Of a stretch of DNA of 64,000 nt, positions 1-64,000 are shown piece by piece. This DNA comes from Thalia democratica (Eukaryota): positions 24,614,001-24,678,000 of the forward strand of contig OZ241833.1 of NCBI GenBank assembly GCA_965202585.1, in the 5' to 3' direction. The notes beneath the pieces were generated by a model that worked only from the letters and a program-made list of their open reading frames with translations, was not told where the DNA came from and made no database searches. Numbering within the stretch: position 1 is the first letter of the stretch; every line of letters starts with the position of its first letter. A program made the translations under genes and the position numbers.

Positions 1-837
1 TAAGTTATTTTAAAAGTTAGAGTTTTTAAAAGATATAACTTAACTTTTTATTACATTATTGCAACGTATACTAAAATATTAGTAAAAAAATATTAATAAA
101 TAACATTTTATTTAAATTTTTAAAACAAAAAAATAATTGTAATTATAATAAAATAGTTTTACCATTATGTTTTTAGTTTTAAATTTACATTAGACGCAGT
201 AAAATTGAAAATTTAATTATTAAAAAAAAGAATTAATTTAATAAATAATATAAAAATAATAGTTTAATGTAAAAAATCACCTTAATATTCAGCTACTTTA
301 TATTTAAATTAAACATAAATTTGAATTTTTTACACTAAATTCATATTAACTAGCTTTTACTGTTTCAGTATGTTAGAAGTGACTTTTTAGATTAAGTAAT
401 AAAGTATAGTAAATGATATATATAGTCATAATTAAATAGAATTTTAATCTTAATAAGTCATGATATCGAATACCCGATTGATTTTTGCTTTATCATCTGA
501 AAAAAATATAGAAAATTTTTGGATAAACATTTTCATTGGAATGAAAAATACAAAATGATTAATTGCTTTGTATTTAGATATTCTAGATATGGGAGAATTT
601 TTTCCTATATTTTCAAGCTTCAAGTTTCATCAGAGTAACCGATAAAATAGTTTGTATATAAAAATTTTAAGTTGGTAAAAGTTATTAAGTAATCAACCAA
701 TTTATGTAACCGATGTATAAGCAAAAAAAAAAGACTAAAATATACAACAATAGTGTTTAACTAGACGTTTATGAACTAACCATAAACATACTAAACTGGT
801 TTAGAAATCTTGGACAAAATATTTTTAAAATTCTAAT

Positions 838-3800
838 ATGAAAATGAAGAAAATCTTAGTTTACGCTTTATTAATTATTTTTCAAGCAAAGGTTACTTCA
901 ACGGAAATGGTAAGAAATATTTATTAATACATTTTTTTAATTTTTATGGTTTATAACATAATTGATTTATTTGCAAACATTAAAAATTAGACATAGCTTT
1001 TTGTTTTTTTCTTGATAAATAGTATTTATGATTTTCTAATTAACTGTTTCATTTTGTTTATAAAATAATATTTGTTTTAGGTCACCAATAATTTAAAAAA
1101 AAAACTTTAATTTCATTTTATAACTTTATTACATTACAACATTACTATGTTAAAAACTTATAATTTGAGCTGGCTTTCGAAAAAACTTACTTCATTACAA
1201 AAAAAAACAACTTAAATACTCAACTAATTTATATAACAAAAAAAGTCAGCGTAAAAGTAAAAACGCAATAAAAAACGCTAAAGTTTGTGTTAAAAAATTA
1301 TAGAACAATTTTTTTTTTATTGCGATGTATTTGTGTTTTAAAACGTTTAAAGATCTTCCTAAATTTGTTAAAACAAAAATTAAAACTTTTAAACATATTT
1401 TTGAAATCTAATGTTTTTCAAATTTATAGTCTAACAGTAGTTTTTGGAACATATTCAAACACTTAATAAATCAGTTATAAAAAAGAGTAAAATTGAATGG
1501 TAGATTGTAACTGTTAAGTTAGAGTATCACAAACATTGTAAAAATTTCTATACAATATATTGTTTTTGCATTTCTAAACTTAAAAGAAAACTTGTAAAAT
1601 ATAAAAGCAGGTAAAACTTGTTTAACTACGTATTATTGCACCACATGTATAAGATATAAGAAAATGGTGTTTTATAGTTTTAGAAAAAATTCCTTTGACT
1701 TTAAGTATTGTACTAAACTAGTTGAAAACATTATAAATTTGTATATGACTTTTAATTTTAAGTAGGTTTCAGCTAGGCTATTTTATGTAAAAACAACAAG
1801 TTAATAAAAACATTACATTAATTTCTTTTTATATTTAAATATTTTGTATAAAGTATACATTTTTTAAGCTTAAACTTTGGCCAGAATATTTGTTTCAACA
1901 TTGCCAAAATAAATATAAAACAGTGTCTTCCACCATTAAAAAACAGCTATTAATAAAATTTAATTAATATAAATAATCAAAATATTATTTTTCTAGTTTT
2001 AAGTTCCTTTAAAATATCAGTTTTAACATTATTTCTTGTAAATTTAAAAGTTTTATATTAACAGTAAGAACTTTTTATAAAATGTTCATTTTTTTAGCTA
2101 ATTTTCCACAAAACAAAAACTACTAAAATTTAGTTAAACATATACAAAACAAAAACTCAAATTTTTAAATCACTTATAAGATAATAAAAAAAAACAAGGT
2201 ATAGTTATGTGTTAAATTTTAAAACTTGGTAAACGCTTTGTTTATAACTTTTCAAACAAAAACATTTAACTTGACAATGCAAAAGTATTGTATTTTAAGT
2301 TTAATTTCAATTTTATTTAGTTGCTCATAATCAAAAGTAGTTTTTTTTGTGTATACTTTTTCATGTGCATCTATATTCAATTCATTGATTTTTTTATTTT
2401 ATAAAGGTCTACCCGAGACTATTTCAAACTATTTTTCAAGCTAGTTTACTTTTTTATTACTCTTTAATTTGATTTATTAACTATAAAGTATTTTACTAAG
2501 TTTTATCAAACACGAAATAAATTAAATCGATGTTAGAAAAGAGCATGTTTGATAAAAGTAATTAAAAACTAAGTTTGTTTTCATGGTTAATTAATGTTCA
2601 AAACAATTCCATTATTATTTAATTCGAAAAGAGAATACGTTAACTTATATTCTCATAACGAAATCTACAGGAAAAATTTAAAACTTTTTAGGTTCATGAA
2701 AATGATAAGCTGAAAGAAAAACTTGCTTCGCAGCCAACATTGTTTTGTAACAAATCGGTTAAAAATACGTGTGTTTGTTCCACATCAAAAGGTTAGTTGT
2801 TGACTTACAAGTGAAAATAGTGTTTTTGTTGAGTAATAATACGTAACACTTTTTATCAGCAACACTTAGGTGAACTAATATTAGTTTTATTATTTATCGA
2901 CCATTTTTATCAACAACATTTCGTTAGTAATATCGAATTTTTTTAAACTTTTTTATTTCTAAAAACCTAAAACTCAATTTAAGATCCAGCACAAAAGGTA
3001 TTTCAAAAAGCAATCAGTTTGACACTGCATAAAATTGAGTACATTTAAAAATGTCGTGTACTCAGTATACTGTCATTTTCTTAATTTTTGTAATTCACCT
3101 TGTCTCGCGGTATCTTTGTACATTAATTGATTCCAAGATAATGACAACCTTACAGTTAAAATTACTTTATTTTTTTATAATTAAATACTAAACATGTTAC
3201 TACATTTTTATTTCAAACAAACAATCATAAAGTTTTATCCATAAACTTATAAAGTTTTTGGGAAAATAAGATTGACTAATCTTTAAAGTTAATTTATTTT
3301 AATCTTACATAGAAATTTTTCAAACTTAAATTCAAGTTTTGCTTTTTGTTGGAACAAAATAAAATTGTTCTAATATAAAATGCCTAATATGATGTTACTA
3401 GGCTAAGCTTTACTTGATATTCTTTTAGTAACCTAATTTTTTTAGTTGCTTCTGCGAAATTTTAAGATTTTTTTGTATTATTGCTGGCTCACCAATATAA
3501 AAGTATTTTATTGTAAACAACTTTATTTATGCCTAAAAAAATAAATTTAATTGAAAAAAACTTTTTTTAATATTTTGATTTAAAATAGATATGTTTAAAA
3601 ATTTTGTACAACTTAAATTGAACTGCTTATTATTAAATTTAAAAGGTTGTTAAATATAGCACTGTTTTTTGTATTATACTAAAACAAAATTTTTTTTTAG
3701 ACGTAAATGGAAACTTTTCTTTGCAGCTCAAATGCGTAAACTTGAAGTTTATAAATTTAACTTTAAACGAAAATTCATTTGAATTTGTTGACGAGTTGTG

Positions 3801-6800
3801 AGTTTGATTCAAAGAATGAAACAGTGATTTCGACTTAAGTTAAATAGAGACTGAAATTTTTTATATAAAAGCCTAAATATATAATTAGTTTACAAAACTT
3901 ATTTAAACTAAAGTTTTACTTTTGAGCTAAATTACATGATAACAACTTTCTAGACTTAATGATTAATTATCCTTTTTATATTTTTATAAACTTTTTAATT
4001 TAGACAATTAAAGCTTTGTTAAAGTAAGTATACGTATATTTAATTGTTTTGAGTTTATCAGATTAACATTGACCTTAGTATAAAAGCCAAATTTTAAATT
4101 ATTGATAAAGTAAAGCTTATAATGATTTTATTTGGATAATCAAGGAAGCTAGAAGTTGTTTATAAACAAAATCAATTCTTAAAATTAAATAATAATATAA
4201 ATTTTCCTAGGTTCTATACTACTTTTTATATTCGTAATTTTAATTAAAAATAAAAGTAAACTTTTATGAATTGAGAATTTTTTTTTTTCATGTGGTTCAT
4301 ATAATAGAACATTTTTAATCTAAAAAACAATCAAAACAATTTCTATATTTCATTCTTAATTATTTTACTTATTACACATTTAATGAATCATTAATGATAT
4401 TATAACAGTTTTGATAAAAAAATATAAACAAAATAATTTCATTATAAAATTGAAGCCTTAAAAAATTATTTGAGTACCAGTTTATTTAAACAAAAAATAT
4501 AAACCAAAATACTTTTAGTTACTTTAAAATACTTTTAAAATACTTATAGAACATTAGTAAATACAAAGATGGAAGAGATAAATGTAACTACATTTGACGA
4601 AGCATCATTTGACAACTTAGAGTGTTTGTAAGTTTGAGTTTTGTAAATCATACATTGTATTTTAGATTTAATCACATACACTGTATACAAATGGGAACGG
4701 GTCTAAATTGCACGAAGACAAAAATGCACGAGGGGACTAAATTGCACGAGAACAAAACTGCACGAGTGTACAAAATTGCGCGAAGCCAAATTTGCACAAA
4801 GCCAAATTTGCACGAGGCCACAAAACTGTATGAGGGGACAAAATTGTACGAAGACGATTTTGCGACCAGGGTCAATTATGCAAGAGTTAAATTTTTGCAC
4901 GTGAGTAGAAAAATAACAAAAAAAAAAAAAAAAAGAAACAGAAAAAAAAGAAAAAAAAAAAAAGAAACAAAAGTTCCGAGGGTAAGGGTTAGGGGTAATA
5001 GTGATAGTAAAAAAAAAAAAATGGAAAAAAAAAATGGTTAATAAAAATTATAATAAAAAAAAATTAATTGAAAAAAAAAGCTACAGACCGAGGGTAAGGG
5101 TTAAGGGTAACAGTGATAGTAAAAAAAATAAATAAATAAAAATAATTAAAAAATAGAAAAGAAAAAAAAAAGAAGTTATAAATTAAAATAAAAACTTACT
5201 GACCGAGGGTAAGGGTTAGGGGTAACAGTGATATTAAAAATTAAAAAAAAAACTATATAAAAAAAAAAAAAAATTTTTTAATAAAAAAATAATAAATAAA
5301 TTAAAAAAAATTCAACCCGTGCAAAATTGTCTCCGTGCAAAATTGTCTGCTCGTGCAAAAGTATCATCGTGCATTTTTATCCCCTCATGCTAAAGTATCT
5401 TCGTGCAAATGTTGTGAACTCGTACAATTTTGTACGCACGCGCAATATAGACAGCTACCCTATACAAATATATGCTTGGCTGTTTTTAGCAGTTTAATTC
5501 GATAGGCGTTAAAATTAAAAAAACTCTTGATTATACTTTTCGAATGTTTAACATAAAACTTTACATGAATTTATTATAGTGTTACAGTCCTTTTTTTATC
5601 GAAGCTTTTATGAATTTTTACTTAAAATGTAGTTTCTTATTTTATTTTAAATTATCAACAGTGGATAAATAATACAATTGACATTACTTTTTTTACTGGT
5701 TAAATGTCTAACTTATCTATATAGTCACCTCTTTCTATTTGAAAAGTTATTAAAATTATTGGTTCATTAATGCTGTATATTTTAACAGAACGATATTATC
5801 AGATTCAGCTCTTAGAAGCATAAAACAGTTCAGTTTTATCGGTTTCAAGAACATTAAAGTGATGTTTGTCTGTACTTATTATATTCAACTATTTTTAAAA
5901 CAGTTAAATAGTGTTAACTAGTAAAATAAAATTATAACTTTAAAGTTTTTAACACTGTTATTTTTTAGTTTAAGTCAACTAACCTTTGAAAGCTATTACA
6001 AAAACAGTTTTAAGCATAAAAATGTAAAACTTATTTTGATTTATAATTCCACGTATTTAACTATTTTAACAGTGAGCTTATCAATCTGCCCGAACTAAAA
6101 AGCATTTCAGAATTTGCATTCACACACTTGTTCAGACTAACAAAAATGTTAGTTGCTACCTTATGTTATCAAACAAGTTCTAAAAAGAACCATGTATGCA
6201 ATAAGTTAAAAAGTAATTAATTTATATAGGTATTTTTTTACTTAGTTAAATAATTCCTATTATTGACAACAAATTATTTAAAATACATTTTACTTTAAAG
6301 TTTTAACTAGATAGATTTAAAATTTAGTATGTATTTTAACAGAGAAATAAAAAGAACAGGCCTACAAAATATACAAGGACTAACAAGAATTAACACAAAT
6401 ATCCATTTGCATATGTTAATTTAAAAAAACTTAGAATATATTTGTATTTAAAATATCAACTTTTTGTGTACAGAAAACTTGATTGATTTTATTTTTTCTT
6501 TTTAATGAAATGATAATTGTTTATTAGTTTTAAGATTTATACTTAAAGAATGATGATTTTGTTGAACAGTTTTAAAACTGTACTAGTTAAAAAACTTTAC
6601 AACAATATAAAATTTTGTTTAAACAAATATTTGCAAGTAAATAAAATGTATTAATTTTTCTATAATAATTAAATAACTTGAAAAACTTACATGCTATCCA
6701 AAAAAAAAGTTTTAATAAATATATTATACTTTATAAAGTTTATTTTTAATATAAACGTCAATAATGTTTTATTGAAACGTTATTTAAAGTTTATTATTGT

Positions 6801-9800
6801 TAATAGAATTTTGGAACAAAATAACAATTTAGTCACAATTAATTCCCATAGTTTTGGATGTGCAAAACATCATACAATTAGGTAAATTGTTATATTATTT
6901 AATAAAATGTTAATACTACGCATATTCTGTTAAATTTTTGAATAAATCTAAATTATTTTTTTATACCAGCATCATCGGTAATAGAATGTTAGAGTCAGTT
7001 GAAAACTTTGCATTTGAATGCACTAAGGTTGAAGAATTGTAAGTTTTTAATTATCCATAGTTAACATAATTCAAAAATGTTTATATATTTTTTTTATTAA
7101 CAACTGGTTTATCTTTTCATAGCCTTGATAAAAAATATTTGGACAAAAAAAAATTACGGGCCCATAAACTTAAAAAATAATTAATCTCATAAAAATTTTA
7201 CGTTTTTATGATACAAAAAAACAGTTACCTTTTTATTAAAACTCCTTAATAAACCTTTTTTTAAGATTTCTAAGAAACAACTTGAAGCTGACAACTCTTA
7301 AAGAAAGAGCTTTTGAAGACATTTGCGAGGAAGCTTGTGATATTGGTTTGAGAATACTGTAAGAAGCAAGTTTTGTAACTTACAGAGAAACTTACATTCA
7401 ATTTTTTTCTACTTGATTTTAGCCAATGAAAAAAAATACATGTAATCTATCCAAAACATTTTAACTTTATCACAGAGACTTATCAAACACAAACATCCAA
7501 GAACTACCTGTAGCCGGTCTTGCAAAGCTCACACAGCTGAACTTAAAAAATTCCCCCAAACTGATCAAATTTCCCCACAAAAATTCCCTGCCGTCGCTGA
7601 GAGAGGCCCACGTGACTTACGAGTATCACTGCTGCGCTCTGAAAAGCGCCGAAAAAGAGCGAATGGAGCAAAGAAATGTTTATTTCCGCGCACGAAGTAA
7701 CGCGACGCCTGCGAAAAAGTTGGTCAGACGTCAAACACATGAGAGTTATTTTGACGATGAAAACTACGTGTTTGATGGTCTAGAAGTATACGGTAATTTT
7801 TTGTTTGTTTTGAATAAAAGACAACAGTAATAAAACACTCTTTGCATATGTTTTAGAAATACCGAGCACTGAAAATGAAGACATTGGTTACACCATTGAC
7901 TACAACAAGTAAAAACATACTTTAACAAATAACTCAAACAAATTATCAAAATTGGTTTATTTCAGTAGAAGCGACGCAAGCGTTCTTCCTCCTTTGGTCT
8001 ACGACGTCTTCCGAGATGACGGCACGCCATTGGCCCATTCTGAGCCAATGAAATGCCAGCCTCATCCGGACGACCTGAACCCGTGCGAAGATTTGCTGGG
8101 CAGCAAGCTGGTCAACGTTTCCGCGTGGCTCACGTCCGTCCTGTCTCTCGCCGGAAACGCGACGTGCTTCGTCGTCATCGCCGTGACGTACATCAGAAGC
8201 TCTCGCGCCGACTTCTCCGTCGACAGGCTGCTGATCGCGCACCTGTCGCTCGCCGACTTCCTGATGGGGGCGCACCTGCTCCTGCTGGCGCTGGTGAGCA
8301 CTGTGACGTCAGAGGAGTACTACAGGTTCTGGGTGGGGTGGCAGTTGATGGGCGGTTGCGACGCGGCAGGGTTCATTTCCATGCTTTCAACGGTGATGTC
8401 CATGTACACTTTGAGCCTCATATCCATTGAGCGGTGGTTGGTTTGTTAGATTTTTTTGTGTTTATTGTTTGATTGGATACTTTTTTTCGAAATGAATAAA
8501 TTTAAAACATGTGGTTTCTGTTGGACTTGCTGCCTGTAGGTCGTCGTAGTCTTTTCAAATGGTTTATTAGCTTGATTATGTGCAGTTGTTAGTAAACATC
8601 AGATTGTGATACAGTAAACTTCATAAAATTGTTTTAAAGTTTTAAAGAAGTCTATTAAATTGGTTTAAAATAGTTGGCAACTTTTCTAATTGGCGGGTTA
8701 AATTTGCTAAAAAGATGTATTTCCTTACGAGCAAACAACTAATCAAATAAAAAGTTAATGTTCTAAAATAGAGATAGTCAATGTACAGTCTGCGACGACA
8801 TCTTTTAAATAATAAACTAGTGAAAAAAAAAAAACTTTTGCCATAACAAATTTGAAAAGTGTACTTAATTTGATTTTTAGTGCTTATCAGATGATTGTTT
8901 AATTAAAAAAAGATTCTTTTTTAAGTTTTTTTTGTAAATATTTTACAAACTTAAGCGACTTGCGAAAATATTTACATAAAAAACTTAAAGAAAATTTTTT
9001 TTTTAATTAAACAATCATCTGATAAGCACTAAAAATCAAATTAAGTACACACTTCAAATTTTTTATGGCAAAAGTTTTTTTTTTTTTTTCACTCGTTTGT
9101 TATTTAAAAGATGTCGTCGCAGACTGTACATTGACCATCTCAATTTTAGAACATTATCTTTTTATTTGATTAGTTGTTTGCTCGTAAGGAAATACATATT
9201 TGTTTAAAATTTAAACTTTATACAAACTTTTGTAATACCTTAGCTTAGAACGCCGTATAGATAAATTAGAAGTGAACAAACTTTAAATACTAGATAAGAT
9301 TTAAGAAATTTTAAAACTTTAATTTTCATTCGATCTTTGTTTTGAACTTTTCAAAGATAATGATCTATCTGCGTGATTTTGAATTTAGTTCTCTATTTTT
9401 TATTAAGTTTATGTAACAAACTTTTTGTTTTCTACTAAATAAGTTTAAACTAAAATTAATGCCGTTTTTAAAAAAATGTGTTTTTGATAACAAACTTAGC
9501 TGAATTTATTATGTTAAATTCAAGTCAAGTTTTTTATCAACAAGTAAACTTGAACTAGCTACTAGTTGCGTTTAGAATATTCGGAAGCTGTTTGACAGCT
9601 AAATTTTTTTTTTTTTATTTAGTTTGCAAATTCAACGCCGACTAATCAACTTAACTTTTTAGTCTCGGTAGCCTTTTCCATACTATTAAGTAACTTTTAT
9701 GTGTTTGTTCAAATTTTTAAAAACAAAACTAAATTTTTAAATATTCGCAATTTTATTACTGTTAACTTATAAATAAATAAACTTTCCTTTGAATGATTGT

Positions 9801-12126
9801 GATTTTAAAGAATTTTTTACTTGAAACTGTAGTTTTAATTGTAATAAAATTCAAGTAGTTTTCTTTCAAAACTTAGAAAAATTGTTTTATATTTATTAAA
9901 ATTGGTTTCATGTTTGTTCAAACTCAAATAGAAAGCACCTGTGATTTAAATACAGCACAAAAAAAAAACACTTATATAAAAACTTAAAATTAAATTTAAA
10001 CTAATTAGCCGGACGACGTTACATATTTCTGCGCAAAATAAATTTTTATACTTGGTGATCAAATTTTTATTGATTTTCAAACAGCAAAACTTAAATGTCA
10101 AAAGGTACACAATCAAAAACGCGATGCAGCTGGAAAAGCGCATGAGTAAGAAGACGTGCAAGCTGCTTATTTTGTTTGGGTGGATATTTTCAGTTGTTAT
10201 GGCGGCACTACCTTTGTTTAACATCAACACTTACAGAAAATCTGCAATTTGCTTACCTTTGGCAGTAGAAACTTTGTCGGGTTATTTTGAACGTTTAAAA
10301 GAGACTTTAGGCCAAATTAAGTTGCTTTATGTAAGCTAGACAGTTTAATTGCTCTTCCAGATTCAATTAAATAAAAGTTGTTAAGTACAAAGTATTGAGT
10401 TACTTGGTGATAAACTAATTTGATTAAGATTAAAATGTTTTCCAAAAACATTTGTGTTTTAAACATGTTATATGCATTTGAAAAATTTACAACTTTTTAG
10501 GCACTTGTTAAGATTGTATTTTCAATTTTTTAACTTCAAATAAATAAGATTATATTTAGTTATCATATACTAACTTTCAATTTTATATTCCACTTTATTT
10601 TTGTAGTGATTTTTAATATGCAACAGATCAACTCTACATAGGAGCTGTGCTAGTTTTTTACATAACAGCCTTCACAACTGTTGTTTTGTGTTACTATTCG
10701 ATGTGGAAAAGTTTGCAGATTAACAAACAGTTAGTTTATTATTAATATAAGTTTTTTATGTTTTATTAGCTTTTTTCACTACTGTTTTAATTAATTTTTA
10801 AATAACTAATTGTATAAACTACGGCAACACTATACAATAGCCTATTTATAGTAACTTGGCATAATTCAACAAATTTAACTTTTATGTATTAAAGTAAAAA
10901 AAAAACGTTAAACAAAATATTCAAACCTTTTAAAGTTTCACAACACTTATCAACAGCTCAAAGAAGAGTAAAAAATCAACGAGAATAAGCTTTTGGCACA
11001 ACGAAGACTCCCGCATCGCCAAGAGAATGTCGGTTTTGGTCTTTTCGAACTTCATCAGCTTCTTCCCCATTTGCATCCTGACGACATCGGCGTTTTTGTA
11101 CAAACCCCTGGTTGACATCACAACCGTCAAAGTGCTTCTGGTCGTTTTGTACCCGCTGAATTCCTGCTGCAACCCTTTTTTGTACGCTATTTTGACCAAG
11201 TAAGTCGATGAGTTTCATGTAAACACCGCTTATAAAGCTTAGCAAATAAAAACTAACAAATTTTTCTGTATATATAACTAATAGCGTACTTTATTCTTTA
11301 AAGGTGGCAATTAAATTTTATTAAACAGTGTTAAATTTGATTACATTTTAAACAACTGAAGAACTCGTCTTAAAACGAGTGAAACATTGTTTTGTTAAAT
11401 AAAATTGAAAATTTATTATATATAACTAATAGCATAAAATTAAAAACCAAAAATAAAATTTTGTTCGATAAATTGTTATATGTAGAAATAAGCCATCAAA
11501 TTTGCTTGCAAAAATGCAATTACAGTGTTACTTTTACATAAAAATAAAAATGTTCACGAAACTTTTTTAACTATTTTGAAATTGAACTATTATAACACAT
11601 AAAACCGAACAAATTATTATACAATAACACAAGCTGTTTTTTTTTTGAGCAACGCTTATGTAATTGAAATTTAAACAAAAAACAGTCAAATGACTTTATA
11701 AAACTCCCTACAAATCAATCAACTTTTCTTGCCAATTGAAAAACAATAAAATTTTTGCCCTTTGGGAAAAACTTAAACTCGCCAAAAAATAGTACATGCA
11801 AACTAGTTATTTTTCATTAAAAGCACAATATGGTGTTACTTATTTCCAGTAAAAAAAATTTCCAGTAAACATTTTGACTAATAAACCTACAACAAATGAT
11901 AAGCTTTGACATAAGTAAACAAAACAAAAAAAAAAAGAGTAATGATGCAAAAAAAAATTCCAGGTCTTTTAGAAAAGATTTACTTAAAATTGTGAAAATC
12001 AGCAAAATATTCAACGCAGCAAGTGTTAAAGCAAATGAAGTTTCATCTAAATTTTTATCAAAAAAAGTTTCTACAACAACTTCAAGTACAACACGAAAAG
12101 AAACCAATTTGGTCACAAGCTTATAG
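838..12126 (+). CDS. Leucine-rich-repeat-containing GPCR (glycoprotein hormone receptor-like / LGR), 17 exons, 776 aa
   Basis: Exons: 838-909, 2692-2791, 3701-3797, 4550-4627, 5789-5863, 6073-6147, 6343-6414, 6807-6881, 6970-7038, 7266-7358, 7476-7792, 7857-7908, 7966-8436, 10105-10280, 10627-10729, 10957-11199, 11964-12126 (2331 nt, frame-consistent, GT-AG). Features: signal peptide MKMKKILVYALLIIFQAKVTS; Cys cap (FC..TCVC..LKC); 69-93 nt phase-2 LRR exons; hinge TYEYHCCAL; CQPHPDDLNPCEDLLG; TM2 LSLADFLMG; ERW at end of TM3; TM6 RIAKRMSVLVFSNF; TM7 [22 protein letters not shown]. Family is clear; orthology is not. Confidence 0.93.
4693..5460. mobile_element. Non-autonomous Mutator (MULE)-type MITE in LGR intron 4
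   Basis: Perfect 9-bp TSD tatacaaat at 4684-4692 and 5461-5469. GGG...CCC termini with imperfect TIRs (GGGAACGGGTCTAAATTGCACG vs GGGTAGCTGTCTATATTGCGCG). Subterminal TGCACGA repeats are inverted at the two ends. Three internal GAGGGTAAGGGTTA(G/A)GGGTAA motifs lie in poly-A spacers. Confidence 0.88.
8715..9197. repeat. Near-perfect long palindrome (foldback element) in LGR intron 13
   Basis: Arms of about 235 bp: atgtatttccttacgagcaaacaactaatc pairs with gattagttgtttgctcgtaaggaaatacat, and cagtctgcgacgacatc pairs with gatgtcgtcgcagactg. Loop of about 11 nt near 8950-8960. No clear TSD. Confidence 0.92.
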
Positions 12127-12557
12127 CACATAAATTACTAAACTGTTTTACTTGCTCTGTAATATGTAACTCTTTTTATGCGTAATCATAATATCATGTT
12201 TATAATATTAAGCATCAAACTTACTTTTTTTCATCTCGGTTTAGTTTTAAAATTTTAAAATAATTTAAAAAGATAAAGTTTTCATGTTTATTTATCCTCA
12301 AATGTTTCTCATGTAGGTATATATGAACAGTAAACTTATGATACTAAAACTTTTTCAGTAGGTAGGTACATTTGACCTTTAATATTATTTTCTCGAAGCC
12401 TTTAATAGCATTCTTTTTAATGATTACAAAAGTGTCTGTAATAAACATTTATTGTATTTTTTTGTAAATATCATTTAAAAAAAATGGATGATTAAGTTTA
12501 ATTACGAATGCACCAATAATACAAGCGTAACGACTAATGTTCCTACAATGATAAACG

Positions 12558-12610
<53 letters not shown>

Positions 12611-12634
12611 CATAATAATAATTATTATTATTAT
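12558..12634. repeat. (AAT)n microsatellite followed by a short (ATT)n tract
   Basis: Read directly from the sequence. Confidence 0.95.
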
Positions 12635-12830
12635 AAAAATAATAAAAATAATAAAGCACAAACAGGACCTTAATTAACTTCTACTTCGTTAACTCTTTTT
12701 AAAACAAGTGTTACTTTATTAGAATTTTAAAGTAAGTGCGTAATTACTAATTGTATAACTTGACATATTGTTTAAAAACTATAACAAATTACATTTATTT
12801 AGTAACCATTGTTTCTTTACTTCTTTACAG

Positions 12831-13528
12831 GAGAACGGTTCACTTTTGCACGATGGGTCATTTTTGCACGAGATTGAAAATATTAAAAAAATATATAGAT
12901 AAATAAAAGAAAAATCAATTATTTACTAATATTAAATAACTATTTAATAAAAGTATATATAAAAAGATAGTTTTGACACAAAAACATCTGTGGTATAAAA
13001 AGATTAACTAATAAAAAAAAGTTACTGACTTATGGTAAGGGTTAGTGGTAACCGTTATAATAATAATAAAAAATAAAGTAGTAAAAGTTACAAAACAAAA
13101 TAAAAATATAAACTAGATAAAAAAAAACTATTAAAGAAACATAAAGAAAAAAAATACTGACAAAGGGTAAGGGTTAGGGGTAACAGTGATGAAAAAAAAT
13201 TAAACAATAAGAATTATCAAAAAATTAGGAATAAAAAAAAGTTATAAAAAATGAATTTAAAAAAAACAATAATAAATAAAAAGTTTTTAAAAATATATCG
13301 ACCGAAAGTAAGGGTTAGTGGTAGTCGTGAAAGTAAAAAAAAATAATTTAAGTTAATAAATAAAATATTAAATCTTTTTTCAACTTGTGCAAAAGTGTCT
13401 TCGTGCAAAAATTTCCGCTCATGCTAAAGTGACGCTCGTGAAAAATTGTGCACTTGTGCAAAAGTGACCCTGCGTGTAAAAGTGACGCCGTGCAAAAGTG
13501 TCCTCTCGTGCAAAATTGACACCCACCC
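12831..13528. mobile_element. Second copy of the MULE-type MITE family
   Basis: 9-bp TSD tctttacag (12822-12830) / tctttagag (13529-13537), 8/9 match. Same TGCACGA subterminal repeats, three GGTAAGGGTTAG(G/T)GG motifs and A-rich spacers as 4693-5460. Confidence 0.82.
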
Positions 13529-14111
13529 TCTTTAGAGATATCTATATATTTATTAGTTAATCTGCACTTTATATAATTTTCAATCGAGTTCTTAACGTAA
13601 AAAAGTTGTACTGTTCGTTTGGTTATTCTAATAAAATATTTGTAATTAACTTTATATGTTTGTTAGAATTTTAATGCTTTTAAATTACGTTTTTATATGT
13701 ATATTTCTTTTGAGTCATTCTTAACATGGAAAATTAAAACAAAAAGTAGCGATCTTATAAAAGCATAACCTTAAATCTTTTTTGTAAAAAAGAAGTATTA
13801 AATATTTCAAAACTTCTAAAATCATAACTATGTTCATAATAATGAGAATAATTACAAAGTGTGATTTAAATAATACTGTAAGGGTTACACATTTCTAAAA
13901 CTGTTTTTAGTACAGTAATCAAAGAAAAACTGTGTAACCTATATCATATAAACTTAATAAGTAAATATTGAAAAGTTTAAAAACTAAAGAGTGACTTTTT
14001 TTACAAACCTTGCTTAGTTTTAAATAAAATATTTTATGTATAGATATTTTTTGAACTTAAACTTATTTCTTTGAGATTTCTTAATTATATACAATCATCT
14101 CCTTATTATAC

Positions 14112-15092
14112 CAGAAGTCGGTAAGCATTTGGTGGTTGCGGGCCACATAAAAAAAAATTAAAATATTCCCGGGTAACAGCTGTGTTTTTAGTTACGACAT
14201 AATTTTTTTTTAATTTTCCATAAATTTCTCAGAATATTTAGTCCAAATTTCAAATCTCTTGTCAAGTACAGTAACCAACCGCTAACCAAAAAAGCGTACT
14301 TAAGAAATTTTGGTCTTTATTTACCTAAGTTAAGCCTAAAAGAAACATTTTGAAAACCACTAAAGCTTATATAAGACTATAACACCAAAATTCTACCTTA
14401 ATTAAAATATAATCATTATTTTTAATTATTATATTATCTAATTACTACTCACTATAATATAAACAATAAACATCTGAATTGTACATAGATTTTTGTACGC
14501 TTTTTACATTTATGTTTTAATTATGGGGTATGTAAATGTTTATTATACTATTCATTTATCTAACTTTTGTATGAAATTATAAATATCTTTTTATCGATGT
14601 TTTAATTATGGGGTATGCAAACTCAAATTGCACTGTTCCTTATTTTTTTCACTAAATAAACTGTAATATGTTTATTTTAAATATTTGATTTGATATACAA
14701 TTTGTACGCTCATAACTTTTTTTCTGGTTATTATAGTTTTCGTTTTATTTATAATAATACAGTGTAATTTTATTTAAAAATTAAAAAAAATTTTTAATTA
14801 AAAATTAAAATATCAATTGTATTTTAAATATATCGTTATTCGGCTAAAAAGTGCATACGCAACCGGCAGTGCGTACTTAAGTGGCAGGTTACAGTATATC
14901 AAATATATTTTTTATATTTTTTACTCTTCTAACTCCAAAATATCTTTTGTAAGTTTCAAGTCTTCTGTAAATTTTACTTGAGATTTCTTTTTACTCTTTA
15001 TTCTATTTAATGTATGTATCTTAAGATTTCCAGTATTACACGCTCGCGGGCCGCACTTTACATTTCGCGGGCCGCAGTTATACGAGTACCTG
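14112..15092. mobile_element. Degenerate hAT (Charlie-like) MITE remnant
   Basis: Left end cagaagtcggtaagc...gcgggccacat and right-end repeats gctcgcgggccgca / cgcgggccgcagtt resemble the ends of 40552-42114. No TSD recoverable. Confidence 0.4.
14269..14894. mobile_element. Possible TA-flanked Tc1/mariner-type MITE nested in the hAT remnant
   Basis: TA on both sides; termini cagtaacc vs (reverse complement) ctgtaacc; gcgtacttaag near both ends. TIR is short and degenerate. Confidence 0.35.
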
Positions 15093-15525
15093 ACTACACT
15101 ATGTTTAGAACTAAAACTTAATTTTTGGCATTGCAATTACAAAATTTTCGCCGAAAAAATCAGAAAAAGCGCTTTTTAGTCATTATAATTCACAGGTGTA
15201 AGAAGCTTGCGGACAAAATACACAAACTCTAAAAGTAATTAAATATCACGTTATATTAATTAGACGTTTGTCCTGATATGTCATTTCGGAGACTACAACA
15301 CCTTTACGCTTTTGAGATTGTGTATAAACCTGCTTCCGAGAAAGCTTAATGAACAGGGACGTCTGTTTATGGGCAGCGAGAAAAATATCACAAGTCACAA
15401 TGTAAATCGTTGACTGGTCTATTTTGAGCGATCCAAACTTTGATGCCTTATACGGCAGATTTTTCACCTGTAGGGTTGTATTGTAGTTAACGAAAGTTAA
15501 CAGTTAAAGTATTAGTTTGTTGAAT

Positions 15526-15635
15526 GACAAAAAATAAAACGCTCAAAATATCTAGTTATAGGACCTCGTGCACGAAGAATCTTTCGGTTGTCAAGTCGCA
15601 CACCATATATACTTTTTAACGTCTTGTCCAAGACA
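15526..15635 (+). repeat. Interspersed ~110-bp repeat family, copy 1
   Basis: acgctcaaaat...aggacctcgtgcacgaagaatctttcggttgtcaagtc...ttttaacgtcttgtccaagac aligns to 16381-16450 and 54797-54905. Confidence 0.75.
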
Positions 15636-16380
15636 AGTAACAAACATTTTTTATCTTGATAATAAAACAACTTTAAAAATCTATTAGTCACTAAGTTTAA
15701 AGTCTTGAAAACACCAAAATTAAGTCTACTAGTAGTAAGTCTCTTTGTAATTTTATGTTTTTTGACTTTTGTTATCTAAAACTTTGTTTTTGTACAATAA
15801 TTTTTTTACTTATAAAGCACTGCCTGGTTGTAATAAATATTTTTGTTTTTATTGTCAGTGCTTAATTATTGACCAAAACTTTCATCTAAACTTAAATTTA
15901 ACTTTTTAAAACTTAAAATGTTGCCTTTAACATTATTGCTGACAGAAAGTATTTTAAAAACTTAGTTGTACTTTACACATATATATATGGAGTAAAATAT
16001 ACTTACAGGACGGTAATAAAAGTTTAAATGGACAATCATAATGTACTGTATTGTAAACTTTTTAAACTGAAACAGTAGTTTGTGTAAAAACTCATTTTAA
16101 GTGTAGTTGCGTAGAAATAAGGTAGATGTTATGTTAGTATTTTTGTAAATAAAAAAAAAAGAACGATAAACCAAAAAGTTATAAGTTTTTTAATTGCTAT
16201 TTAATGCTATAAAAATTAAGTTGTACACTAAACGATTAAAGTGTTTTTTTAGTCTATAACTAAAATGATACAAATTGTAAACGAAATTAAACTACCTGTT
16301 TAGTAACAAAATAATACAATCGTTAAAAGGTTATTGAGCTACATTAAAATAATTTAATTTTTATACGTAATGTTTACTAA

Positions 16381-16450
16381 ACGACAAAAAAAAATGGCGC
16401 TCAAAATACTCGGTCCTAGGACCTGGTGCACGAAAAACCTTTTGGTTATC
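16381..16450 (+). repeat. Interspersed ~110-bp repeat family, copy 2 (3' truncated)
   Basis: gcgctcaaaatactcggtcctaggacctggtgcacgaaaaacctttggttatcaa. Confidence 0.75.
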
Positions 16451-19400
16451 AATATAAAGTAATTTTGTTTACATTATTTATCTTCTGTTCTTTAAAATCA
16501 GCGTTATACTAAAGTGTGAACGTAGCTTTGTAAATCTAACAGGTCTAAAAACAAAAAAAAAAACCTTAATATAATTTATTCTAAACATATTTTGAAATAC
16601 AACTAATACTACTTTTTGGTAAAAAATACAGAAACGATGACCAGCTTAACTAATAAGACGAATAAAAACTTGAAAACTAGTCTAAACTTGTTTTTTGAAT
16701 ATATTTGTTGTACTATGAAATTATGTTTGAAATAGTTTTTATTTTAAAATTGCTTACATTTTAATACTTTACTAGGTAAGGTACGGAATAGAACCTAGAC
16801 TATATTTTTGTCAGTTGGACATTGTTGATTAGTTTTATCAAACTATTGCTTTTTAGAGTTAGTTTAATTAAAATTTTTAATTATCTACTCGTGATAAATT
16901 GAAATATATCTAGAAAAATGGTTTAAGTTATGTGCAAAAAAAACTGTTTTAGTCTTACTTAAAGCTTTAATTATGCATGAAAAGGATGTTTACAACGAAC
17001 AATTAAGGAATTAATATAAGTAAGAATTTTTATTCAGTTTACAAGTAAGCTCTAAAAAAAGTTTTTTTTTTATGCTACATACTCAATTTTTGAATACAAT
17101 TAGTTTTTAGTTCGATTTTTTTAGTGCTCCATTTAACAAAGGTTGTGCACTTACTGAAACTAGTTGCACTTTACAGTTCGAAGTATTTATTTTAGAAAAC
17201 GATGACTGCAATTACTTCTACTAATAATAAGAATAATTTAACAAAAAAAAGCTTTTTTAACTATGCAAGAAATTATAGAAATAAATATTTATAAGCTCAT
17301 TAAATATAAAACAAACTAAGTTGTATTATTACGTAGGTTAAATCATAAAGATAAAATAATCATGAAACTGAAAGGTTTTGAATCTAGAAAACTAAATTGG
17401 AAGCACTAAGTAGACTAATACACCATACTCTGCATTTGCTACTTTTCTTATTGTCAGTATCATCTTGGCAGTATACACATTTGTACAAATATAGAACAGT
17501 TTTAAAACATAAATTTTTTTTTTACTTAGTTGCCAATCGTACAATGTTTTGTAGGAAAAGTTTTTATTTTTAATTTTGGAGGTTAAGCTAAGCAAATAAT
17601 TCAAGAGTTTTCCATATTTAATTCTGCAATTGTTTAAAACACAAAAATAATACAATATGACTACAATAATAAATGAAAGATCAACAATTGACAACTAAAT
17701 ATGGATCAATTGTTTAGTTTTTTAAACTTTTGACAAAAAATTATTCAAATATTAATTTTAAAAACATTTGAATTGATCAAAAATATAGTCATAACTTAAC
17801 AGTTCTATATCTTTAGAACTATAGCTTTAAAACACGTAACAAATTTCTTTTATGACTATTAATTTGCTATTAATTATTCCTTTACCAAAAAAATTGTTGT
17901 TACTACTAATAACCTTTTCAAAATAATTAAAAAAAAATTTAAACAAAGACAGACCAAAATTTTTAAGAATAAGTCTACAGAAAGCAAGAATGACGCTTTT
18001 TCAATTATTTTTTGTTAAAACTCAGTTTTTAGTTAGTTTGTTAGTTTAAAACAGATAAAAACGAAAAGTATAATTAATGTAAGTCTAATTTTCCATATTT
18101 CCTGAGTCAGCAAGTTTTTTTAAAGCTTTTTATATATTTTTTTTTTAAACTTTTATTCCTAACCCGCCTTACCGAAATAATTTTTAAATTAATATAAAAA
18201 AGTTTTAATAAATAGAAGTAAAGATAACAAGCGAAAAAAAAATTGGTGACTCAGCATCAGCAAATATTCAAATCAGATTGACCTTTAAGTTTTACAAGCA
18301 AATAAAAACTGATAAATATATATACATACAAAACTCACATACATAATTTATTACATAAAGAAAAAAATTTAATTCAAGTTTTTAGTTAACTTTTGCTACG
18401 GCTAAATTTAAAAACTTTTAAATTAGAAGTTTTAAGTAGCTAGAGATTAAAGTCTTTGAATTAAGTTTTAAGCTAGTAATGTATAGTTTTAATTTGATTA
18501 TTTATTAATGCTATTAAAACCTAAATACTTGACTTAAATTTACTATTTCAAATTTTAAAACCAGTTTGTGTAGTTTATAAAGCTTAATTTAGTAATTAAA
18601 AGTATATAAAGTAAGATTATGATAAGAAAACAAGATAAGCTTAAGGCAAATTATATTAAATTTTTTAACAAACTTAATTAAATCTGCATAAATAATTTAT
18701 TTGAGATAGTTTTTTTAATCAAACCGTTTTATTCAGAAGTTAGATATTTAAAACGAAACTAAGTTAAATAGATTAAGATGTGTTGCAGTTGCAGATAATC
18801 ATCTCATAGAAAGATCGTTTATGCAAACATTTCGAATAAAAACAACTTAAGAGTTTCAATTGATGGCAAGTTTAGCAAATCTAACTAGTATAAGTTTAAT
18901 GATGTACTGATTGCTCTATGATAACTTGTTTAAATTCAAAAGCATAAATCTAGAAAAGCACAAGTAAAAGTACATTGTAGAAGTTTTATTTTACTGGAAT
19001 GTTGTACTTATGTTTCTCGCTTTTCGGACCTTCCCTAATACAAAATTGACAATGTCTTAAGATAACAATAATGAGGTCCCTGGCTACGCCCTCAGTTCCA
19101 TTTGTTGTAGGAAATAATCAAAAGTATGATATAATTATTTTAAAATGGGTTTGTAAAACTAAAAAAAATACTTGATTAATTGCAACCTTTAAATTTTGAT
19201 AAATTTCAGTAAAAATATCAAAACTCTACTACACAATATTTTTGATTATTGCCTAGCTCATTTATCAAAAAAAATCTTTTTCATTCTTTTAGTAGTTTTA
19301 ATAAAAAAATTGTTAATTACCTAGCATGATGTTGCATTAATATCAAGCTTAAATTATGTAGTTATCTTTATATTCATGTTTATTTAGATATCTTTTTAAC

Positions 19401-20724
19401 CATAACTATAAAATAACCATAACAATTGTATAATCATAACCATAATAAGCTTTAAGAGTTTTATAATTTACATTTCAGTTTATAATTATATATTCATAAT
19501 TATACAAAAATTTAAGATTTTTCACTAAATTTTCAATTGTTAGTAAGAACAAGCTCAATACATAAAACTTAAAGCAATTTAATTGCCTTATATTATAAAA
19601 TAAAAAGGATTAAATAAATAAGTTTTCTTAGTTTGTGATAAATAAATTAAGTTCTTTTTTTGTATTTATACAAAAAAATTTTTGAAACTAAGCATATTAG
19701 GATAAAATAATGTATTTTAAACTAAACATATTAGGATAAAATAATTTATTCTAGCCTAAATGTATTGTTAAAAAAGACATCAATAATAAATAAAAATATT
19801 TGACTGACTATATAATTTCAGCTCAATATTAGTGAAGTATAATGCTATGTAATTACAAAATTTCTATAATATAATATAGCAGAATGCTAATAGTGCATTT
19901 AAAAGTTATGTTTACTTATAATGAACATAAATATAGACTGCTTATTGGATGACAGTTAGGTGCATTTCAGATTATGAACCTTGTTTTTGGAAAAGTGACT
20001 GCACGTTAAAAAAGTTTGTATATAGACATACTATAGAAGACCATTATGTTATATAGTTTAAACTTATGTAACTGTGTTTATTAATTTTGACATCATAGCA
20101 AAAAATTGTCTTTAAAAGAGTTACTGCACATATAGTTATAAAATTTTGTATGAATACTTTTTTATTGAAGACCACTTAGTTTAATTAGTTATGTTTCAAT
20201 TCAATCAATTTGATAAATTAGTTAGTGGATGATAAATTTTTATTTTTTGTAATGACCTCATAATTAGTTACTGGATTGACTTGACTATCAGAACTGACAT
20301 CTGATAAAAAGTCTATAACATAAATTCTTTGTAAAGTTTAGGCTAAATTTTTATCAAGAGGCAATGCTATGAACTTCAAAAATAAAAAAGAAATTAAAAA
20401 ATTATTAATTAAACTGTTAAATTTTTATATATAATGCAACAGAGCTTTTTATTTTCAATTGTGTTAAAATTATAACTTAAATTTGATTTTTAGTAGCTTT
20501 TTAAGTAAAGCATGTAACTTTTTTAAGTATTAAGATGTTACTAGGTTCTTAAAAAACTTATGTTTTGTGTAAAGTGTTACAACACAACACCTGAACATAA
20601 CAAAAACATAAAACATAAGCATTTTGTCTTTGTTAAAGTAGTGTTGTTTTGTGTAACCATTGAAAATTTCAAAGTTTTAAGATAAATCATAATCTACTAG
20701 TCTAGATTGTTAGTAAAAAATATA

Positions 20725-21051
20725 ATCAAAGAAGGTAAAAATTTCATGTCGACTACATCACCAGAGACCAATGACTTAAATGTAAATTATTCGCTCCCCC
20801 AACATACAACTAAACATCAATTGATGGAAATAGGCAGCAATTTAGTTATCAGCCACAAAATACCACTGTGGTATTTTTAAACACAAACAAAGTCAAGTCA
20901 AATGCCCCTGTAATGGTTTCAAAACTGCCAACTGAAACTGAAAATAAAATGTGTTGCAATTAAAAAAACTTGTATTGGAAGTACATTTACTGTACTTAAT
21001 ACTGGCGGAATAATAGTTGTAGTATTTTTGTTCAACACGGACAGATTTTAA
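20725..21051 (+). pseudogene. Pseudogenised duplicate of the small membrane-protein gene at 23927-24268
   Basis: Aligns across about 400 bp, including an identical gcagcaatttagttatcagccacaaaataccactgtggta. ATG has become ATC (20725), with a 1-nt deletion after ccccaacat and further frameshifts/stops. Confidence 0.75.
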
Positions 21052-21152
21052 AACTGTTAGTGTTTATAAATTCTTAAAGTCTTTACATGAAACAAAAACG
21101 TATGACATATTTTATAAATCAATTTTTTAAAACTGATCATTTATGGGAGCAA

Positions 21153-21575
21153 ATCATTTCTAACCCGCTATCATTTCTAACCCGATTTATTCTAACCCGA
21201 TCACTTCTAACCTAATCACTTCTAACCCGATCATTTCTAACCCGATCACTCCAAACCCAATCACTTCTAACCCAATCATTTCTAACCCGATCACTTCTAA
21301 CCCAATCACTTCTGACCTGATCACTTCAAACCCGGTCACTTCTAACCCGATCACTTCTAACCCAATTATTTCTAACCCAATTAAACCGATCATTTCTAAC
21401 CCGATCATTTCAAACCCGATCACTTCTGACCTGATCACTTTTAACCCAATCATTTCTAACAAGATCATTTCTAACCCAATCACTTCTAACCCAATTAAAC
21501 CGATCATTTCTAACCCAATCATTTCTAACAAGATCACTTCTAACCCGATCATTTCTAACCCGATCGTTTCTAACT
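21153..21575. repeat. 15-bp minisatellite, consensus ATCA(T/C)TTCTAACCC(G/A), about 28 copies
   Basis: Direct tandem array with no unique spacers. The minus-strand MIGLE/VIGLE ORF is an artefact of the period. Confidence 0.95.
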
Positions 21576-23926
21576 CATTTTACTTATATTACGTTTTTAT
21601 TTTTCAATCTGAATTTCATGCAAAAATAAACTATTCTTAATGAAGTTGTTAAAATAATAATAAAAAAAAACTTTTATCCACTTTAAAACATAATGATTTT
21701 AATGTGTGACGTAAATATATTTATAGTATAAATTATAATTTTAGTATTAACTTAACATAATCTTAATATATTTTTATTACCTCATTTTTTGATTTTTTAT
21801 CCTACACATAATTTTTTTTTTTCTATTATTTTTTTTTTGTTTGTTCAATACACTTTAAGAGATGTTTTTCGTTAATCATATACAATTTACTAAATTGTTT
21901 ACTTTAAAGTATTTTGAACTCTTCTTTGTAGAATTTTAAAATAAGCAGTGATAACTTTATTGTAATTGGATCTAATTGTAATTAACGTGACTACAATAGT
22001 TTTAACATAAGCAAATTTTAAAAAGTAAACTCTTACAATTGTAATATTCAGATACAAAAGTTTTTATATTACAGTTTAAAAACTACATTTAAAGTCTGAC
22101 GTAAATGTTTCATTATTGCTTACTAATGTATTAACTTTTTATAGTAGGGTAGTTTTAATTTTCATCTTGATAACTTATACAAATTGTTATGCAACTTGCA
22201 TAGGCCTGTTAAGTTAATGGAATTCAAACAAACATTAGAAGAAATTAAAAACTTTTGTTATATTATGTGGAAAAGCATGATTTTTAATAGAAACTAGCTA
22301 TTAAAACAGTTATGTCATATAAATAAACTGCAAAAGTTTTGTTATGTCGATTGACCGTCTAGATTTCACATCATTAATAAATTTCTACTTAGTTTTAGAG
22401 TAGTTAAACAGTAATAGTTAAACAGACAAGTTTATTTGTATAACAAGTTCGAGGGTAATTAAATCTCGCCTATGTTTTAATTGCGACTTAAATTAATACT
22501 TTAATAGACAAACATTTCTTTAAAATAACTTTATTATGAGCAATTGAATTAACGTAAGTAAAAACAAAATAAGTAGTAAAAATAAAACATTTTGAAATAG
22601 AATAATAAATTAAACATACTTAAATTAAATATATTTAGGAGCATAATTTAATAAAAACTCAATTAAGTTTTTTGTTTCTTTTAATCAAATATTTTCCAGA
22701 TGATTGTTACACAAAACATATTTATTTTTTATTCATTACACTAAAGCCAGCTTGTAGTCTATTGACTTTATTCTCGGTGGTTTTTTGCACCTCTAAATTT
22801 CTATAAATATGATGAGTTTTTTCTTTATTAAAAAATTTAAACCTATGTAATAGGTTTCACAATACAAACTGGTTTTATTATTTTGTTATAAGTTTTTAAG
22901 TTAGTTTAATCTAATAATTTATACTTACATTTCATATTTAAGGATCGCTAAATAATCTAAAATTAATACTGATTTTAGGCCATAAGGTTAAACTACTTAA
23001 AAAAAGATATTTCTGTTTTTTAGATTGACCCACTTTGTAAACTTCAGATAACTTTTAAGATTTAAGCAAATAAATTCTGAGTGCTCAAAAGTTTCCTTAA
23101 AAAAGGAGCAAACTAAAAAAACTACTATCTCATTTATAAAATGAAATCTCTTACAAATAACTTTTTTGGTGTACTAAATTTAAATAAAAAATATCAACAA
23201 GTATTTTGCATTTTGTTGAAGTAATATATTTTTTGATACATACTATTGTATATAACTAAGCTATAGGTAAATATTAACATTTATGAAAGCTTGATATTGG
23301 ATACGTCATAATGAGTTTAAATTCAAAATATGAAATAAATACTGTTAAGATATGAAATGAGAAATTAAGTAAACAAGCCTTTCTCAATCATGAGTAAGTA
23401 AAAAGAAACTTAGATGGCAAAAGGATATTATAGTTAAGTATATACATACAGGTTTCAAAGTTATATAAACGTAAATAATAAGAATAAAAAGGCTATAAAA
23501 ATGATAGAAGTAAAATATGTTTATCAGAATTTAGTTAATGTACTTAGTTAAAAGGAATAAAGCTATAGTACTAAAGAATTAAAATTTCAGAATAATTACA
23601 TAGAAATATATTAGGCAATTAAAAATAGTTTTTAAACTTAACTAAATAATAATAAAAAAACTATAACAATTTATACAAATTAGTATTGTTAACAAACTTA
23701 CAAAGTTATGGCTTATGTAAACTATTATAAGACTACACTTGAACAAAAAACATAGGTTTTATTTCAAGAAAATTCAGTTATTTTATTTTGTCACAAAAGA
23801 TTTTGTTACACATTGTTTTATAAAAAACTTAGTTATCTCCTATTAAATAAGTGTTTTTTTATTTAGTTCAAAATGGTCAGTGTGTAAAATAAATTATTAT
23901 CAATACTAGATTGTGATAAAAATATA

Positions 23927-24268
23927 ATGGAAGAAGGTAAATGTTTTATATCCACTCCAGCCTCAGGGACCAATGATTTAAATGTGAATTATTCAGTTCC
24001 CCTGAATTAAAACCAAACATCAATTGATGGAAATAAGCAGCAATTTAGTTATCAGCCACAAAATACCACTGTGGTAGTTTCAAATACCAACCCTCAGTCA
24101 AGTCAAAGTCAAATTGCCCCTGTAATGGTTTCAAGGCTTCCAGATAAAATCGAAAATGAAAAGTGTTATGATTGGAAATGCATTCTTGCTATTTCATTTC
24201 TTGTTCTGTTTATTAGTGGAATAATAGTTTTAGCTATTTTTGTTCAGCATAAAAATGGTAAACTTTAA
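23927..24268 (+). pseudogene. Small single-pass (C-terminal TM) membrane protein gene with an in-frame TAA at codon 28; pseudogene or null allele
   Basis: One frame gives MEEGKCFISTPASGTNDLNVNYSVPLN*NQTSIDGNKQQFSYQPQNTTVVVSNTNPQSSQSQIAPVMVSRLPDKIENEKCYDWKCILAISFLVLFISGIIVLAIFVQHKNGKL*. TAA at 24008-24010; hydrophobic C-terminal helix. Confidence 0.55.
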
Positions 24269-27200
24269 AACTGATAGTGTATGTAAATTCTTTATGCTTT
24301 TACATGAAAAAACAGCATGAAAAATTTCTTTAAACAGTTTTAATCATTAAGGTTAATAATGTGCATGGCAATTTATCTTTGTCACCTATATTTTGGGTTT
24401 AAGTAAAATTTTAACTTTGAAGTTTGTCTTAGTGAAATCATTATTATATGTCTCATTAAAAAATTGATAATGATTTTAGTCCATAGAGAGGTAACTCATA
24501 TTATGAAAAATTATTCTTGTTTTTTAGATATATCACTTTGTCAATTTCAAATTAGTTTTAAAAATCAAAGTTTGGAGAGTTCAACAAGTTTGTTTAAATA
24601 TAACCAAACTAAGAAAATTGAAAAAATACTACTTTATTGATATAAAATTTCTTTTAAAGTTTTTCAGCATCTGTTTACAAACGTTCCAGCTGCTGATATT
24701 AGAAAAAAAAAAGAAAAAAAATTGTTAAGAGTTTTTTTTTAATTAACTAAGGGACATAATTTATTTTGGTCTTGTTTTATTCATAAAATTACTACTTTCC
24801 TTTTTTTTAAGAAATTTAAATTTGTTATTGCAGAAAAAAATTCCTTTAAGTTTTAGGTAAGTTTATTTTATAAAGTAAGTGAAGATAACTTTTTAAACTT
24901 TTTTAAAACTTAATGAAAAGTAATTGAAACAACACCTTCATATTTTTTATATTGAAAATTTTCATTATATCTCATTATTAAATTGGAAGTCATGTAGTAT
25001 AAGTTATCAATACATCACAATCAAACAAATGTTAATTTTGTAAAAACTGTTAAACCTCCCTATGGCCTAGATAGAAAAATAATTTTATTAATTTAAGTTG
25101 AGTATACTGTAATTAAATTGCTAAAGTATGGAAAAGTTCAAGTGTTTCTATTTCATGTTTTTTTGTATATGAATTTTTACTTAATAATTTTTCAATGATT
25201 TTCAATTAGTTTACTTAACACACTACATATCATAACATCGTGTATCATACATGCATCTTGAACTTTGTTTTCTTTATTTTACAGCAAGGTTTCCAAGACT
25301 CATTTTCATACAAGCCCCCATTTATTAGATATTTGCCAGTGTTATTTACTAATAAGTTACCTTTTTTTCTTATTCTTAAACTTATTAAGGCCTCAATAGC
25401 TCTAATCTACCTAAAGGGGCAATAATTTTTACTTTGAGAAGTCATGACCTAAAAACAACTCTCCAGTCAATGTTTTATCTCTTAAGTGTTTTTGTTCATT
25501 TAGTATTTTAGTTGCTATAAACTTTTGCAAACTTTAAAACTATGTTAGTTATAAATAATGTTTTTACTGCAAAAATTGACTTGATTTAAATTTTGTATTA
25601 AATGAAATTTTTAACTGTTATTATTTTATAAATTGAGAAATTACAACTTTTTTTTACAATTATACGGTGAAAACTATATTTTTCACACATAAAAAATATA
25701 TTTAGAAATTAGCAACTAAAGTCTTTCTTCTACTTAAGTTTCTCCCTCAAAACCAAGTGCTTTATATCTCAATAAAACACAATGACTTTTAAAACTTAAA
25801 CTGAAACTAGAAGAGTGTTAAAATCTGTATGTACTAAAAGCAAAATTTCAATGACAACTATATTTTACTTTATTCTTAAATTAAATGGTGTCTGAACAGA
25901 GCTAGTTATGTTATACAAAGAACTTAGTGATATACGTGCTAAAAAAACTAAACTGTATTCTTCTATGATTTCTGAAATGATTTTTTTACTATTTATATGC
26001 TTAAAAGTGCATGAATAAGTTTAGTAAATGTAAAAAAATAGTTTTTGTGTATTTATAAATTGTTCTAGCTGTAAACTATAGAATTTCTGCTAAAGTACAT
26101 AAAGCATAATAATGTTGATAGTTTTTAAAGTTTAACTATTAAATTGCTTTAAAACTAATTTCAATGAAATTAACATTTACTGCCTAAATGAAATTCATTC
26201 ATGTTATTTTTATTTTGAACTAATGAGCAATCGAACTACCGCTATAATTTATTTTACACAATAAGTGTTTGTCATTCCTGTTTAATTTTTTTTAGAGTTA
26301 ACTGTGTCATAATAAGTCTTCTTTTTACCATTTTAGCTGCTGGATACTCTATTTGTTATGTTGTACTTTTTGTAAAGTTTCATTTATTAGTGTCTTTAAG
26401 AAACTCGATAAAGTTTTGTTAAACACTATTGATGTCTTAAGTTTATGTTCAAAACTTAATTGAGTATTAAATATAAAAAAGTGTAGTATTTACAATTGGG
26501 TAACTCATATTCGTGTTATTTTTTTGAAATTTAAACTGGACACATTTTAACTCAATGCATGTATTGATTGTATTGTTTTTGCAGCAAATAAACTAACATA
26601 AAAGTAAATATTAATATAAGAAGAAAAATTTTCGGGTAAACCATTCAGTTAGCAAACTATTGACAAAAACAAAATCTTTAGAACAAACTAACATAACTAG
26701 TAAGTTGATTTAACAATTCCTGGTACACGTTCAAAGCTACAAGTAAGAGATTTTGCATTTGAACTTAATATATTTCAATAAGAGTGTTGAACTTATTAAT
26801 AACTTCAAAATATAACTTTTTTTATTAAATACTTAGTTACTCCACACCTGTACTTGTTATAATTTTTCTATGGTGTTATTGATAGTCTAGTATGATTTGT
26901 AACCATTAGTTTAGGACACTCAATTTAAATGCTGTCCAGTGTCCGCATATTGTTTAGATCTTTTATGCACTATTATTAGCTTATACTTGTCTCTGCCCTA
27001 ATTAAGTTCATCTTACTTTTACCATTTATTAGATATAATATAAACTACCTGGCTGTTAAGCTATTTGTTTTCAGATTACTTTAGATGCTTTCTTACCGTT
27101 TCTTAGACAACTTCCGTTTATAAATTAATTTATCAGAAAATTCTACACATAGAGAGATGTTGAGATGTATCAAGTTCCTTACATCTGTTCAGAAAACTTT

Positions 27201-28429
27201 TGTATAGGACTGCTTAAAGAGTTTAATTGTTTCCAAGTTTGTCCTTTCCGCGATGTGAAGCTGAGTTATGGCTTTTGTTTTGCTAATTTTTGAAAGTTTA
27301 ATAAAGTTTAGTATAAGTTTAAAAAAAATTCAATCAGATTATTAGTTAGTATACAAACTAATTTAATTTGAAAGGGCACAAAAATTATACAATTTATTTT
27401 CAAATTCCTTTTGTTTTGTAGCTTTAAATTATTTGAACCCTATTTTTAGTTTAATGTTTATTCTTAAACTGTATATTTATACCAAAGAAAACCAGAAAAG
27501 TATTATTTAATAGACACTAAATGATCTTTTTAATAATGCATTTTATTCAATTTGTAAAAGGCCATCACTTTCTTAGACTAGTTTGATTATTCTCTAATTT
27601 CTAGGCTAATCTGATTTATTAAATTAGCTAATTCCTAATTTTTACAGTATTGATGTGATTTAACATTCCCTATTGAAAACATTCCAATTGAATTTTTCTT
27701 TTTAAATGTAATATAATAAGCTCTCGCGAATCCACATTGAGTTCACAGCAAAAGTGCGTAATTAAACGAGATAACGTAACTAAAGAGAGGTTTTTTGTTG
27801 CTTTCGTAGATTTGTAGAGGTTTTTCAGTATTTTTTGAGAATTCTAAATGCTTAACTAAACGAGAACGTAGATTTGCAAGAAACTACTGTTCTCTGTTAT
27901 CAAATTAATGTTCAAAGTTTATCCTTTACACAAAGTTTAATAACTTCTATAAATTTTAATTTTTGTTCAGTTTACAACGTAATAAATAAAACTAAATACA
28001 AAAATACTGAATTTAAATTAACTTATATGTCATTAAAGTTGTGTAATCACACAAGACGTTTAACTCCTAGAAAAAGAATGAACATAAAATAAAGTTCTGT
28101 AACATTATTTTAATTAGTTTTTAACCAATATCTTAAACGTACAGTTCTTAATTGAACATAATAATATCATAAATCGCCCAGTTTAAAACTAAGTTTTAAA
28201 TACAATTTAAGAGAAAAGTTCTTGTTTTAACTTGAAAAGCAATTATTTTATTTACTTTTTTGTGATAAGCTTCTTTAAATATGAAGACTTTACTAGACTA
28301 ATATGTTTAAGCGCAACTAACACATAATAATTAACATTTTTATTGTTTTTTTCAGACTTTAAGTTAAAAATACTGCTTATATTTAATTTTTTAAACATTT
28401 TAAAGTTAAAACATACATTTTTTAATCAA

Positions 28430-31400
28430 ATGGCTGCACAAGAAAAAGTAGCTGAAATTTCTGACGATTCGTCGGAGGACGAGTTCAATGAAAACGAAAA
28501 CAACAACAACTCTTCACCGGAACTTTTGCTGGAAAAGAAGGGAATTTTGAGCAAGTGGACGAACTACATACACGGGTGGCAGGTAGCTTGTTTCACTCGA
28601 ATTTTTTTCAGTTTACAACTGAAGCTTTTTGTGTGTTTAAAGTAATAATAAAAGTTGGTATATGTTTTAAGATTGAGAAAAAGCTAGCTGTGTTTTATAG
28701 TTTTGTTAACAACTGAAATATGATGTATAAGCTTTAAGATAGAAAATATTATGTCACTTTAGGCTTGGTCAGTACTTGTTTTATTGGTTCACAGGACAGA
28801 TACGTGTGCTGCACGAATGGGACGCTGTGCTACTACAGGAACGAAGATGAGAGCGAGTACGGTTGCCGCGGAACCATATCCCTGTCCAAAGCGATCGTAC
28901 ACAAGCACGAGTTTGACCCTTGCAGGTTGGTTACTTTTGTTAACTTACTCTGTCATAAAGTGTTTTCAATGTGTAAATAAACACGGTTTACAGCAATTCA
29001 AGATAGTAAGCGTGTACTGTAACAATGGTTTCATATACTAGATCATAGTAGTACTTAAACAATGTTGAAAATTAGTGAATTTTTTCAATATGTAATATAC
29101 TGTTGTTGTTAATCAGTTTTAAAAAGTATTAGTTAATTAGTTTTTGAATCATTTTAATTTGATAAACAGTTTTACTACTATGAAATATTTGTTAAAAAAA
29201 AACTAAGCTCTTTAGAGGATTAAAGTTTCTTAAGTTTACTGTGTTTAAAACTTTTATAAACTAAAGTATTTTTTCAGTTTAAAAAAGCAGTACGTTTATT
29301 TTGACGTCGTATTAGTAATAAAAGTATTTATTTTTTGTAAGAGTTTGTATAAATTAAATAAAAGATACAAAGTTTTTTTTTTTTTTTAATCGATAAAAAA
29401 AAGTATATAAAATATGATTGAAGTGTAAAAGTTTTGATAAATTGTATAATTAGTACAAAGTAGTAAATAGTTATAATATAGAGTTCAATGTAGAAAGTAA
29501 TAGAAGCTTGTTAAACCGTTTAAAATTAATTGTTAAATTGTATACAATAAATGTTATGATTTAAAAAATAATATCTTGGTTATGTTTAACTACGCTGATG
29601 AATTTTTGCTGAAGTTTAAATTTTAAAGTATATTTATCTTTTTTTGATCGAAGTAAAACAAATAGCTAATTTATATATTAAAAGAGATTTTTTTTTACTG
29701 TCTAATTAACCACCTACTTGTAATTAATATTATTTCTTAGCTTTACTCTTTCTTTATCAATATAAGGTTTTGAACTTCTTATTATAATTTTTTATAAAAT
29801 CAATAAAGTTTATTTTTATAAAGAGCTGTATAATTAATTGTGTTACATTAAAAGTTTTTAATTTTTTTTAAGAGACTTATTATAAAAACAATATCAAGTA
29901 TTTTTTTAACGTTTTTTGTTTCTTAGTTTACTGCACCTCAGTAAGCTTCATTCATTTGGGATTTAAAAATACGCATACCTTTATTTATTTTGAGTTGTTT
30001 ACTTGTTTATTTACAGATTGACACCGTTTCGTAATTAAAAACAGCTCTTTTTTACGTATAAAATTGGGTTTGTCTAATGATTAAGTTCATTATATCCATT
30101 TTTTGTAAGATAAAACAAAAGTTAGCTTTAATTTTCTTTTAAATTAATTACAATAGTTTTAGTTTAAAAATAGTCTTATGATTCTTTGTATTTTCTATCA
30201 AAAAACTCAAATAAATTTTAAACTATTCTAAACAACAATTTAATAAAAACAATCATATAAAATATTTCATAACTTGTATAAGTTTGTTGTTATCTCTCGT
30301 TAAAGTTAAATTTACTGTAACAAATATTTATTGTATGTGAAAAACTTAAAAAAATAAATTACAAATTTCTCTATGCTCTTAAGGTTTGGTTACGTATATA
30401 ACAAGGAAATTAAACATGACAGATACTTACAATTAATTTTATGTACTTAAAAGAAAAGGTTACCTTATAAAAATTATGTTAATAAAAGTACACTACTTTC
30501 GTACCATAAAAAGCCAATACTATTCTTAGTACTTAGAATCATGTAAGAGTTATCTATTTTTTAGTTGCTTTTTGCGTTTTTTTAATAAATAAGATAAAAA
30601 TATATCACTTTAAAACTTATATAAGTTTAAAAAACTCTTCACAAAGTTTTATTCTTAGTATAATAAATTTTAAGTAGTTTTTGAAACATATAAAAGCAGT
30701 TTTCAATTAGTTAAAGTTTACTTTAATATTTTGAACTGTTACAAGGTTGAAATGAAACCTGTAAGTTACGAAATTAAAAAAGAAAAGAGGAAAAACCAGG
30801 AATTTCAAACTTTTATTTTACATGTAAAGTAATTTCGAGATTTGGTTTAAATACAAACAGTCTATCGTAAGGTAGAAATATTTTTGTAATATTTGAGTTT
30901 GTTTTTAAATCTTATTTAAGCAGCTTTACAGTATCTTTTCAATATTGTTATATTGGTGTATTAAAAACAGATTTTTTAACTTAAGTTTAGTTTTATCTTA
31001 GAAATGGACCAAAAAACTTGTTTTTTAAAGTTCCGGAAGAAGTTCAAAAAACCTGTTAGAAATTTACAAAAAAAAAAATAGCAGCTATGTTGTTACCACT
31101 TATAATTACTTCCCTCACTTGCAACATTTTCCTTTAGACTAAATAGAATAAGTAATTGATTCATATCTCTGTTTTGAAATAATATTTGAACAAAAATTTA
31201 GAAGAAAATATAAAATACTTGAAGAACTATTGAATATTTAAATCTAGCGCAAGAGATTTAAAACATTTAATTTTAACTTATATAATAAATTTATACTTGA
31301 ACAATATTAGAAAATAAACATATAAATAAACATTATAGATAACCAACATTGTTATTTGCAGTTCACCATTTTATTTTACTTGAAGAGGTCGCAATTTTTT

Positions 31401-34400
31401 GTCACCGAAACCGGGTTGTAAATAAAATATTTAATTTGCACACCTCTATTGAAAATAAACATACAAGAAACACAGTTCTTATACAACTCTACCAGTAGTT
31501 CCTTCACACACAATAGTAAATAAGATGTAAAAATAATATTGAGTTAAAGTTATAGTTGAGTGAAATAAAACTTCACTTCCATTTATCAGAGTTGCCAAAA
31601 AACCTGGAATCCTGGAAAAACCCGGAGTTTGACAATTAACCTGGAATTAGAGAAATTTTGAAAAAAACCTGGAATTTTGAACAGAAATCTCTAAAAAACC
31701 TGGAACTTTGAACTAAAATCACTAAAATACCTGAAAAAACATGGAATTTTAAACAATTTTTACATGTTAGAAAGTAAAATTTTAACTTGACCTGAAAAAT
31801 CTACCATATAAATAAAAAAAAATTTGTCATCATCAATTTTTTTTTAATCAAAAATACATTTAATGTATATTAATAGTATTTTTTTCATTATTGTTATCCT
31901 AATTAACAAAAATTTTAAGCAATATAATACGACGTAATAAACTAGTGTAAATTTAGGATTTAAGAATTAGCTAAATGTAAAGCAAACAAAACACTAGTGT
32001 ACAAAGTAAAAATCAAAGCGTAATATAATCTCCTTTAAAGTGAGACAACATTGTTCGTTGTGTACTAAAAAACAATAGAATCAATTTAAAACAACACTCT
32101 TTATTTATCTAACATAATTCTCAGATTCGATATGGGGATCATAGAAACAAAGTTCATATAAACAATATACGTGCTAATTTGCTATTTTCTTTATGACCAG
32201 TTAAGGTGAGAAAAAATCTGAACTTGTCAAACAGTTCTCAAGATAGCCAACTCTAACAGCGATGCTCACGTGATAATTTAAACTCATTCCTGCTTGAAAA
32301 AAAAACTCAGATGTTGCTCGTTTGTCATCAGAAATGATTTCCAGGTTCGACGTGGCGATCAACGACAGCGTGTGGTACCTGCGAGCCGCCTCCGAGGACG
32401 AGCGCAACCACTGGTGCGAGATCATAGAGGAGAACAAGTCCAAGAGCGGGGAGACCGCCTCGATCAAGCTGCGGCGGCAGGGCTCGCTGATGTCCGTCAA
32501 CAGCAACACGGTGTCCGTCAACTCGTCCGGGTCGGGGCTGCTGAACAGGCAGACCACCCGCATGCTCAAGGAGAAGTTGGCCGAGCTGGACACTTTCAAG
32601 GACATTTTGAACAGCAAGATCGAGAGTTTGCAGAGGTTTGTTTCGGATATTTTAGAGAATAAAGTAAGTTTTGCTGATGTAATATTTTTTGAGTTTTTGG
32701 AAAATGATTTTGTTTTGATTTTTTTACCGAAATTAGATAAAGATGTAAATATTCTTTTATAAACTCAAAAAGTTTTTATACCATCTTATTAAAAGATGTA
32801 CAACAGAAACTATGTTAACGATAGTGAGTTATATTTTTCTTTAAATTGTTATTTTTATCTTTTTTATTTTACTTTCAGAATCTTTGTTAATTAAACCTTC
32901 TAGTAAAATTTTAGTTTTTTTCAAAATGTCTTTGAGATATTTTCATTCTAAATAGTGAATTGTCATGTAAACTTTATAAAAGAGTAATGTGACGATTTTT
33001 TTTCTGTCTTTAAAAGTTCTTTAACGTCTTTTAGTCTATTAGCTAACAGTTTTTAAAGTATACTTATTTTTAGCTTTTTACAATATATGTCAAGATTATT
33101 AATAATTTAAATCTTAAGTTTAAACAGTCACTGTGTTCTTTAAACTAAGTTTTTTTTAGTAAAAGTATAATAAAAACTGACATAAAATTATTATTAGATA
33201 CAATAACTTATATAATAAATATATATTTTTTTATATTACTATTTTCATACCTAATATTAAACATAATGCACATGAATAGTCATCTAACCGATTTTAAGTC
33301 GAACAAAAGTTTAAAACTTTTGTCAGACTTAACTTGTTTTACTTAATCATACAAAAGTTCATTTTTACGATAAGTTTTCAAGTCTTGTTAGCTTTATTTG
33401 TTTTTCAGCTATTAAATATAAAAATATAATAATTTATTCAACTGTAAGAAATAATTATATAAAGCTTTATTTGTCATGACTAAATTCTTGTGCTAATTTA
33501 ATTTTTATTCTAGTTCAAAGTTTAATGTTTGGATGATGTTTTTGTAAAAACTTGATTTTATTCCTTGTTAAAAACTTCCTTGTTAAAAAACATTAATTAA
33601 TATCAAAGTCAGAAACAAATACAAAACTTAATAAATACTAATTAAACTCGCTAAATACTAATTGTGTTTTATGTTTCTGATAAAGTTCTATTTCTTACTG
33701 ATTTGTTTCCCATGAACCATTTGCTAATATTTATGGTATTATTTCAAATGATCATAGATTTTCAGAAAATTTCAAATTTCCTTTTTTTCCATTTTAGCCT
33801 GACTTCCTTATGGCATTTCTTTCTTATTATTAATTTAAAAACTTTTTTTTTTATGTCCAATAGAAGTTTTCTTCGACTTTTAAACAAAGTTAAAGTAAAA
33901 ATGTATTGGGGCTTATTTTTAATGCAAAGGCCCTTCGAAAAAAAGGTCATTTTAGCTTTATTTTTGTTTTTTTCAAAAAAAATAACAAAAAAAATTAAAA
34001 TTTGTTTCTTTAGATTGAATTTTTTATATTATATCTAGGTTCTTTTTTTTTCAAATTTAAATTAAAGATCTAGACAAAAATATTTTTTTTTTTGGCAGCA
34101 CTTATAACAACACTATTTGTTTGCCGAATTATGACTCAAATATTTTATTTGTTTTTTAAATCTTACTATTTAAGGTTTGATTATAAAGTTCTATGTTTTT
34201 TTTTTCTTAGTTTGATGTAGTTTGTTAAATACGTCCCTTAAAAATTTAGCTTTTATATGTGTATATCACTTTTTTCATCCATATTTCTAAAACATTTTTG
34301 CATGTAAAGTAGATTAATTATTTAGAACTAAGTGACATACCAGGGACTAAATACAATAAAATAGTGTTAAAATTTAGTCATTAAGAATAATAATAATAAT

Positions 34401-37400
34401 AATAATAGTTTTCTTTAATAATATTAATATTAAATTTATTTAAACAAAAGCAACATCGTTTCTCCTTACAGGGGTCTTCAGGACTGCAAAATAAAAAATA
34501 AGTAGATGATAACTTAATAAATAGTGCAAACTAATTAATATAATCAAATCTATAAAATTTGAAAAAATCTTTACGTAAGTTTAACATTGTTAAGGTGAAC
34601 AGAAAATAATTAAAATAACAAAAATAAAGTTTTTAAATAGCAATATTTATACTTACAAGCGTTGATATGTTTTATACATTTTAAGATATAGCTTATAACA
34701 ACACAAATCAAAAATGGCTTTTAACAAATAGACCTGCAACTTGGAAAAAAATTGAAATATCACTTGCTGACAAAAAACAAAATTAAATAAAAGACAAGAG
34801 CTTTTTTACACCTGTCCGCACTTTAGAAAATTCTACTTTAAAACTTAGCGTATTTATAGCTGTTAATTTAGTTTTTGCTTGTTAATTTTTAAGGTACCTT
34901 TGTTTGTTAAAAGCCATTTTTGATTTGTGATTAACTATATCTTAAACTGTATAAGACATTTCAACGCTTGTAAGTATAAATATTGCTATTTAAAAACTTT
35001 ATTTTTGTTAATTTAATTATTTTCTGTTCACCTTAACAATGTTAAACTTACGTAATGATTTTTTTTAACTTTATAGATTTGATTATATTAATTATTTTGC
35101 ACTATTTATTAAGTTATCCATCGTCTTAGTTTTTATTTTGCAGGCCTGAAGATTCCTGTAAGGAAACGATGTTGAATTTGTTTAAATAAATTTAACATTA
35201 TTATTGTCTTCGAAATAAGTTTTGTCGAGACCTTTTGTGCTAAAGAAATACCCTTTACATATACCCATTCTTTCTTCTTATTGTTATTAGTTTTTTTTTT
35301 TTTCATATGTTATTTTCTTTCCTTTTATTATTATTATTGTTATTGCTCTTATATATATGTATATTATTTAAATATTATTCTTTTATTTATTATTAATATT
35401 TTAAGTCATTAATTGTTTTAAAAAAATATATATAATTGTTAATATAGTAATATAATTAATAACGAAATAAAAATTAATGATAGTAATAAAAATAATAATA
35501 ACATCAATATCAAAAATAAATGTAATGAAGTATATCAACAATATTCTTAAAAGTTATAAAAAGAAGAAAAATGATAAAAATATCGATATCAACAAAAAGA
35601 CTAGTGTTATTACTTTTTTTTCATATTATTTTAATTTATATCGATCTTTCACACCTGTTTTTAAAGTCACTTTTAATCAACAATTATCCTTATTCAAATC
35701 CCTCAACAAAGTTTCAAAAAATATGCTAAAGAAATATTTTTTTAACAAGAGCAAGCATTTGTTCCAAGAAACATCAAAAACTTTTTATTTGAAAAAATAT
35801 TATTTTGTTCAGATTTTTCGACCGGTGCGCGGACGTGCACGACGGGGAAGTTTCGTCGAAGGGGGATTCCCTCGAAGACAAGATCGTCGGGTCGACGGTG
35901 GTGGACTTCAGGGGGGAGGCGATCACGTTCAAGGCGACCACCAACGGCACCCTCCAGACGCTGCAGCACTGCATAGAGGTGATGCAGCTGAGAGAGGAGA
36001 AGCTGCTGAAGAAGATCGAGAAGGAGAGGGAGCGCAGGAGGCGGTTTGTGACGTCATAAATTCTGTTTTTAAGCGTCGTGATGAGAGACATAAATTACAA
36101 AGTTATTTTAAAAAGTATTGTTCAATTCGACAGCTTTTTAAGTTTTTCTATCAACTAACACTGTAGTACTGTTTTGTTTTATAAACAAACCTTGATTATC
36201 TATACATATGTTTAGTGTGCCTTTTAAAAGACTTACAAGACTTTATACAAAAAAAAATTGTTCTCTGATATCTCTTAGCATTATTTTACACAAAAACACC
36301 ACCAGGCTGATAGAGAAGCACGAGTCGGAGCTGCGTCAGGCGCGCCGGCAAGTTTCGCTGATGGGGAGTCCCGACTTGGAGGAGGGGCCGAACAGCGAGA
36401 TGACGGAGGAGATGTTCTACGAGTGCCTGGAGGCGTACCACGACAAGCAGGACCGCGTGGACGAGGACATGCGGGTGAGCAAGAACCTGCAGAAGAAGGC
36501 CGTCACCGAGAAGCCCAAGGTTGTGACGTCATAATTGTTTTTGAGCGTTTGACGGCTGTTTGCGAATAAACTTCGGAACATGTTTTTTATGCTTATTGTT
36601 TTTAATTTATATTTGTCTTATCATTTTGCTATATTTATACTATTTTGTTTTAGAATGTATAAGCTTAGAATTTTGTAAATAAAAGTATGTCTATAGTGTT
36701 CTTCCCTTTTGAATAGGTTGTAGTTATTTCTATTATTTACTTTTTATCCAGCTCGGATACTCACAGATATTTTTTTTTGAAAATATAGCGAAACTTTGTA
36801 AATTGATATTGTAAGAGTTTTTTCATAAAAAACGCCTAATTTTCTCACTTTTAGAATGTCTCGTCGGAAATTTTTCTTCCAATAAAACTGATTTTAACAT
36901 TTTGCCCAATTATCATTAAGCTCGGAGGTAATTTACATATCGATTAACCATTTTTATAAATTTCACAGTCTTTGAACTAGATTAGTTGTTTTGTCAACTT
37001 ATAAGAAAGTAGAACAAACATTAGTACTTCATATACAATTTGTAATCAGTCTAAATTCACAGCAAAGACACAAGCATTCAGACAAGTTGGAGCAGCGAAT
37101 AAAAGCTCACCTCACTGAAAGCATGGCTCTTCCCAACGAAAACGACGAAAATTCGTGGGAACTTTTCGCTGAAGAAGGTGAACTCAAGGTAAGATACTTT
37201 TCTTTTTTTAATGTTTATCATTGTTCTGCAAAAACAAATATGAAGTGCTTGTTTCAGTTTTTTAATGTACTTTTAGTGCATAAATTTTCAGTTTCTTTAT
37301 TATTATACAGAAAATATGTTTAATTCTAAACAGTAAGGCTATCAACATACACTTTTCGCTAAAACCAAAATTAAAACACAAATGATTACTACAATGTCTA

Positions 37401-38595
37401 CAAGAATAACAAACACTAATCTTAGTATTTCTGGGTATTTGTTTATAGAAATTTCACCAGCCAAATTTCTTTTGTTTTTCAAAGGTGTACCGAAGAGAGC
37501 TGGTCATCGACGACCGGATATGCGACCCGCTGAAGGCAATCCACAGCATCGGACTGGTCACCGCCAGGGAAATGTGCCACTACTTCTGGGACACCTCCTA
37601 CCGGCTGGAGTGGGAAGGCACCATCGACAGTTTCAGGTGACAGTTGTAAATTTTAACCAAAATGGTGAAAATATACCTATTGAGCTGAAGAAGAATCTTA
37701 ATTTTAATGATAAAGTCTGAATTTAATTTTAGTTTTTTAAAGAAATTTCAGACAAGTCTGCTAAAAAAATGATTTCAATTCCAATTTTTTTTGAAAATAT
37801 TTAATTCTTTTAGGGTAATTACAGTAATTAAGTTTTTTTAAACCAACTGCAGGGTGATAGAGGCGCCGGCGGAACTGACCACCATAATATACCAGACCCA
37901 CAAGCGGGTGTGGCCCTCCGCCCAGCGCGACTGCTTGTACGTGTCCAACATGCTCAAAGTTGAGGACCAGCCGATGCCAAAGGACGGCAGGAAGCCCCAC
38001 GACACCTGGATGGTCTGCAACTTCAGTGTGGACCACGAAAAGGTTGGAAAATTTGTTGGATTATAACGGTTTTGCTTTTTTTCGTAGTTTTTAGGTTTGT
38101 TAATCTTTATTTTCACTTTACCAAATTGAATTTACTAAAATTTGATCAGTACTAATATTTATTTTTTTAAGCTATTACTTGTACTATATATTTTTCTCAC
38201 AACTTGCGTCTATTCATATGTATCGCCTATAAAAATATTTCAATAACATATACTGTTATCAAAAATTATAATGTAACTTCCCGGTTTAAAATAAACCTTA
38301 TCAAAATATTGCAACTAAATATCACCACCAGGCGGAGCCGGTGGGCGGTTGCTGCCGCGCCGAATGCGACATCGCGCTCATCTGCCAGACGTACGTCGCA
38401 GCGCCACCCGACGGAGAGAAGGTGAGCCGGCGGGACCTGAGGTGCGACATCGTGTACGTGGCGGAGGTGAACCCGGGAGGGTGGGCGCCCGCCTCCGTCC
38501 TCCGGACCATCTACAAGCGGGAGTACCCCAAGTTCCTGCGCAAGTTCACCGCCTACGTGCAGGAGAAGACCAAGGACAAGGAGATATGGTTTTAA
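28430..38595 (+). CDS. CERT1: Ceramide transfer protein (PH - middle region/FFAT - START domain), 9 exons, 583 aa
   Basis: Exons: 28430-28582, 28795-28925, 32345-32635, 35813-36043, 36306-36519, 37063-37188, 37485-37636, 37853-38042, 38332-38595 (1752 nt). Motifs: [16 protein letters not shown]; [13 protein letters not shown]; NDSVWYLRA; LRRQGSLMS serine-rich motif; [13 protein letters not shown]; [11 protein letters not shown]; [17 protein letters not shown]; [37 protein letters not shown]. Confidence 0.97.
31587..31800 (+). repeat. hAT-like single end with tandem AAAACCTGGAA subterminal repeats, CERT intron 2
   Basis: Starts cagagttgcca, followed by 6-7 (A)AACC(T/C)GGA copies. No matching right end found. 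Confidence 0.55.
34425..35200. repeat. Long inverted repeat (foldback) in CERT intron 3
   Basis: Arms of about 300 bp (about 34425-34735 and 34900-35200): ttaacattgttaaggtgaacagaaaataatt pairs with aattattttctgttcaccttaacaatgttaa, and tatacttacaagcgttg pairs with caacgcttgtaagtata. Spacer about 165 bp. Confidence 0.9.
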
Positions 38596-40551
38596 AAAAT
38601 TTAAGGAAAATTCCGACTTTTTTTTTCGCGGGTTTTTGTGTAGCAAATTTTTTCCATGCAATTTTGTTTGAGTACGGAAATGACGCTTTCGAAAGCCGAT
38701 TCGTGTTTCGATGATTTGTTTTTGTTGTTTTTACTAAATACTGTATTTTTCAATTTTACGTGTTTCAGTGTTACTACTTTTAATTTGTGTTACTATTTTA
38801 GAATCAAGTTAACGAAACAATCTGCACTTTTGTCTGACGCAATAACAGCAACACTTAATGATATATTAGTTTTATTTATTTTAAATTTGATTACACTTGA
38901 TTCTTACGGCTGGTTCAGATGTATTTATTTACACCACTTTGTTTTTTTATGATATTTATAAAATAAAACTCCTGTTTATTTATAATATTATTAGTTGTTT
39001 CTGGATTTAAGATAGTTCAGAAAAAAAAGTTTAACATTATTGTTTTTATAAATAAATTGTAAAGAAAAAAGTCCACTTATGTACAAACAGTTAAGTTATA
39101 TTTTAGACTAAAATATTAAAAATCTTTTTTATTACTTTAAGATTTTGAAAAGTTAATTATTATAAATTGAAAGTTTTAAAAAGTTTGGCCTCTTAGTTTG
39201 GCCTGCTTAATTCAATTATTTATGATCGAAAAAATATAAAGTTTGCCTCAAATTTTATTACAATTTATTATAAATCATTTAAAAATTTGTTTAGTTTTGT
39301 AAAACTCTCAAACTTGTTTTATAGACTTGACAGTGCTCCGTCATCTTATTAATGTCAGTTTTATCAATATTGAATAAAAGTAAATCTAAAATTCGTAGAC
39401 TCCAGCTGCAAACTTCAATAACGATTATAAATTTGATTCTTCCAAGGAAGAAATGAACCTTTGCATTTTAATAGTATTTTATTCGATAAAGAAGTATTTA
39501 AATACTCCGGGAAATCGTTAATAATAAAGAAAAAACATGACACAAGTCTGTATTTACCGCTGCATTTAAACATTATTTATGTTGTTTGAACTACTAAATT
39601 AACGTCAATTGAAAAATGTAATTTGTAAACTGACTAAGTTATTTTTGTTAACAAACACGTTGGTGTTAAAATCATTACGTAATAATTACTATGCAATTGT
39701 ATTTATATTTTAATTAATTTTTTTATAATATACTCTTAGATTGAAAAGTACTTTTTAACAATTCAAATAATTTTTTCAGGTAATTAAAATATTTAAAAAA
39801 TTGTTTTTTCATAAAAAAGTCGTATTAGATAAAAAGTTTATTTAAGTAAAAAAAAAGTTAAATGCGAAGGTAAACAAAAAGCTAAAAACTACATTTTAGT
39901 AAACTGAAAGTTTTTGGATAGTAGTTGATATCTTCTGAAGCGAATGATTTTATAGAACTGTGTAGCCTCTTGATAACAAAAAAAAAATTCTGCAAAAATA
40001 ATCGGCCAAGTATGAGAAAACAAACGAAGGTTTTATTAACATATACTTTTTACTATGCTAAACTAATATTCAATAAATGTTTTAGTATTGTGTACTAGAA
40101 CATATGTCAGACAAAATTTCAACTTAAGATTTTTAGAATTAACAAAAAACACTTTCAATGAAGATATTTAAAGTTCTTCATTTGCAGCTAATGCAAAATT
40201 AATAAAACAGAGTTAATGGTGAAATGTATTTGGATATTATTCTCTGCATAAAGTACATACTTTTTACAAATCTAAAGATAAAAGTGTATCAATAAACAAA
40301 TCACATCTTTTTTTTTTTGAATATTCATAGTTTGTCGTTTGAGAACTTCTAAGATAAGTAAAACGATGGTGATTAACTATCTAAGAAAACAGTTTAATAT
40401 ATTAATGATATTTCCGCTAAAGTAAACGTTTTTATTCTTTCTGGAGAACGCAATTTTATCTTAAAAAAAAGTTTATTTTCAATTCAACTCATTTTTTATA
40501 TTATTTTAAATTATTATTTTTGGTCGAAAACTTTGAACTTATCTTGTAAAG

Positions 40552-42114
40552 CAGGGGTTGGCAGGCAAGTTGTTCTCGCGGACCAAATTTAAAGTTTTTA
40601 AATTTCCCGGGGCCCGCAGTATTTATTTTAGTCAGTTTTTATTTTTAATCGATTTTAGTCACATTTAGCTACTTATAGGTGTCTGACCTGCCCTATTTAA
40701 AATGAGTTTTTATTTTAGAGTCTTAGATTAATATTTATTATAATATTTGTGTCTTAATATTATTTCTAAAATTATTTATAAATTAATTGAAATATAATAA
40801 CAATTTTGTTCTTTTCATTACCACCTAACTCTTTAACAATAACATAAGCAATTTATCAGACGTTTTCCGTATGAAAAAAATTTAAACGATACACAAAAGT
40901 TAAAAATCAACTACGTACACAGTGATGCAATAAAGCAATTGATAGAATTTGATATCCATTTCCTCTTCTACTTCAGTTTCACAAAGTGTTGTTTTTTTCT
41001 CTTCCAGTCTTTTGCATTTTGTAGATAGCCATTTCACGTAGTCATTTACAAGCAACTCTCACTGACATTTGTAAATAATTAAGCTCAAAAAACAGATGTG
41101 GATCAATTTGTATACTTTTTTTTATAATAAACTTCTATTTATTAAGTTATTTTTTTATTTTAAGTTGTTAAAAATAATTTTTATATACTCAATACATGTC
41201 ACATCAAATATTTAAAGTTTCAGCTATTTGTAAAATTAACTTAAGTATAAACAAAACTTATACTGTTAGTTTCATTACAAACGGCTCAAGTTGTTCTTTT
41301 AAAACCCTTAAATACTTTAATAATCTATTTAAAGTTTTTTGGTTGCAACTTTTTGAAACAAAAAAGTTACAATCAGTTACATCAAACCATTCAGTGTTTT
41401 TAAAAGATAAAAAATGTAAAAAGCCAAGATTGAAAAACTTTGCCATTTAAACAAAATAATTTATAAATTAAAAAAAATATTTTTGTTTTTGATTTGTATT
41501 AAATGTTTCTTTGCAAAATTCAATATTGTTGTAAAATAAATATAAAACAAAACATTTTTGTAGTCACATGTCAAAGCAAAGACCTAAATTGTAAAGAATT
41601 GACAAATGTACAAACACTGCAATGTTTGCACAGTGTTTGTACACATAAAAACCTTTATACTAAATAAAATTACTTATTGCATTGTCAACTTACTAAATCT
41701 AAGAAACTTTCCAATCCAAGTACGTAATTTTTTGTATACACTCCAAGATGTTGTTGTTTGAAAGGAAAAGCAACATCTAAACTTTAAAAAAATACTACTA
41801 GAACTACTATCTGTCCTTTTTACTTATTAAGCTTAAGCAGTGAAGATAATAAATGGTTTTTAAAAGATATCCAGGAACTTAAAAACAAAACTAATAAAAA
41901 TACTGTTTTTTTTTTTCGAAAAAATCAATTTAAAGTATATTTGTGTTTAGCGGGCAATCTTTTACATGCTCGAGGGCCACATTTACATGCTCGCGGGCCG
42001 CAGCTTTTTCTTTCGCCGGCCGCATTCCATTTTAATAAAAAACATGCTCGCGGGCCGCAGATTTACACTTCAAGGGCCGGAGTTGGCCCGCGGGCCGCAG
42101 TTTGCCGACCCCTG
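40552..42114. mobile_element. Non-autonomous hAT (Charlie-like) DNA transposon
   Basis: TIRs caggggttggca / caggggtcggca (11/12). 8-bp TSD ttgtaaag / ttttaaag (7/8) with central TA. Right subterminal gcgggccgca repeats. No intact transposase ORF. Confidence 0.85.
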
Positions 42115-44139
42115 TTTTAAAGTTTGCATAAGTTACCACTTTTAATATAATGTGTGTGTAAAACATTTTCTAAAGTTTGCATTTGCATAGTTCACTGAAA
42201 ATCTGATCAAGCATAATACCATATAAAAATTAAATGGAATTAAACATGTGTAACCAACCTAAGTATTATTTATTTTTTCAATTTATATTAAAATATATGA
42301 ATTTAAGTTTTTTCTGTTTAAGCCTTTTTAAACTTGTAGAAATTTAAAAAACGAAGGGCCAATCATAAACTTTGAGTAGCTACTGAGTTTTCAAATAAAA
42401 ATATACATCATATCGTATGAGGTGTTAATATTAATAAAAATATTTAAAAAAAAATTTAGCACACTTTCAAAAATACTGCATGTTAAACTTTAAGTAATCA
42501 AAAGGCTAGTAGATAATATAAGTATTAAGGTGTTATACTAAAAAATTAACATTTTTATGCTTTTTTTAAATAAAATAGTTTATCTAGTTTTAAGCAATAA
42601 AAGAGGCAATAATTTTTACTACAAGTATGTAACATAAAAAAAATATATGCATCAAATGATAAGCTAGGTGAAATTTATAAAGTACAAAAGTATACATAAA
42701 TACGTTAAGGGTTTCACTATTATTTAATTGCTTTTTTTACTCAAAAAGTCAACTAATATTATAGAGTTGCTAGTTTCTTGACACCTATACAAACAAAGGT
42801 ACTTGCTAATTTAGATATTCTGATTGTCATAGGATTCCAAAATCAAAGTGTATGAATTAACGTGATTTAATTAATAACAAACTAAATTCAATAATTAGCA
42901 ATAAGTTCTCGGTTAGGAAGATTAAAAAATAATTAGGTTTATAGAGACTATTGCACTACTGAGTTTCCATGCTACGCAATTATACATAGGTAAAAAGTAT
43001 GTGCTAAATAACAATAATTGCAACAATAATTTGTAAGCAGTAGAACTTTTTTACAAATGATTAAGATCTTAGCTCTGAAACTCAGTAATTTAATAGTCTG
43101 AGCAAACACCATTTATTATTTATGTAGTTTTCAACAAGTCGTATAAAAATTTAAATTTATATACCTTTAATTAACTGAAATTACAATAACCGTAATGGCA
43201 CACATAATAACTTTTTAATTGGCCGGTCCTGGTCTAAGAATAAACCGTAATTAAATAAATCATTTTCTAAAACTTTTTTTAAGACTTATAAACAAATAAA
43301 AACTTCAAGTTTTTCTGAAACAAGTATATTAAGAGTTGATATTGGATACTTAACGAAAGATGAAAAAACTGTTTTTCTCACTACTTGATTATTGTAACAA
43401 AGTATGAAATTTAAAGTTGTAATATAACATTTTTTTATGTATAAGTAGTCAATGAATATTAAAATAAGAAGGTGAAAGAACATTTTAAATAAATTTATGT
43501 AACCAGCCGAATCAAAGATCCTAACAAATAAAGTTTTAACAAATCCCGAAACTAGAACAAGTTTAAAGCTTTTTTAATAATATTCAAACTTTAAAATATT
43601 TGAATATGATTATTCATTTCCTATATATATGAATTTTCAGATAAGAATAGCAAAACAAAATCCTTACAATTTAAGTTTTATAATAAAAAAAAAGAATTTT
43701 ATTAACTTTAAATTTTTCGATACTTATAAAAACAATCAAGTACTACAAGTTTTTAAAATACTCAATATATGAACAGCTCAATATGAGTATAAATAAGTAT
43801 ATACTTTTTAGTCTCTTCTTATCAAACTAACAAAAAAAAAATTGCTTAAAATATCAAAAAATTTAAGATGTCCTAAGTTTTTTAATAACTCTATTACGTT
43901 TTGTGTTAAAAGTTTATTTTTTCTCGTTAGGTTATAAAAACTTAGTCTTTTTTAATATCGATGAGAACTTAGTTAGCAAATTGACTCGTTAAATAGTAGT
44001 TTTTATTAAAACAATATGTGCAAATTTTCAATTTAGTTTATTTGTTTATCATATTGTGTTTAACTTTGTGTTTTCATATAAATTATGTTTGTATATCTAT
44101 ATATAATTTATCTTAAAGTTTTGAATATAAGTTTATTTT

Positions 44140-44197
44140 CTTATTCTCTTTTTGTGTGTCCTGTTTAAGTGGCTCAGGTTTTGATGCCTGAGTCCAA
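44140..44197 (+). mobile_element. Probable LINE/SINE 3' tail with stem-loop, abutting the assembly gap
   Basis: taagtggctcaggttttgatgcctgagtcc is homologous to 59312-59341 and is preceded by a T-rich tract. Confidence 0.55.
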
Positions 44198-44420
44198 NNN
44201 NNNNNNNNNNNNNNNNNNNNNNNNNNNNNNNNNNNNNNNNNNNNNNNNNNNNNNNNNNNNNNNNNNNNNNNNNNNNNNNNNNNNNNNNNNNNNNNNNNNN
44301 NNNNNNNNNNNNNNNNNNNNNNNNNNNNNNNNNNNNNNNNNNNNNNNNNNNNNNNNNNNNNNNNNNNNNNNNNNNNNNNNNNNNNNNNNNNNNNNNNNNN
44401 NNNNNNNNNNNNNNNNNNNN
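44198..44420. other. Assembly gap (223 N)
   Basis: Run of N. Confidence 1.
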
Positions 44421-45643
44421 GAAGTTTTTTGAATATTAATTTTATAATTTTTAGAATAAGAAAAAGTTCAGTTTTTAATCAACTGATAGATTAAATATTC
44501 TAAAAGTCATCAACATTTCATTTTAATTTTTAGTTATTATGATTGTACTGATCTTATGTATATATTTTTTTTAAATCATCTTATTGTAATAGAGCTCTGA
44601 ATATGTTCAACAACTATTCTAAATAAAATTGTTAAGTACAAAAGCTTTAAACTTTGTTTAGTAGACCATAATTTGAACTTAAAGGTTTTTTTACCCTGTT
44701 TTCTTAAAAAGCTTTTCAATAAGTAAGTATCTTTCTAATACTTTTCTTATAATCTTTTAATAAAAATAAATTGGTCTATCGTGTATACATACATACATGG
44801 TTATGATAAAAATATTTGTATCAAATATTAAGCAGCAAACTATGCAATGGAATTCGCGTGAATTCTTTAACCTATATAGAATGTTGTAAAACGTGCACTG
44901 CGGTTAGGAAAGTTATTGGTCAGCATATTTTTTTTGCTGCAAAAATACGAGAAGATTTCAAAATCGGATTTATTTTTGTATCTTTGTGTTGTTTCTCAGT
45001 CCTTTTCTTACAGTAATTGCTTCTTTTATAGTGTTTGTCAATAAGTCGGTAACTGGTGTATAACATTTCTAAACTAACTAAATTACTTTTTAAACGTTAG
45101 TGTCATAAATAAAGATAAACGATATTTTTGGTGTAGTAGTTTATTCTAAAAAAGTTAGACAATATTATTTTGATTATAATTCACTACTTCAAATTCAATA
45201 TCATTTTTTTATTAATTAAGTCAAAAAATATATTTTTTTAATTAAATTGATTTTAGTAATTTTTTGTGAAAATAAATTTTAGTACAACTTTTATGCACTA
45301 AATTTTTAAAAATACAAGTAAATATGTTTTTTACTTCTTTATAGCGTTAAATGCTTAAAAATGTTTACTAAAACATCAACTTAAACCCAAAGTTTACGTA
45401 AAAATTTTGAATATATTTTTCTTCGTACAGAAGTTATTTTTCACTCGTTTACAATAAATTCTTACACATGCTGTCTCAATCGGATCTTTTCTTTCTGTAA
45501 AAATATTTGCATAAGAAAAAGATTAAACGTTGCCAACATTAAACAATACAGTTACAAAGTTTGTTTAATTATCGATATGAAGAACATTCATAAGTTGAAT
45601 GGCATAATTTAAAATATTTGAGAGCTACCAAACCCATATAATC

Positions 45644-48600
45644 TCACAATAGTAGTGTGTTCAACTCACGCAAAGTGTTGCAGTGGTTCGGCTTGTACTT
45701 GGTCCTCAAACAAACACGCTGCCTCCATTTGTTGAAACCACCGGCAACCTTACCAAAGTATTCATCTTTGTTCTTTCTGCAGTGGTCTGGCGGTAGAGGA
45801 GAGTAAGTCCTCTGAAACGTAGTTTGATGCTTTACAAAACTTTTATTGTTTCTTTGAATCCATGAAACATGACTTTAAGTAAATAAAAAGAAACAACATT
45901 TAATTATTTTATATATTTACTCACTCCACCACTGCTGACAACTTGGCCGCTACCAGGTATCAGATCGATTATTTTCTCGAAAACGGGGCATTTTTCCGGG
46001 TTGCAAGACTTTGCATACTCTTCGTCGGTCAAAAACTCGTACTTACAATCTCTTTCTTGCTGTTTATTGGTTAAAATATTTTTTTGTTTTGTATTAGTGG
46101 TACACTTTTCAGTGACCCAGTTAATTCAACAGTTTCAATGTAAGTATCTTTCAGCAAAAAAAATAATTTTTATAGTTGATATTTTTACTGGCATATGTGA
46201 TATATTAATAACAAAATAAAATTAATAATAAAAAAACTAAACCAAAAATAAATATTGTTTTCTTAACAAGTTTAGCTTTCAGTAAAAAGGAGTTTAGCTT
46301 TCGATAGCTTATATAAACTAAAATCAGCATATTGGCACAAGAATTATTTATTTCTATGAAAATAATAAAAAGTTTAGATGTAAAGAATTAAGTAGCTTTA
46401 TACCTAAACTGGTGTGTTGTTATTTACATACAATACTCAGTTCAAACTTGACAAAATATAAATTAGTAGTGCATTTACAAACAACTATCAGCCTATAGTT
46501 TTAGAAACACTTTAAAATATTCTTTTTAATATGAAACTCACGTTGAAACAACTGCGCTCGTACTCAGAAAGAGCTGTAAACAAAAATAAAGTTAGTAAAC
46601 AAAAAGTCTAAAGTTATTTAATTATAATTGTGAAACTTAACACTTTTTAGCAGTACAAACTTTTTTTTTCAAATAAGTTTTCGTTTTGCACAAAAAAACC
46701 TCAAAAATTTTATTTTGCAAAGTTTTACTAGTGTATAGTTTCATTTGAACAAAAATATTTTTACTTGGTACATATTTCAAGTTAAAAAGTTGGAAATGGT
46801 CTCCTGAAAACAAAAGTGACTTAATTACAATTTTTTCTTTCTTAAAGTAGCATAGCAGATTTTTAAGCACTCACCGTAATAATCGAAAGTGGTGTCGGAC
46901 AAGTCGGCATCATCAAAGTTTTCGAAAGTGAGCAAGTAGATTGAAGACACGTAAGTCAGTTTCTTGTCGCTGTACGACTTGAAGTTGATTCCGTCACTTT
47001 TTTTAATCATCGCCAAATCGAAATCAGTTGCGTTGTCGACGTTTAGAATGTTCTCACCTGTATGAAAACATTAAATAAGTAATACGAGCTTTATAAAAGT
47101 TCATAAAAGTTTTATACTAAGCCGAAGCAATCATCAGAAAAAAAATTCTTCGTGATAAAATAATTAAACTTTAGTTTAATGTGATGCTTTGAAACATAAA
47201 ATACTTAAGCAAATTTTACTAAGTTATTTTAAATATCTATAACAAGATATACCGCAGATGCTTTTGTGTCAAAACTTTATTCTGACTAACGGCGTTTCAC
47301 TGCTCTCAAATAACTTTATTAACAGCTTAGCTTATCAGGATCTCTAGGATTTAACGCCTTTTAACATTACATCTTATAACAAGATATACTAAGTACAAAA
47401 TTCATACTTTTTTTTCATGGATTAAAAAATGTTTGTTAAAACAAGAATTTTTCAAACAAGTGGTTAAAATATATCAAGCAAAAACATGCGTTTGAAACGT
47501 CACAAAAACCTGTCACGAAGTCAGCCAGCTCGACGTTCACCCCTTCCGGGACGTTTTTCAAAAAAACAGCGGTGAGGCTCGTGTGCTGCCTGGACGAACC
47601 CTCGTAAATTCTCGGCACGAACACCGAACACGAGGACTGGACGCTCAGAGACGCGGGGTAACCTTGCAGCTCCGTCACCAGGTCGCAGCCGGCTGTTTTG
47701 AAAAAAAAAACATATTACGAAATTTCATAAATCAAAAAACAAGTTTTGTACCTATGTAGTTGACGGTGAACGGCGTGCTACTCTGCATGAGGTAGGCGAC
47801 TCGAAGCGCCTTTACGGCGACGACCTTGTCCTCATTGCCACGCACCACGTCGAACAAGGCGGAGTCGTAGCCGTTGGTGCTGACGTAGATGGCAGCAGCG
47901 AAGCGTGCGTCCTAAAACGTCAACTTTAGTGATAAAAAACAATGTTGCTTTCGGCCTGTTTTGCCACTTCATAATGTCTTTAAAAGTCATATAAGATTCT
48001 AAAAAATTGTAATTTAGAATTATAGAAGTAAGTTTCTACCAGCCTGACGACTGATTTGTCGTGTTTAAAGTATAGTTTATAAAGGTAAAACAAGAAATTT
48101 AGTAGTTTTTCGCTATTATTACTCTTTTTAACCACGGGTAAAGATAAATATAAAATATCTGTACTCAATTTTTTTTTAATTTTTGTGTTAGTTTTACTTA
48201 AGAACTTAAAATATTTTTAAAGTGTTTAAGCATCTTATATATTAATGAAAGCAACAAAAATTTAAAGAACTTATATAAAACGTTTTTATTAAGTCATTTG
48301 AAAAATTACTACTGCATAACAATCTTTTAAATTTAAACAGTTAGTAAAATAATGTTTGGTACTTTAAGTAGGCAACAAAAAAAGGTTTTATGCATGGGAT
48401 CTCTAACAAATGGTCCACACATTGTTTTGACGTGACCCAACATCAATTAAAAAAAAACTGTGAAGGTTAAAACACTTAAATACTTCTGTCTAGACTAGTT
48501 AATTATGCATAAACTACTTTCAATATATATTTTTTTAATTTCATTAATACGTCATGTGTTTTAAATACTCACTACTTTCTAAAGATTTTTTAGGACCACT

Positions 48601-50057
48601 TAAATACTTATGCTTGCAACGCTGCCCATTAAAATTGGACATTCTTAATTATTATCTTTACATTTAAAATAAAATACTTAAAATCACCTGTATATCAGAA
48701 AATTTTAAAACAATAGTTTCATATTGGCTTCTTTTTATTTCTTTATAATATCCATTGAATGTTCTACTCATTGATTCTTCATTGAAATATCCTCTATTGG
48801 ACACACAAACACGCTGTGAACATTCTTCTACTGTTTACGTATTTTGATTATGTTAATATAATAATAAATATAATTAATAATATTTTTTTGTTTTAAATGT
48901 TATAAATCTTCACAAAAAGTTTTTTAGTTTTTATTTAATTAAAATGTTACAGAAAGTATAGTTATTTTTTAAAGCTCTATAATAATAAATTACTAAAAAA
49001 AAGTTTTTTTTAACTACTTATATAACAATATTACAAAATACAAAGCCATAACAAAATATACTTTTACAAACTATAAAAAACCACTAAAACCTTTTAAATT
49101 TGTCAAAATATTTATTTTTCTATTTCTTCAAAAGTTTCTTCATAAATACAACAAAGAATTTTTTGTGAAAAGACGTACCGTAGTTTAATGTTATACATAA
49201 AAAAAAACATATTAAAGTACACTGCTTGAAATTTTATAACAAAAACCTTAAAACTTTAAATACAACAACAAAAAATCAAACTCTTTAAGCAATTGGTGTA
49301 AAATTTTAATTTTTTTTAGACATATCTATTTTTAAAATTTAACAGTAATAATTTCTACCAACAACAATACAGTAAAAAGTTATGACAAAATAAATAACAA
49401 AAACTATAAATGTAACGTTCTAAACATAATGTTCATACAAAAACTAATCAATAAAAATTTGATTTACTCTTTTCAACCGTGTACTACAAAGCCGTTATTA
49501 CTGTTAGATTATATAAAGAAACATGATAAAATGTTTTTCTACACCAAATAAGTTCTAGCTTTAGAAAAGCTGTTGATTTCGACAGTCATTAGCGGTCGAA
49601 GTAATGTAATTTTATCGCACTTAAAGTAGAACAAACTTATCATATAAACTTTATTTGATAATTTTTAAAACAAAAATTTAAAATAAACTAAAAATTTTCC
49701 TCTTTTAGCTTACTTATTAAACAATTTCAAACTAAGTATCTTAAACACAGGTCTAATAATAGCAAGAATTAACTTGTAACCTTTTTAGAATATATAAAAC
49801 CATTTAAAATATACGTGGTAGATAATATCTTAGAAATTTTGTTAACCTGTTTTCGATTAGCTAAGTTTAGAAATAAATTAATTACTACCTCCAAAGCTAC
49901 TAAGAATTTCTGTAAGTAAACTTTACCAATGTCAAGTTTAAAATTGCTTACAGAAAAAAAAAACTAAAAGTTCTGAGATAGAAAATTTCTAACCTTCGTT
50001 TGAAGAAAACACTTCGTTTACTAAAGCAAATACGAACAGTGAAACCAGCAACTTCAT
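45644..50057 (-). CDS. Uncharacterised secreted protein of about 352-355 aa: signal peptide, two probable divergent CUB-like domains, Cys-rich C-terminus
   Basis: Exons: 50057-49994, 48830-48688, 47911-47752, 47692-47510, 47057-46875, 46573-46542, 46059-45925, and 45811-45644 (stop), or 45811-45670 spliced to 44936-44920. All frame-consistent GT-AG. Signal peptide MKLLVSLFVFALVNEVFS. CUB-like strand pattern (TIVLKFSDI, IYVSTNG, LRVAYL, PFTVNY; AGC, CSVFV, LTAVF, INFKS) with phase-1 introns at module boundaries. The gene model is firm; the domain call is inference. Confidence 0.8.
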
Positions 50058-50074
50058 TTTTTATTCCAATATAC

Positions 50075-50113
50075 AACTGGCAACAGTTTTATTTTTGAAT
50101 TACTTTGTTTATA
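50075..50113 (-). promoter_or_regulatory. Candidate TATA box and Inr-like site for the secreted-protein gene
   Basis: Minus-strand TATAAA at 50113-50108 and CCAGTT at 50080-50075, just upstream of ATG 50057, next to a locally GC-richer patch (50115-50340). Weak evidence in an AT-rich genome. Confidence 0.3.
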
Positions 50114-51688
50114 GTCTGCGAGGTTTATTTATACGGATTTTTTTTTCCAATGCGCCTTAGGCAATTTGAAGCGTCATAATGGCGCAAATAGCAAAACATG
50201 ACATATTCGTGTAGGTTTTGCGATTGATCGTTTGGAATAACGCCCAGTGGTCGGGAATAATTATCTGCTTCAATTTGTAGTTGCTGCTATTCACACCTTC
50301 ACTTTCTCACTAGCAGTTACCAGTAGAAATTTCGCTACAAATTAAATTTAGTTGTATGATATTTTTAGAATTCCACAAACCAAAGCTTTATTTGAAATTT
50401 AGTGCTTTTTTTTGCGTAGAGTGTTCACAGTGTTGGTTAGATGACAATTTAATTTCCGACAATTAAAATTTTTGAAAAACATTTTTAAGGGAAAAAATAA
50501 AAATATATAATACATACTAGAAAAAAAGCTCTTGTAGGTCTAATTAATAAGGTAATGTTAGTGAAAAAAAAAAGACTATAAACTTACTAAAAATTACAAT
50601 ATTTTTAAAACATGTTGCCATATCTCGAAAATAGTTTGAACTTTATTAATAAAAAAATGCAAGTATATCAAATTAATAAAAGTATTGTCGTAAAATAACT
50701 TTGTTCATTAACATTTGTTGAAATAAATATGAACAAAAACAAAGAACTATTAAAATTTGAACAGTCGGGATTTGAAATATCGTGCGACCAACTATGTTTA
50801 TGCTTGTCATCAGTTTGAAGTTATATTGTGAAAAACATGTTCGTTTTTATTTAGACAAATTGTAAGATGATATGTGGTTTTAACATACATTAATCACCAG
50901 TTTTCTGACTAAATAGTATTTCTTTTTATTTTAAAAGTTAATTAATTAAATTTTAAATTTAATTTCTTATAAGAACAGCTGTTTTATAAAATTAAATTAC
51001 ACTACCTTAAACATGACTAGTAAGTTAAAGTTTTACATCTTCAGAGTGGTATTAATCTGAACTTAAATTAAAAATTTTAAACTAATTAAAGTTATATAGA
51101 TCCTTATAACCCCTTATTTTTTCCTAAATTATACTACAATAACATGGAAATAGTTTAAATATAATCTACCAATTAACAAAAAAGTCTTATTTTTTCAATT
51201 TGATATTTTTAAATTAATTATCTTCTTTTAATGATAAACTTTGTATAAATGGTTTTGTTTTACCTTTTATAAATCTATACAATTGTATTTTAAAGATCAA
51301 ATGTAAATAAAAATAGTAGCACCGTTTTAAAGTTTTATTAAATTTACAAAAGTTACTAAAGTATTTAAATAAAGTAAGAATTATACTTTTAAAAATATTT
51401 ATTAAAACAACTAGGTTTTAATGTACACATGTTTGAAATTTCAATCTACTACTACTTATCCTATTTTTATACATTTTAAACTAGTTTTTTTAATCTAATT
51501 TTTTTTAAATACTTAGTGCATAAATATAAGCTAGTTGTTGAACCAACAGTATTTGTTAATCTCGGTACGTACAATTATACTTAAATAACAATTTAAATAA
51601 AAATTTTAAAGTTTTTATAAAATTTTGAAGAAATAAGATTTTGAATGATGTTTTTAAGTATTTTCTTTTTTTTTTGAGTAAAGTAGTA

Positions 51689-52790
51689 CAGTGCTTCCTC
51701 ACTTATCTGGCCATGTTGGGAAAGCTTTTTTTATAATTTCGGCCGGATAAGTCTTTGGCCAGATAATTACAAACATTGTATTTTTTCTATTAAACTACCT
51801 CTTTTATACTATGCAATGCACACAATAAAACAAACAATAATTTTTCAGTTAGTTTACTTTTATTTCATTATTTTTAACGAAACGAACTATAAAAACAGAC
51901 GAAGAATAAAAGAAATAATTTTTTGATTATATTTAGAACTGGTTTCACGAATATGAATTACCCTTAAACATTTTACTTGCATCGAAATTCTTCATAAAAA
52001 AAAAAGAGGTTTGTTTGACAGATCTTTCTCGTTTCTTAGCAGAAAACTCACGTATTCGGATGAGTCGTGACAATCTTTTTTGCTCCAGCTAGTCCCAGCT
52101 CCTCCTTTTCGGCTTTAAACTTTTTTATTTTTCCCTCGCTTCTCAAAATATCGTTCAAAGTCGAGTTGCCTACGTTAAACTGGCTTATCATAACAGATTT
52201 AGGAATATTATTTTTTGTCATTTCACAAACTTTTAGCTTTTTTTTATTGTTAGTGTAACTCGTTTTCTTTTTTTTCCGCTGTCTTATTCCTTTTTTAAAC
52301 CAGGTATGTTGCCTGAATCAAAAACATGTAACTTACTTTATAAAGTCTAAAATGCTTGCAAATTAATAATAAAAAGCTTTTTTACTTACTAAGCGAGAAA
52401 ACTATGAATTTTTAACATTAAGTTGGAGAAAGTTTTAGAAAACATGACGTAGCTGTAAACTGCTTGCTTTGTTATAAAATCTGAATTAATCGTGTACTGT
52501 AGTAAAACATTGATTTTAACTTAAAAAAAAGTTTATTTTACTAGTATAACAATTTAACTAAGATATTCAGTTATTAATGTTACTATCCTATCGATAGAAA
52601 CTATTGAAAATAATTTGTAGATATTAATCTCCTTACTTATAAGTTGAGAATTTTTATTGTAATCTTTTATTTAAAGGTACATAAAAACGTTGATATTTTA
52701 GTTTAATTAAATAAGTGTATTTCTCGACAAAAACCGGCCGGAGAAGCGAGGAACCGGATAAGCGAGGACCAGATAAGTGAGGAAGGACTG
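51689..52790 (-). mobile_element. Internally deleted Tigger/pogo (Tc1/mariner superfamily) transposon with CENP-B-type HTH remnant
   Basis: 24-bp TIRs cagtgcttcctcacttatctggcc / cagtccttcctcacttatctggtc (22/24) with TA TSD on both sides. Minus strand about 52275-52070 reads RKRVTLTIKK/LKVCEM...ISQFNVGNSTLNDILRSEGKI with one homopolymer frameshift. Confidence 0.9.
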
Positions 52791-52816
52791 TATTAGGCAT
52801 ATTTATGGAGTACCTA

Positions 52817-53821
52817 CACAGTAGGCCCGCAACAGGAAATAGCAAAACAAATGTTTTGAACATCTCTTTGAATATTTGTGGGTAGAAGTAAAGTTTCTAG
52901 CGTGTTAACTGCTTCAAATTAAACTAAATAATAACATCTACAGCAAAAGTTATGTCAGTTGGCGTGATGCGATTTGAAGGATTTAGCTTAGTATCATTTT
53001 TAATGTTTTGAAAATTGAAAATCCACGATTGAACAAAAAACTATAAAAAAATGCTTTAAAATGTAAGTAATTTTTTTTTTCATAGCTTAGAAAGATATTT
53101 AAAAAAATATTAATAAAAAAAACATTTATTTTTACAAAAATAACAGTATATAGAATATTTTCAATAGTCTGTGAGAATAAAATCTAGTTCGCTTCTTTAA
53201 AGATACTTAAATTGAGAATTTTTTTTGTTTAGTTTAAATAAAACTACAAGAGTACATAAAATATGTAGTTTTTGCACGTTTTTTTATCGACATTCTAGTA
53301 AACTTTCTTAATTTGAGGTTTTTAACCACATGCTGTCACTATTTATATTCATAATATATGTTTTTGAAATCCTCATCTTTATTACTTTGAAAAACTTACA
53401 TAACTCAGTGTTGATTTTTTTTATATTATATAGTTTTTATTCAGTTATAGCCAACGTATTTTTCAGTACATCATATAAAACTTTTTTTCAAAGTAATTTA
53501 AGTTTAAAAAGTTCTTTTTTATATAAAAAGTTCATATTTATTATCTACTAATCATCTACAAGCTGTTACAGAACCAAAATAAAAAGACATTAATTTACCT
53601 TATTTTTAAAACAAGCATTTATTTAGTATAAAACTATACATAGGACAAAAATATTTTACTGCTACTACTACTAAAAGTCTGATAACTTTAATTCTGTTAG
53701 AATTTTTATTTTTAATTTGGAAAGTTCAATAGATACAATCTTAGACTATACTAATAGTTTTACAAACATTTATTAAAAAATCTTTATTCCATACTTCCAA
53801 TAGCGATTTGGGCCCACTGTG
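52817..53821. mobile_element. Non-autonomous Transib (RAG-related superfamily)-type DNA transposon
   Basis: Termini cacagtaggccc / cacagtgggccc (11/12). Perfect 5-bp TSD accta at 52812-52816 and 53822-53826. No internal ORF. Confidence 0.78.
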
Positions 53822-54796
53822 ACCTATTTGCTCTTATAACAAATTTGAGATGCTTGTCTATAAAACTTAAATGCGGATTGTAATTTTTAACAGTTTAACA
53901 CTTTTATTCTTTGAACTAATTTTATTAAAAGCACTATAAATAAATCTACACTCTATAAAAATTCTAATCAATTTTATAATCTTTAAAGCTATAATTAGCG
54001 TTTAGCTTGTTTTGATAAACAAGCTGTTAAAATTGAGCGAACCTTTAAATTTTAAAGAGTTAAAGTTTATAAAACAACATTACTTATAAAAAGTTATCTG
54101 TATTCAAGACTTTTAATTAATAATACTAAAACATTATAGTTTGTACAAAATCTTTAAAAATTAAACTTTTATTTTATTAGTTTCTCGATATATTATATGC
54201 AGAAAACTTTTCAGATCCATTTACAGCTTATTTCTTAAAAAAAATTCTTAAGTAAGTGAATAATTACTTTTATTTTTTGAACTGATTAAAAAACTTTAGC
54301 ATAGTTATAAACAGTAAATTAAAAAAAAAGTTTAGTGGATTGTTAGTTTTTTTATCCAAGCTTGTTAGCACTTGTCTTAGTTTGTATTTCTTTACGTATA
54401 ATACTGAATAACTTAAAACTCATAAATGTTCTTAAGCTGGGCTTTTCTTTGAGTTGACGGATGCGCCAGGTGACTCAGATTGTACTACTCTTCTCAAGTT
54501 TTAAAATCTAGAAATCGTTTAATTAACCTCAAGTTTTATTAGCCAGCCATAAAGTAGCGCTAAGTTTCTGGTAAATAGTGTAACAGCAACAGAGCTGAAC
54601 AATACACATACTAATGATAATAAATAATAAAATGATGCATTTATTTTAATCATATTGTTAGTTTTAAGCTATTTTATTTAGAAATAGTGGAGACTTTACC
54701 TGACAATTTACTTAGATAAAAGCAAAGAGTTTTAGATATGTGCGTAAATAAACTTTCAAGTATTTAATATAAATAAATGTTTTATTAGCTAACTGA

Positions 54797-54905
54797 ACAA
54801 CAAAAATACGCTTAAAATGTTTGGTCCTAGGACCTGGTGCACAAAAAACCTTTCAGTTATCAAGTCACTTACCTCTTGAATATTTTTTAACGTCTTGTCC
54901 AGGAC
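54797..54905 (+). repeat. Interspersed ~110-bp repeat family, copy 3
   Basis: acgcttaaaatgtttggtcctaggacctggtgcacaaaaaacctttcagttatcaagtc...ttttaacgtcttgtccaggac. Confidence 0.75.
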
Positions 54906-57363
54906 TTTATTTTTTTAAGTTAAAACATTTACAGTTTTATGATTATTCTAAAAACCTAATAAATTTTTCTGTCCAGATCTTAAGACATTGATATTTTCTT
55001 AACTAAATTACTAGTTTTACTGTATAAATGTGTGCGATATTATCTCAGTATACTTTCAGCACCTAGTAATAACCTAAGGAATTTTAATTAGTACAATAAA
55101 TTTATCCTTTCAAGCTAAGGATTTTTTTGTTACTCAAATAATAGTTTCAAACAAAGTCCTAAAGCTGATTTATGTCAATAACTATCCAATTTTGTTAATT
55201 GTTTTGGTCCGAAAAATCGAATTCCTTAGTTTTGCGACTGACTTTATTAAACTTTGTTGTTCGATATTTCCTTATTTATGTGCTATATGATATCAGAACG
55301 CCAACATTTCAAGTATTTCTGAATTTAAATCAACACTTTACTTAAGTTGTTAAAATGATGTGCCTTACTAAGTTAAATTAGTATAGCATTTGATGAAAAA
55401 TTAGTTTAATAGATGTTTCAATAAGTAACACCTTGGGCTTTACTTCTTTGTACAAACTTATTAAAAGTTTAATAAAGGACTCTTAAGGACTGAAAAATAA
55501 GAATTCCTTTAACAGTTTACTAAAACTGTTACAACAAGCTTATTCAGTATGCTAAAAGCAATCATCCACCAATAATCGCTTCTCAATTCCTAAATCATGT
55601 GCGATGAAGTTTTTAATTAAGACTTTGTTATTATTACATGACCTTTATAATAGTATTGATTTTGAAATTAATAACTAATCTATCTAATATTAAGGGACTT
55701 TTTTATTATTTATCTATTCCAACTTGAATGCGTCGAAACTTCATCTAATTTGCATATTATTTTTACAGACTACAGCTAGATTACCACTAACTGTAGCTTA
55801 GCGAGCTGAGATTTTATGTTAGTCAGGCGCTGAACTTAAATATTAATGAGTTTGTTTAGATGTAATTAGTATTTAATCTTTATTCTTCCTTAAAGGGCGA
55901 GGAAAACTTTTAACTTGTTTGCTGTTAAGCAAGCACCTTTCTGTGCGCTATTTAAAGAAACTTGGAATTTTAAGATATGTTGTAAAACTGAACTCTGTAG
56001 ACCTTTTAAGCTCAAAAAACTTGATTTAAAAAATTATTAAATAATTGATGATGCATGTTTGCTTGCCTGAATAGAAAATCGGATTCAAAAACTCTTGTAC
56101 TAAAGCTAGACTATTTTTTGAGTTGATACAAATTTCCTTTTATGCTTGCTTCTGTATTTTTGACAGTAATGTAAAAACTTAGAATTTTAAATTTTCTCTT
56201 TTCGTATTTAATTATAAATCACTTTTTAGTACTTGTTGAAAATTTAAAAACAAAAATGATACATATAGAAATGATAATACTATTAAATCTTTTGCTAACA
56301 TAATTTTTTAATTTTACTTAGTTTCATATAGTGCGTTTTACTACAGATTTGAATTAAATATAAGATCTTAACAAGTAGTACTTCTATTTAAGACGGAAAT
56401 GAATAAAGTAACATTTTTAAAACTAAAAATAGAATATTCGAATCATTAAAATTTATTAAAACTAAAATAACTGCTTGGTTTCGAATATTTGTTGAAGTTT
56501 ATGTCAAAATAATAATTTAACTTTTGATCAGGAACGTTATTTTTACAATATTTTTTGTCAAACATTAATCGGATATACAAAAAAACATATTTGCAAGTTT
56601 CAGTAAATGTAAGCAAATATATACCTTAAAACTAGGTACAAATTAATTTATCTTAAAATACTGTATTTTCATTTTAACCCTTCTAATTTAAAAGCGTGTT
56701 TTAATTATACCTTTTTGGTATAAACAAAAACAAAAATCACTACTTCCTTTTTTTACTAAAAAAATATCATAAATAAATAATATTTAACATCAGCAATATT
56801 TAATAGCAAAGCTGTGCTTTAAATATCTCAACTTTTTATCGTGTGAACACGTAAATATTTATTTAAACTTGATAAAATCAGCACAAATTGTTGAATTTTT
56901 AAAGACTTTATTTTATATTTCAGTAAATACATTGCAATTTCAACATGTTTTTAACTGAAAATTATTTGAACAGTTTTTTATTTTAATATTATTAATATAA
57001 CAAAAATCTGATTATTGTATTATTAAAGATATAAACACCATATTTTTTATACAGTAAAAAAATCATTTATCTACTTGTAAATCAACTACTTTAAAATTAT
57101 AAACATGTTTAAGATATGATTTTTTTTAAATAGATACTAAATTTGTGAAGTTCTTTCAATCAAGAATATTTATTTTATTTTACATAAAACGAAAACCATT
57201 AAAACATCTCTAGTTGAAAGACCAGAAAATATCTAAAAGCGTATTTTACCTTAAAAAACATGCCAGGTTGATACCTCTAAGTTTTATCTACTTTTTAGAA
57301 TCAAAGAAGTAAAGTTACTAGAATGTTTAAATAAAGAACATACAAATGATGAAAAAATCTAAA

Positions 57364-60300
57364 CTATTCACTGTCCTCGCTGGAAGAACTGTATGCGTAC
57401 CCCACTAAAGACGTGGCTGCTTTACCAACTTTCTGCTCATCATTTTTGTTTTCAGCAACTCCAGTCTCTTCATTTTTGCTTTTAACTTCCTTCTCTTCTG
57501 TCTTGTTGTTACTGCTTGCTTCTTTGGAAGTGCTGACATTGGCCACCTTCTTTTTGATGCCAAGTTTTTTAATACCAAGCTTTTTTCGGAGTGGGGCGGA
57601 ACTTTGCTGTAATAAAATTTGTGAATGTTAGTTTTGTTGTTTCTGAAAACTTAATATAAAAGTTAAACTGTACTTAATAACTAGTAATGGCAATTAAAAT
57701 TATGAAACATGGAGCTTCCGGTTGTTACAATTTTTATTATGCTTTTTTATTGTAAACATTTTTTACAATTTCAATAAAATTAAATTGTTTAAAAACAAAA
57801 TGAAAGTAATATTTTCCAAAATTATTAAAAATTAATCAAAAAATTTGTTAAGATGTAGTTTTCTGCTTACATAGTTTTTTCAAAAATGTTAAAATATGTA
57901 TTGTTATTTTAGCTGAAACATGAACTATGACTAAAACATATTTATATTTAAATTAAAGTAATTACCTTTGAATTTCCTTGACCTAAAATGTCGTTCTTTA
58001 GGCCCATTTTCTTTTCAAGGCGCTTATAAACATCTGTTAAGTCGTTGTGGTCTTTTATTTCTGGAATTCTTTTACATTTGATGCGTCTAAAAAATGAAAT
58101 TTATATAACATATGTTTAAATAAAACTTCGATCTCTTTATTATGTTTACTAATTAAGTTTAAGCAAAAATTAACTTTTAAACTCAAACATATTACAGGAA
58201 CAAATTTTTGCACAATAAAGCTTTAGTATACTGTTCATTTAAAACTTAAAGCTTTTTAAGTGCCTAAATAAATATATGATTATTATATAACTTATTTAAA
58301 TAAAAATGTTGTTATAAAATTTCCTTTTAGCTCTATTTGTTATTAACAAAGCACAAACACGCAAATACAATATTTTATTAACTAAAATACACGCACTAAA
58401 TTCCTTAGCTAGTATTAAAAAAATACTTCACAAAAAATATTTGTTAAAATTCCAACATTATATTTACAATATTAAATCAAATGATCAATAAAACTAAATT
58501 CCCAACAACTTCAACATAAAGTGACCAATAGTAATAGATTAAAAATATTAATTATTTAAAAATTAATACAAAAAAACAAACTTTATTTCCTCGTCGATTT
58601 CCGCTTCCTCCCGCTTCTTCCTCTCCTCGTCGGTCTCCTTGTGGATCTTCATCCTCTTTGTGAGCACCTCGTCGATGTGCAGCTGCGCCTTCTGATCGTT
58701 CATCTCCTTCAGATCCTCCAAAGCCTCCATCATCTCCATCTCCCTCTTAGAGTCCTTCGTCCTCTTCTCCAACATCTGAAATTATTATTCATATGCTATA
58801 ATATATTCAGTGCTAGAGGCCTTGGGTTCAAGTTTTGTTTATAGTCAGTGTTCTCAACATTTATCAGCTACTACGAAAGTCTAACAAACGCTGAGTTATC
58901 TGAGTGTTAAAGATTTGAAAGTAAATATGAAGCAGGCTCTCCTAAGAAAAATGAAAAACGTTGTTCATAAAAAAGCGGTTCTAGTTATACGAATAAAAGT
59001 GAAACAAGTTGTATGGATAAAAGTTAAGCCGGTTACTCAAATGAAAGCTGAACCAGTTGTTCAAATAATGTGAAGCCAGTCGTTCGAATGAAAGTGAAAC
59101 CAGTTTTGGAGTGAAGCCATCTGTTCGGGTGAAGTTGAAGTAGGATATTGTTGTTCTCTTTTCGGAAGCACCGGAATTATAAATTTTGTGTTATATTTTT
59201 TGGTGTTTTTATGTTAATTTTTAAAACTTTAATTAGTTAAACTCAGTTTTTTTTCATTTTTAATGTACAATCTTGGTTTATTTTTGTCTTTTTGTTGTAT
59301 GTCTTTCTGTATAAGTGGCCTAGGTTTTGATGCCTGGGTCCTTCATATGACAATAAACTTACAATAATATGATAAAAATATCTAACACATTTCTTAACAG
59401 GTTTAATGTTCATACAGCAGTTTGTTTTGGTTTTTATTTACTTTTTGCATTGCGTTTTAAAAAGTAATCTTGGTAATTCAGCAAAGTTTGATGAGGAGTG
59501 ATTTTTTGTACAGTCTTTGTTGAAACAAATATCTAACCTTAATTTCAAAAATGAAAAATAGAAAATGAAGCATATTATTACTAGATTAAACTTCATACTT
59601 GAAAAATCAAATAAAAGACGTGAAAAAAATTTACTTTCATCGGATTGGATTCTTCTTCTTCTCGTTTCTCTTTTTCCTTCTTCTCCTGTTCATCGACCAG
59701 CCTCTGAGCTTCGAAGTTCCTCGTCGCTCCGTGCTCTATCGCGTAATCCTGATTCTCCGGATCCGTCTGAAATAAATAAGCTTAAATTACCAAGTATTTC
59801 AAATGTGTAATCTTATTTTTGTGTTGAACTTTATAGATTGCTACAAGTTATTACCTCTATCTAAAAAAACAGTTTTTAACTAGTCTAGAAAAAAGGTTTT
59901 GGAGTTTGAAATCAACAATCATTGAAGTTTGTTAAGTATTTAATTTTTTATCTAACTTCATAACACATTTCTACCAATATTAACCCCTCTTAAGACTTCA
60001 TTGATTAGTTCTGAAGAAAAAGAAATTTCCAAGTAAAATTAAAACTGCGTATTTAGTCATGTCAGTAACAACAAACCAGGAAAGTGATTTCAGCAACGCA
60101 TCTGGTGCACTTGATGTAGAATCGGTAAATTCTCAACCCGAGGTAGTCCTTGTCCTGGACCGTCTCCATTCTCGAGTTGAACTTGGTCCCTTTGTAAATG
60201 TAGTTTCCACACGTCTTGCATCTGTTTGTTGATAAAAAATAAAAAGTGAGAATGTTTCACTACTATACTGTTCAGTAAAAAGTACTCGAGAACAGTTTTT

Positions 60301-61936
60301 TTTTATGCAACATAATAGTTTAAAAAGAATTACTAAGCTATGCTATTTCAAAAAAAAGAGATATATAAACTTTTTCATATATACACTCTTGAACAAAATT
60401 ATTGATAACTGACATAAAATTTGTTTAAATAGGTAAATAATTTACTTTTAGAAGTTGGTTAGATAGTTTTTAATTAATCATAACGCTTTTTTCTAGCAAC
60501 AAATACAAAAAAAAACATATTGTGTATAAATATTTGTACAGTTTTGTACAGTTTTTTTTATTGGTTACTGGGCAGACCTTTTAAAATTTACTTTTATAAT
60601 TTAGCCAACAAATTGAATATAATTTTTTACTTTTTACCAAAAAATAACATAAGTAAAATTTTTCTTTAAGTATAAAAAATTTTCAATGAATTAGAGACTG
60701 ACTCAATTAAATCTTTAAATTTATGATAAATTGATATATGTTTCTTAGGATTATAAATTAGTTGTAACTAAAACTTGCAAAACAATACTTAAATGTTTTT
60801 AATTGAAAATATTAAAAATATTTGATAACAAAAATTAAAGCATTTCTAAAAAGACAAAAAGTTTACTCAGTTTTTTTTACTATCTCAGCGAATTTCAAAT
60901 ATAAACTAAGGTTTTGATGCTTTCATTTTAACTGAGACAAAAAATTAAGAACATATTTTTATTTTATTGAAGTAAGCTTCTGACAAAGTATTTGCCTACA
61001 TGCAATGTATTTTAAATCAAAAGGTTATAGTAAAATTAATATATTCTCACCCTCAACCATTTATTTCTTATAAGTTACTTTCAATTTTTTTTTTTGTTTC
61101 TTATCATTTCTGTGAAAATATTCAAGCTAAAAGTTAATGCTGGAGCAGAATTTTTACAATTGAAATATTAATACAAGTTAAACTTTAAAATAAGTTTTTT
61201 TTAAGCTTCAAACTTAAAAATACATCAACAAATTTATGTTTGTTTTAAACCTTTAGTTTAAAGATTGGGGAGCTTTTATCTTCATTTTTCAGTAATTTCT
61301 AGAGATTTGAAAAACTAAAAGTATACTTATTCTAATGTAGGGTTTTAAAAGTCAAGCAAAAAATCTGTCGAAATACTGTCTCCTGCTATGTAGTTTAAAA
61401 ATGTATACATTAAAAAACTTTTTAGGACACTTAAAAGAAAAACTAAACAGCAACATGTAAAAAGTTATCAAAATAATTACACATTTATTTTATTTTTACT
61501 TTATAGAACATAAAAATAAACTTATTAGCTTATTATTTAAGTGGTAAATTCTTAGTGTTTATTTAGTTTGAGAAAAGCATATAAATAAAGAAACATTTGT
61601 AGTACAACATAAATGTATACAATAAACTTATCTAAAGAAGCATATTAAGCTTAAAAAACTTTGTAGTTTAAAATATTTTCATATTGATAAACTTTTCAAA
61701 AAATACGTGCATATTTTAAGCATGCAAAAATTTAGATTTACACATTAAATCTATAGCTAAAAAGTAATTATGAACATTTTAAATAATATATGATGAATTT
61801 TAGCATAACAATGTTGAACTTAATTAAGTACAAACCTCATGTGAAAAGGAGCCATAGTTCGAATGGTGTACTGCCTGTCTTTTGCTTGGCGTTTTCTTGG
61901 TATTTTTGAAGGATCATAGTCGGGTGGGTAGTATTT
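57364..61936 (-). CDS. YJU2: Splicing factor YJU2 (CCDC94), 5'-partial; the short first exon was not found
   Basis: Exons: 61936-61836, 60221-60077, 59766-59635, 58775-58582, 58086-57966, 57606-57364 (311 aa). Motifs: [13 protein letters not shown]; [22 protein letters not shown]; [14 protein letters not shown]; [20 protein letters not shown]; [17 protein letters not shown]; acidic tail [15 protein letters not shown]. Confidence 0.95.
58985..59140 (+). repeat. Degenerate ~24-bp tandem repeat (GAATGAAAGTGAAGCCAGTTGTTC-like), about 6 units, in a YJU2 intron
   Basis: Recurring aaagtgaa(a/g)c(c/a)agtt units. Confidence 0.65.
59290..59345 (+). mobile_element. Probable LINE/SINE 3' tail with stem-loop, antisense in a YJU2 intron
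   Basis: taagtggcctaggttttgatgcctgggtcc is homologous to 44166-44195. Confidence 0.55.
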
Positions 61937-62589
61937 CTACATAAAAAAAATTGTAATTAAAAATATATACATTAATTTAAAAAAATAATAACACTAGGTA
62001 AAAAAAAAAAACATTTTTAGCAAATTTAACCAACTTTTATTTTCATAATGATAAACAAAAATAACATGTTTAGTTAAGTTTTTATTAAAGTTAAGGTTCG
62101 GTTAATTCACAAATATAAGATTTTTTTTGAATACTTAATCATTTTCCTTAACTTAAGCTTTTATACACTTAAATTAGAAGAAAATAAAAATTTAAAATAA
62201 GTTTGAAAAAACGTTTTGTTATTAAAAACAAGTTACATTGACAAACTTTTGTATTTGAAAATAAATGATAACACAAGTAGGAACAGCTGATTACTTACAT
62301 TAGATTGATCAACTATTTAAGTAATGTAAACTAAGTTTTCATAGTTTCTAATAAAGCATATTAACTTTTAGGCATCCTATTCATGTATTTTTAAAAACAA
62401 ATACTCAGCAACTAAAAACCCTTGTGTAAAAAGTCAAACAAGTTTAGCTAGGGCCATAGGGAAAATTCACATTTTTTAAACTTTATCTTAACTTGTGGAG
62501 CTTTAAATAAGGTACAAGCTGATTTTTTATAATTTATTTTAATATTCAAAATACTTTTTGAGACAAAGCTAGATAAAGTCAAAGAGTAC

Positions 62590-63440
62590 AATATCTTCCT
62601 TATGGGACGCTAAAACCAAAAAGAACTACTTTACTAAAAGTATATCACCACCTTTGCTTTTGGAAACAAAAAAACCTTAAATGTTCCTTCCAAAACCTGC
62701 TTTCAAAAATATATTATTATACCTCAGGTATGCTGATGATTGTTTTGTGTTGGCCAGAAGCAAGAAAATTATGGATATTTTTTTTAATATCTATAATAAT
62801 GCTCATTACTCTTTCAGTTTCACAATGGGAAAAGAAAATAATAATGAACTTGCTTTTTTAATGTACAATTTAAACAAGAAAAAAAACAGATTTTTAACAT
62901 CGGTGTATAGAAAGAAAACCTTCACAGGTTGTTATTTGAACTTTCAATTCAAGTATAGTTTAAATTTCACATAAAATCTGTTCCCCAGAGTTGCTACTAA
63001 GTGAAATCAAACAGATCAAGTTACTATAGACCAAAAACGAGTACCCACAAGAGTTAGTTAACAAAACAATTCATTTACATTTGAAAAATTGGATAAAAGA
63101 AAGACATTAGGACCTGAAAAAATTTTAGATACTTTAAACTTCCATTTAATAATAAAAATTAAGAAATGTTAGAAAATAAAATTAGACAACTGATAAGAAA
63201 TACTTATTATGCAGCAAACCTAAGGATTGTCTTCACGTCAAAACCACCATTAACACCAGGTGGTAAAGATCCAATATCAAACTTAAACAAAAGTATGGTA
63301 ATTTACTAATTCAGCTGCTATTGAAAAGTAAGTTATGTTAGTTTGACAACAAGACATCTAAGGAAAAGAATAAAAGAGCATGTCCCAAAAAGTGTAGAAA
63401 AGTTTAGTTCTTCAGAAAAGAAGGATGATATACCAGTTTA
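62590..63440 (+). mobile_element. Decayed Penelope-like retroelement (RT C-terminus plus GIY-YIG endonuclease)
   Basis: YLRYADDCFV; FTMGKENNNELAFL; FLTSVYRKKTFTGCYLNF; then TYYAANLRIVFTSKPPLTPGGKDPIS..SMVIY*FSCY*KVSYVSLTTRHLRKRIKEHVPK. Multiple stops and frameshifts. Confidence 0.85.
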
Positions 63441-64000
63441 AGTTTTAAATGCATCTAAATATACATTCATCCAATATATATGTTAATTTGTAATCTTATA
63501 TAGTAAAACTCAGTATCAAAATAATTAAAATACTTATTTTTTTATATTCTCTGGTTTATCAGTTTTATTCCATTTGAATTGTCAAGTTTTCAAATGTTTT
63601 TAACTTATCTAAATAGTCTACCTGTGACAATCTAGATATAGTTTATACTTAAACCTATCATAAGAGACAGTAACGTTTTTTATAAAAATGTCAGTTGATT
63701 ATTAGTTTTTCAATGCAGGTTATGTTAATTTATCTTTAAGCAAGTCATAATTAATCAAAGCATTGTGTATAAGACATATTTATGTTATTAAAAATTAAAA
63801 ATATTATGAAGTAATAGGAGGTTAAAAAATATTCATTTACATAGACATGTTGATAGTGTTGAACAAATATAAATATCTTAAATAAAATTTGAGCTGAAAA
63901 GTGTGTGTAAATGTTTTTTACATGACAATAATGTATTAAGCGATATCATTTATATACACAGGGTTGTTAAAGGTATTTAAAAGATTTAAGGACTTAATTT

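What the first reader, a model, noticed from the sequence alone, without database searches (positions are those of the whole stretch)
36044..36548. Homologous ~30-nt sequence with a TGTGACGTCATAA core starts two consecutive CERT introns
Intron 4 begins gtttgtgacgtcataaattctgtttttaagcgt and intron 5 begins gttgtgacgtcataattgtttttgagcgt. They share an exact 14-mer (36046-36059, 36521-36534) and a second block tgttttt(a/g)agcgt. The upstream exon ends are unrelated, so this is not an exon duplication. Both donors are non-consensus (GTTTGT, GTTGTG) and follow very GC-rich exons. The core contains the CRE palindrome TGACGTCA. Inference: a donor-proximal splicing enhancer, the relic of an intron-generating mobile element (Introner-like), or a bZIP site fixed at exon boundaries.
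Basis: partly seen in the sequence, partly recalled or inferred. Interest (0 to 1): 0.7.

Follow-up and report, generated by a model that had tools for sequence, protein, structure and literature searches.

The report
CRE palindrome at two intron starts
Two neighbouring introns of a salp ceramide-transfer (CERT) gene start alike because both carry TGACGTCA, a word this genome keeps just inside introns next to exons, and because about 30 letters were also copied between the two intron starts; what reads the word is unknown.

Summary
Intron 4 (36044-36305) and intron 5 (36520-37062) of a CERT gene share the 14-mer TTGTGACGTCATAA and a second block, TGTTTTTRAGCGT.

There are two layers.

1. The core is the CRE palindrome TGACGTCA, and it is a genome-wide signal. 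It occurs at 56,755 sites against 9,487 for the reversed word. The 13-mer occurs 2,985 times against 23. In a sample from another chromosome, about a third to 40% of sites lie within about 30 nt of an exon border, on both donor and acceptor sides. Pfam hits confirmed the coding strand at four loci. Tara Oceans contigs from related salps keep the core at both orthologous introns while the rest of the intron diverges. CERT introns that lack it here also lack it there. Earlier notes of this scan found the same exon-border CRE elsewhere in this genome. I found no paper describing it.

2. The combination of core plus block 2 exists only at these two introns in 802 Mb. This points to a short, old copying event between them.

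Neither intron has another copy in the genome, so an introner origin is not supported. The reader of the motif is unresolved. I favour a DNA-bound CREB/ATF-type dimer over an RNA element.

The parts
35813..36043 (+). CERT exon b (231 nt, GC about 0.62, GC3 0.92). It ends ...AGGAGGCG, intron phase 2.
   Evidence: Reading frame and translation. 88% identical to Tara contig L063.
36044..36305 (+). Intron 4 (262 nt, GT..AG), donor GTTTGT.
   Evidence: The orthologous intron is present in L063/L069/L070.
36046..36059 (+). 14-mer copy 1, TTGTGACGTCATAA. The CRE core TGACGTCA is 36049-36056, intron positions +6 to +13.
   Evidence: The first 16 intron nt are 16/16 identical in the related salp, against 54-59% identity for the rest of the intron.
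36064..36076 (+). Block 2 copy 1, TGTTTTTAAGCGT.
   Evidence: D13. The composite with the core is unique in the genome. It is not conserved above intron background between species.
36167..36184 (+). Third, weak collinear block shared with intron 5 (TACTGTTTTGTTTTATAA).
   Evidence: D6, spacing 471 against 475 and 472 for the other two blocks. Searches give p about 0.02-0.03.
36306..36519 (+). CERT exon c (214 nt, GC about 0.6), encoding the region with [10 protein letters not shown], which resembles the FFAT motif of CERT (my recollection of human CERT, not tested).
   Evidence: 92% identical to L063.
36520..37062 (+). Intron 5 (543 nt, GT..AG), donor GTTGTG.
   Evidence: Orthologues in four Tara lineages/contig sets.
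36521..36534 (+). 14-mer copy 2, TTGTGACGTCATAA. The CRE core is 36524-36531, intron positions +5 to +12.
   Evidence: The core is intact in L067/L068 and L064-L066 and 7/8 in L063.
36536..36548 (+). Block 2 copy 2, TGTTTTTGAGCGT.
36638..36655 (+). Partner of the third collinear block (TACTATTTTGTTTTAGAA).

Best explanation
There are two superimposed things.

(A) Each intron start carries one instance of a genome-wide, selectively maintained signal: the full CRE/ATF palindrome TGACGTCA, usually with R on one flank and Y on the other. This salp places it a few nucleotides inside introns next to exons. On the donor side it abuts or overlaps the local GT-T-N-G-T donor, so the donor's +5G/+6T become the first letters of GTGACGTCA. 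That overlap, plus AT-rich intron sequence (TAA) behind the core, produces the shared 14-mer without any need for common descent.

(B) In addition, about 30 nt of one intron start (core, T-run and AGCGT) was copied into the other. The likeliest route is short-tract gene conversion or template switching between two CRE-anchored sites 476 nt apart, before the sampled salp lineages split. The copied tail (block 2) is not itself under visible constraint.

How the signal works is inferred, not shown. I think the word is most likely read on double-stranded DNA by a CREB/ATF-type bZIP dimer sitting at exon edges. Such a dimer could act co-transcriptionally, marking exons or slowing the polymerase, in a genome whose donors are weak by general animal standards.

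My odds: (A) about 0.85; (B) as a copying event about 0.6; the DNA-bound bZIP reading about 0.4.
For: Genome-wide excess. TGACGTCA occurs at 56,755 sites against 9,487 for the reversed word. The 13-mer occurs 2,985 times against 23. The CpG-to-TpG and CpG-to-CpA forms occur only 416 and 264 times, although T is about 2.8 times commoner than C here and CpG is only mildly depleted (o/e 0.73-1.08).

Position. Both CREs in the window start at intron +5/+6. Among 31 unselected CRE sites on another chromosome, about 7 are the first copy after a donor, 4 are tandem extra copies behind those, 4-5 lie just upstream of acceptors, and 1 is clearly exonic. Pfam hits fix the coding strand for donor-side L003 (TSP1), L047 (Sushi) and L007 (claudin), and for acceptor-side L045 (TSP1). 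GGTTWG directly before the core occurs 177 times against 0. GGTT within 25 nt upstream occurs 7,164 times against 1,474.

Selection. In Tara Oceans contigs of related salps, the first 16 nt of intron 4 are 16/16 identical while the rest of the intron is 54-59% identical. Intron 5 keeps an intact core in two further lineages. In one of these the core sits 11 nt further in, with different flanks. A third lineage has 7/8. The introns after exon a and exon d lack the word in both species compared.

DNA-type features. The site is a perfect 8-bp palindrome with R/Y flanks in 30 of 31 sites. The flank asymmetry is mirrored about the exon: the G/C flank faces the exon and the TAA/TTA flank faces the intron, at donors and acceptors alike. 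A non-coding repeat family carries three CREs whose cores are better kept (0.89-0.97) than their flanks (0.52-0.86).

Copying. The composite of core plus block 2 occurs only at these two introns in 802 Mb. Block 2 alone occurs 228 times, so about 0.004 chance co-occurrences are expected among all the 13-mer sites. Similarity over the first 70 nt of the two introns scores z = 12, all of it coming from a local alignment of about 32 nt. Beyond +35 it is z about 1, with one weak collinear block. The related salp shows the same paralogue similarity.
Against: No binding, expression or splicing data exist. A transcription-factor site hugging splice sites at +2 to +16 has no established rationale, and such tight spacing is more typical of an RNA signal.

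On the donor side the sense strand nearly always reads G-TGACGTCA-TA. The decayed form compatible with G-U pairing is 1.6 times commoner than the other, which slightly favours an RNA reading.

My border sample comes from one gene-dense 0.35-Mb stretch and overstates the genome-wide share. Much of the total count lies in repeat families. The exact intron-4 arrangement occurs only 177 times.

For (B), a 30-nt tract is short for classical gene conversion. The weak collinear block at +120 to +140 could instead mean an old duplication of a whole intron.
Confidence: 0.5

Rival explanations
1. RNA-level element. UGACGUCA, extended by G-U and A-U pairs to UUGUGACGUCAUAA, would act in the pre-mRNA next to the 5' splice site. 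It could be an intronic splicing enhancer bound by a protein, or a self-complementary 'zipper' that pairs with another copy in the same transcript.
For: The core starts at intron +2 to +16 at most donor-side sites. The sense strand at donors reads G...TA, which keeps RNA self-complementarity through G-U. The G-U-compatible decay form outnumbers the other 416 to 264. Copies often come in pairs 17-50 nt apart or in consecutive introns, as at L003 and here. In a 531-nt fragment, both the minimum-energy and centroid folds pair the two 14-mers.
Against: The helix disappears in a 1,361-nt context, and the fragment's fold is no more stable than shuffles (z = -0.7). The related salp has an uncompensated core change in intron 5. 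On the acceptor side the flanks are mirrored (A...C on the sense strand), which would break the G-U extension. Neither intron here has a partner copy at its 3' end. Many copies lie in repeats and far from exons. A 1.6-fold bias could also come from transcription-linked mutation asymmetry or from non-independent repeat copies.
Confidence: 0.25
2. One of the two introns arose as a copy of the other, by intron transposition (reverse splicing) or local duplication, as proposed for a few Oikopleura introns. The first 30 nt stayed alike and the rest decayed.
For: Three collinear blocks have nearly the same offset (475, 472 and 471 nt). 6-mer matches in the main diagonal band beyond +35 number 8 against a mean of 1.8, reached by 0.6% of other bands. 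The global score sits at the 98th percentile of intron controls. A review lists indirect precedent in a pelagic tunicate (PMC3443670).
Against: Beyond +35 the local score is at background (z about 1). The 3' ends are not alike. Block 2 diverges between species as fast as other intron sequence, so a whole-intron copy old enough to erase the rest should have erased block 2 too. I could not test whether either intron position is new.
Confidence: 0.15
3. Relic of an introner-like, intron-generating mobile element family whose 5' end carries the motif.
For: The motif recurs at many intron starts. A repeat family in the genome carries the identical 13-mer.
Against: A BLAST search of both introns against the whole genome finds only the locus itself. 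The composite is unique. There is no whole-length similarity, no terminal inverted repeat and no target-site duplication at the borders. The introns are present in all sampled related lineages. The core is retained while its flanks turn over, which indicates selection rather than decay. The repeat family shares only the 13-mer with these introns.
Confidence: 0.03
4. No function: a by-product of composition, CpG behaviour or a local mutational quirk, such as donor-proximal minisatellite activity.
For: Donor-proximal tandem repeats containing the word are common (L012, L050, L057). This genome is known in the scan for splice-junction minisatellites.
Against: The word is 130-fold (13-mer) and 6-fold (8-mer) commoner than its reversed form. 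The intact core is 4.4 times commoner than its two transition variants combined. It is conserved in orthologous introns, and its presence or absence is stable by position. No tandem repeat exists at these two sites.
Confidence: 0.07

Closest known systems
cAMP response element (CRE), the binding site of CREB/ATF-family bZIP dimers
   Same: The 8-bp palindrome TGACGTCA is identical. The purine/pyrimidine flanks and the requirement for the intact central CpG are as I recall for CREB/ATF sites (established knowledge, not tested here).
   Different: Classical CREs sit in promoters and enhancers. Here a large share sit within about 30 nt of internal exon borders, on both sides, tens of thousands of times in a 26%-GC genome. 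No binding was tested.
Intronic splicing enhancers just downstream of weak 5' splice sites (U-rich TIA-1 sites, G-runs, YCAY clusters for Nova; from general knowledge)
   Same: Placed within the first about 20 intron nt behind non-consensus donors. A T-run follows the core in these two introns. The motif contains a YCAY (TCAT).
   Different: Known enhancers are strand-specific and not palindromic. This word also occurs upstream of acceptors in mirrored orientation, and in repeats.
DNA-bound factors that influence splicing through polymerase pausing (CTCF at CD45 exon 5; from general knowledge)
   Same: This would be the working analogy if a bZIP protein reads the site at exon edges.
   Different: This is purely an analogy. 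The CTCF cases are few and lie downstream of alternative exons. Here the signal is widespread and two-sided.
Introner and introner-like elements (Micromonas, fungi; PMC3879977, PMC4540971, PMC3609843)
   Same: Different introns share sequence.
   Different: Introners are multi-copy and alike from end to end. These introns are single-copy and alike for about 32 nt only.
Intron transposition, i.e. paralogous introns within genes (Oikopleura, Mycosphaerella; reviewed in PMC3443670)
   Same: Two introns of one gene in a pelagic tunicate share sequence that their exons do not.
   Different: Similarity is confined to the 5' end. Novelty of the intron positions was not tested.
'Mirage' splice-junction minisatellites (amphioxus, PMC3087553; noted in this genome by earlier scan entries)
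   Same: Sequence at an exon-intron junction gets copied. Other donors in this genome carry tandem CRE-containing units.
   Different: There is no tandem array here, the exon ends are not part of the copy, and the two copies are 476 nt apart in different introns.

Membership tests
Introner / introner-like element | Many near-identical copies forming introns across the genome | tested here: not met
   A whole-genome BLAST of 36044-37062 returns only the locus itself. The core-plus-block-2 composite is found only at these two introns.
Introner / introner-like element | Similarity over the whole intron length, with element ends (terminal repeats or target-site duplication) at the intron borders | tested here: not met
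   The local alignment ends after about 32 nt. Beyond +35, z is about 1. The repeat scan shows no terminal inverted repeat or flanking direct repeat.
Introner / introner-like element | Lineage-specific, recently gained intron positions | tested here: inconclusive
   Both introns are present in all related salp lineages sampled. Positions outside salps could not be examined.
CRE / CREB-ATF bZIP site | Palindromic octamer TGACGTCA with an intact central CpG | tested here: met
   The intact form occurs 2,985 times against 416 and 264 for the CpG transition forms.
CRE / CREB-ATF bZIP site | Bound by a bZIP dimer | not testable with these tools
   No binding data are available. Only the symmetry, the R/Y flanks (30 of 31 sites) and the mirrored orientation about exons point that way.
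CRE / CREB-ATF bZIP site | Promoter- or enhancer-type location | tested here: not met
   These two sites, and about a third to 40% of sampled sites, lie at internal exon borders.
Donor-proximal intronic splicing enhancer | Positional enrichment just downstream of 5' splice sites | tested here: met
   Both sites in the window are at donors. About 7 of 31 unselected sites on another chromosome start within +2 to +26 of a donor. GGTTWG plus core occurs 177 times against 0.
Donor-proximal intronic splicing enhancer | Strand- and side-specific action on the RNA | tested here: inconclusive
   The core is palindromic. It also occurs upstream of acceptors with mirrored flanks (L045, L039). There is a weak 1.6-fold strand bias in the decayed forms.
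Donor-proximal intronic splicing enhancer | Mutation changes splicing | not testable with these tools
   This needs a minigene or transcript data.
Intron-bridging RNA pairing (complementary elements at both ends of one intron) | A complementary partner near the 3' end of the same intron | tested here: not met
   Only two GACGTCAT occur in the window, both at intron 5' ends. The long-range helix between them is lost in a larger folding context.
Mirage-type splice-junction minisatellite | Head-to-tail array that includes the exon end and the donor | tested here: not met
   TRF finds no array at either site. The exon ends are unrelated.
Intron transposition / intron duplication | Intron-wide sequence similarity between two introns, one at a novel position | tested here: inconclusive
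   Similarity is strong only for 32 nt. A collinear signal to about +140 is weak (p about 0.02-0.03). Novelty of position was not testable.

The most novel reading that the evidence does not exclude
In salps, a classical transcription-factor word has been recruited as a chromatin-level exon-edge code. CREB/ATF-type dimers bound to TGACGTCA at the first or last intron letters would mark GC-rich exons in a very AT-rich genome and help the spliceosome use the lineage's unusual GTT donors. This would be a DNA-read layer of exon definition in a chordate relative. The same sites, being palindromes shared between neighbouring introns, would also seed short sequence exchange between intron starts, as in CERT introns 4 and 5.
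Probability: 0.3. Interest if true: 0.85.

Novelty: new variant of a known kind. Interest (0 to 1): 0.55.

Why it matters
How exons are found in genomes with degenerate splice signals is an open question. Here a perfectly ordinary transcription-factor palindrome sits in an extraordinary position. It lies just inside introns on both sides of exons, thousands of times, in a relative of vertebrates, and it is kept at the same introns across related species.

If it is read on DNA, it would be a widespread case of a sequence-specific DNA-binding protein taking part in exon definition. If it is read on RNA, it would be a new palindromic splicing signal.

This locus gives a compact test bed. It has two adjacent introns with the mark, neighbouring introns of the same gene without it, and natural variants in relatives: a core moved by 11 nt and a core with one change.

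The private 30-nt copy also shows that such shared palindromes can mediate exchange between introns. That matters when intron similarity is taken as evidence of intron gain.

Tried and rejected
- **Rfam scan:** no RNA family in the window.
- **Tandem repeats:** none at either intron start.
- **Introner idea:** rejected. BLAST against the genome found only the locus itself, and the composite is unique.
- **Long-range RNA pairing of the two 14-mers:** predicted in a 531-nt fragment, but not in 1,361 nt, and the fold is no more stable than shuffles. I do not count it as support.
- **G-U asymmetry test on decayed forms:** a 1.6-fold bias, too weak and confounded by repeats.
- **In-frame stop idea:** the TAA of the motif is in frame behind both exons. 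Two of three frames hit a stop in the motif anyway, so this is not significant.
- **Composition-only strand caller:** unreliable at low scores. It called L003 wrongly, so I relied on splice dinucleotides, ORFs and Pfam instead.
- **Recombination-hotspot idea** (S. pombe M26-like, with GC-biased conversion making exons GC-rich): considered from memory only. GC enrichment stops sharply at exon borders, and hotspots should erode rather than persist.
- **Fetching more genome sequence:** I did not try to get those letters another way. Later genome searches were counts only.
- Exons were searched one by one by reference, so CERT intron positions in other animals remain unexamined.
- **Literature:** no paper on TGACGTCA at splice sites, and none on salp splice signals. 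The Salpa genome paper reports G-quadruplex motifs, not this.
Full report
**What is there.** The window is 26% GC with sharply bounded GC-rich exons. On the + strand lies a CERT (ceramide transfer protein) gene. Its last exon matches the CERT START domain in the PDB at E = 1e-29 and Pfam START. The exon translations read through the conserved middle region.

- Exon b is 35813-36043.
- Intron 4 is 36044-36305.
- Exon c is 36306-36519.
- Intron 5 is 36520-37062.
- Exon d starts at 37063.

Intron 4 opens GTTTG-TGACGTCA-TAA and intron 5 opens GTTG-TGACGTCA-TAA. The 13-mer occurs nowhere else in the window, with 0.05 expected. The six CERT donors visible here are GTTTGT (32636), GTTTGT, GTTGTG, GTAAGA (37189), GTGACA (37637) and GTTGGA (38043). 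T at +3 is therefore the local norm, as earlier scan notes on this genome say. Those notes also call the organism a salp.

**Layer 1: a genome-wide word.** In the 802-Mb assembly, TGACGTCA occurs at 56,755 sites against 9,487 for the reversed word. The 13-mer TGTGACGTCATAA occurs 2,985 times against 23. Its two CpG-transition forms occur only 416 and 264 times. Yet T is far commoner than C here, and CpG is only mildly depleted (o/e 0.73 in AT-rich parts, 1.08 in GC-rich parts). The intact core itself is what is in excess.

About a third of the first 30 13-mer sites belong to one non-coding repeat family. That family carries three CREs, and their cores are better conserved among copies than their flanks.

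I then looked at 31 unselected TGACGTCA sites on another chromosome (C1, 0.10-0.45 Mb):

- about 7 are the first copy behind a donor, with the core starting at +2 to +26 and mostly at +6 to +9;
- 4 are further tandem copies behind those;
- 4-5 lie just upstream of acceptors;
- one is clearly exonic;
- about 12 are elsewhere.

Pfam hits fix the coding strand for three donor-side cases (TSP1, Sushi, claudin exons) and one acceptor-side case (TSP1 exon). Intron positions within 30 nt of a border can hardly exceed a few percent of sequence, so this is a large excess. The sample is small and gene-dense, however, and genome-wide many copies sit in repeats. The exact arrangement of intron 4, GGTTWG directly before the core, occurs 177 times against 0 for the control.

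Flanks are R...Y in 30 of 31 sites. At donors the sense strand reads G-core-TA(A). At acceptors it reads TTA-core-C or TTA-core-T. The asymmetry is thus mirrored about the exon rather than fixed to the transcript strand.

Five earlier notes of this scan describe the same exon-border CRE on other stretches of this genome. I treated them as leads and re-derived the point from my own counts and loci. I found no publication describing it.

**Conservation at this locus.** Exon-by-exon protein searches retrieved short Tara Oceans metagenome contigs from related salps.

- Against L063, exons b and c are 88% and 92% identical. Intron 4 is 61% identical overall, but its first 16 nt are 16/16 identical. 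Positions +17 to +40, which contain block 2, are 54% identical.
- Intron 5 keeps an intact core in L067/L068.
- Intron 5 also keeps an intact core in the more distant L064-L066. There the core sits 11 nt further from the donor and has different flanks.
- L063 has TGACGTAA (7/8) at intron 5.
- The intron after exon a (GTTTGTTTCGG here, GTTCGTTTC there) lacks the word in both lineages. So does the intron after the AT-rich exon d (GTAAGA here, GTAATA there).

The presence or absence of the word is therefore position-specific and stable. The core is retained while its surroundings turn over. That indicates selection on the core, not a decaying relic.

**Layer 2: a private copy.** The core followed within 8 nt by TGTTTTTRAGCG occurs only at these two introns in the whole genome. 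Block 2 alone occurs 228 times, so about 0.004 chance co-occurrences are expected among all the 13-mer sites.

Similarity between the introns is strong over a local alignment of about 32 nt (z = 12 for the first 70 nt) and at background beyond that. One weak collinear block lies at +121 to +142 against +116 to +137. It has nearly the same offset as the other two blocks (p about 0.02-0.03).

The two intron starts are also alike in the related salp, so the event predates that split. Block 2 is not conserved above background between species, so it looks like history rather than function.

Neither intron has any other copy in the genome. There is no tandem array, and the exon ends are unrelated. 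I therefore read it as a short-tract copy (gene conversion or template switching) between two CRE-anchored sites 476 nt apart. An old whole-intron duplication is the main alternative. Whether either intron position is new could not be tested.

**How it may work.** This part is inference.

For a DNA reading:
- the site is the canonical CRE palindrome with R/Y flanks;
- the intact CpG core is required;
- the arrangement is mirrored on both sides of exons;
- the same word is maintained in a non-coding repeat and at many non-genic sites.

For an RNA reading:
- the core hugs the 5' splice site very closely;
- at donors the sense strand reads G...TA, which keeps a 12-14-nt self-complementary RNA through G-U pairs;
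- the G-U-compatible decay form is 1.6-fold commoner;
- copies are often paired.

The predicted helix between the two 14-mers appears in a 531-nt fragment but not in a 1,361-nt context, and it has no covariation support. Neither intron has a partner copy at its 3' end. I put the DNA-bound bZIP reading at about 0.4, an RNA element at about 0.25, and the rest on other or no function.

**Limits.**
I did not work around it, so the border statistics rest on 62 short loci and on pattern counts.
- Strand calls from composition alone were unreliable and were replaced by splice dinucleotides, ORFs and Pfam where possible.
- The N runs in the window were left alone.

**Verdict.** The 'mobile element relic' reading is not supported. 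The site is one more instance, now with cross-species support, of an unexplained salp exon-border CRE signal that this scan had already met on other DNA. It also carries a small, locus-specific copy between two intron starts.

Noticed in passing
window 36297-36307 and 38323-38333: The acceptors of exon c and of the last CERT exon share the 11-mer CACCACCAGGC (CACCACCAG|GC). No similarity lies further upstream, and the 10-mer CACCACCAGG (up to one mismatch) is expected only 0.38 times in the window. The acceptor of exon c is different in the distant Tara lineage L064 (TTATTTTCAG).
   Followed up: partly
L020-L030 (G000:C1 about 3.0-5.1 Mb): A non-coding repeat family at least 2 kb long carries three TGACGTCA sites about 270 and 670 nt apart. 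One sits inside the identical 13-mer TGTGACGTCATAA. The cores are more conserved among copies than their flanks. This family accounts for about a third of the first 30 13-mer hits.
   Followed up: partly
L012 about 1500-1600 (minus strand); L057/L007 about 2100-2210; L050 1500-1690: Donor-proximal minisatellites whose unit begins with the CRE. L012 has a unit of about 24 nt (GTGACGTCATAATAAAAACACTTT). L057 has a unit of about 34 nt. Some copies are decayed to TGATGTCA.
   Followed up: no
L013 (G000:C1:1276284-1276617): An array of six TGACGTCA sites spaced 33-108 nt apart (two 51-nt steps), in a repeated unit of about 51 nt (...GGTTCGAAYTG.GAGTTGAYGT.TTATGACGTCAGCGAGTTC...). It is full of stops on both strands, so it is not an exon.
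   Followed up: no
window 36138-36157: A 20-nt block inside intron 4 (TTAAGTTTTTCTATCAACTA, running on into ...ACTAAC) is almost identical in the related salp contig L063, although the surrounding intron is about 59% identical. It contains a branch-point-like ACTAAC about 140 nt before the acceptor.
   Followed up: no
window 37063-37188 and L064 1354-1488: The one AT-rich CERT exon (exon d) is followed by a canonical GTAAGA/GTAATA donor in both lineages. The GC-rich exons are followed by GTT or GTG donors. This hints that exon composition and donor class go together.
   Followed up: no
window 37637-37646: The donor after exon e reads GTGACAGTTG. It begins like the CRE half-site GTGAC but is not a full site.
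   Followed up: no
L003 (G000:C1:270635 and 270966): A second gene, encoding TSP1 repeats, also has the exact 13-mer at the starts of two consecutive introns 331 nt apart. There is no convincing similarity beyond the motif. L045, 14 kb away and probably in the same gene, has two copies just upstream of an acceptor.
   Followed up: partly

What the first reader, a model, noticed from the sequence alone, without database searches (positions are those of the whole stretch)
47752..48830. Exon-by-exon switching of synonymous GC content inside single genes
Hand counts of codons ending in G/C: in the secreted-protein gene, exon 48830-48688 has 8/47 (about 17%) while the next exon 47911-47752, about 780 bp away and of similar length, has 43/53 (about 81%). 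LGR exon 6343-6414 has 4/23, whereas LGR exon 7966-8436 is visibly GC-rich. CERT exon 36306-36519 reaches 66/71 (about 93%). Introns fall back to AT-rich within tens of bases. Exons of one mRNA share the same tRNA pool and expression level, so translational selection cannot explain this, and isochore-scale effects would also raise intron GC. Inference: an exon-local mechanism, such as GC-based exon definition, exon-restricted biased gene conversion or repair, or chromatin protection, acting on only some exons.
Basis: partly seen in the sequence, partly recalled or inferred. Interest (0 to 1): 0.72.

Follow-up and report, generated by a model that had tools for sequence, protein, structure and literature searches.

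The report
Exon-by-exon GC mosaic in salp genes
In this very AT-rich marine animal genome, neighbouring coding pieces of one gene really do switch between A/T-ending and G/C-ending codons; the switch tracks exon length and stops at intron borders and stop codons, so some exon-local force, not yet identified, is at work.

Summary
In the secreted-protein gene (minus strand, 9 GT-AG exons), exon 48830-48688 has GC3 8/47 and exon 47911-47752 has 43/53 (Fisher p=1e-10). CERT exon 36306-36519 has 66/71 and LGR exon 6343-6414 has 4/23.

A same-species cDNA from a marine metatranscriptome maps onto all nine exons, so the low-GC and high-GC exons sit in one mRNA and the scaffold is not chimeric.

At least 13 other windows of this genome carry the same first-reader note, so the scan has seen this before on other DNA. 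My extra sample (7 CCT chaperonin genes, 30 kinase loci) shows it elsewhere too.

The genome (802 Mb, about 25% GC) fits Thalia democratica. A 2026 paper reports that species' gene-level gap between CDS and genome GC, but not an exon mosaic.

- GC3 rises with exon length (rho 0.83).
- It changes in steps at introns.
- It ends within about 10 nt of splice sites and at the stop codon; UTRs in cDNAs are 18-35% GC.
- It affects all codon families alike.
- It differs among equally expressed CCT subunits (0.26-0.74).
- It is shared by close relatives but not by distant homologues.

The mechanism is unresolved. I favour selection for a non-intron-like coding composition (0.35), ahead of exon-restricted biased gene conversion and codon-level selection.

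The parts
49994..50057 (-). Secreted-protein gene, exon 1 (ATG, signal peptide), GC3 .43
   Evidence: covered by cDNA L137
48688..48830 (-). Secreted-protein gene, exon 2, 143 nt, GC3 .17 (8/47), CpG o/e .39
   Evidence: cDNA L137 block 48687-48832; conserved in P0001, L136 and L001
47752..47911 (-). Secreted-protein gene, exon 3, 160 nt, GC3 .81 (43/53), CpG o/e 1.36
47510..47692 (-). Secreted-protein gene, exon 4, 183 nt, GC3 .77; separated from exon 3 by an AT-rich 59-nt intron
46875..47057 (-). Secreted-protein gene, exon 5, GC3 .61
46542..46573 (-). Secreted-protein gene, exon 6 (32 nt), GC3 .55-.60
45925..46059 (-). Secreted-protein gene, exon 7, GC3 .47
45670..45811 (-). Secreted-protein gene, exon 8, GC3 .60. 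If its donor is not used, the frame runs on to a stop at 45644 (alternative 3' end)
   Evidence: L136 appears to carry the read-through form
45394..45494 (-). Secreted-protein gene, exon 9 coding part, GC3 .27; the 3' UTR continues to at least 45359
28430..28582 (+). CERT exon 1, 153 nt, GC3 .57
28795..28925 (+). CERT exon 2 (PH domain), GC3 .74
   Evidence: Pfam PH
32345..32635 (+). CERT exon 3, 291 nt, GC3 .95
35813..36043 (+). CERT exon 4, GC3 .91; its intron starts with GTTTGTGACGTCA
36306..36519 (+). CERT exon 5, GC3 .93 (66/71); its intron starts with GTTGTGACGTCA
37063..37188 (+). CERT exon 6, 126 nt, GC3 .48: the low exon inside the START-domain region
   Evidence: best PDB hit is the human CERT START domain at the expected position, E=.044
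37485..37636 (+). CERT exon 7, GC3 .84
37853..38042 (+). CERT exon 8, GC3 .86
   Evidence: Pfam START
38332..38595 (+). CERT exon 9 coding part, GC3 .90; the sequence turns AT-rich directly after the TAA stop
6343..6414 (+). LGR leucine-rich-repeat exon, 72 nt, GC3 4/23
   Evidence: Borders AG/GT, open in frame 2. The resemblance to an LRR of glycoprotein-hormone receptors is judged by eye from my own knowledge; Pfam gave no hit
7913..8446 (+).
   Evidence: Pfam 7tm_1
61836..61936 (-). YJU2/CCDC94-like gene, exon (101 nt), GC3 .39
   Evidence: the gene name rests on my own recognition of the protein sequence
60077..60221 (-). YJU2-like exon, GC3 .73
59635..59766 (-). YJU2-like exon, GC3 .57
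58582..58775 (-). YJU2-like exon, 194 nt, GC3 .86

Best explanation
Shown: the mosaic is a real, heritable, genome-wide property of coding DNA in this roughly 25% GC genome. Background mutation drives unconstrained DNA to about 22% GC. A force favouring G/C acts on third codon positions of some coding blocks, raising them to 80-95% GC3, and leaves other blocks at the background level of about 20%. The blocks are usually whole exons. The longer the exon, the more likely it is GC-rich. The effect ends at splice sites, start codons and stop codons.

Inferred, and my preferred mechanism: selection on pre-mRNA composition. In a genome whose introns are extremely A/U-rich, coding sequence that looks like intron is at risk of being cut. 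The risk is cryptic splicing, premature cleavage and polyadenylation, or failure of exon recognition. Long exons and functionally important coding stretches are therefore kept G/C-rich. Short exons held between two real splice sites, first exons and UTRs can stay A/T-rich.
For: 1. The borders are step-like on both sides. Exon GC is flat up to the last 10 nt, and introns are at baseline from +11 and -11.
2. GC3 rises with exon length. Window exons: rho=.83, p=2e-6, n=22; gene-centred .68. Independent CCT exons, gene-centred: rho=.63, p=2e-5. Means are .36.49.62 and .78 for exons of <=100, 100-150, 150-200 and 200-300 nt.
3. Introns uncouple neighbouring coding windows: r=.34 across introns against r=.78 within exons, p=.0025.
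4. First exons and the first 40 codons are mostly low, and UTRs in real cDNAs are 18-35% GC.
5. The shift is 'G/C as such'. Every codon family moves 10-40 fold, including the NCG codons. T>C and A>G move equally. Four-fold sites go from A.35 C.09 G.09 T.47 to A.08 C.36 G.48 T.08.
6. It does not follow expression: TRiC subunits range from .26 to .74.
7. It does not follow protein position. The same protein region has GC3 about .8 here and .23-.31 in distant homologues.
8. The bias is ongoing. In the three-copy gene L021/L022/L023, polarised third-position changes give an equilibrium GC3 near .66, against .23 in the gene's own flanks.
9. Polyadenylation-like hexamers are about 25 times rarer per kb in GC-rich than in AT-rich coding segments.
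10. There is precedent from plants. A/U-rich introns against G/C-richer exons guide plant splicing (my own knowledge), and introns mark step changes in GC3 (PMC4684703).
Against: 1. Apparently intronless kinase ORFs can be GC-rich, with GC3 peaking over the catalytic core and falling in disordered linkers. They need no exon definition, so only the 'avoid cryptic processing' half of the idea covers them.
2. CCT theta has exons of about 140-210 nt (alignment lengths) yet GC3 of .17-.30.
3. There is no relation to flanking intron length.
4. In the window, weak GTT-type donors go with GC-rich exons (p=.02). This was not replicated in the CCT genes.
5. No splice-site or poly(A) motif is avoided beyond what the codon composition already gives.
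6. Synonymous first positions barely follow: Arg AGR>CGR odds ratio 1.1-1.9, Leu TTG>CTG 5.5, against 10-40 at third positions.
7. Stop codons also tend toward TGA/TAG in GC-rich genes.
8. No RNA-processing data were available.
Confidence: 0.35

Rival explanations
1. Exon-restricted GC-biased gene conversion or repair. Allelic heteroduplex can form and persist only in indel-free, well-conserved stretches. In this very heterozygous genome those stretches are the coding blocks. Biased mismatch repair therefore enriches G/C there, more so in longer blocks, at a strength set by the local recombination rate.
For: - The G/C shift is strand-symmetric and the same in all codon families, including CpG codons.
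- Stop codons tend toward TGA.
- Amino-acid composition and GC1/GC2 shift with GC3 in window exons (rho .54).
- It fits the exon-length dependence and the uncoupling by introns.
- It fits the locus-specific levels among TRiC subunits.
- GC3 is low in disordered regions, which I take to tolerate indels (my own knowledge), and high in conserved domains, with little effect at the single-site level.
- There is a small but significant leak into flanking introns (rho .58.27 against .23).
- In a likely haplotig pair there are 0 indels in 891 bp of CDS against 15 indel events in about 2.1 kb of flanks.
- There is an ongoing W>S bias relative to the flanks.
Against: - Conversion tracts should carry the bias tens to hundreds of bases into introns and UTRs. 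Instead GC is at baseline from 11 nt on and shows no decay with distance. A 59-nt intron between two GC-rich exons is AT-rich.
- Synonymous first positions of Arg and Leu should shift like third positions, and they do not.
- Internal exons show no edge effect.
- I know of no precedent for conversion limited in this way.
Confidence: 0.25
2. Selection at the level of translation (codon optimality, accuracy, co-translational folding, a 5' ramp). It is made very visible by a huge population size and a strong A/T mutation bias, and its strength varies along the mRNA.
For: - The effect is confined to the reading frame: it stops at start and stop codons, and UTRs are AT-rich.
- It is largely specific to third positions; Arg and Leu first positions hardly move.
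- GC3 is low in the first 40 codons and in disordered regions and high over catalytic cores. Similar, much weaker patterns are known from other organisms (my own knowledge).
Against: - Equally expressed TRiC subunits differ from .26 to .74.
- Dependence on exon length and steps at introns have no place in a mature-mRNA model.
- The same protein region is GC-rich here and AT-rich in distant homologues.
- The effect of conservation at single sites is small.73 against .77.
- All G/C endings rise alike, including NCG.
- Exon 2, at GC3 .17, sits next to exon 3 at .81 in one constitutive mRNA. Exon 2 is 143 nt, so skipping it would shift the frame.
Confidence: 0.15
3. Chromatin-linked mutation bias. 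Nucleosomes positioned on exons, or exon-targeted mismatch repair, protect G:C pairs from decay. Exons shorter than one nucleosome are not protected.
For: - In the window, mean GC3 is .50 for exons under 150 nt and .82 for exons of 150 nt or more.
- GC3 tends to be lower in 5' exons than in later ones, as known exon and gene-body chromatin marks would predict (my own knowledge).
- The distribution of segments is bimodal, which could reflect a self-reinforcing state.
Against: - Chromatin cannot resolve borders to 10 nt or stop at a stop codon.
- Protection alone cannot raise GC3 to .9 against a 3-4 fold A/T mutation bias.
- W>S changes are raised as well as S>W changes lowered.
- Arg and Leu first positions do not follow.
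Confidence: 0.08
4. Artefact: the AT-rich 'exons' are mis-called intron sequence, or the scaffold joins unrelated DNA.
Against: - Same-species cDNA L137 covers all nine exons at the predicted borders.
- cDNAs from three relatives agree.
- CERT exon 6 aligns to the human CERT START domain.
- The same pattern appears in CCT genes on five other chromosomes.
Confidence: 0.01

Closest known systems
Step changes of GC3 at introns in plant genes (Ressayre et al. 2015, PMC4684703, read)
   Same: [quoted passage not shown] Exons behave as units.
   Different: In plants the first coding regions are the GC-rich ones and internal regions are held within a narrow range. Here 5' exons are mostly AT-rich and internal exons range from .17 to .95. 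Exon length is the main correlate, and the organism is an animal.
Differential exon/intron GC content and exon definition in vertebrates (Amit et al. 2012, my own knowledge; Warnecke, Parmley and Hurst 2008, PMC2374712, listed)
   Same: GC-richer exons lie in AT-rich introns, with a proposed role in exon recognition.
   Different: In vertebrates the contrast goes with long introns and is modest. Here there is no relation to intron length, the contrast reaches 95% against 22%, only some exons show it, and it excludes UTRs.
GC-biased gene conversion as the driver of GC3 variation in animals (e.g. birds, PMC4290106, listed; honeybee, my own knowledge)
   Same: A W>S bias that acts alike on all codon families, differs between loci and is still ongoing.
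   Different: Classical gBGC raises flanking intron GC together with GC3. Here the flanks move by only 4 percentage points.
Gene-level GC statistics of Thalia democratica (PMC13746493)
   Same: A 790.7 Mb genome with 25.3% GC, CDS GC about 17 points above the genome, and a broad GC3 distribution. This fits the present genome (801.8 Mb; window 25.8% GC). The identification is my inference.
   Different: That paper works per gene and per species. It does not report exon-by-exon switching, exon-length dependence or confinement to the CDS, and it leaves the cause open.
Splicing-dependent codon usage in human genes (Mordstein et al. 2020, PMC7181179, listed)
   Same: GC content of coding sequence depends on exon position and on whether the gene is spliced.
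   Different: In humans the first exons and intronless genes are the GC-rich ones. Here first exons are mostly AT-rich, and most of the sampled apparently intronless kinase genes are AT-rich too.

Membership tests
Classical GC-biased gene conversion (regional) | GC3 rises together with the GC of flanking introns and UTRs | tested here: not met
   Flank GC is .27 against .23, baseline is reached from 11 nt, and UTRs in cDNAs are .18-.35.
Classical GC-biased gene conversion (regional) | W>S fixation bias that is alike in all codon families and on both strands | tested here: met
   Codon table; polarised changes (small sample).
Classical GC-biased gene conversion (regional) | Correlation with local recombination rate | not testable with these tools
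Translational selection on codon usage | Confined to the translated frame | tested here: met
Translational selection on codon usage | Strength follows expression, so co-expressed subunits are alike | tested here: not met
   TRiC subunits range from .26 to .74.
Translational selection on codon usage | Independent of intron positions and exon length | tested here: not met
Translational selection on codon usage | Preferred codons match the tRNA pool | not testable with these tools
Compositional exon definition / differential exon-intron GC | Sharp GC contrast exactly at both splice sites | tested here: met
Compositional exon definition / differential exon-intron GC | Contrast linked to long flanking introns or weak splice sites | tested here: inconclusive
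   No link to intron length. The weak-donor link has p=.02 in the window and was not replicated in CCT genes.
Compositional exon definition / differential exon-intron GC | Applies to exons as RNA-processing units, not to unspliced genes | tested here: not met
   GC-rich and mosaic apparently intronless ORFs.
Intron-structured GC steps (plants) | Step changes of GC3 at introns | tested here: met
Intron-structured GC steps (plants) | GC-rich first coding region, decreasing from 5' to 3' | tested here: not met
   5' exons and the first 40 codons are mostly low.
Methylation-driven CpG decay (bimodal CpG o/e) | CpG depletion with TpG/CpA excess in one class of sequence | tested here: met
   Low-GC3 coding has CpG o/e .57, TG 1.24 and CA 1.16. 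High-GC3 coding has 1.03 and introns .72. This cannot by itself move non-CpG sites, and any W>S bias would also produce it.

The most novel reading that the evidence does not exclude
Biased gene conversion that is confined to coding blocks because, between very divergent haplotypes, only indel-free constrained DNA can form stable heteroduplex. Base composition would then record, exon by exon, how long each 'homology island' is. This would be a new way for a neutral DNA-level process to follow reading-frame borders.
Probability: 0.22. Interest if true: 0.85.

Novelty: new variant of a known kind. Interest (0 to 1): 0.6.

Why it matters
Whether synonymous GC content is set by selection or by biased gene conversion is a long-standing dispute. 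It is hard to settle because in most animals GC3 and flanking non-coding GC move together.

Here the two are uncoupled to an extreme degree. Adjacent exons of one mRNA differ from 17% to 95% GC3, while the introns and UTRs between them stay near 22%. The state of each exon is predictable in part from its length.

That makes this genome a natural experiment. Allele-frequency spectra, a conversion map and splicing assays on a few recoded exons could separate the hypotheses.

There is also a practical side. Gene finders trained on GC-rich exons will probably miss the AT-rich short exons of this genome.

Tried and rejected
- **RNA reads.** I replaced it with metatranscriptome cDNAs.
- **Wider genome sample.** The genome-wide sample is therefore limited to 60 loci, which favour long exons and two protein families.
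- **Pfam on the secreted-protein exons.** No family found; the protein's function stays unknown.
- **CERT relatives in metagenome contigs.** Only distant animals turned up, no salp orthologue. I used them only for a conservation profile. CERT's two lowest exons are among its least conserved (.27.28), but exon 5 is just as poorly conserved (.28) and has GC3 .93.
- **Site-level accuracy test on kinases.** Conservation of the individual residue has little effect (.73 against .77). Position inside or outside the domain matters more (.53 outside).
- **Alternative-exon idea for exon 2.** Rejected: exon 2 is 143 nt, so skipping it would shift the frame, and it is present in the cDNAs.
- **Intron length.** No relation.
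- **Donor strength.** Suggestive in the window, not replicated in CCT genes.
- **Avoidance of splice or poly(A) motifs beyond composition.** None found.
- **TGACGTCA in GC-rich coding.** 4 observed against 0.9 expected. The counts are too small to build on.
- **Paralogue check.** The genome holds only this one copy of the secreted-protein gene.
Full report
**What is there.** The window is 25.8% GC, with short GC-rich islands that coincide with coding exons.

I rebuilt the focal gene on the minus strand as nine exons with AG/GT borders. Together they give one open frame of 380 aa beginning with a signal peptide. GC3 per exon is .43.17.81.77.61.55.47.60.27.

- Exon 48830-48688: 8/47.
- Exon 47911-47752: 43/53 (Fisher p=1e-10).
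- CERT exon 36306-36519: 66/71.
- LGR exon 6343-6414: 4/23 (sequence).

CERT assembles into a 583-aa frame from nine exons with GC3 .57.74.95.91.93.48.84.86.90. Pfam finds PH and START pieces in it. The low exon 6 aligns to the human CERT START domain at the right place.

Instead I searched exon 3 against protein representatives. That found a 375-aa homologue encoded on an intronless metatranscriptome contig. A family search gave four more cDNAs.

One of them, L137, is 98% identical in nucleotides to the spliced window gene. It maps to the genome in nine blocks whose ends match my exon coordinates within a few bases.

**How general is it?** Earlier notes of this scan report the same mosaic in at least 13 other windows of this genome.

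The genome is 801.8 Mb. Its size and GC fit Thalia democratica: 790.7 Mb and 25.3% GC, the lowest of 38 tunicates, with CDS GC about 17 points above the genome (PMC13746493). The identification is my inference. That paper works per gene and does not describe exon-level switching.

Seven CCT genes, which I identified against solved TRiC structures, have per-exon GC3 from .16 to .89. CCT beta reads .75.22.53.73.73.79.38.81, while CCT theta is uniformly .17-.30.

Over 252 coding segments, the distribution has modes at .2-.3 and .8-.9 (bimodality coefficient .63). The sample favours kinases and long exons.

**Anatomy of the effect.**

1. *Borders.* GC inside GC-rich exons is flat to the last 10 nt. 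Introns are at 22-29% from +11 and -11. The mean GC of 100-nt intron flanks is .27 next to GC-rich exons and .23 next to the others. This is a small leak, but it correlates with exon GC3 (rho .58).
2. *Coding only.* CERT turns AT-rich directly after its stop codon. GC-rich intronless ORFs fall to about .2-.3 within 30-60 nt of the start and stop codons. In real cDNAs the UTRs are 18-35% GC, including a 697-nt 3' UTR at 22%.
3. *Exon length.*
   - Window exons: rho=.83 (p=2e-6); gene-centred .68.
   - Independent CCT exons, gene-centred.63 (p=2e-5).
   - Bin means.36.49.62 and .78.
   - Length is not sufficient. Exon 2 (143 nt) is .17, and many 1-1.5 kb kinase ORFs are .23-.30.
4. *Introns are break points.* Adjacent 25-codon windows differ by .106 within exons, which is the noise level (r=.78). 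Across introns they differ by .20 (r=.34; p=.0025).
5. *Long single ORFs also vary, but smoothly.* GC3 peaks over the kinase catalytic core and falls in disordered linkers and N-termini. The conservation of the individual residue matters little.
6. *Codon pattern.*
   - Every G/C-ending codon rises 10-40 fold, NCG codons included.
   - T>C and A>G rise equally.
   - Arg AGR>CGR does not move, and Leu TTG>CTG moves only 5.5-fold.
   - Stop codons are TGA or TAG in 9 of 10 GC-rich ORFs against 7 of 18 AT-rich ones. Counting independent gene families, that is 6/7 against 7/18 (p=.07).
   - CpG o/e is 1.03 in GC-rich coding.57 in AT-rich coding and .72 in introns.
7. *Evolution.* Per-exon GC3 closely matches in a same-species cDNA and in the relative L136. 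It correlates at r=.92 with the relative L001, which is 78% identical in protein. In homologues of 52-54% identity the exon 3/4 region has GC3 of only .23-.31. The genome has no paralogue of this gene, so these come from other species. In a three-copy gene, polarised third-position changes imply an equilibrium GC3 near .66, against .23 in the gene's own flanks. The bias is therefore active now (small counts).

**What this excludes.**
- Isochore-like or classical gBGC effects fail on points 1 and 2.
- Expression-linked translational selection fails on the TRiC comparison and on points 3, 4 and 7. Points 2 and 6 (third-position specificity) keep a codon-level component alive.
- Chromatin protection cannot give 10-nt borders or a GC3 of .9.
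- Methylation decay alone cannot move non-CpG sites.

**Best explanation and its rivals.** I favour selection that keeps long or important coding sequence from resembling the extremely A/U-rich introns (confidence .35). This covers exon recognition and the avoidance of cryptic splicing and polyadenylation.

It explains the two-sided sharp contrast, the length dependence, the exemption of first exons and UTRs, the 'G/C as such' pattern and the independence from expression. Polyadenylation-like hexamers are about 25 times rarer in GC-rich coding.

It is weakened by several findings:
- CCT theta is AT-rich throughout.
- There is no link to intron length.
- The weak-donor association was not replicated.
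- No motif is avoided beyond composition.

The main rival is conversion limited to indel-free coding islands (.25). A likely haplotig pair shows 0 indels in 891 bp of CDS and 15 in about 2.1 kb of flanks. This rival fits the locus effect, the domain-against-linker pattern and the small leak. It does not fit the absence of any decay into introns or the behaviour of Arg and Leu first positions.

**Verdict.** It is a new and extreme animal variant of known exon/intron composition effects.

Noticed in passing
window 36044-36060, 36520-36536, 47497-47509; CCT loci: Many introns begin with GTT rather than GTA or GTG. About a quarter of the 38 donors I mapped read GTTTGT. Three introns begin with a GTT(T)..GTGACGT motif; the two in CERT contain the full TGACGTCA palindrome. 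T at donor position +3 is rare in most eukaryotes, so the U1 snRNA 5' end of this species would be worth reading.
   Followed up: partly
window 45644-45669 and 45394-45494: The secreted-protein gene has two 3' ends. Either exon 8 is spliced to an AT-rich exon 9, as in cDNAs L137 and L001, or the donor is not used and the frame stops 9 codons later. The relative's cDNA L136 appears to carry the unspliced form.
   Followed up: partly
G000 C8:12.3-17.8 Mb and 53.5-53.8 Mb; C6:13.4-13.7 Mb: There are large tandem arrays of apparently intronless protein-kinase genes, dozens of them holding the whole kinase domain in one open frame. The kinase ORFs I could read were mostly AT-rich at third positions; none of these came from the arrays themselves. 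This fits the high duplication rate reported for Thalia democratica.
   Followed up: no
L014/L015 (C2:23.29 and 23.36 Mb), L021/L022/L023 (C5:62.6, C792, C5:62.7): Duplicated kinase genes have coding regions far more alike (2-3% different) than most of their flanks (12-31% mismatches in four of five flanks, with many indels). This suggests homogenisation of the coding part only, strong constraint on it, or duplication borders close to the gene.
   Followed up: partly
window 4678-4894, 13381-13550, 41935-42153: Non-coding GC-richer islands (42-48% GC) whose translations share similar repeated patterns. They look like copies of a short interspersed element. They are not exons of the genes studied.
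   Followed up: no
window 52051-52317 and 62577-62971: Transposon-like open frames: a weak CENP-B/Tigger-type DNA-binding hit, and a frame that looks like a reverse transcriptase by eye. Their GC3 is .27-.39, so these mobile-element coding sequences do not share the GC enrichment.
   Followed up: no
L062 (metagenome contig Ga0210059_1012431): A 606-aa open frame on a 12.9 kb contig from another organism, 69% identical to the last exon of the window's CERT.
   Followed up: no
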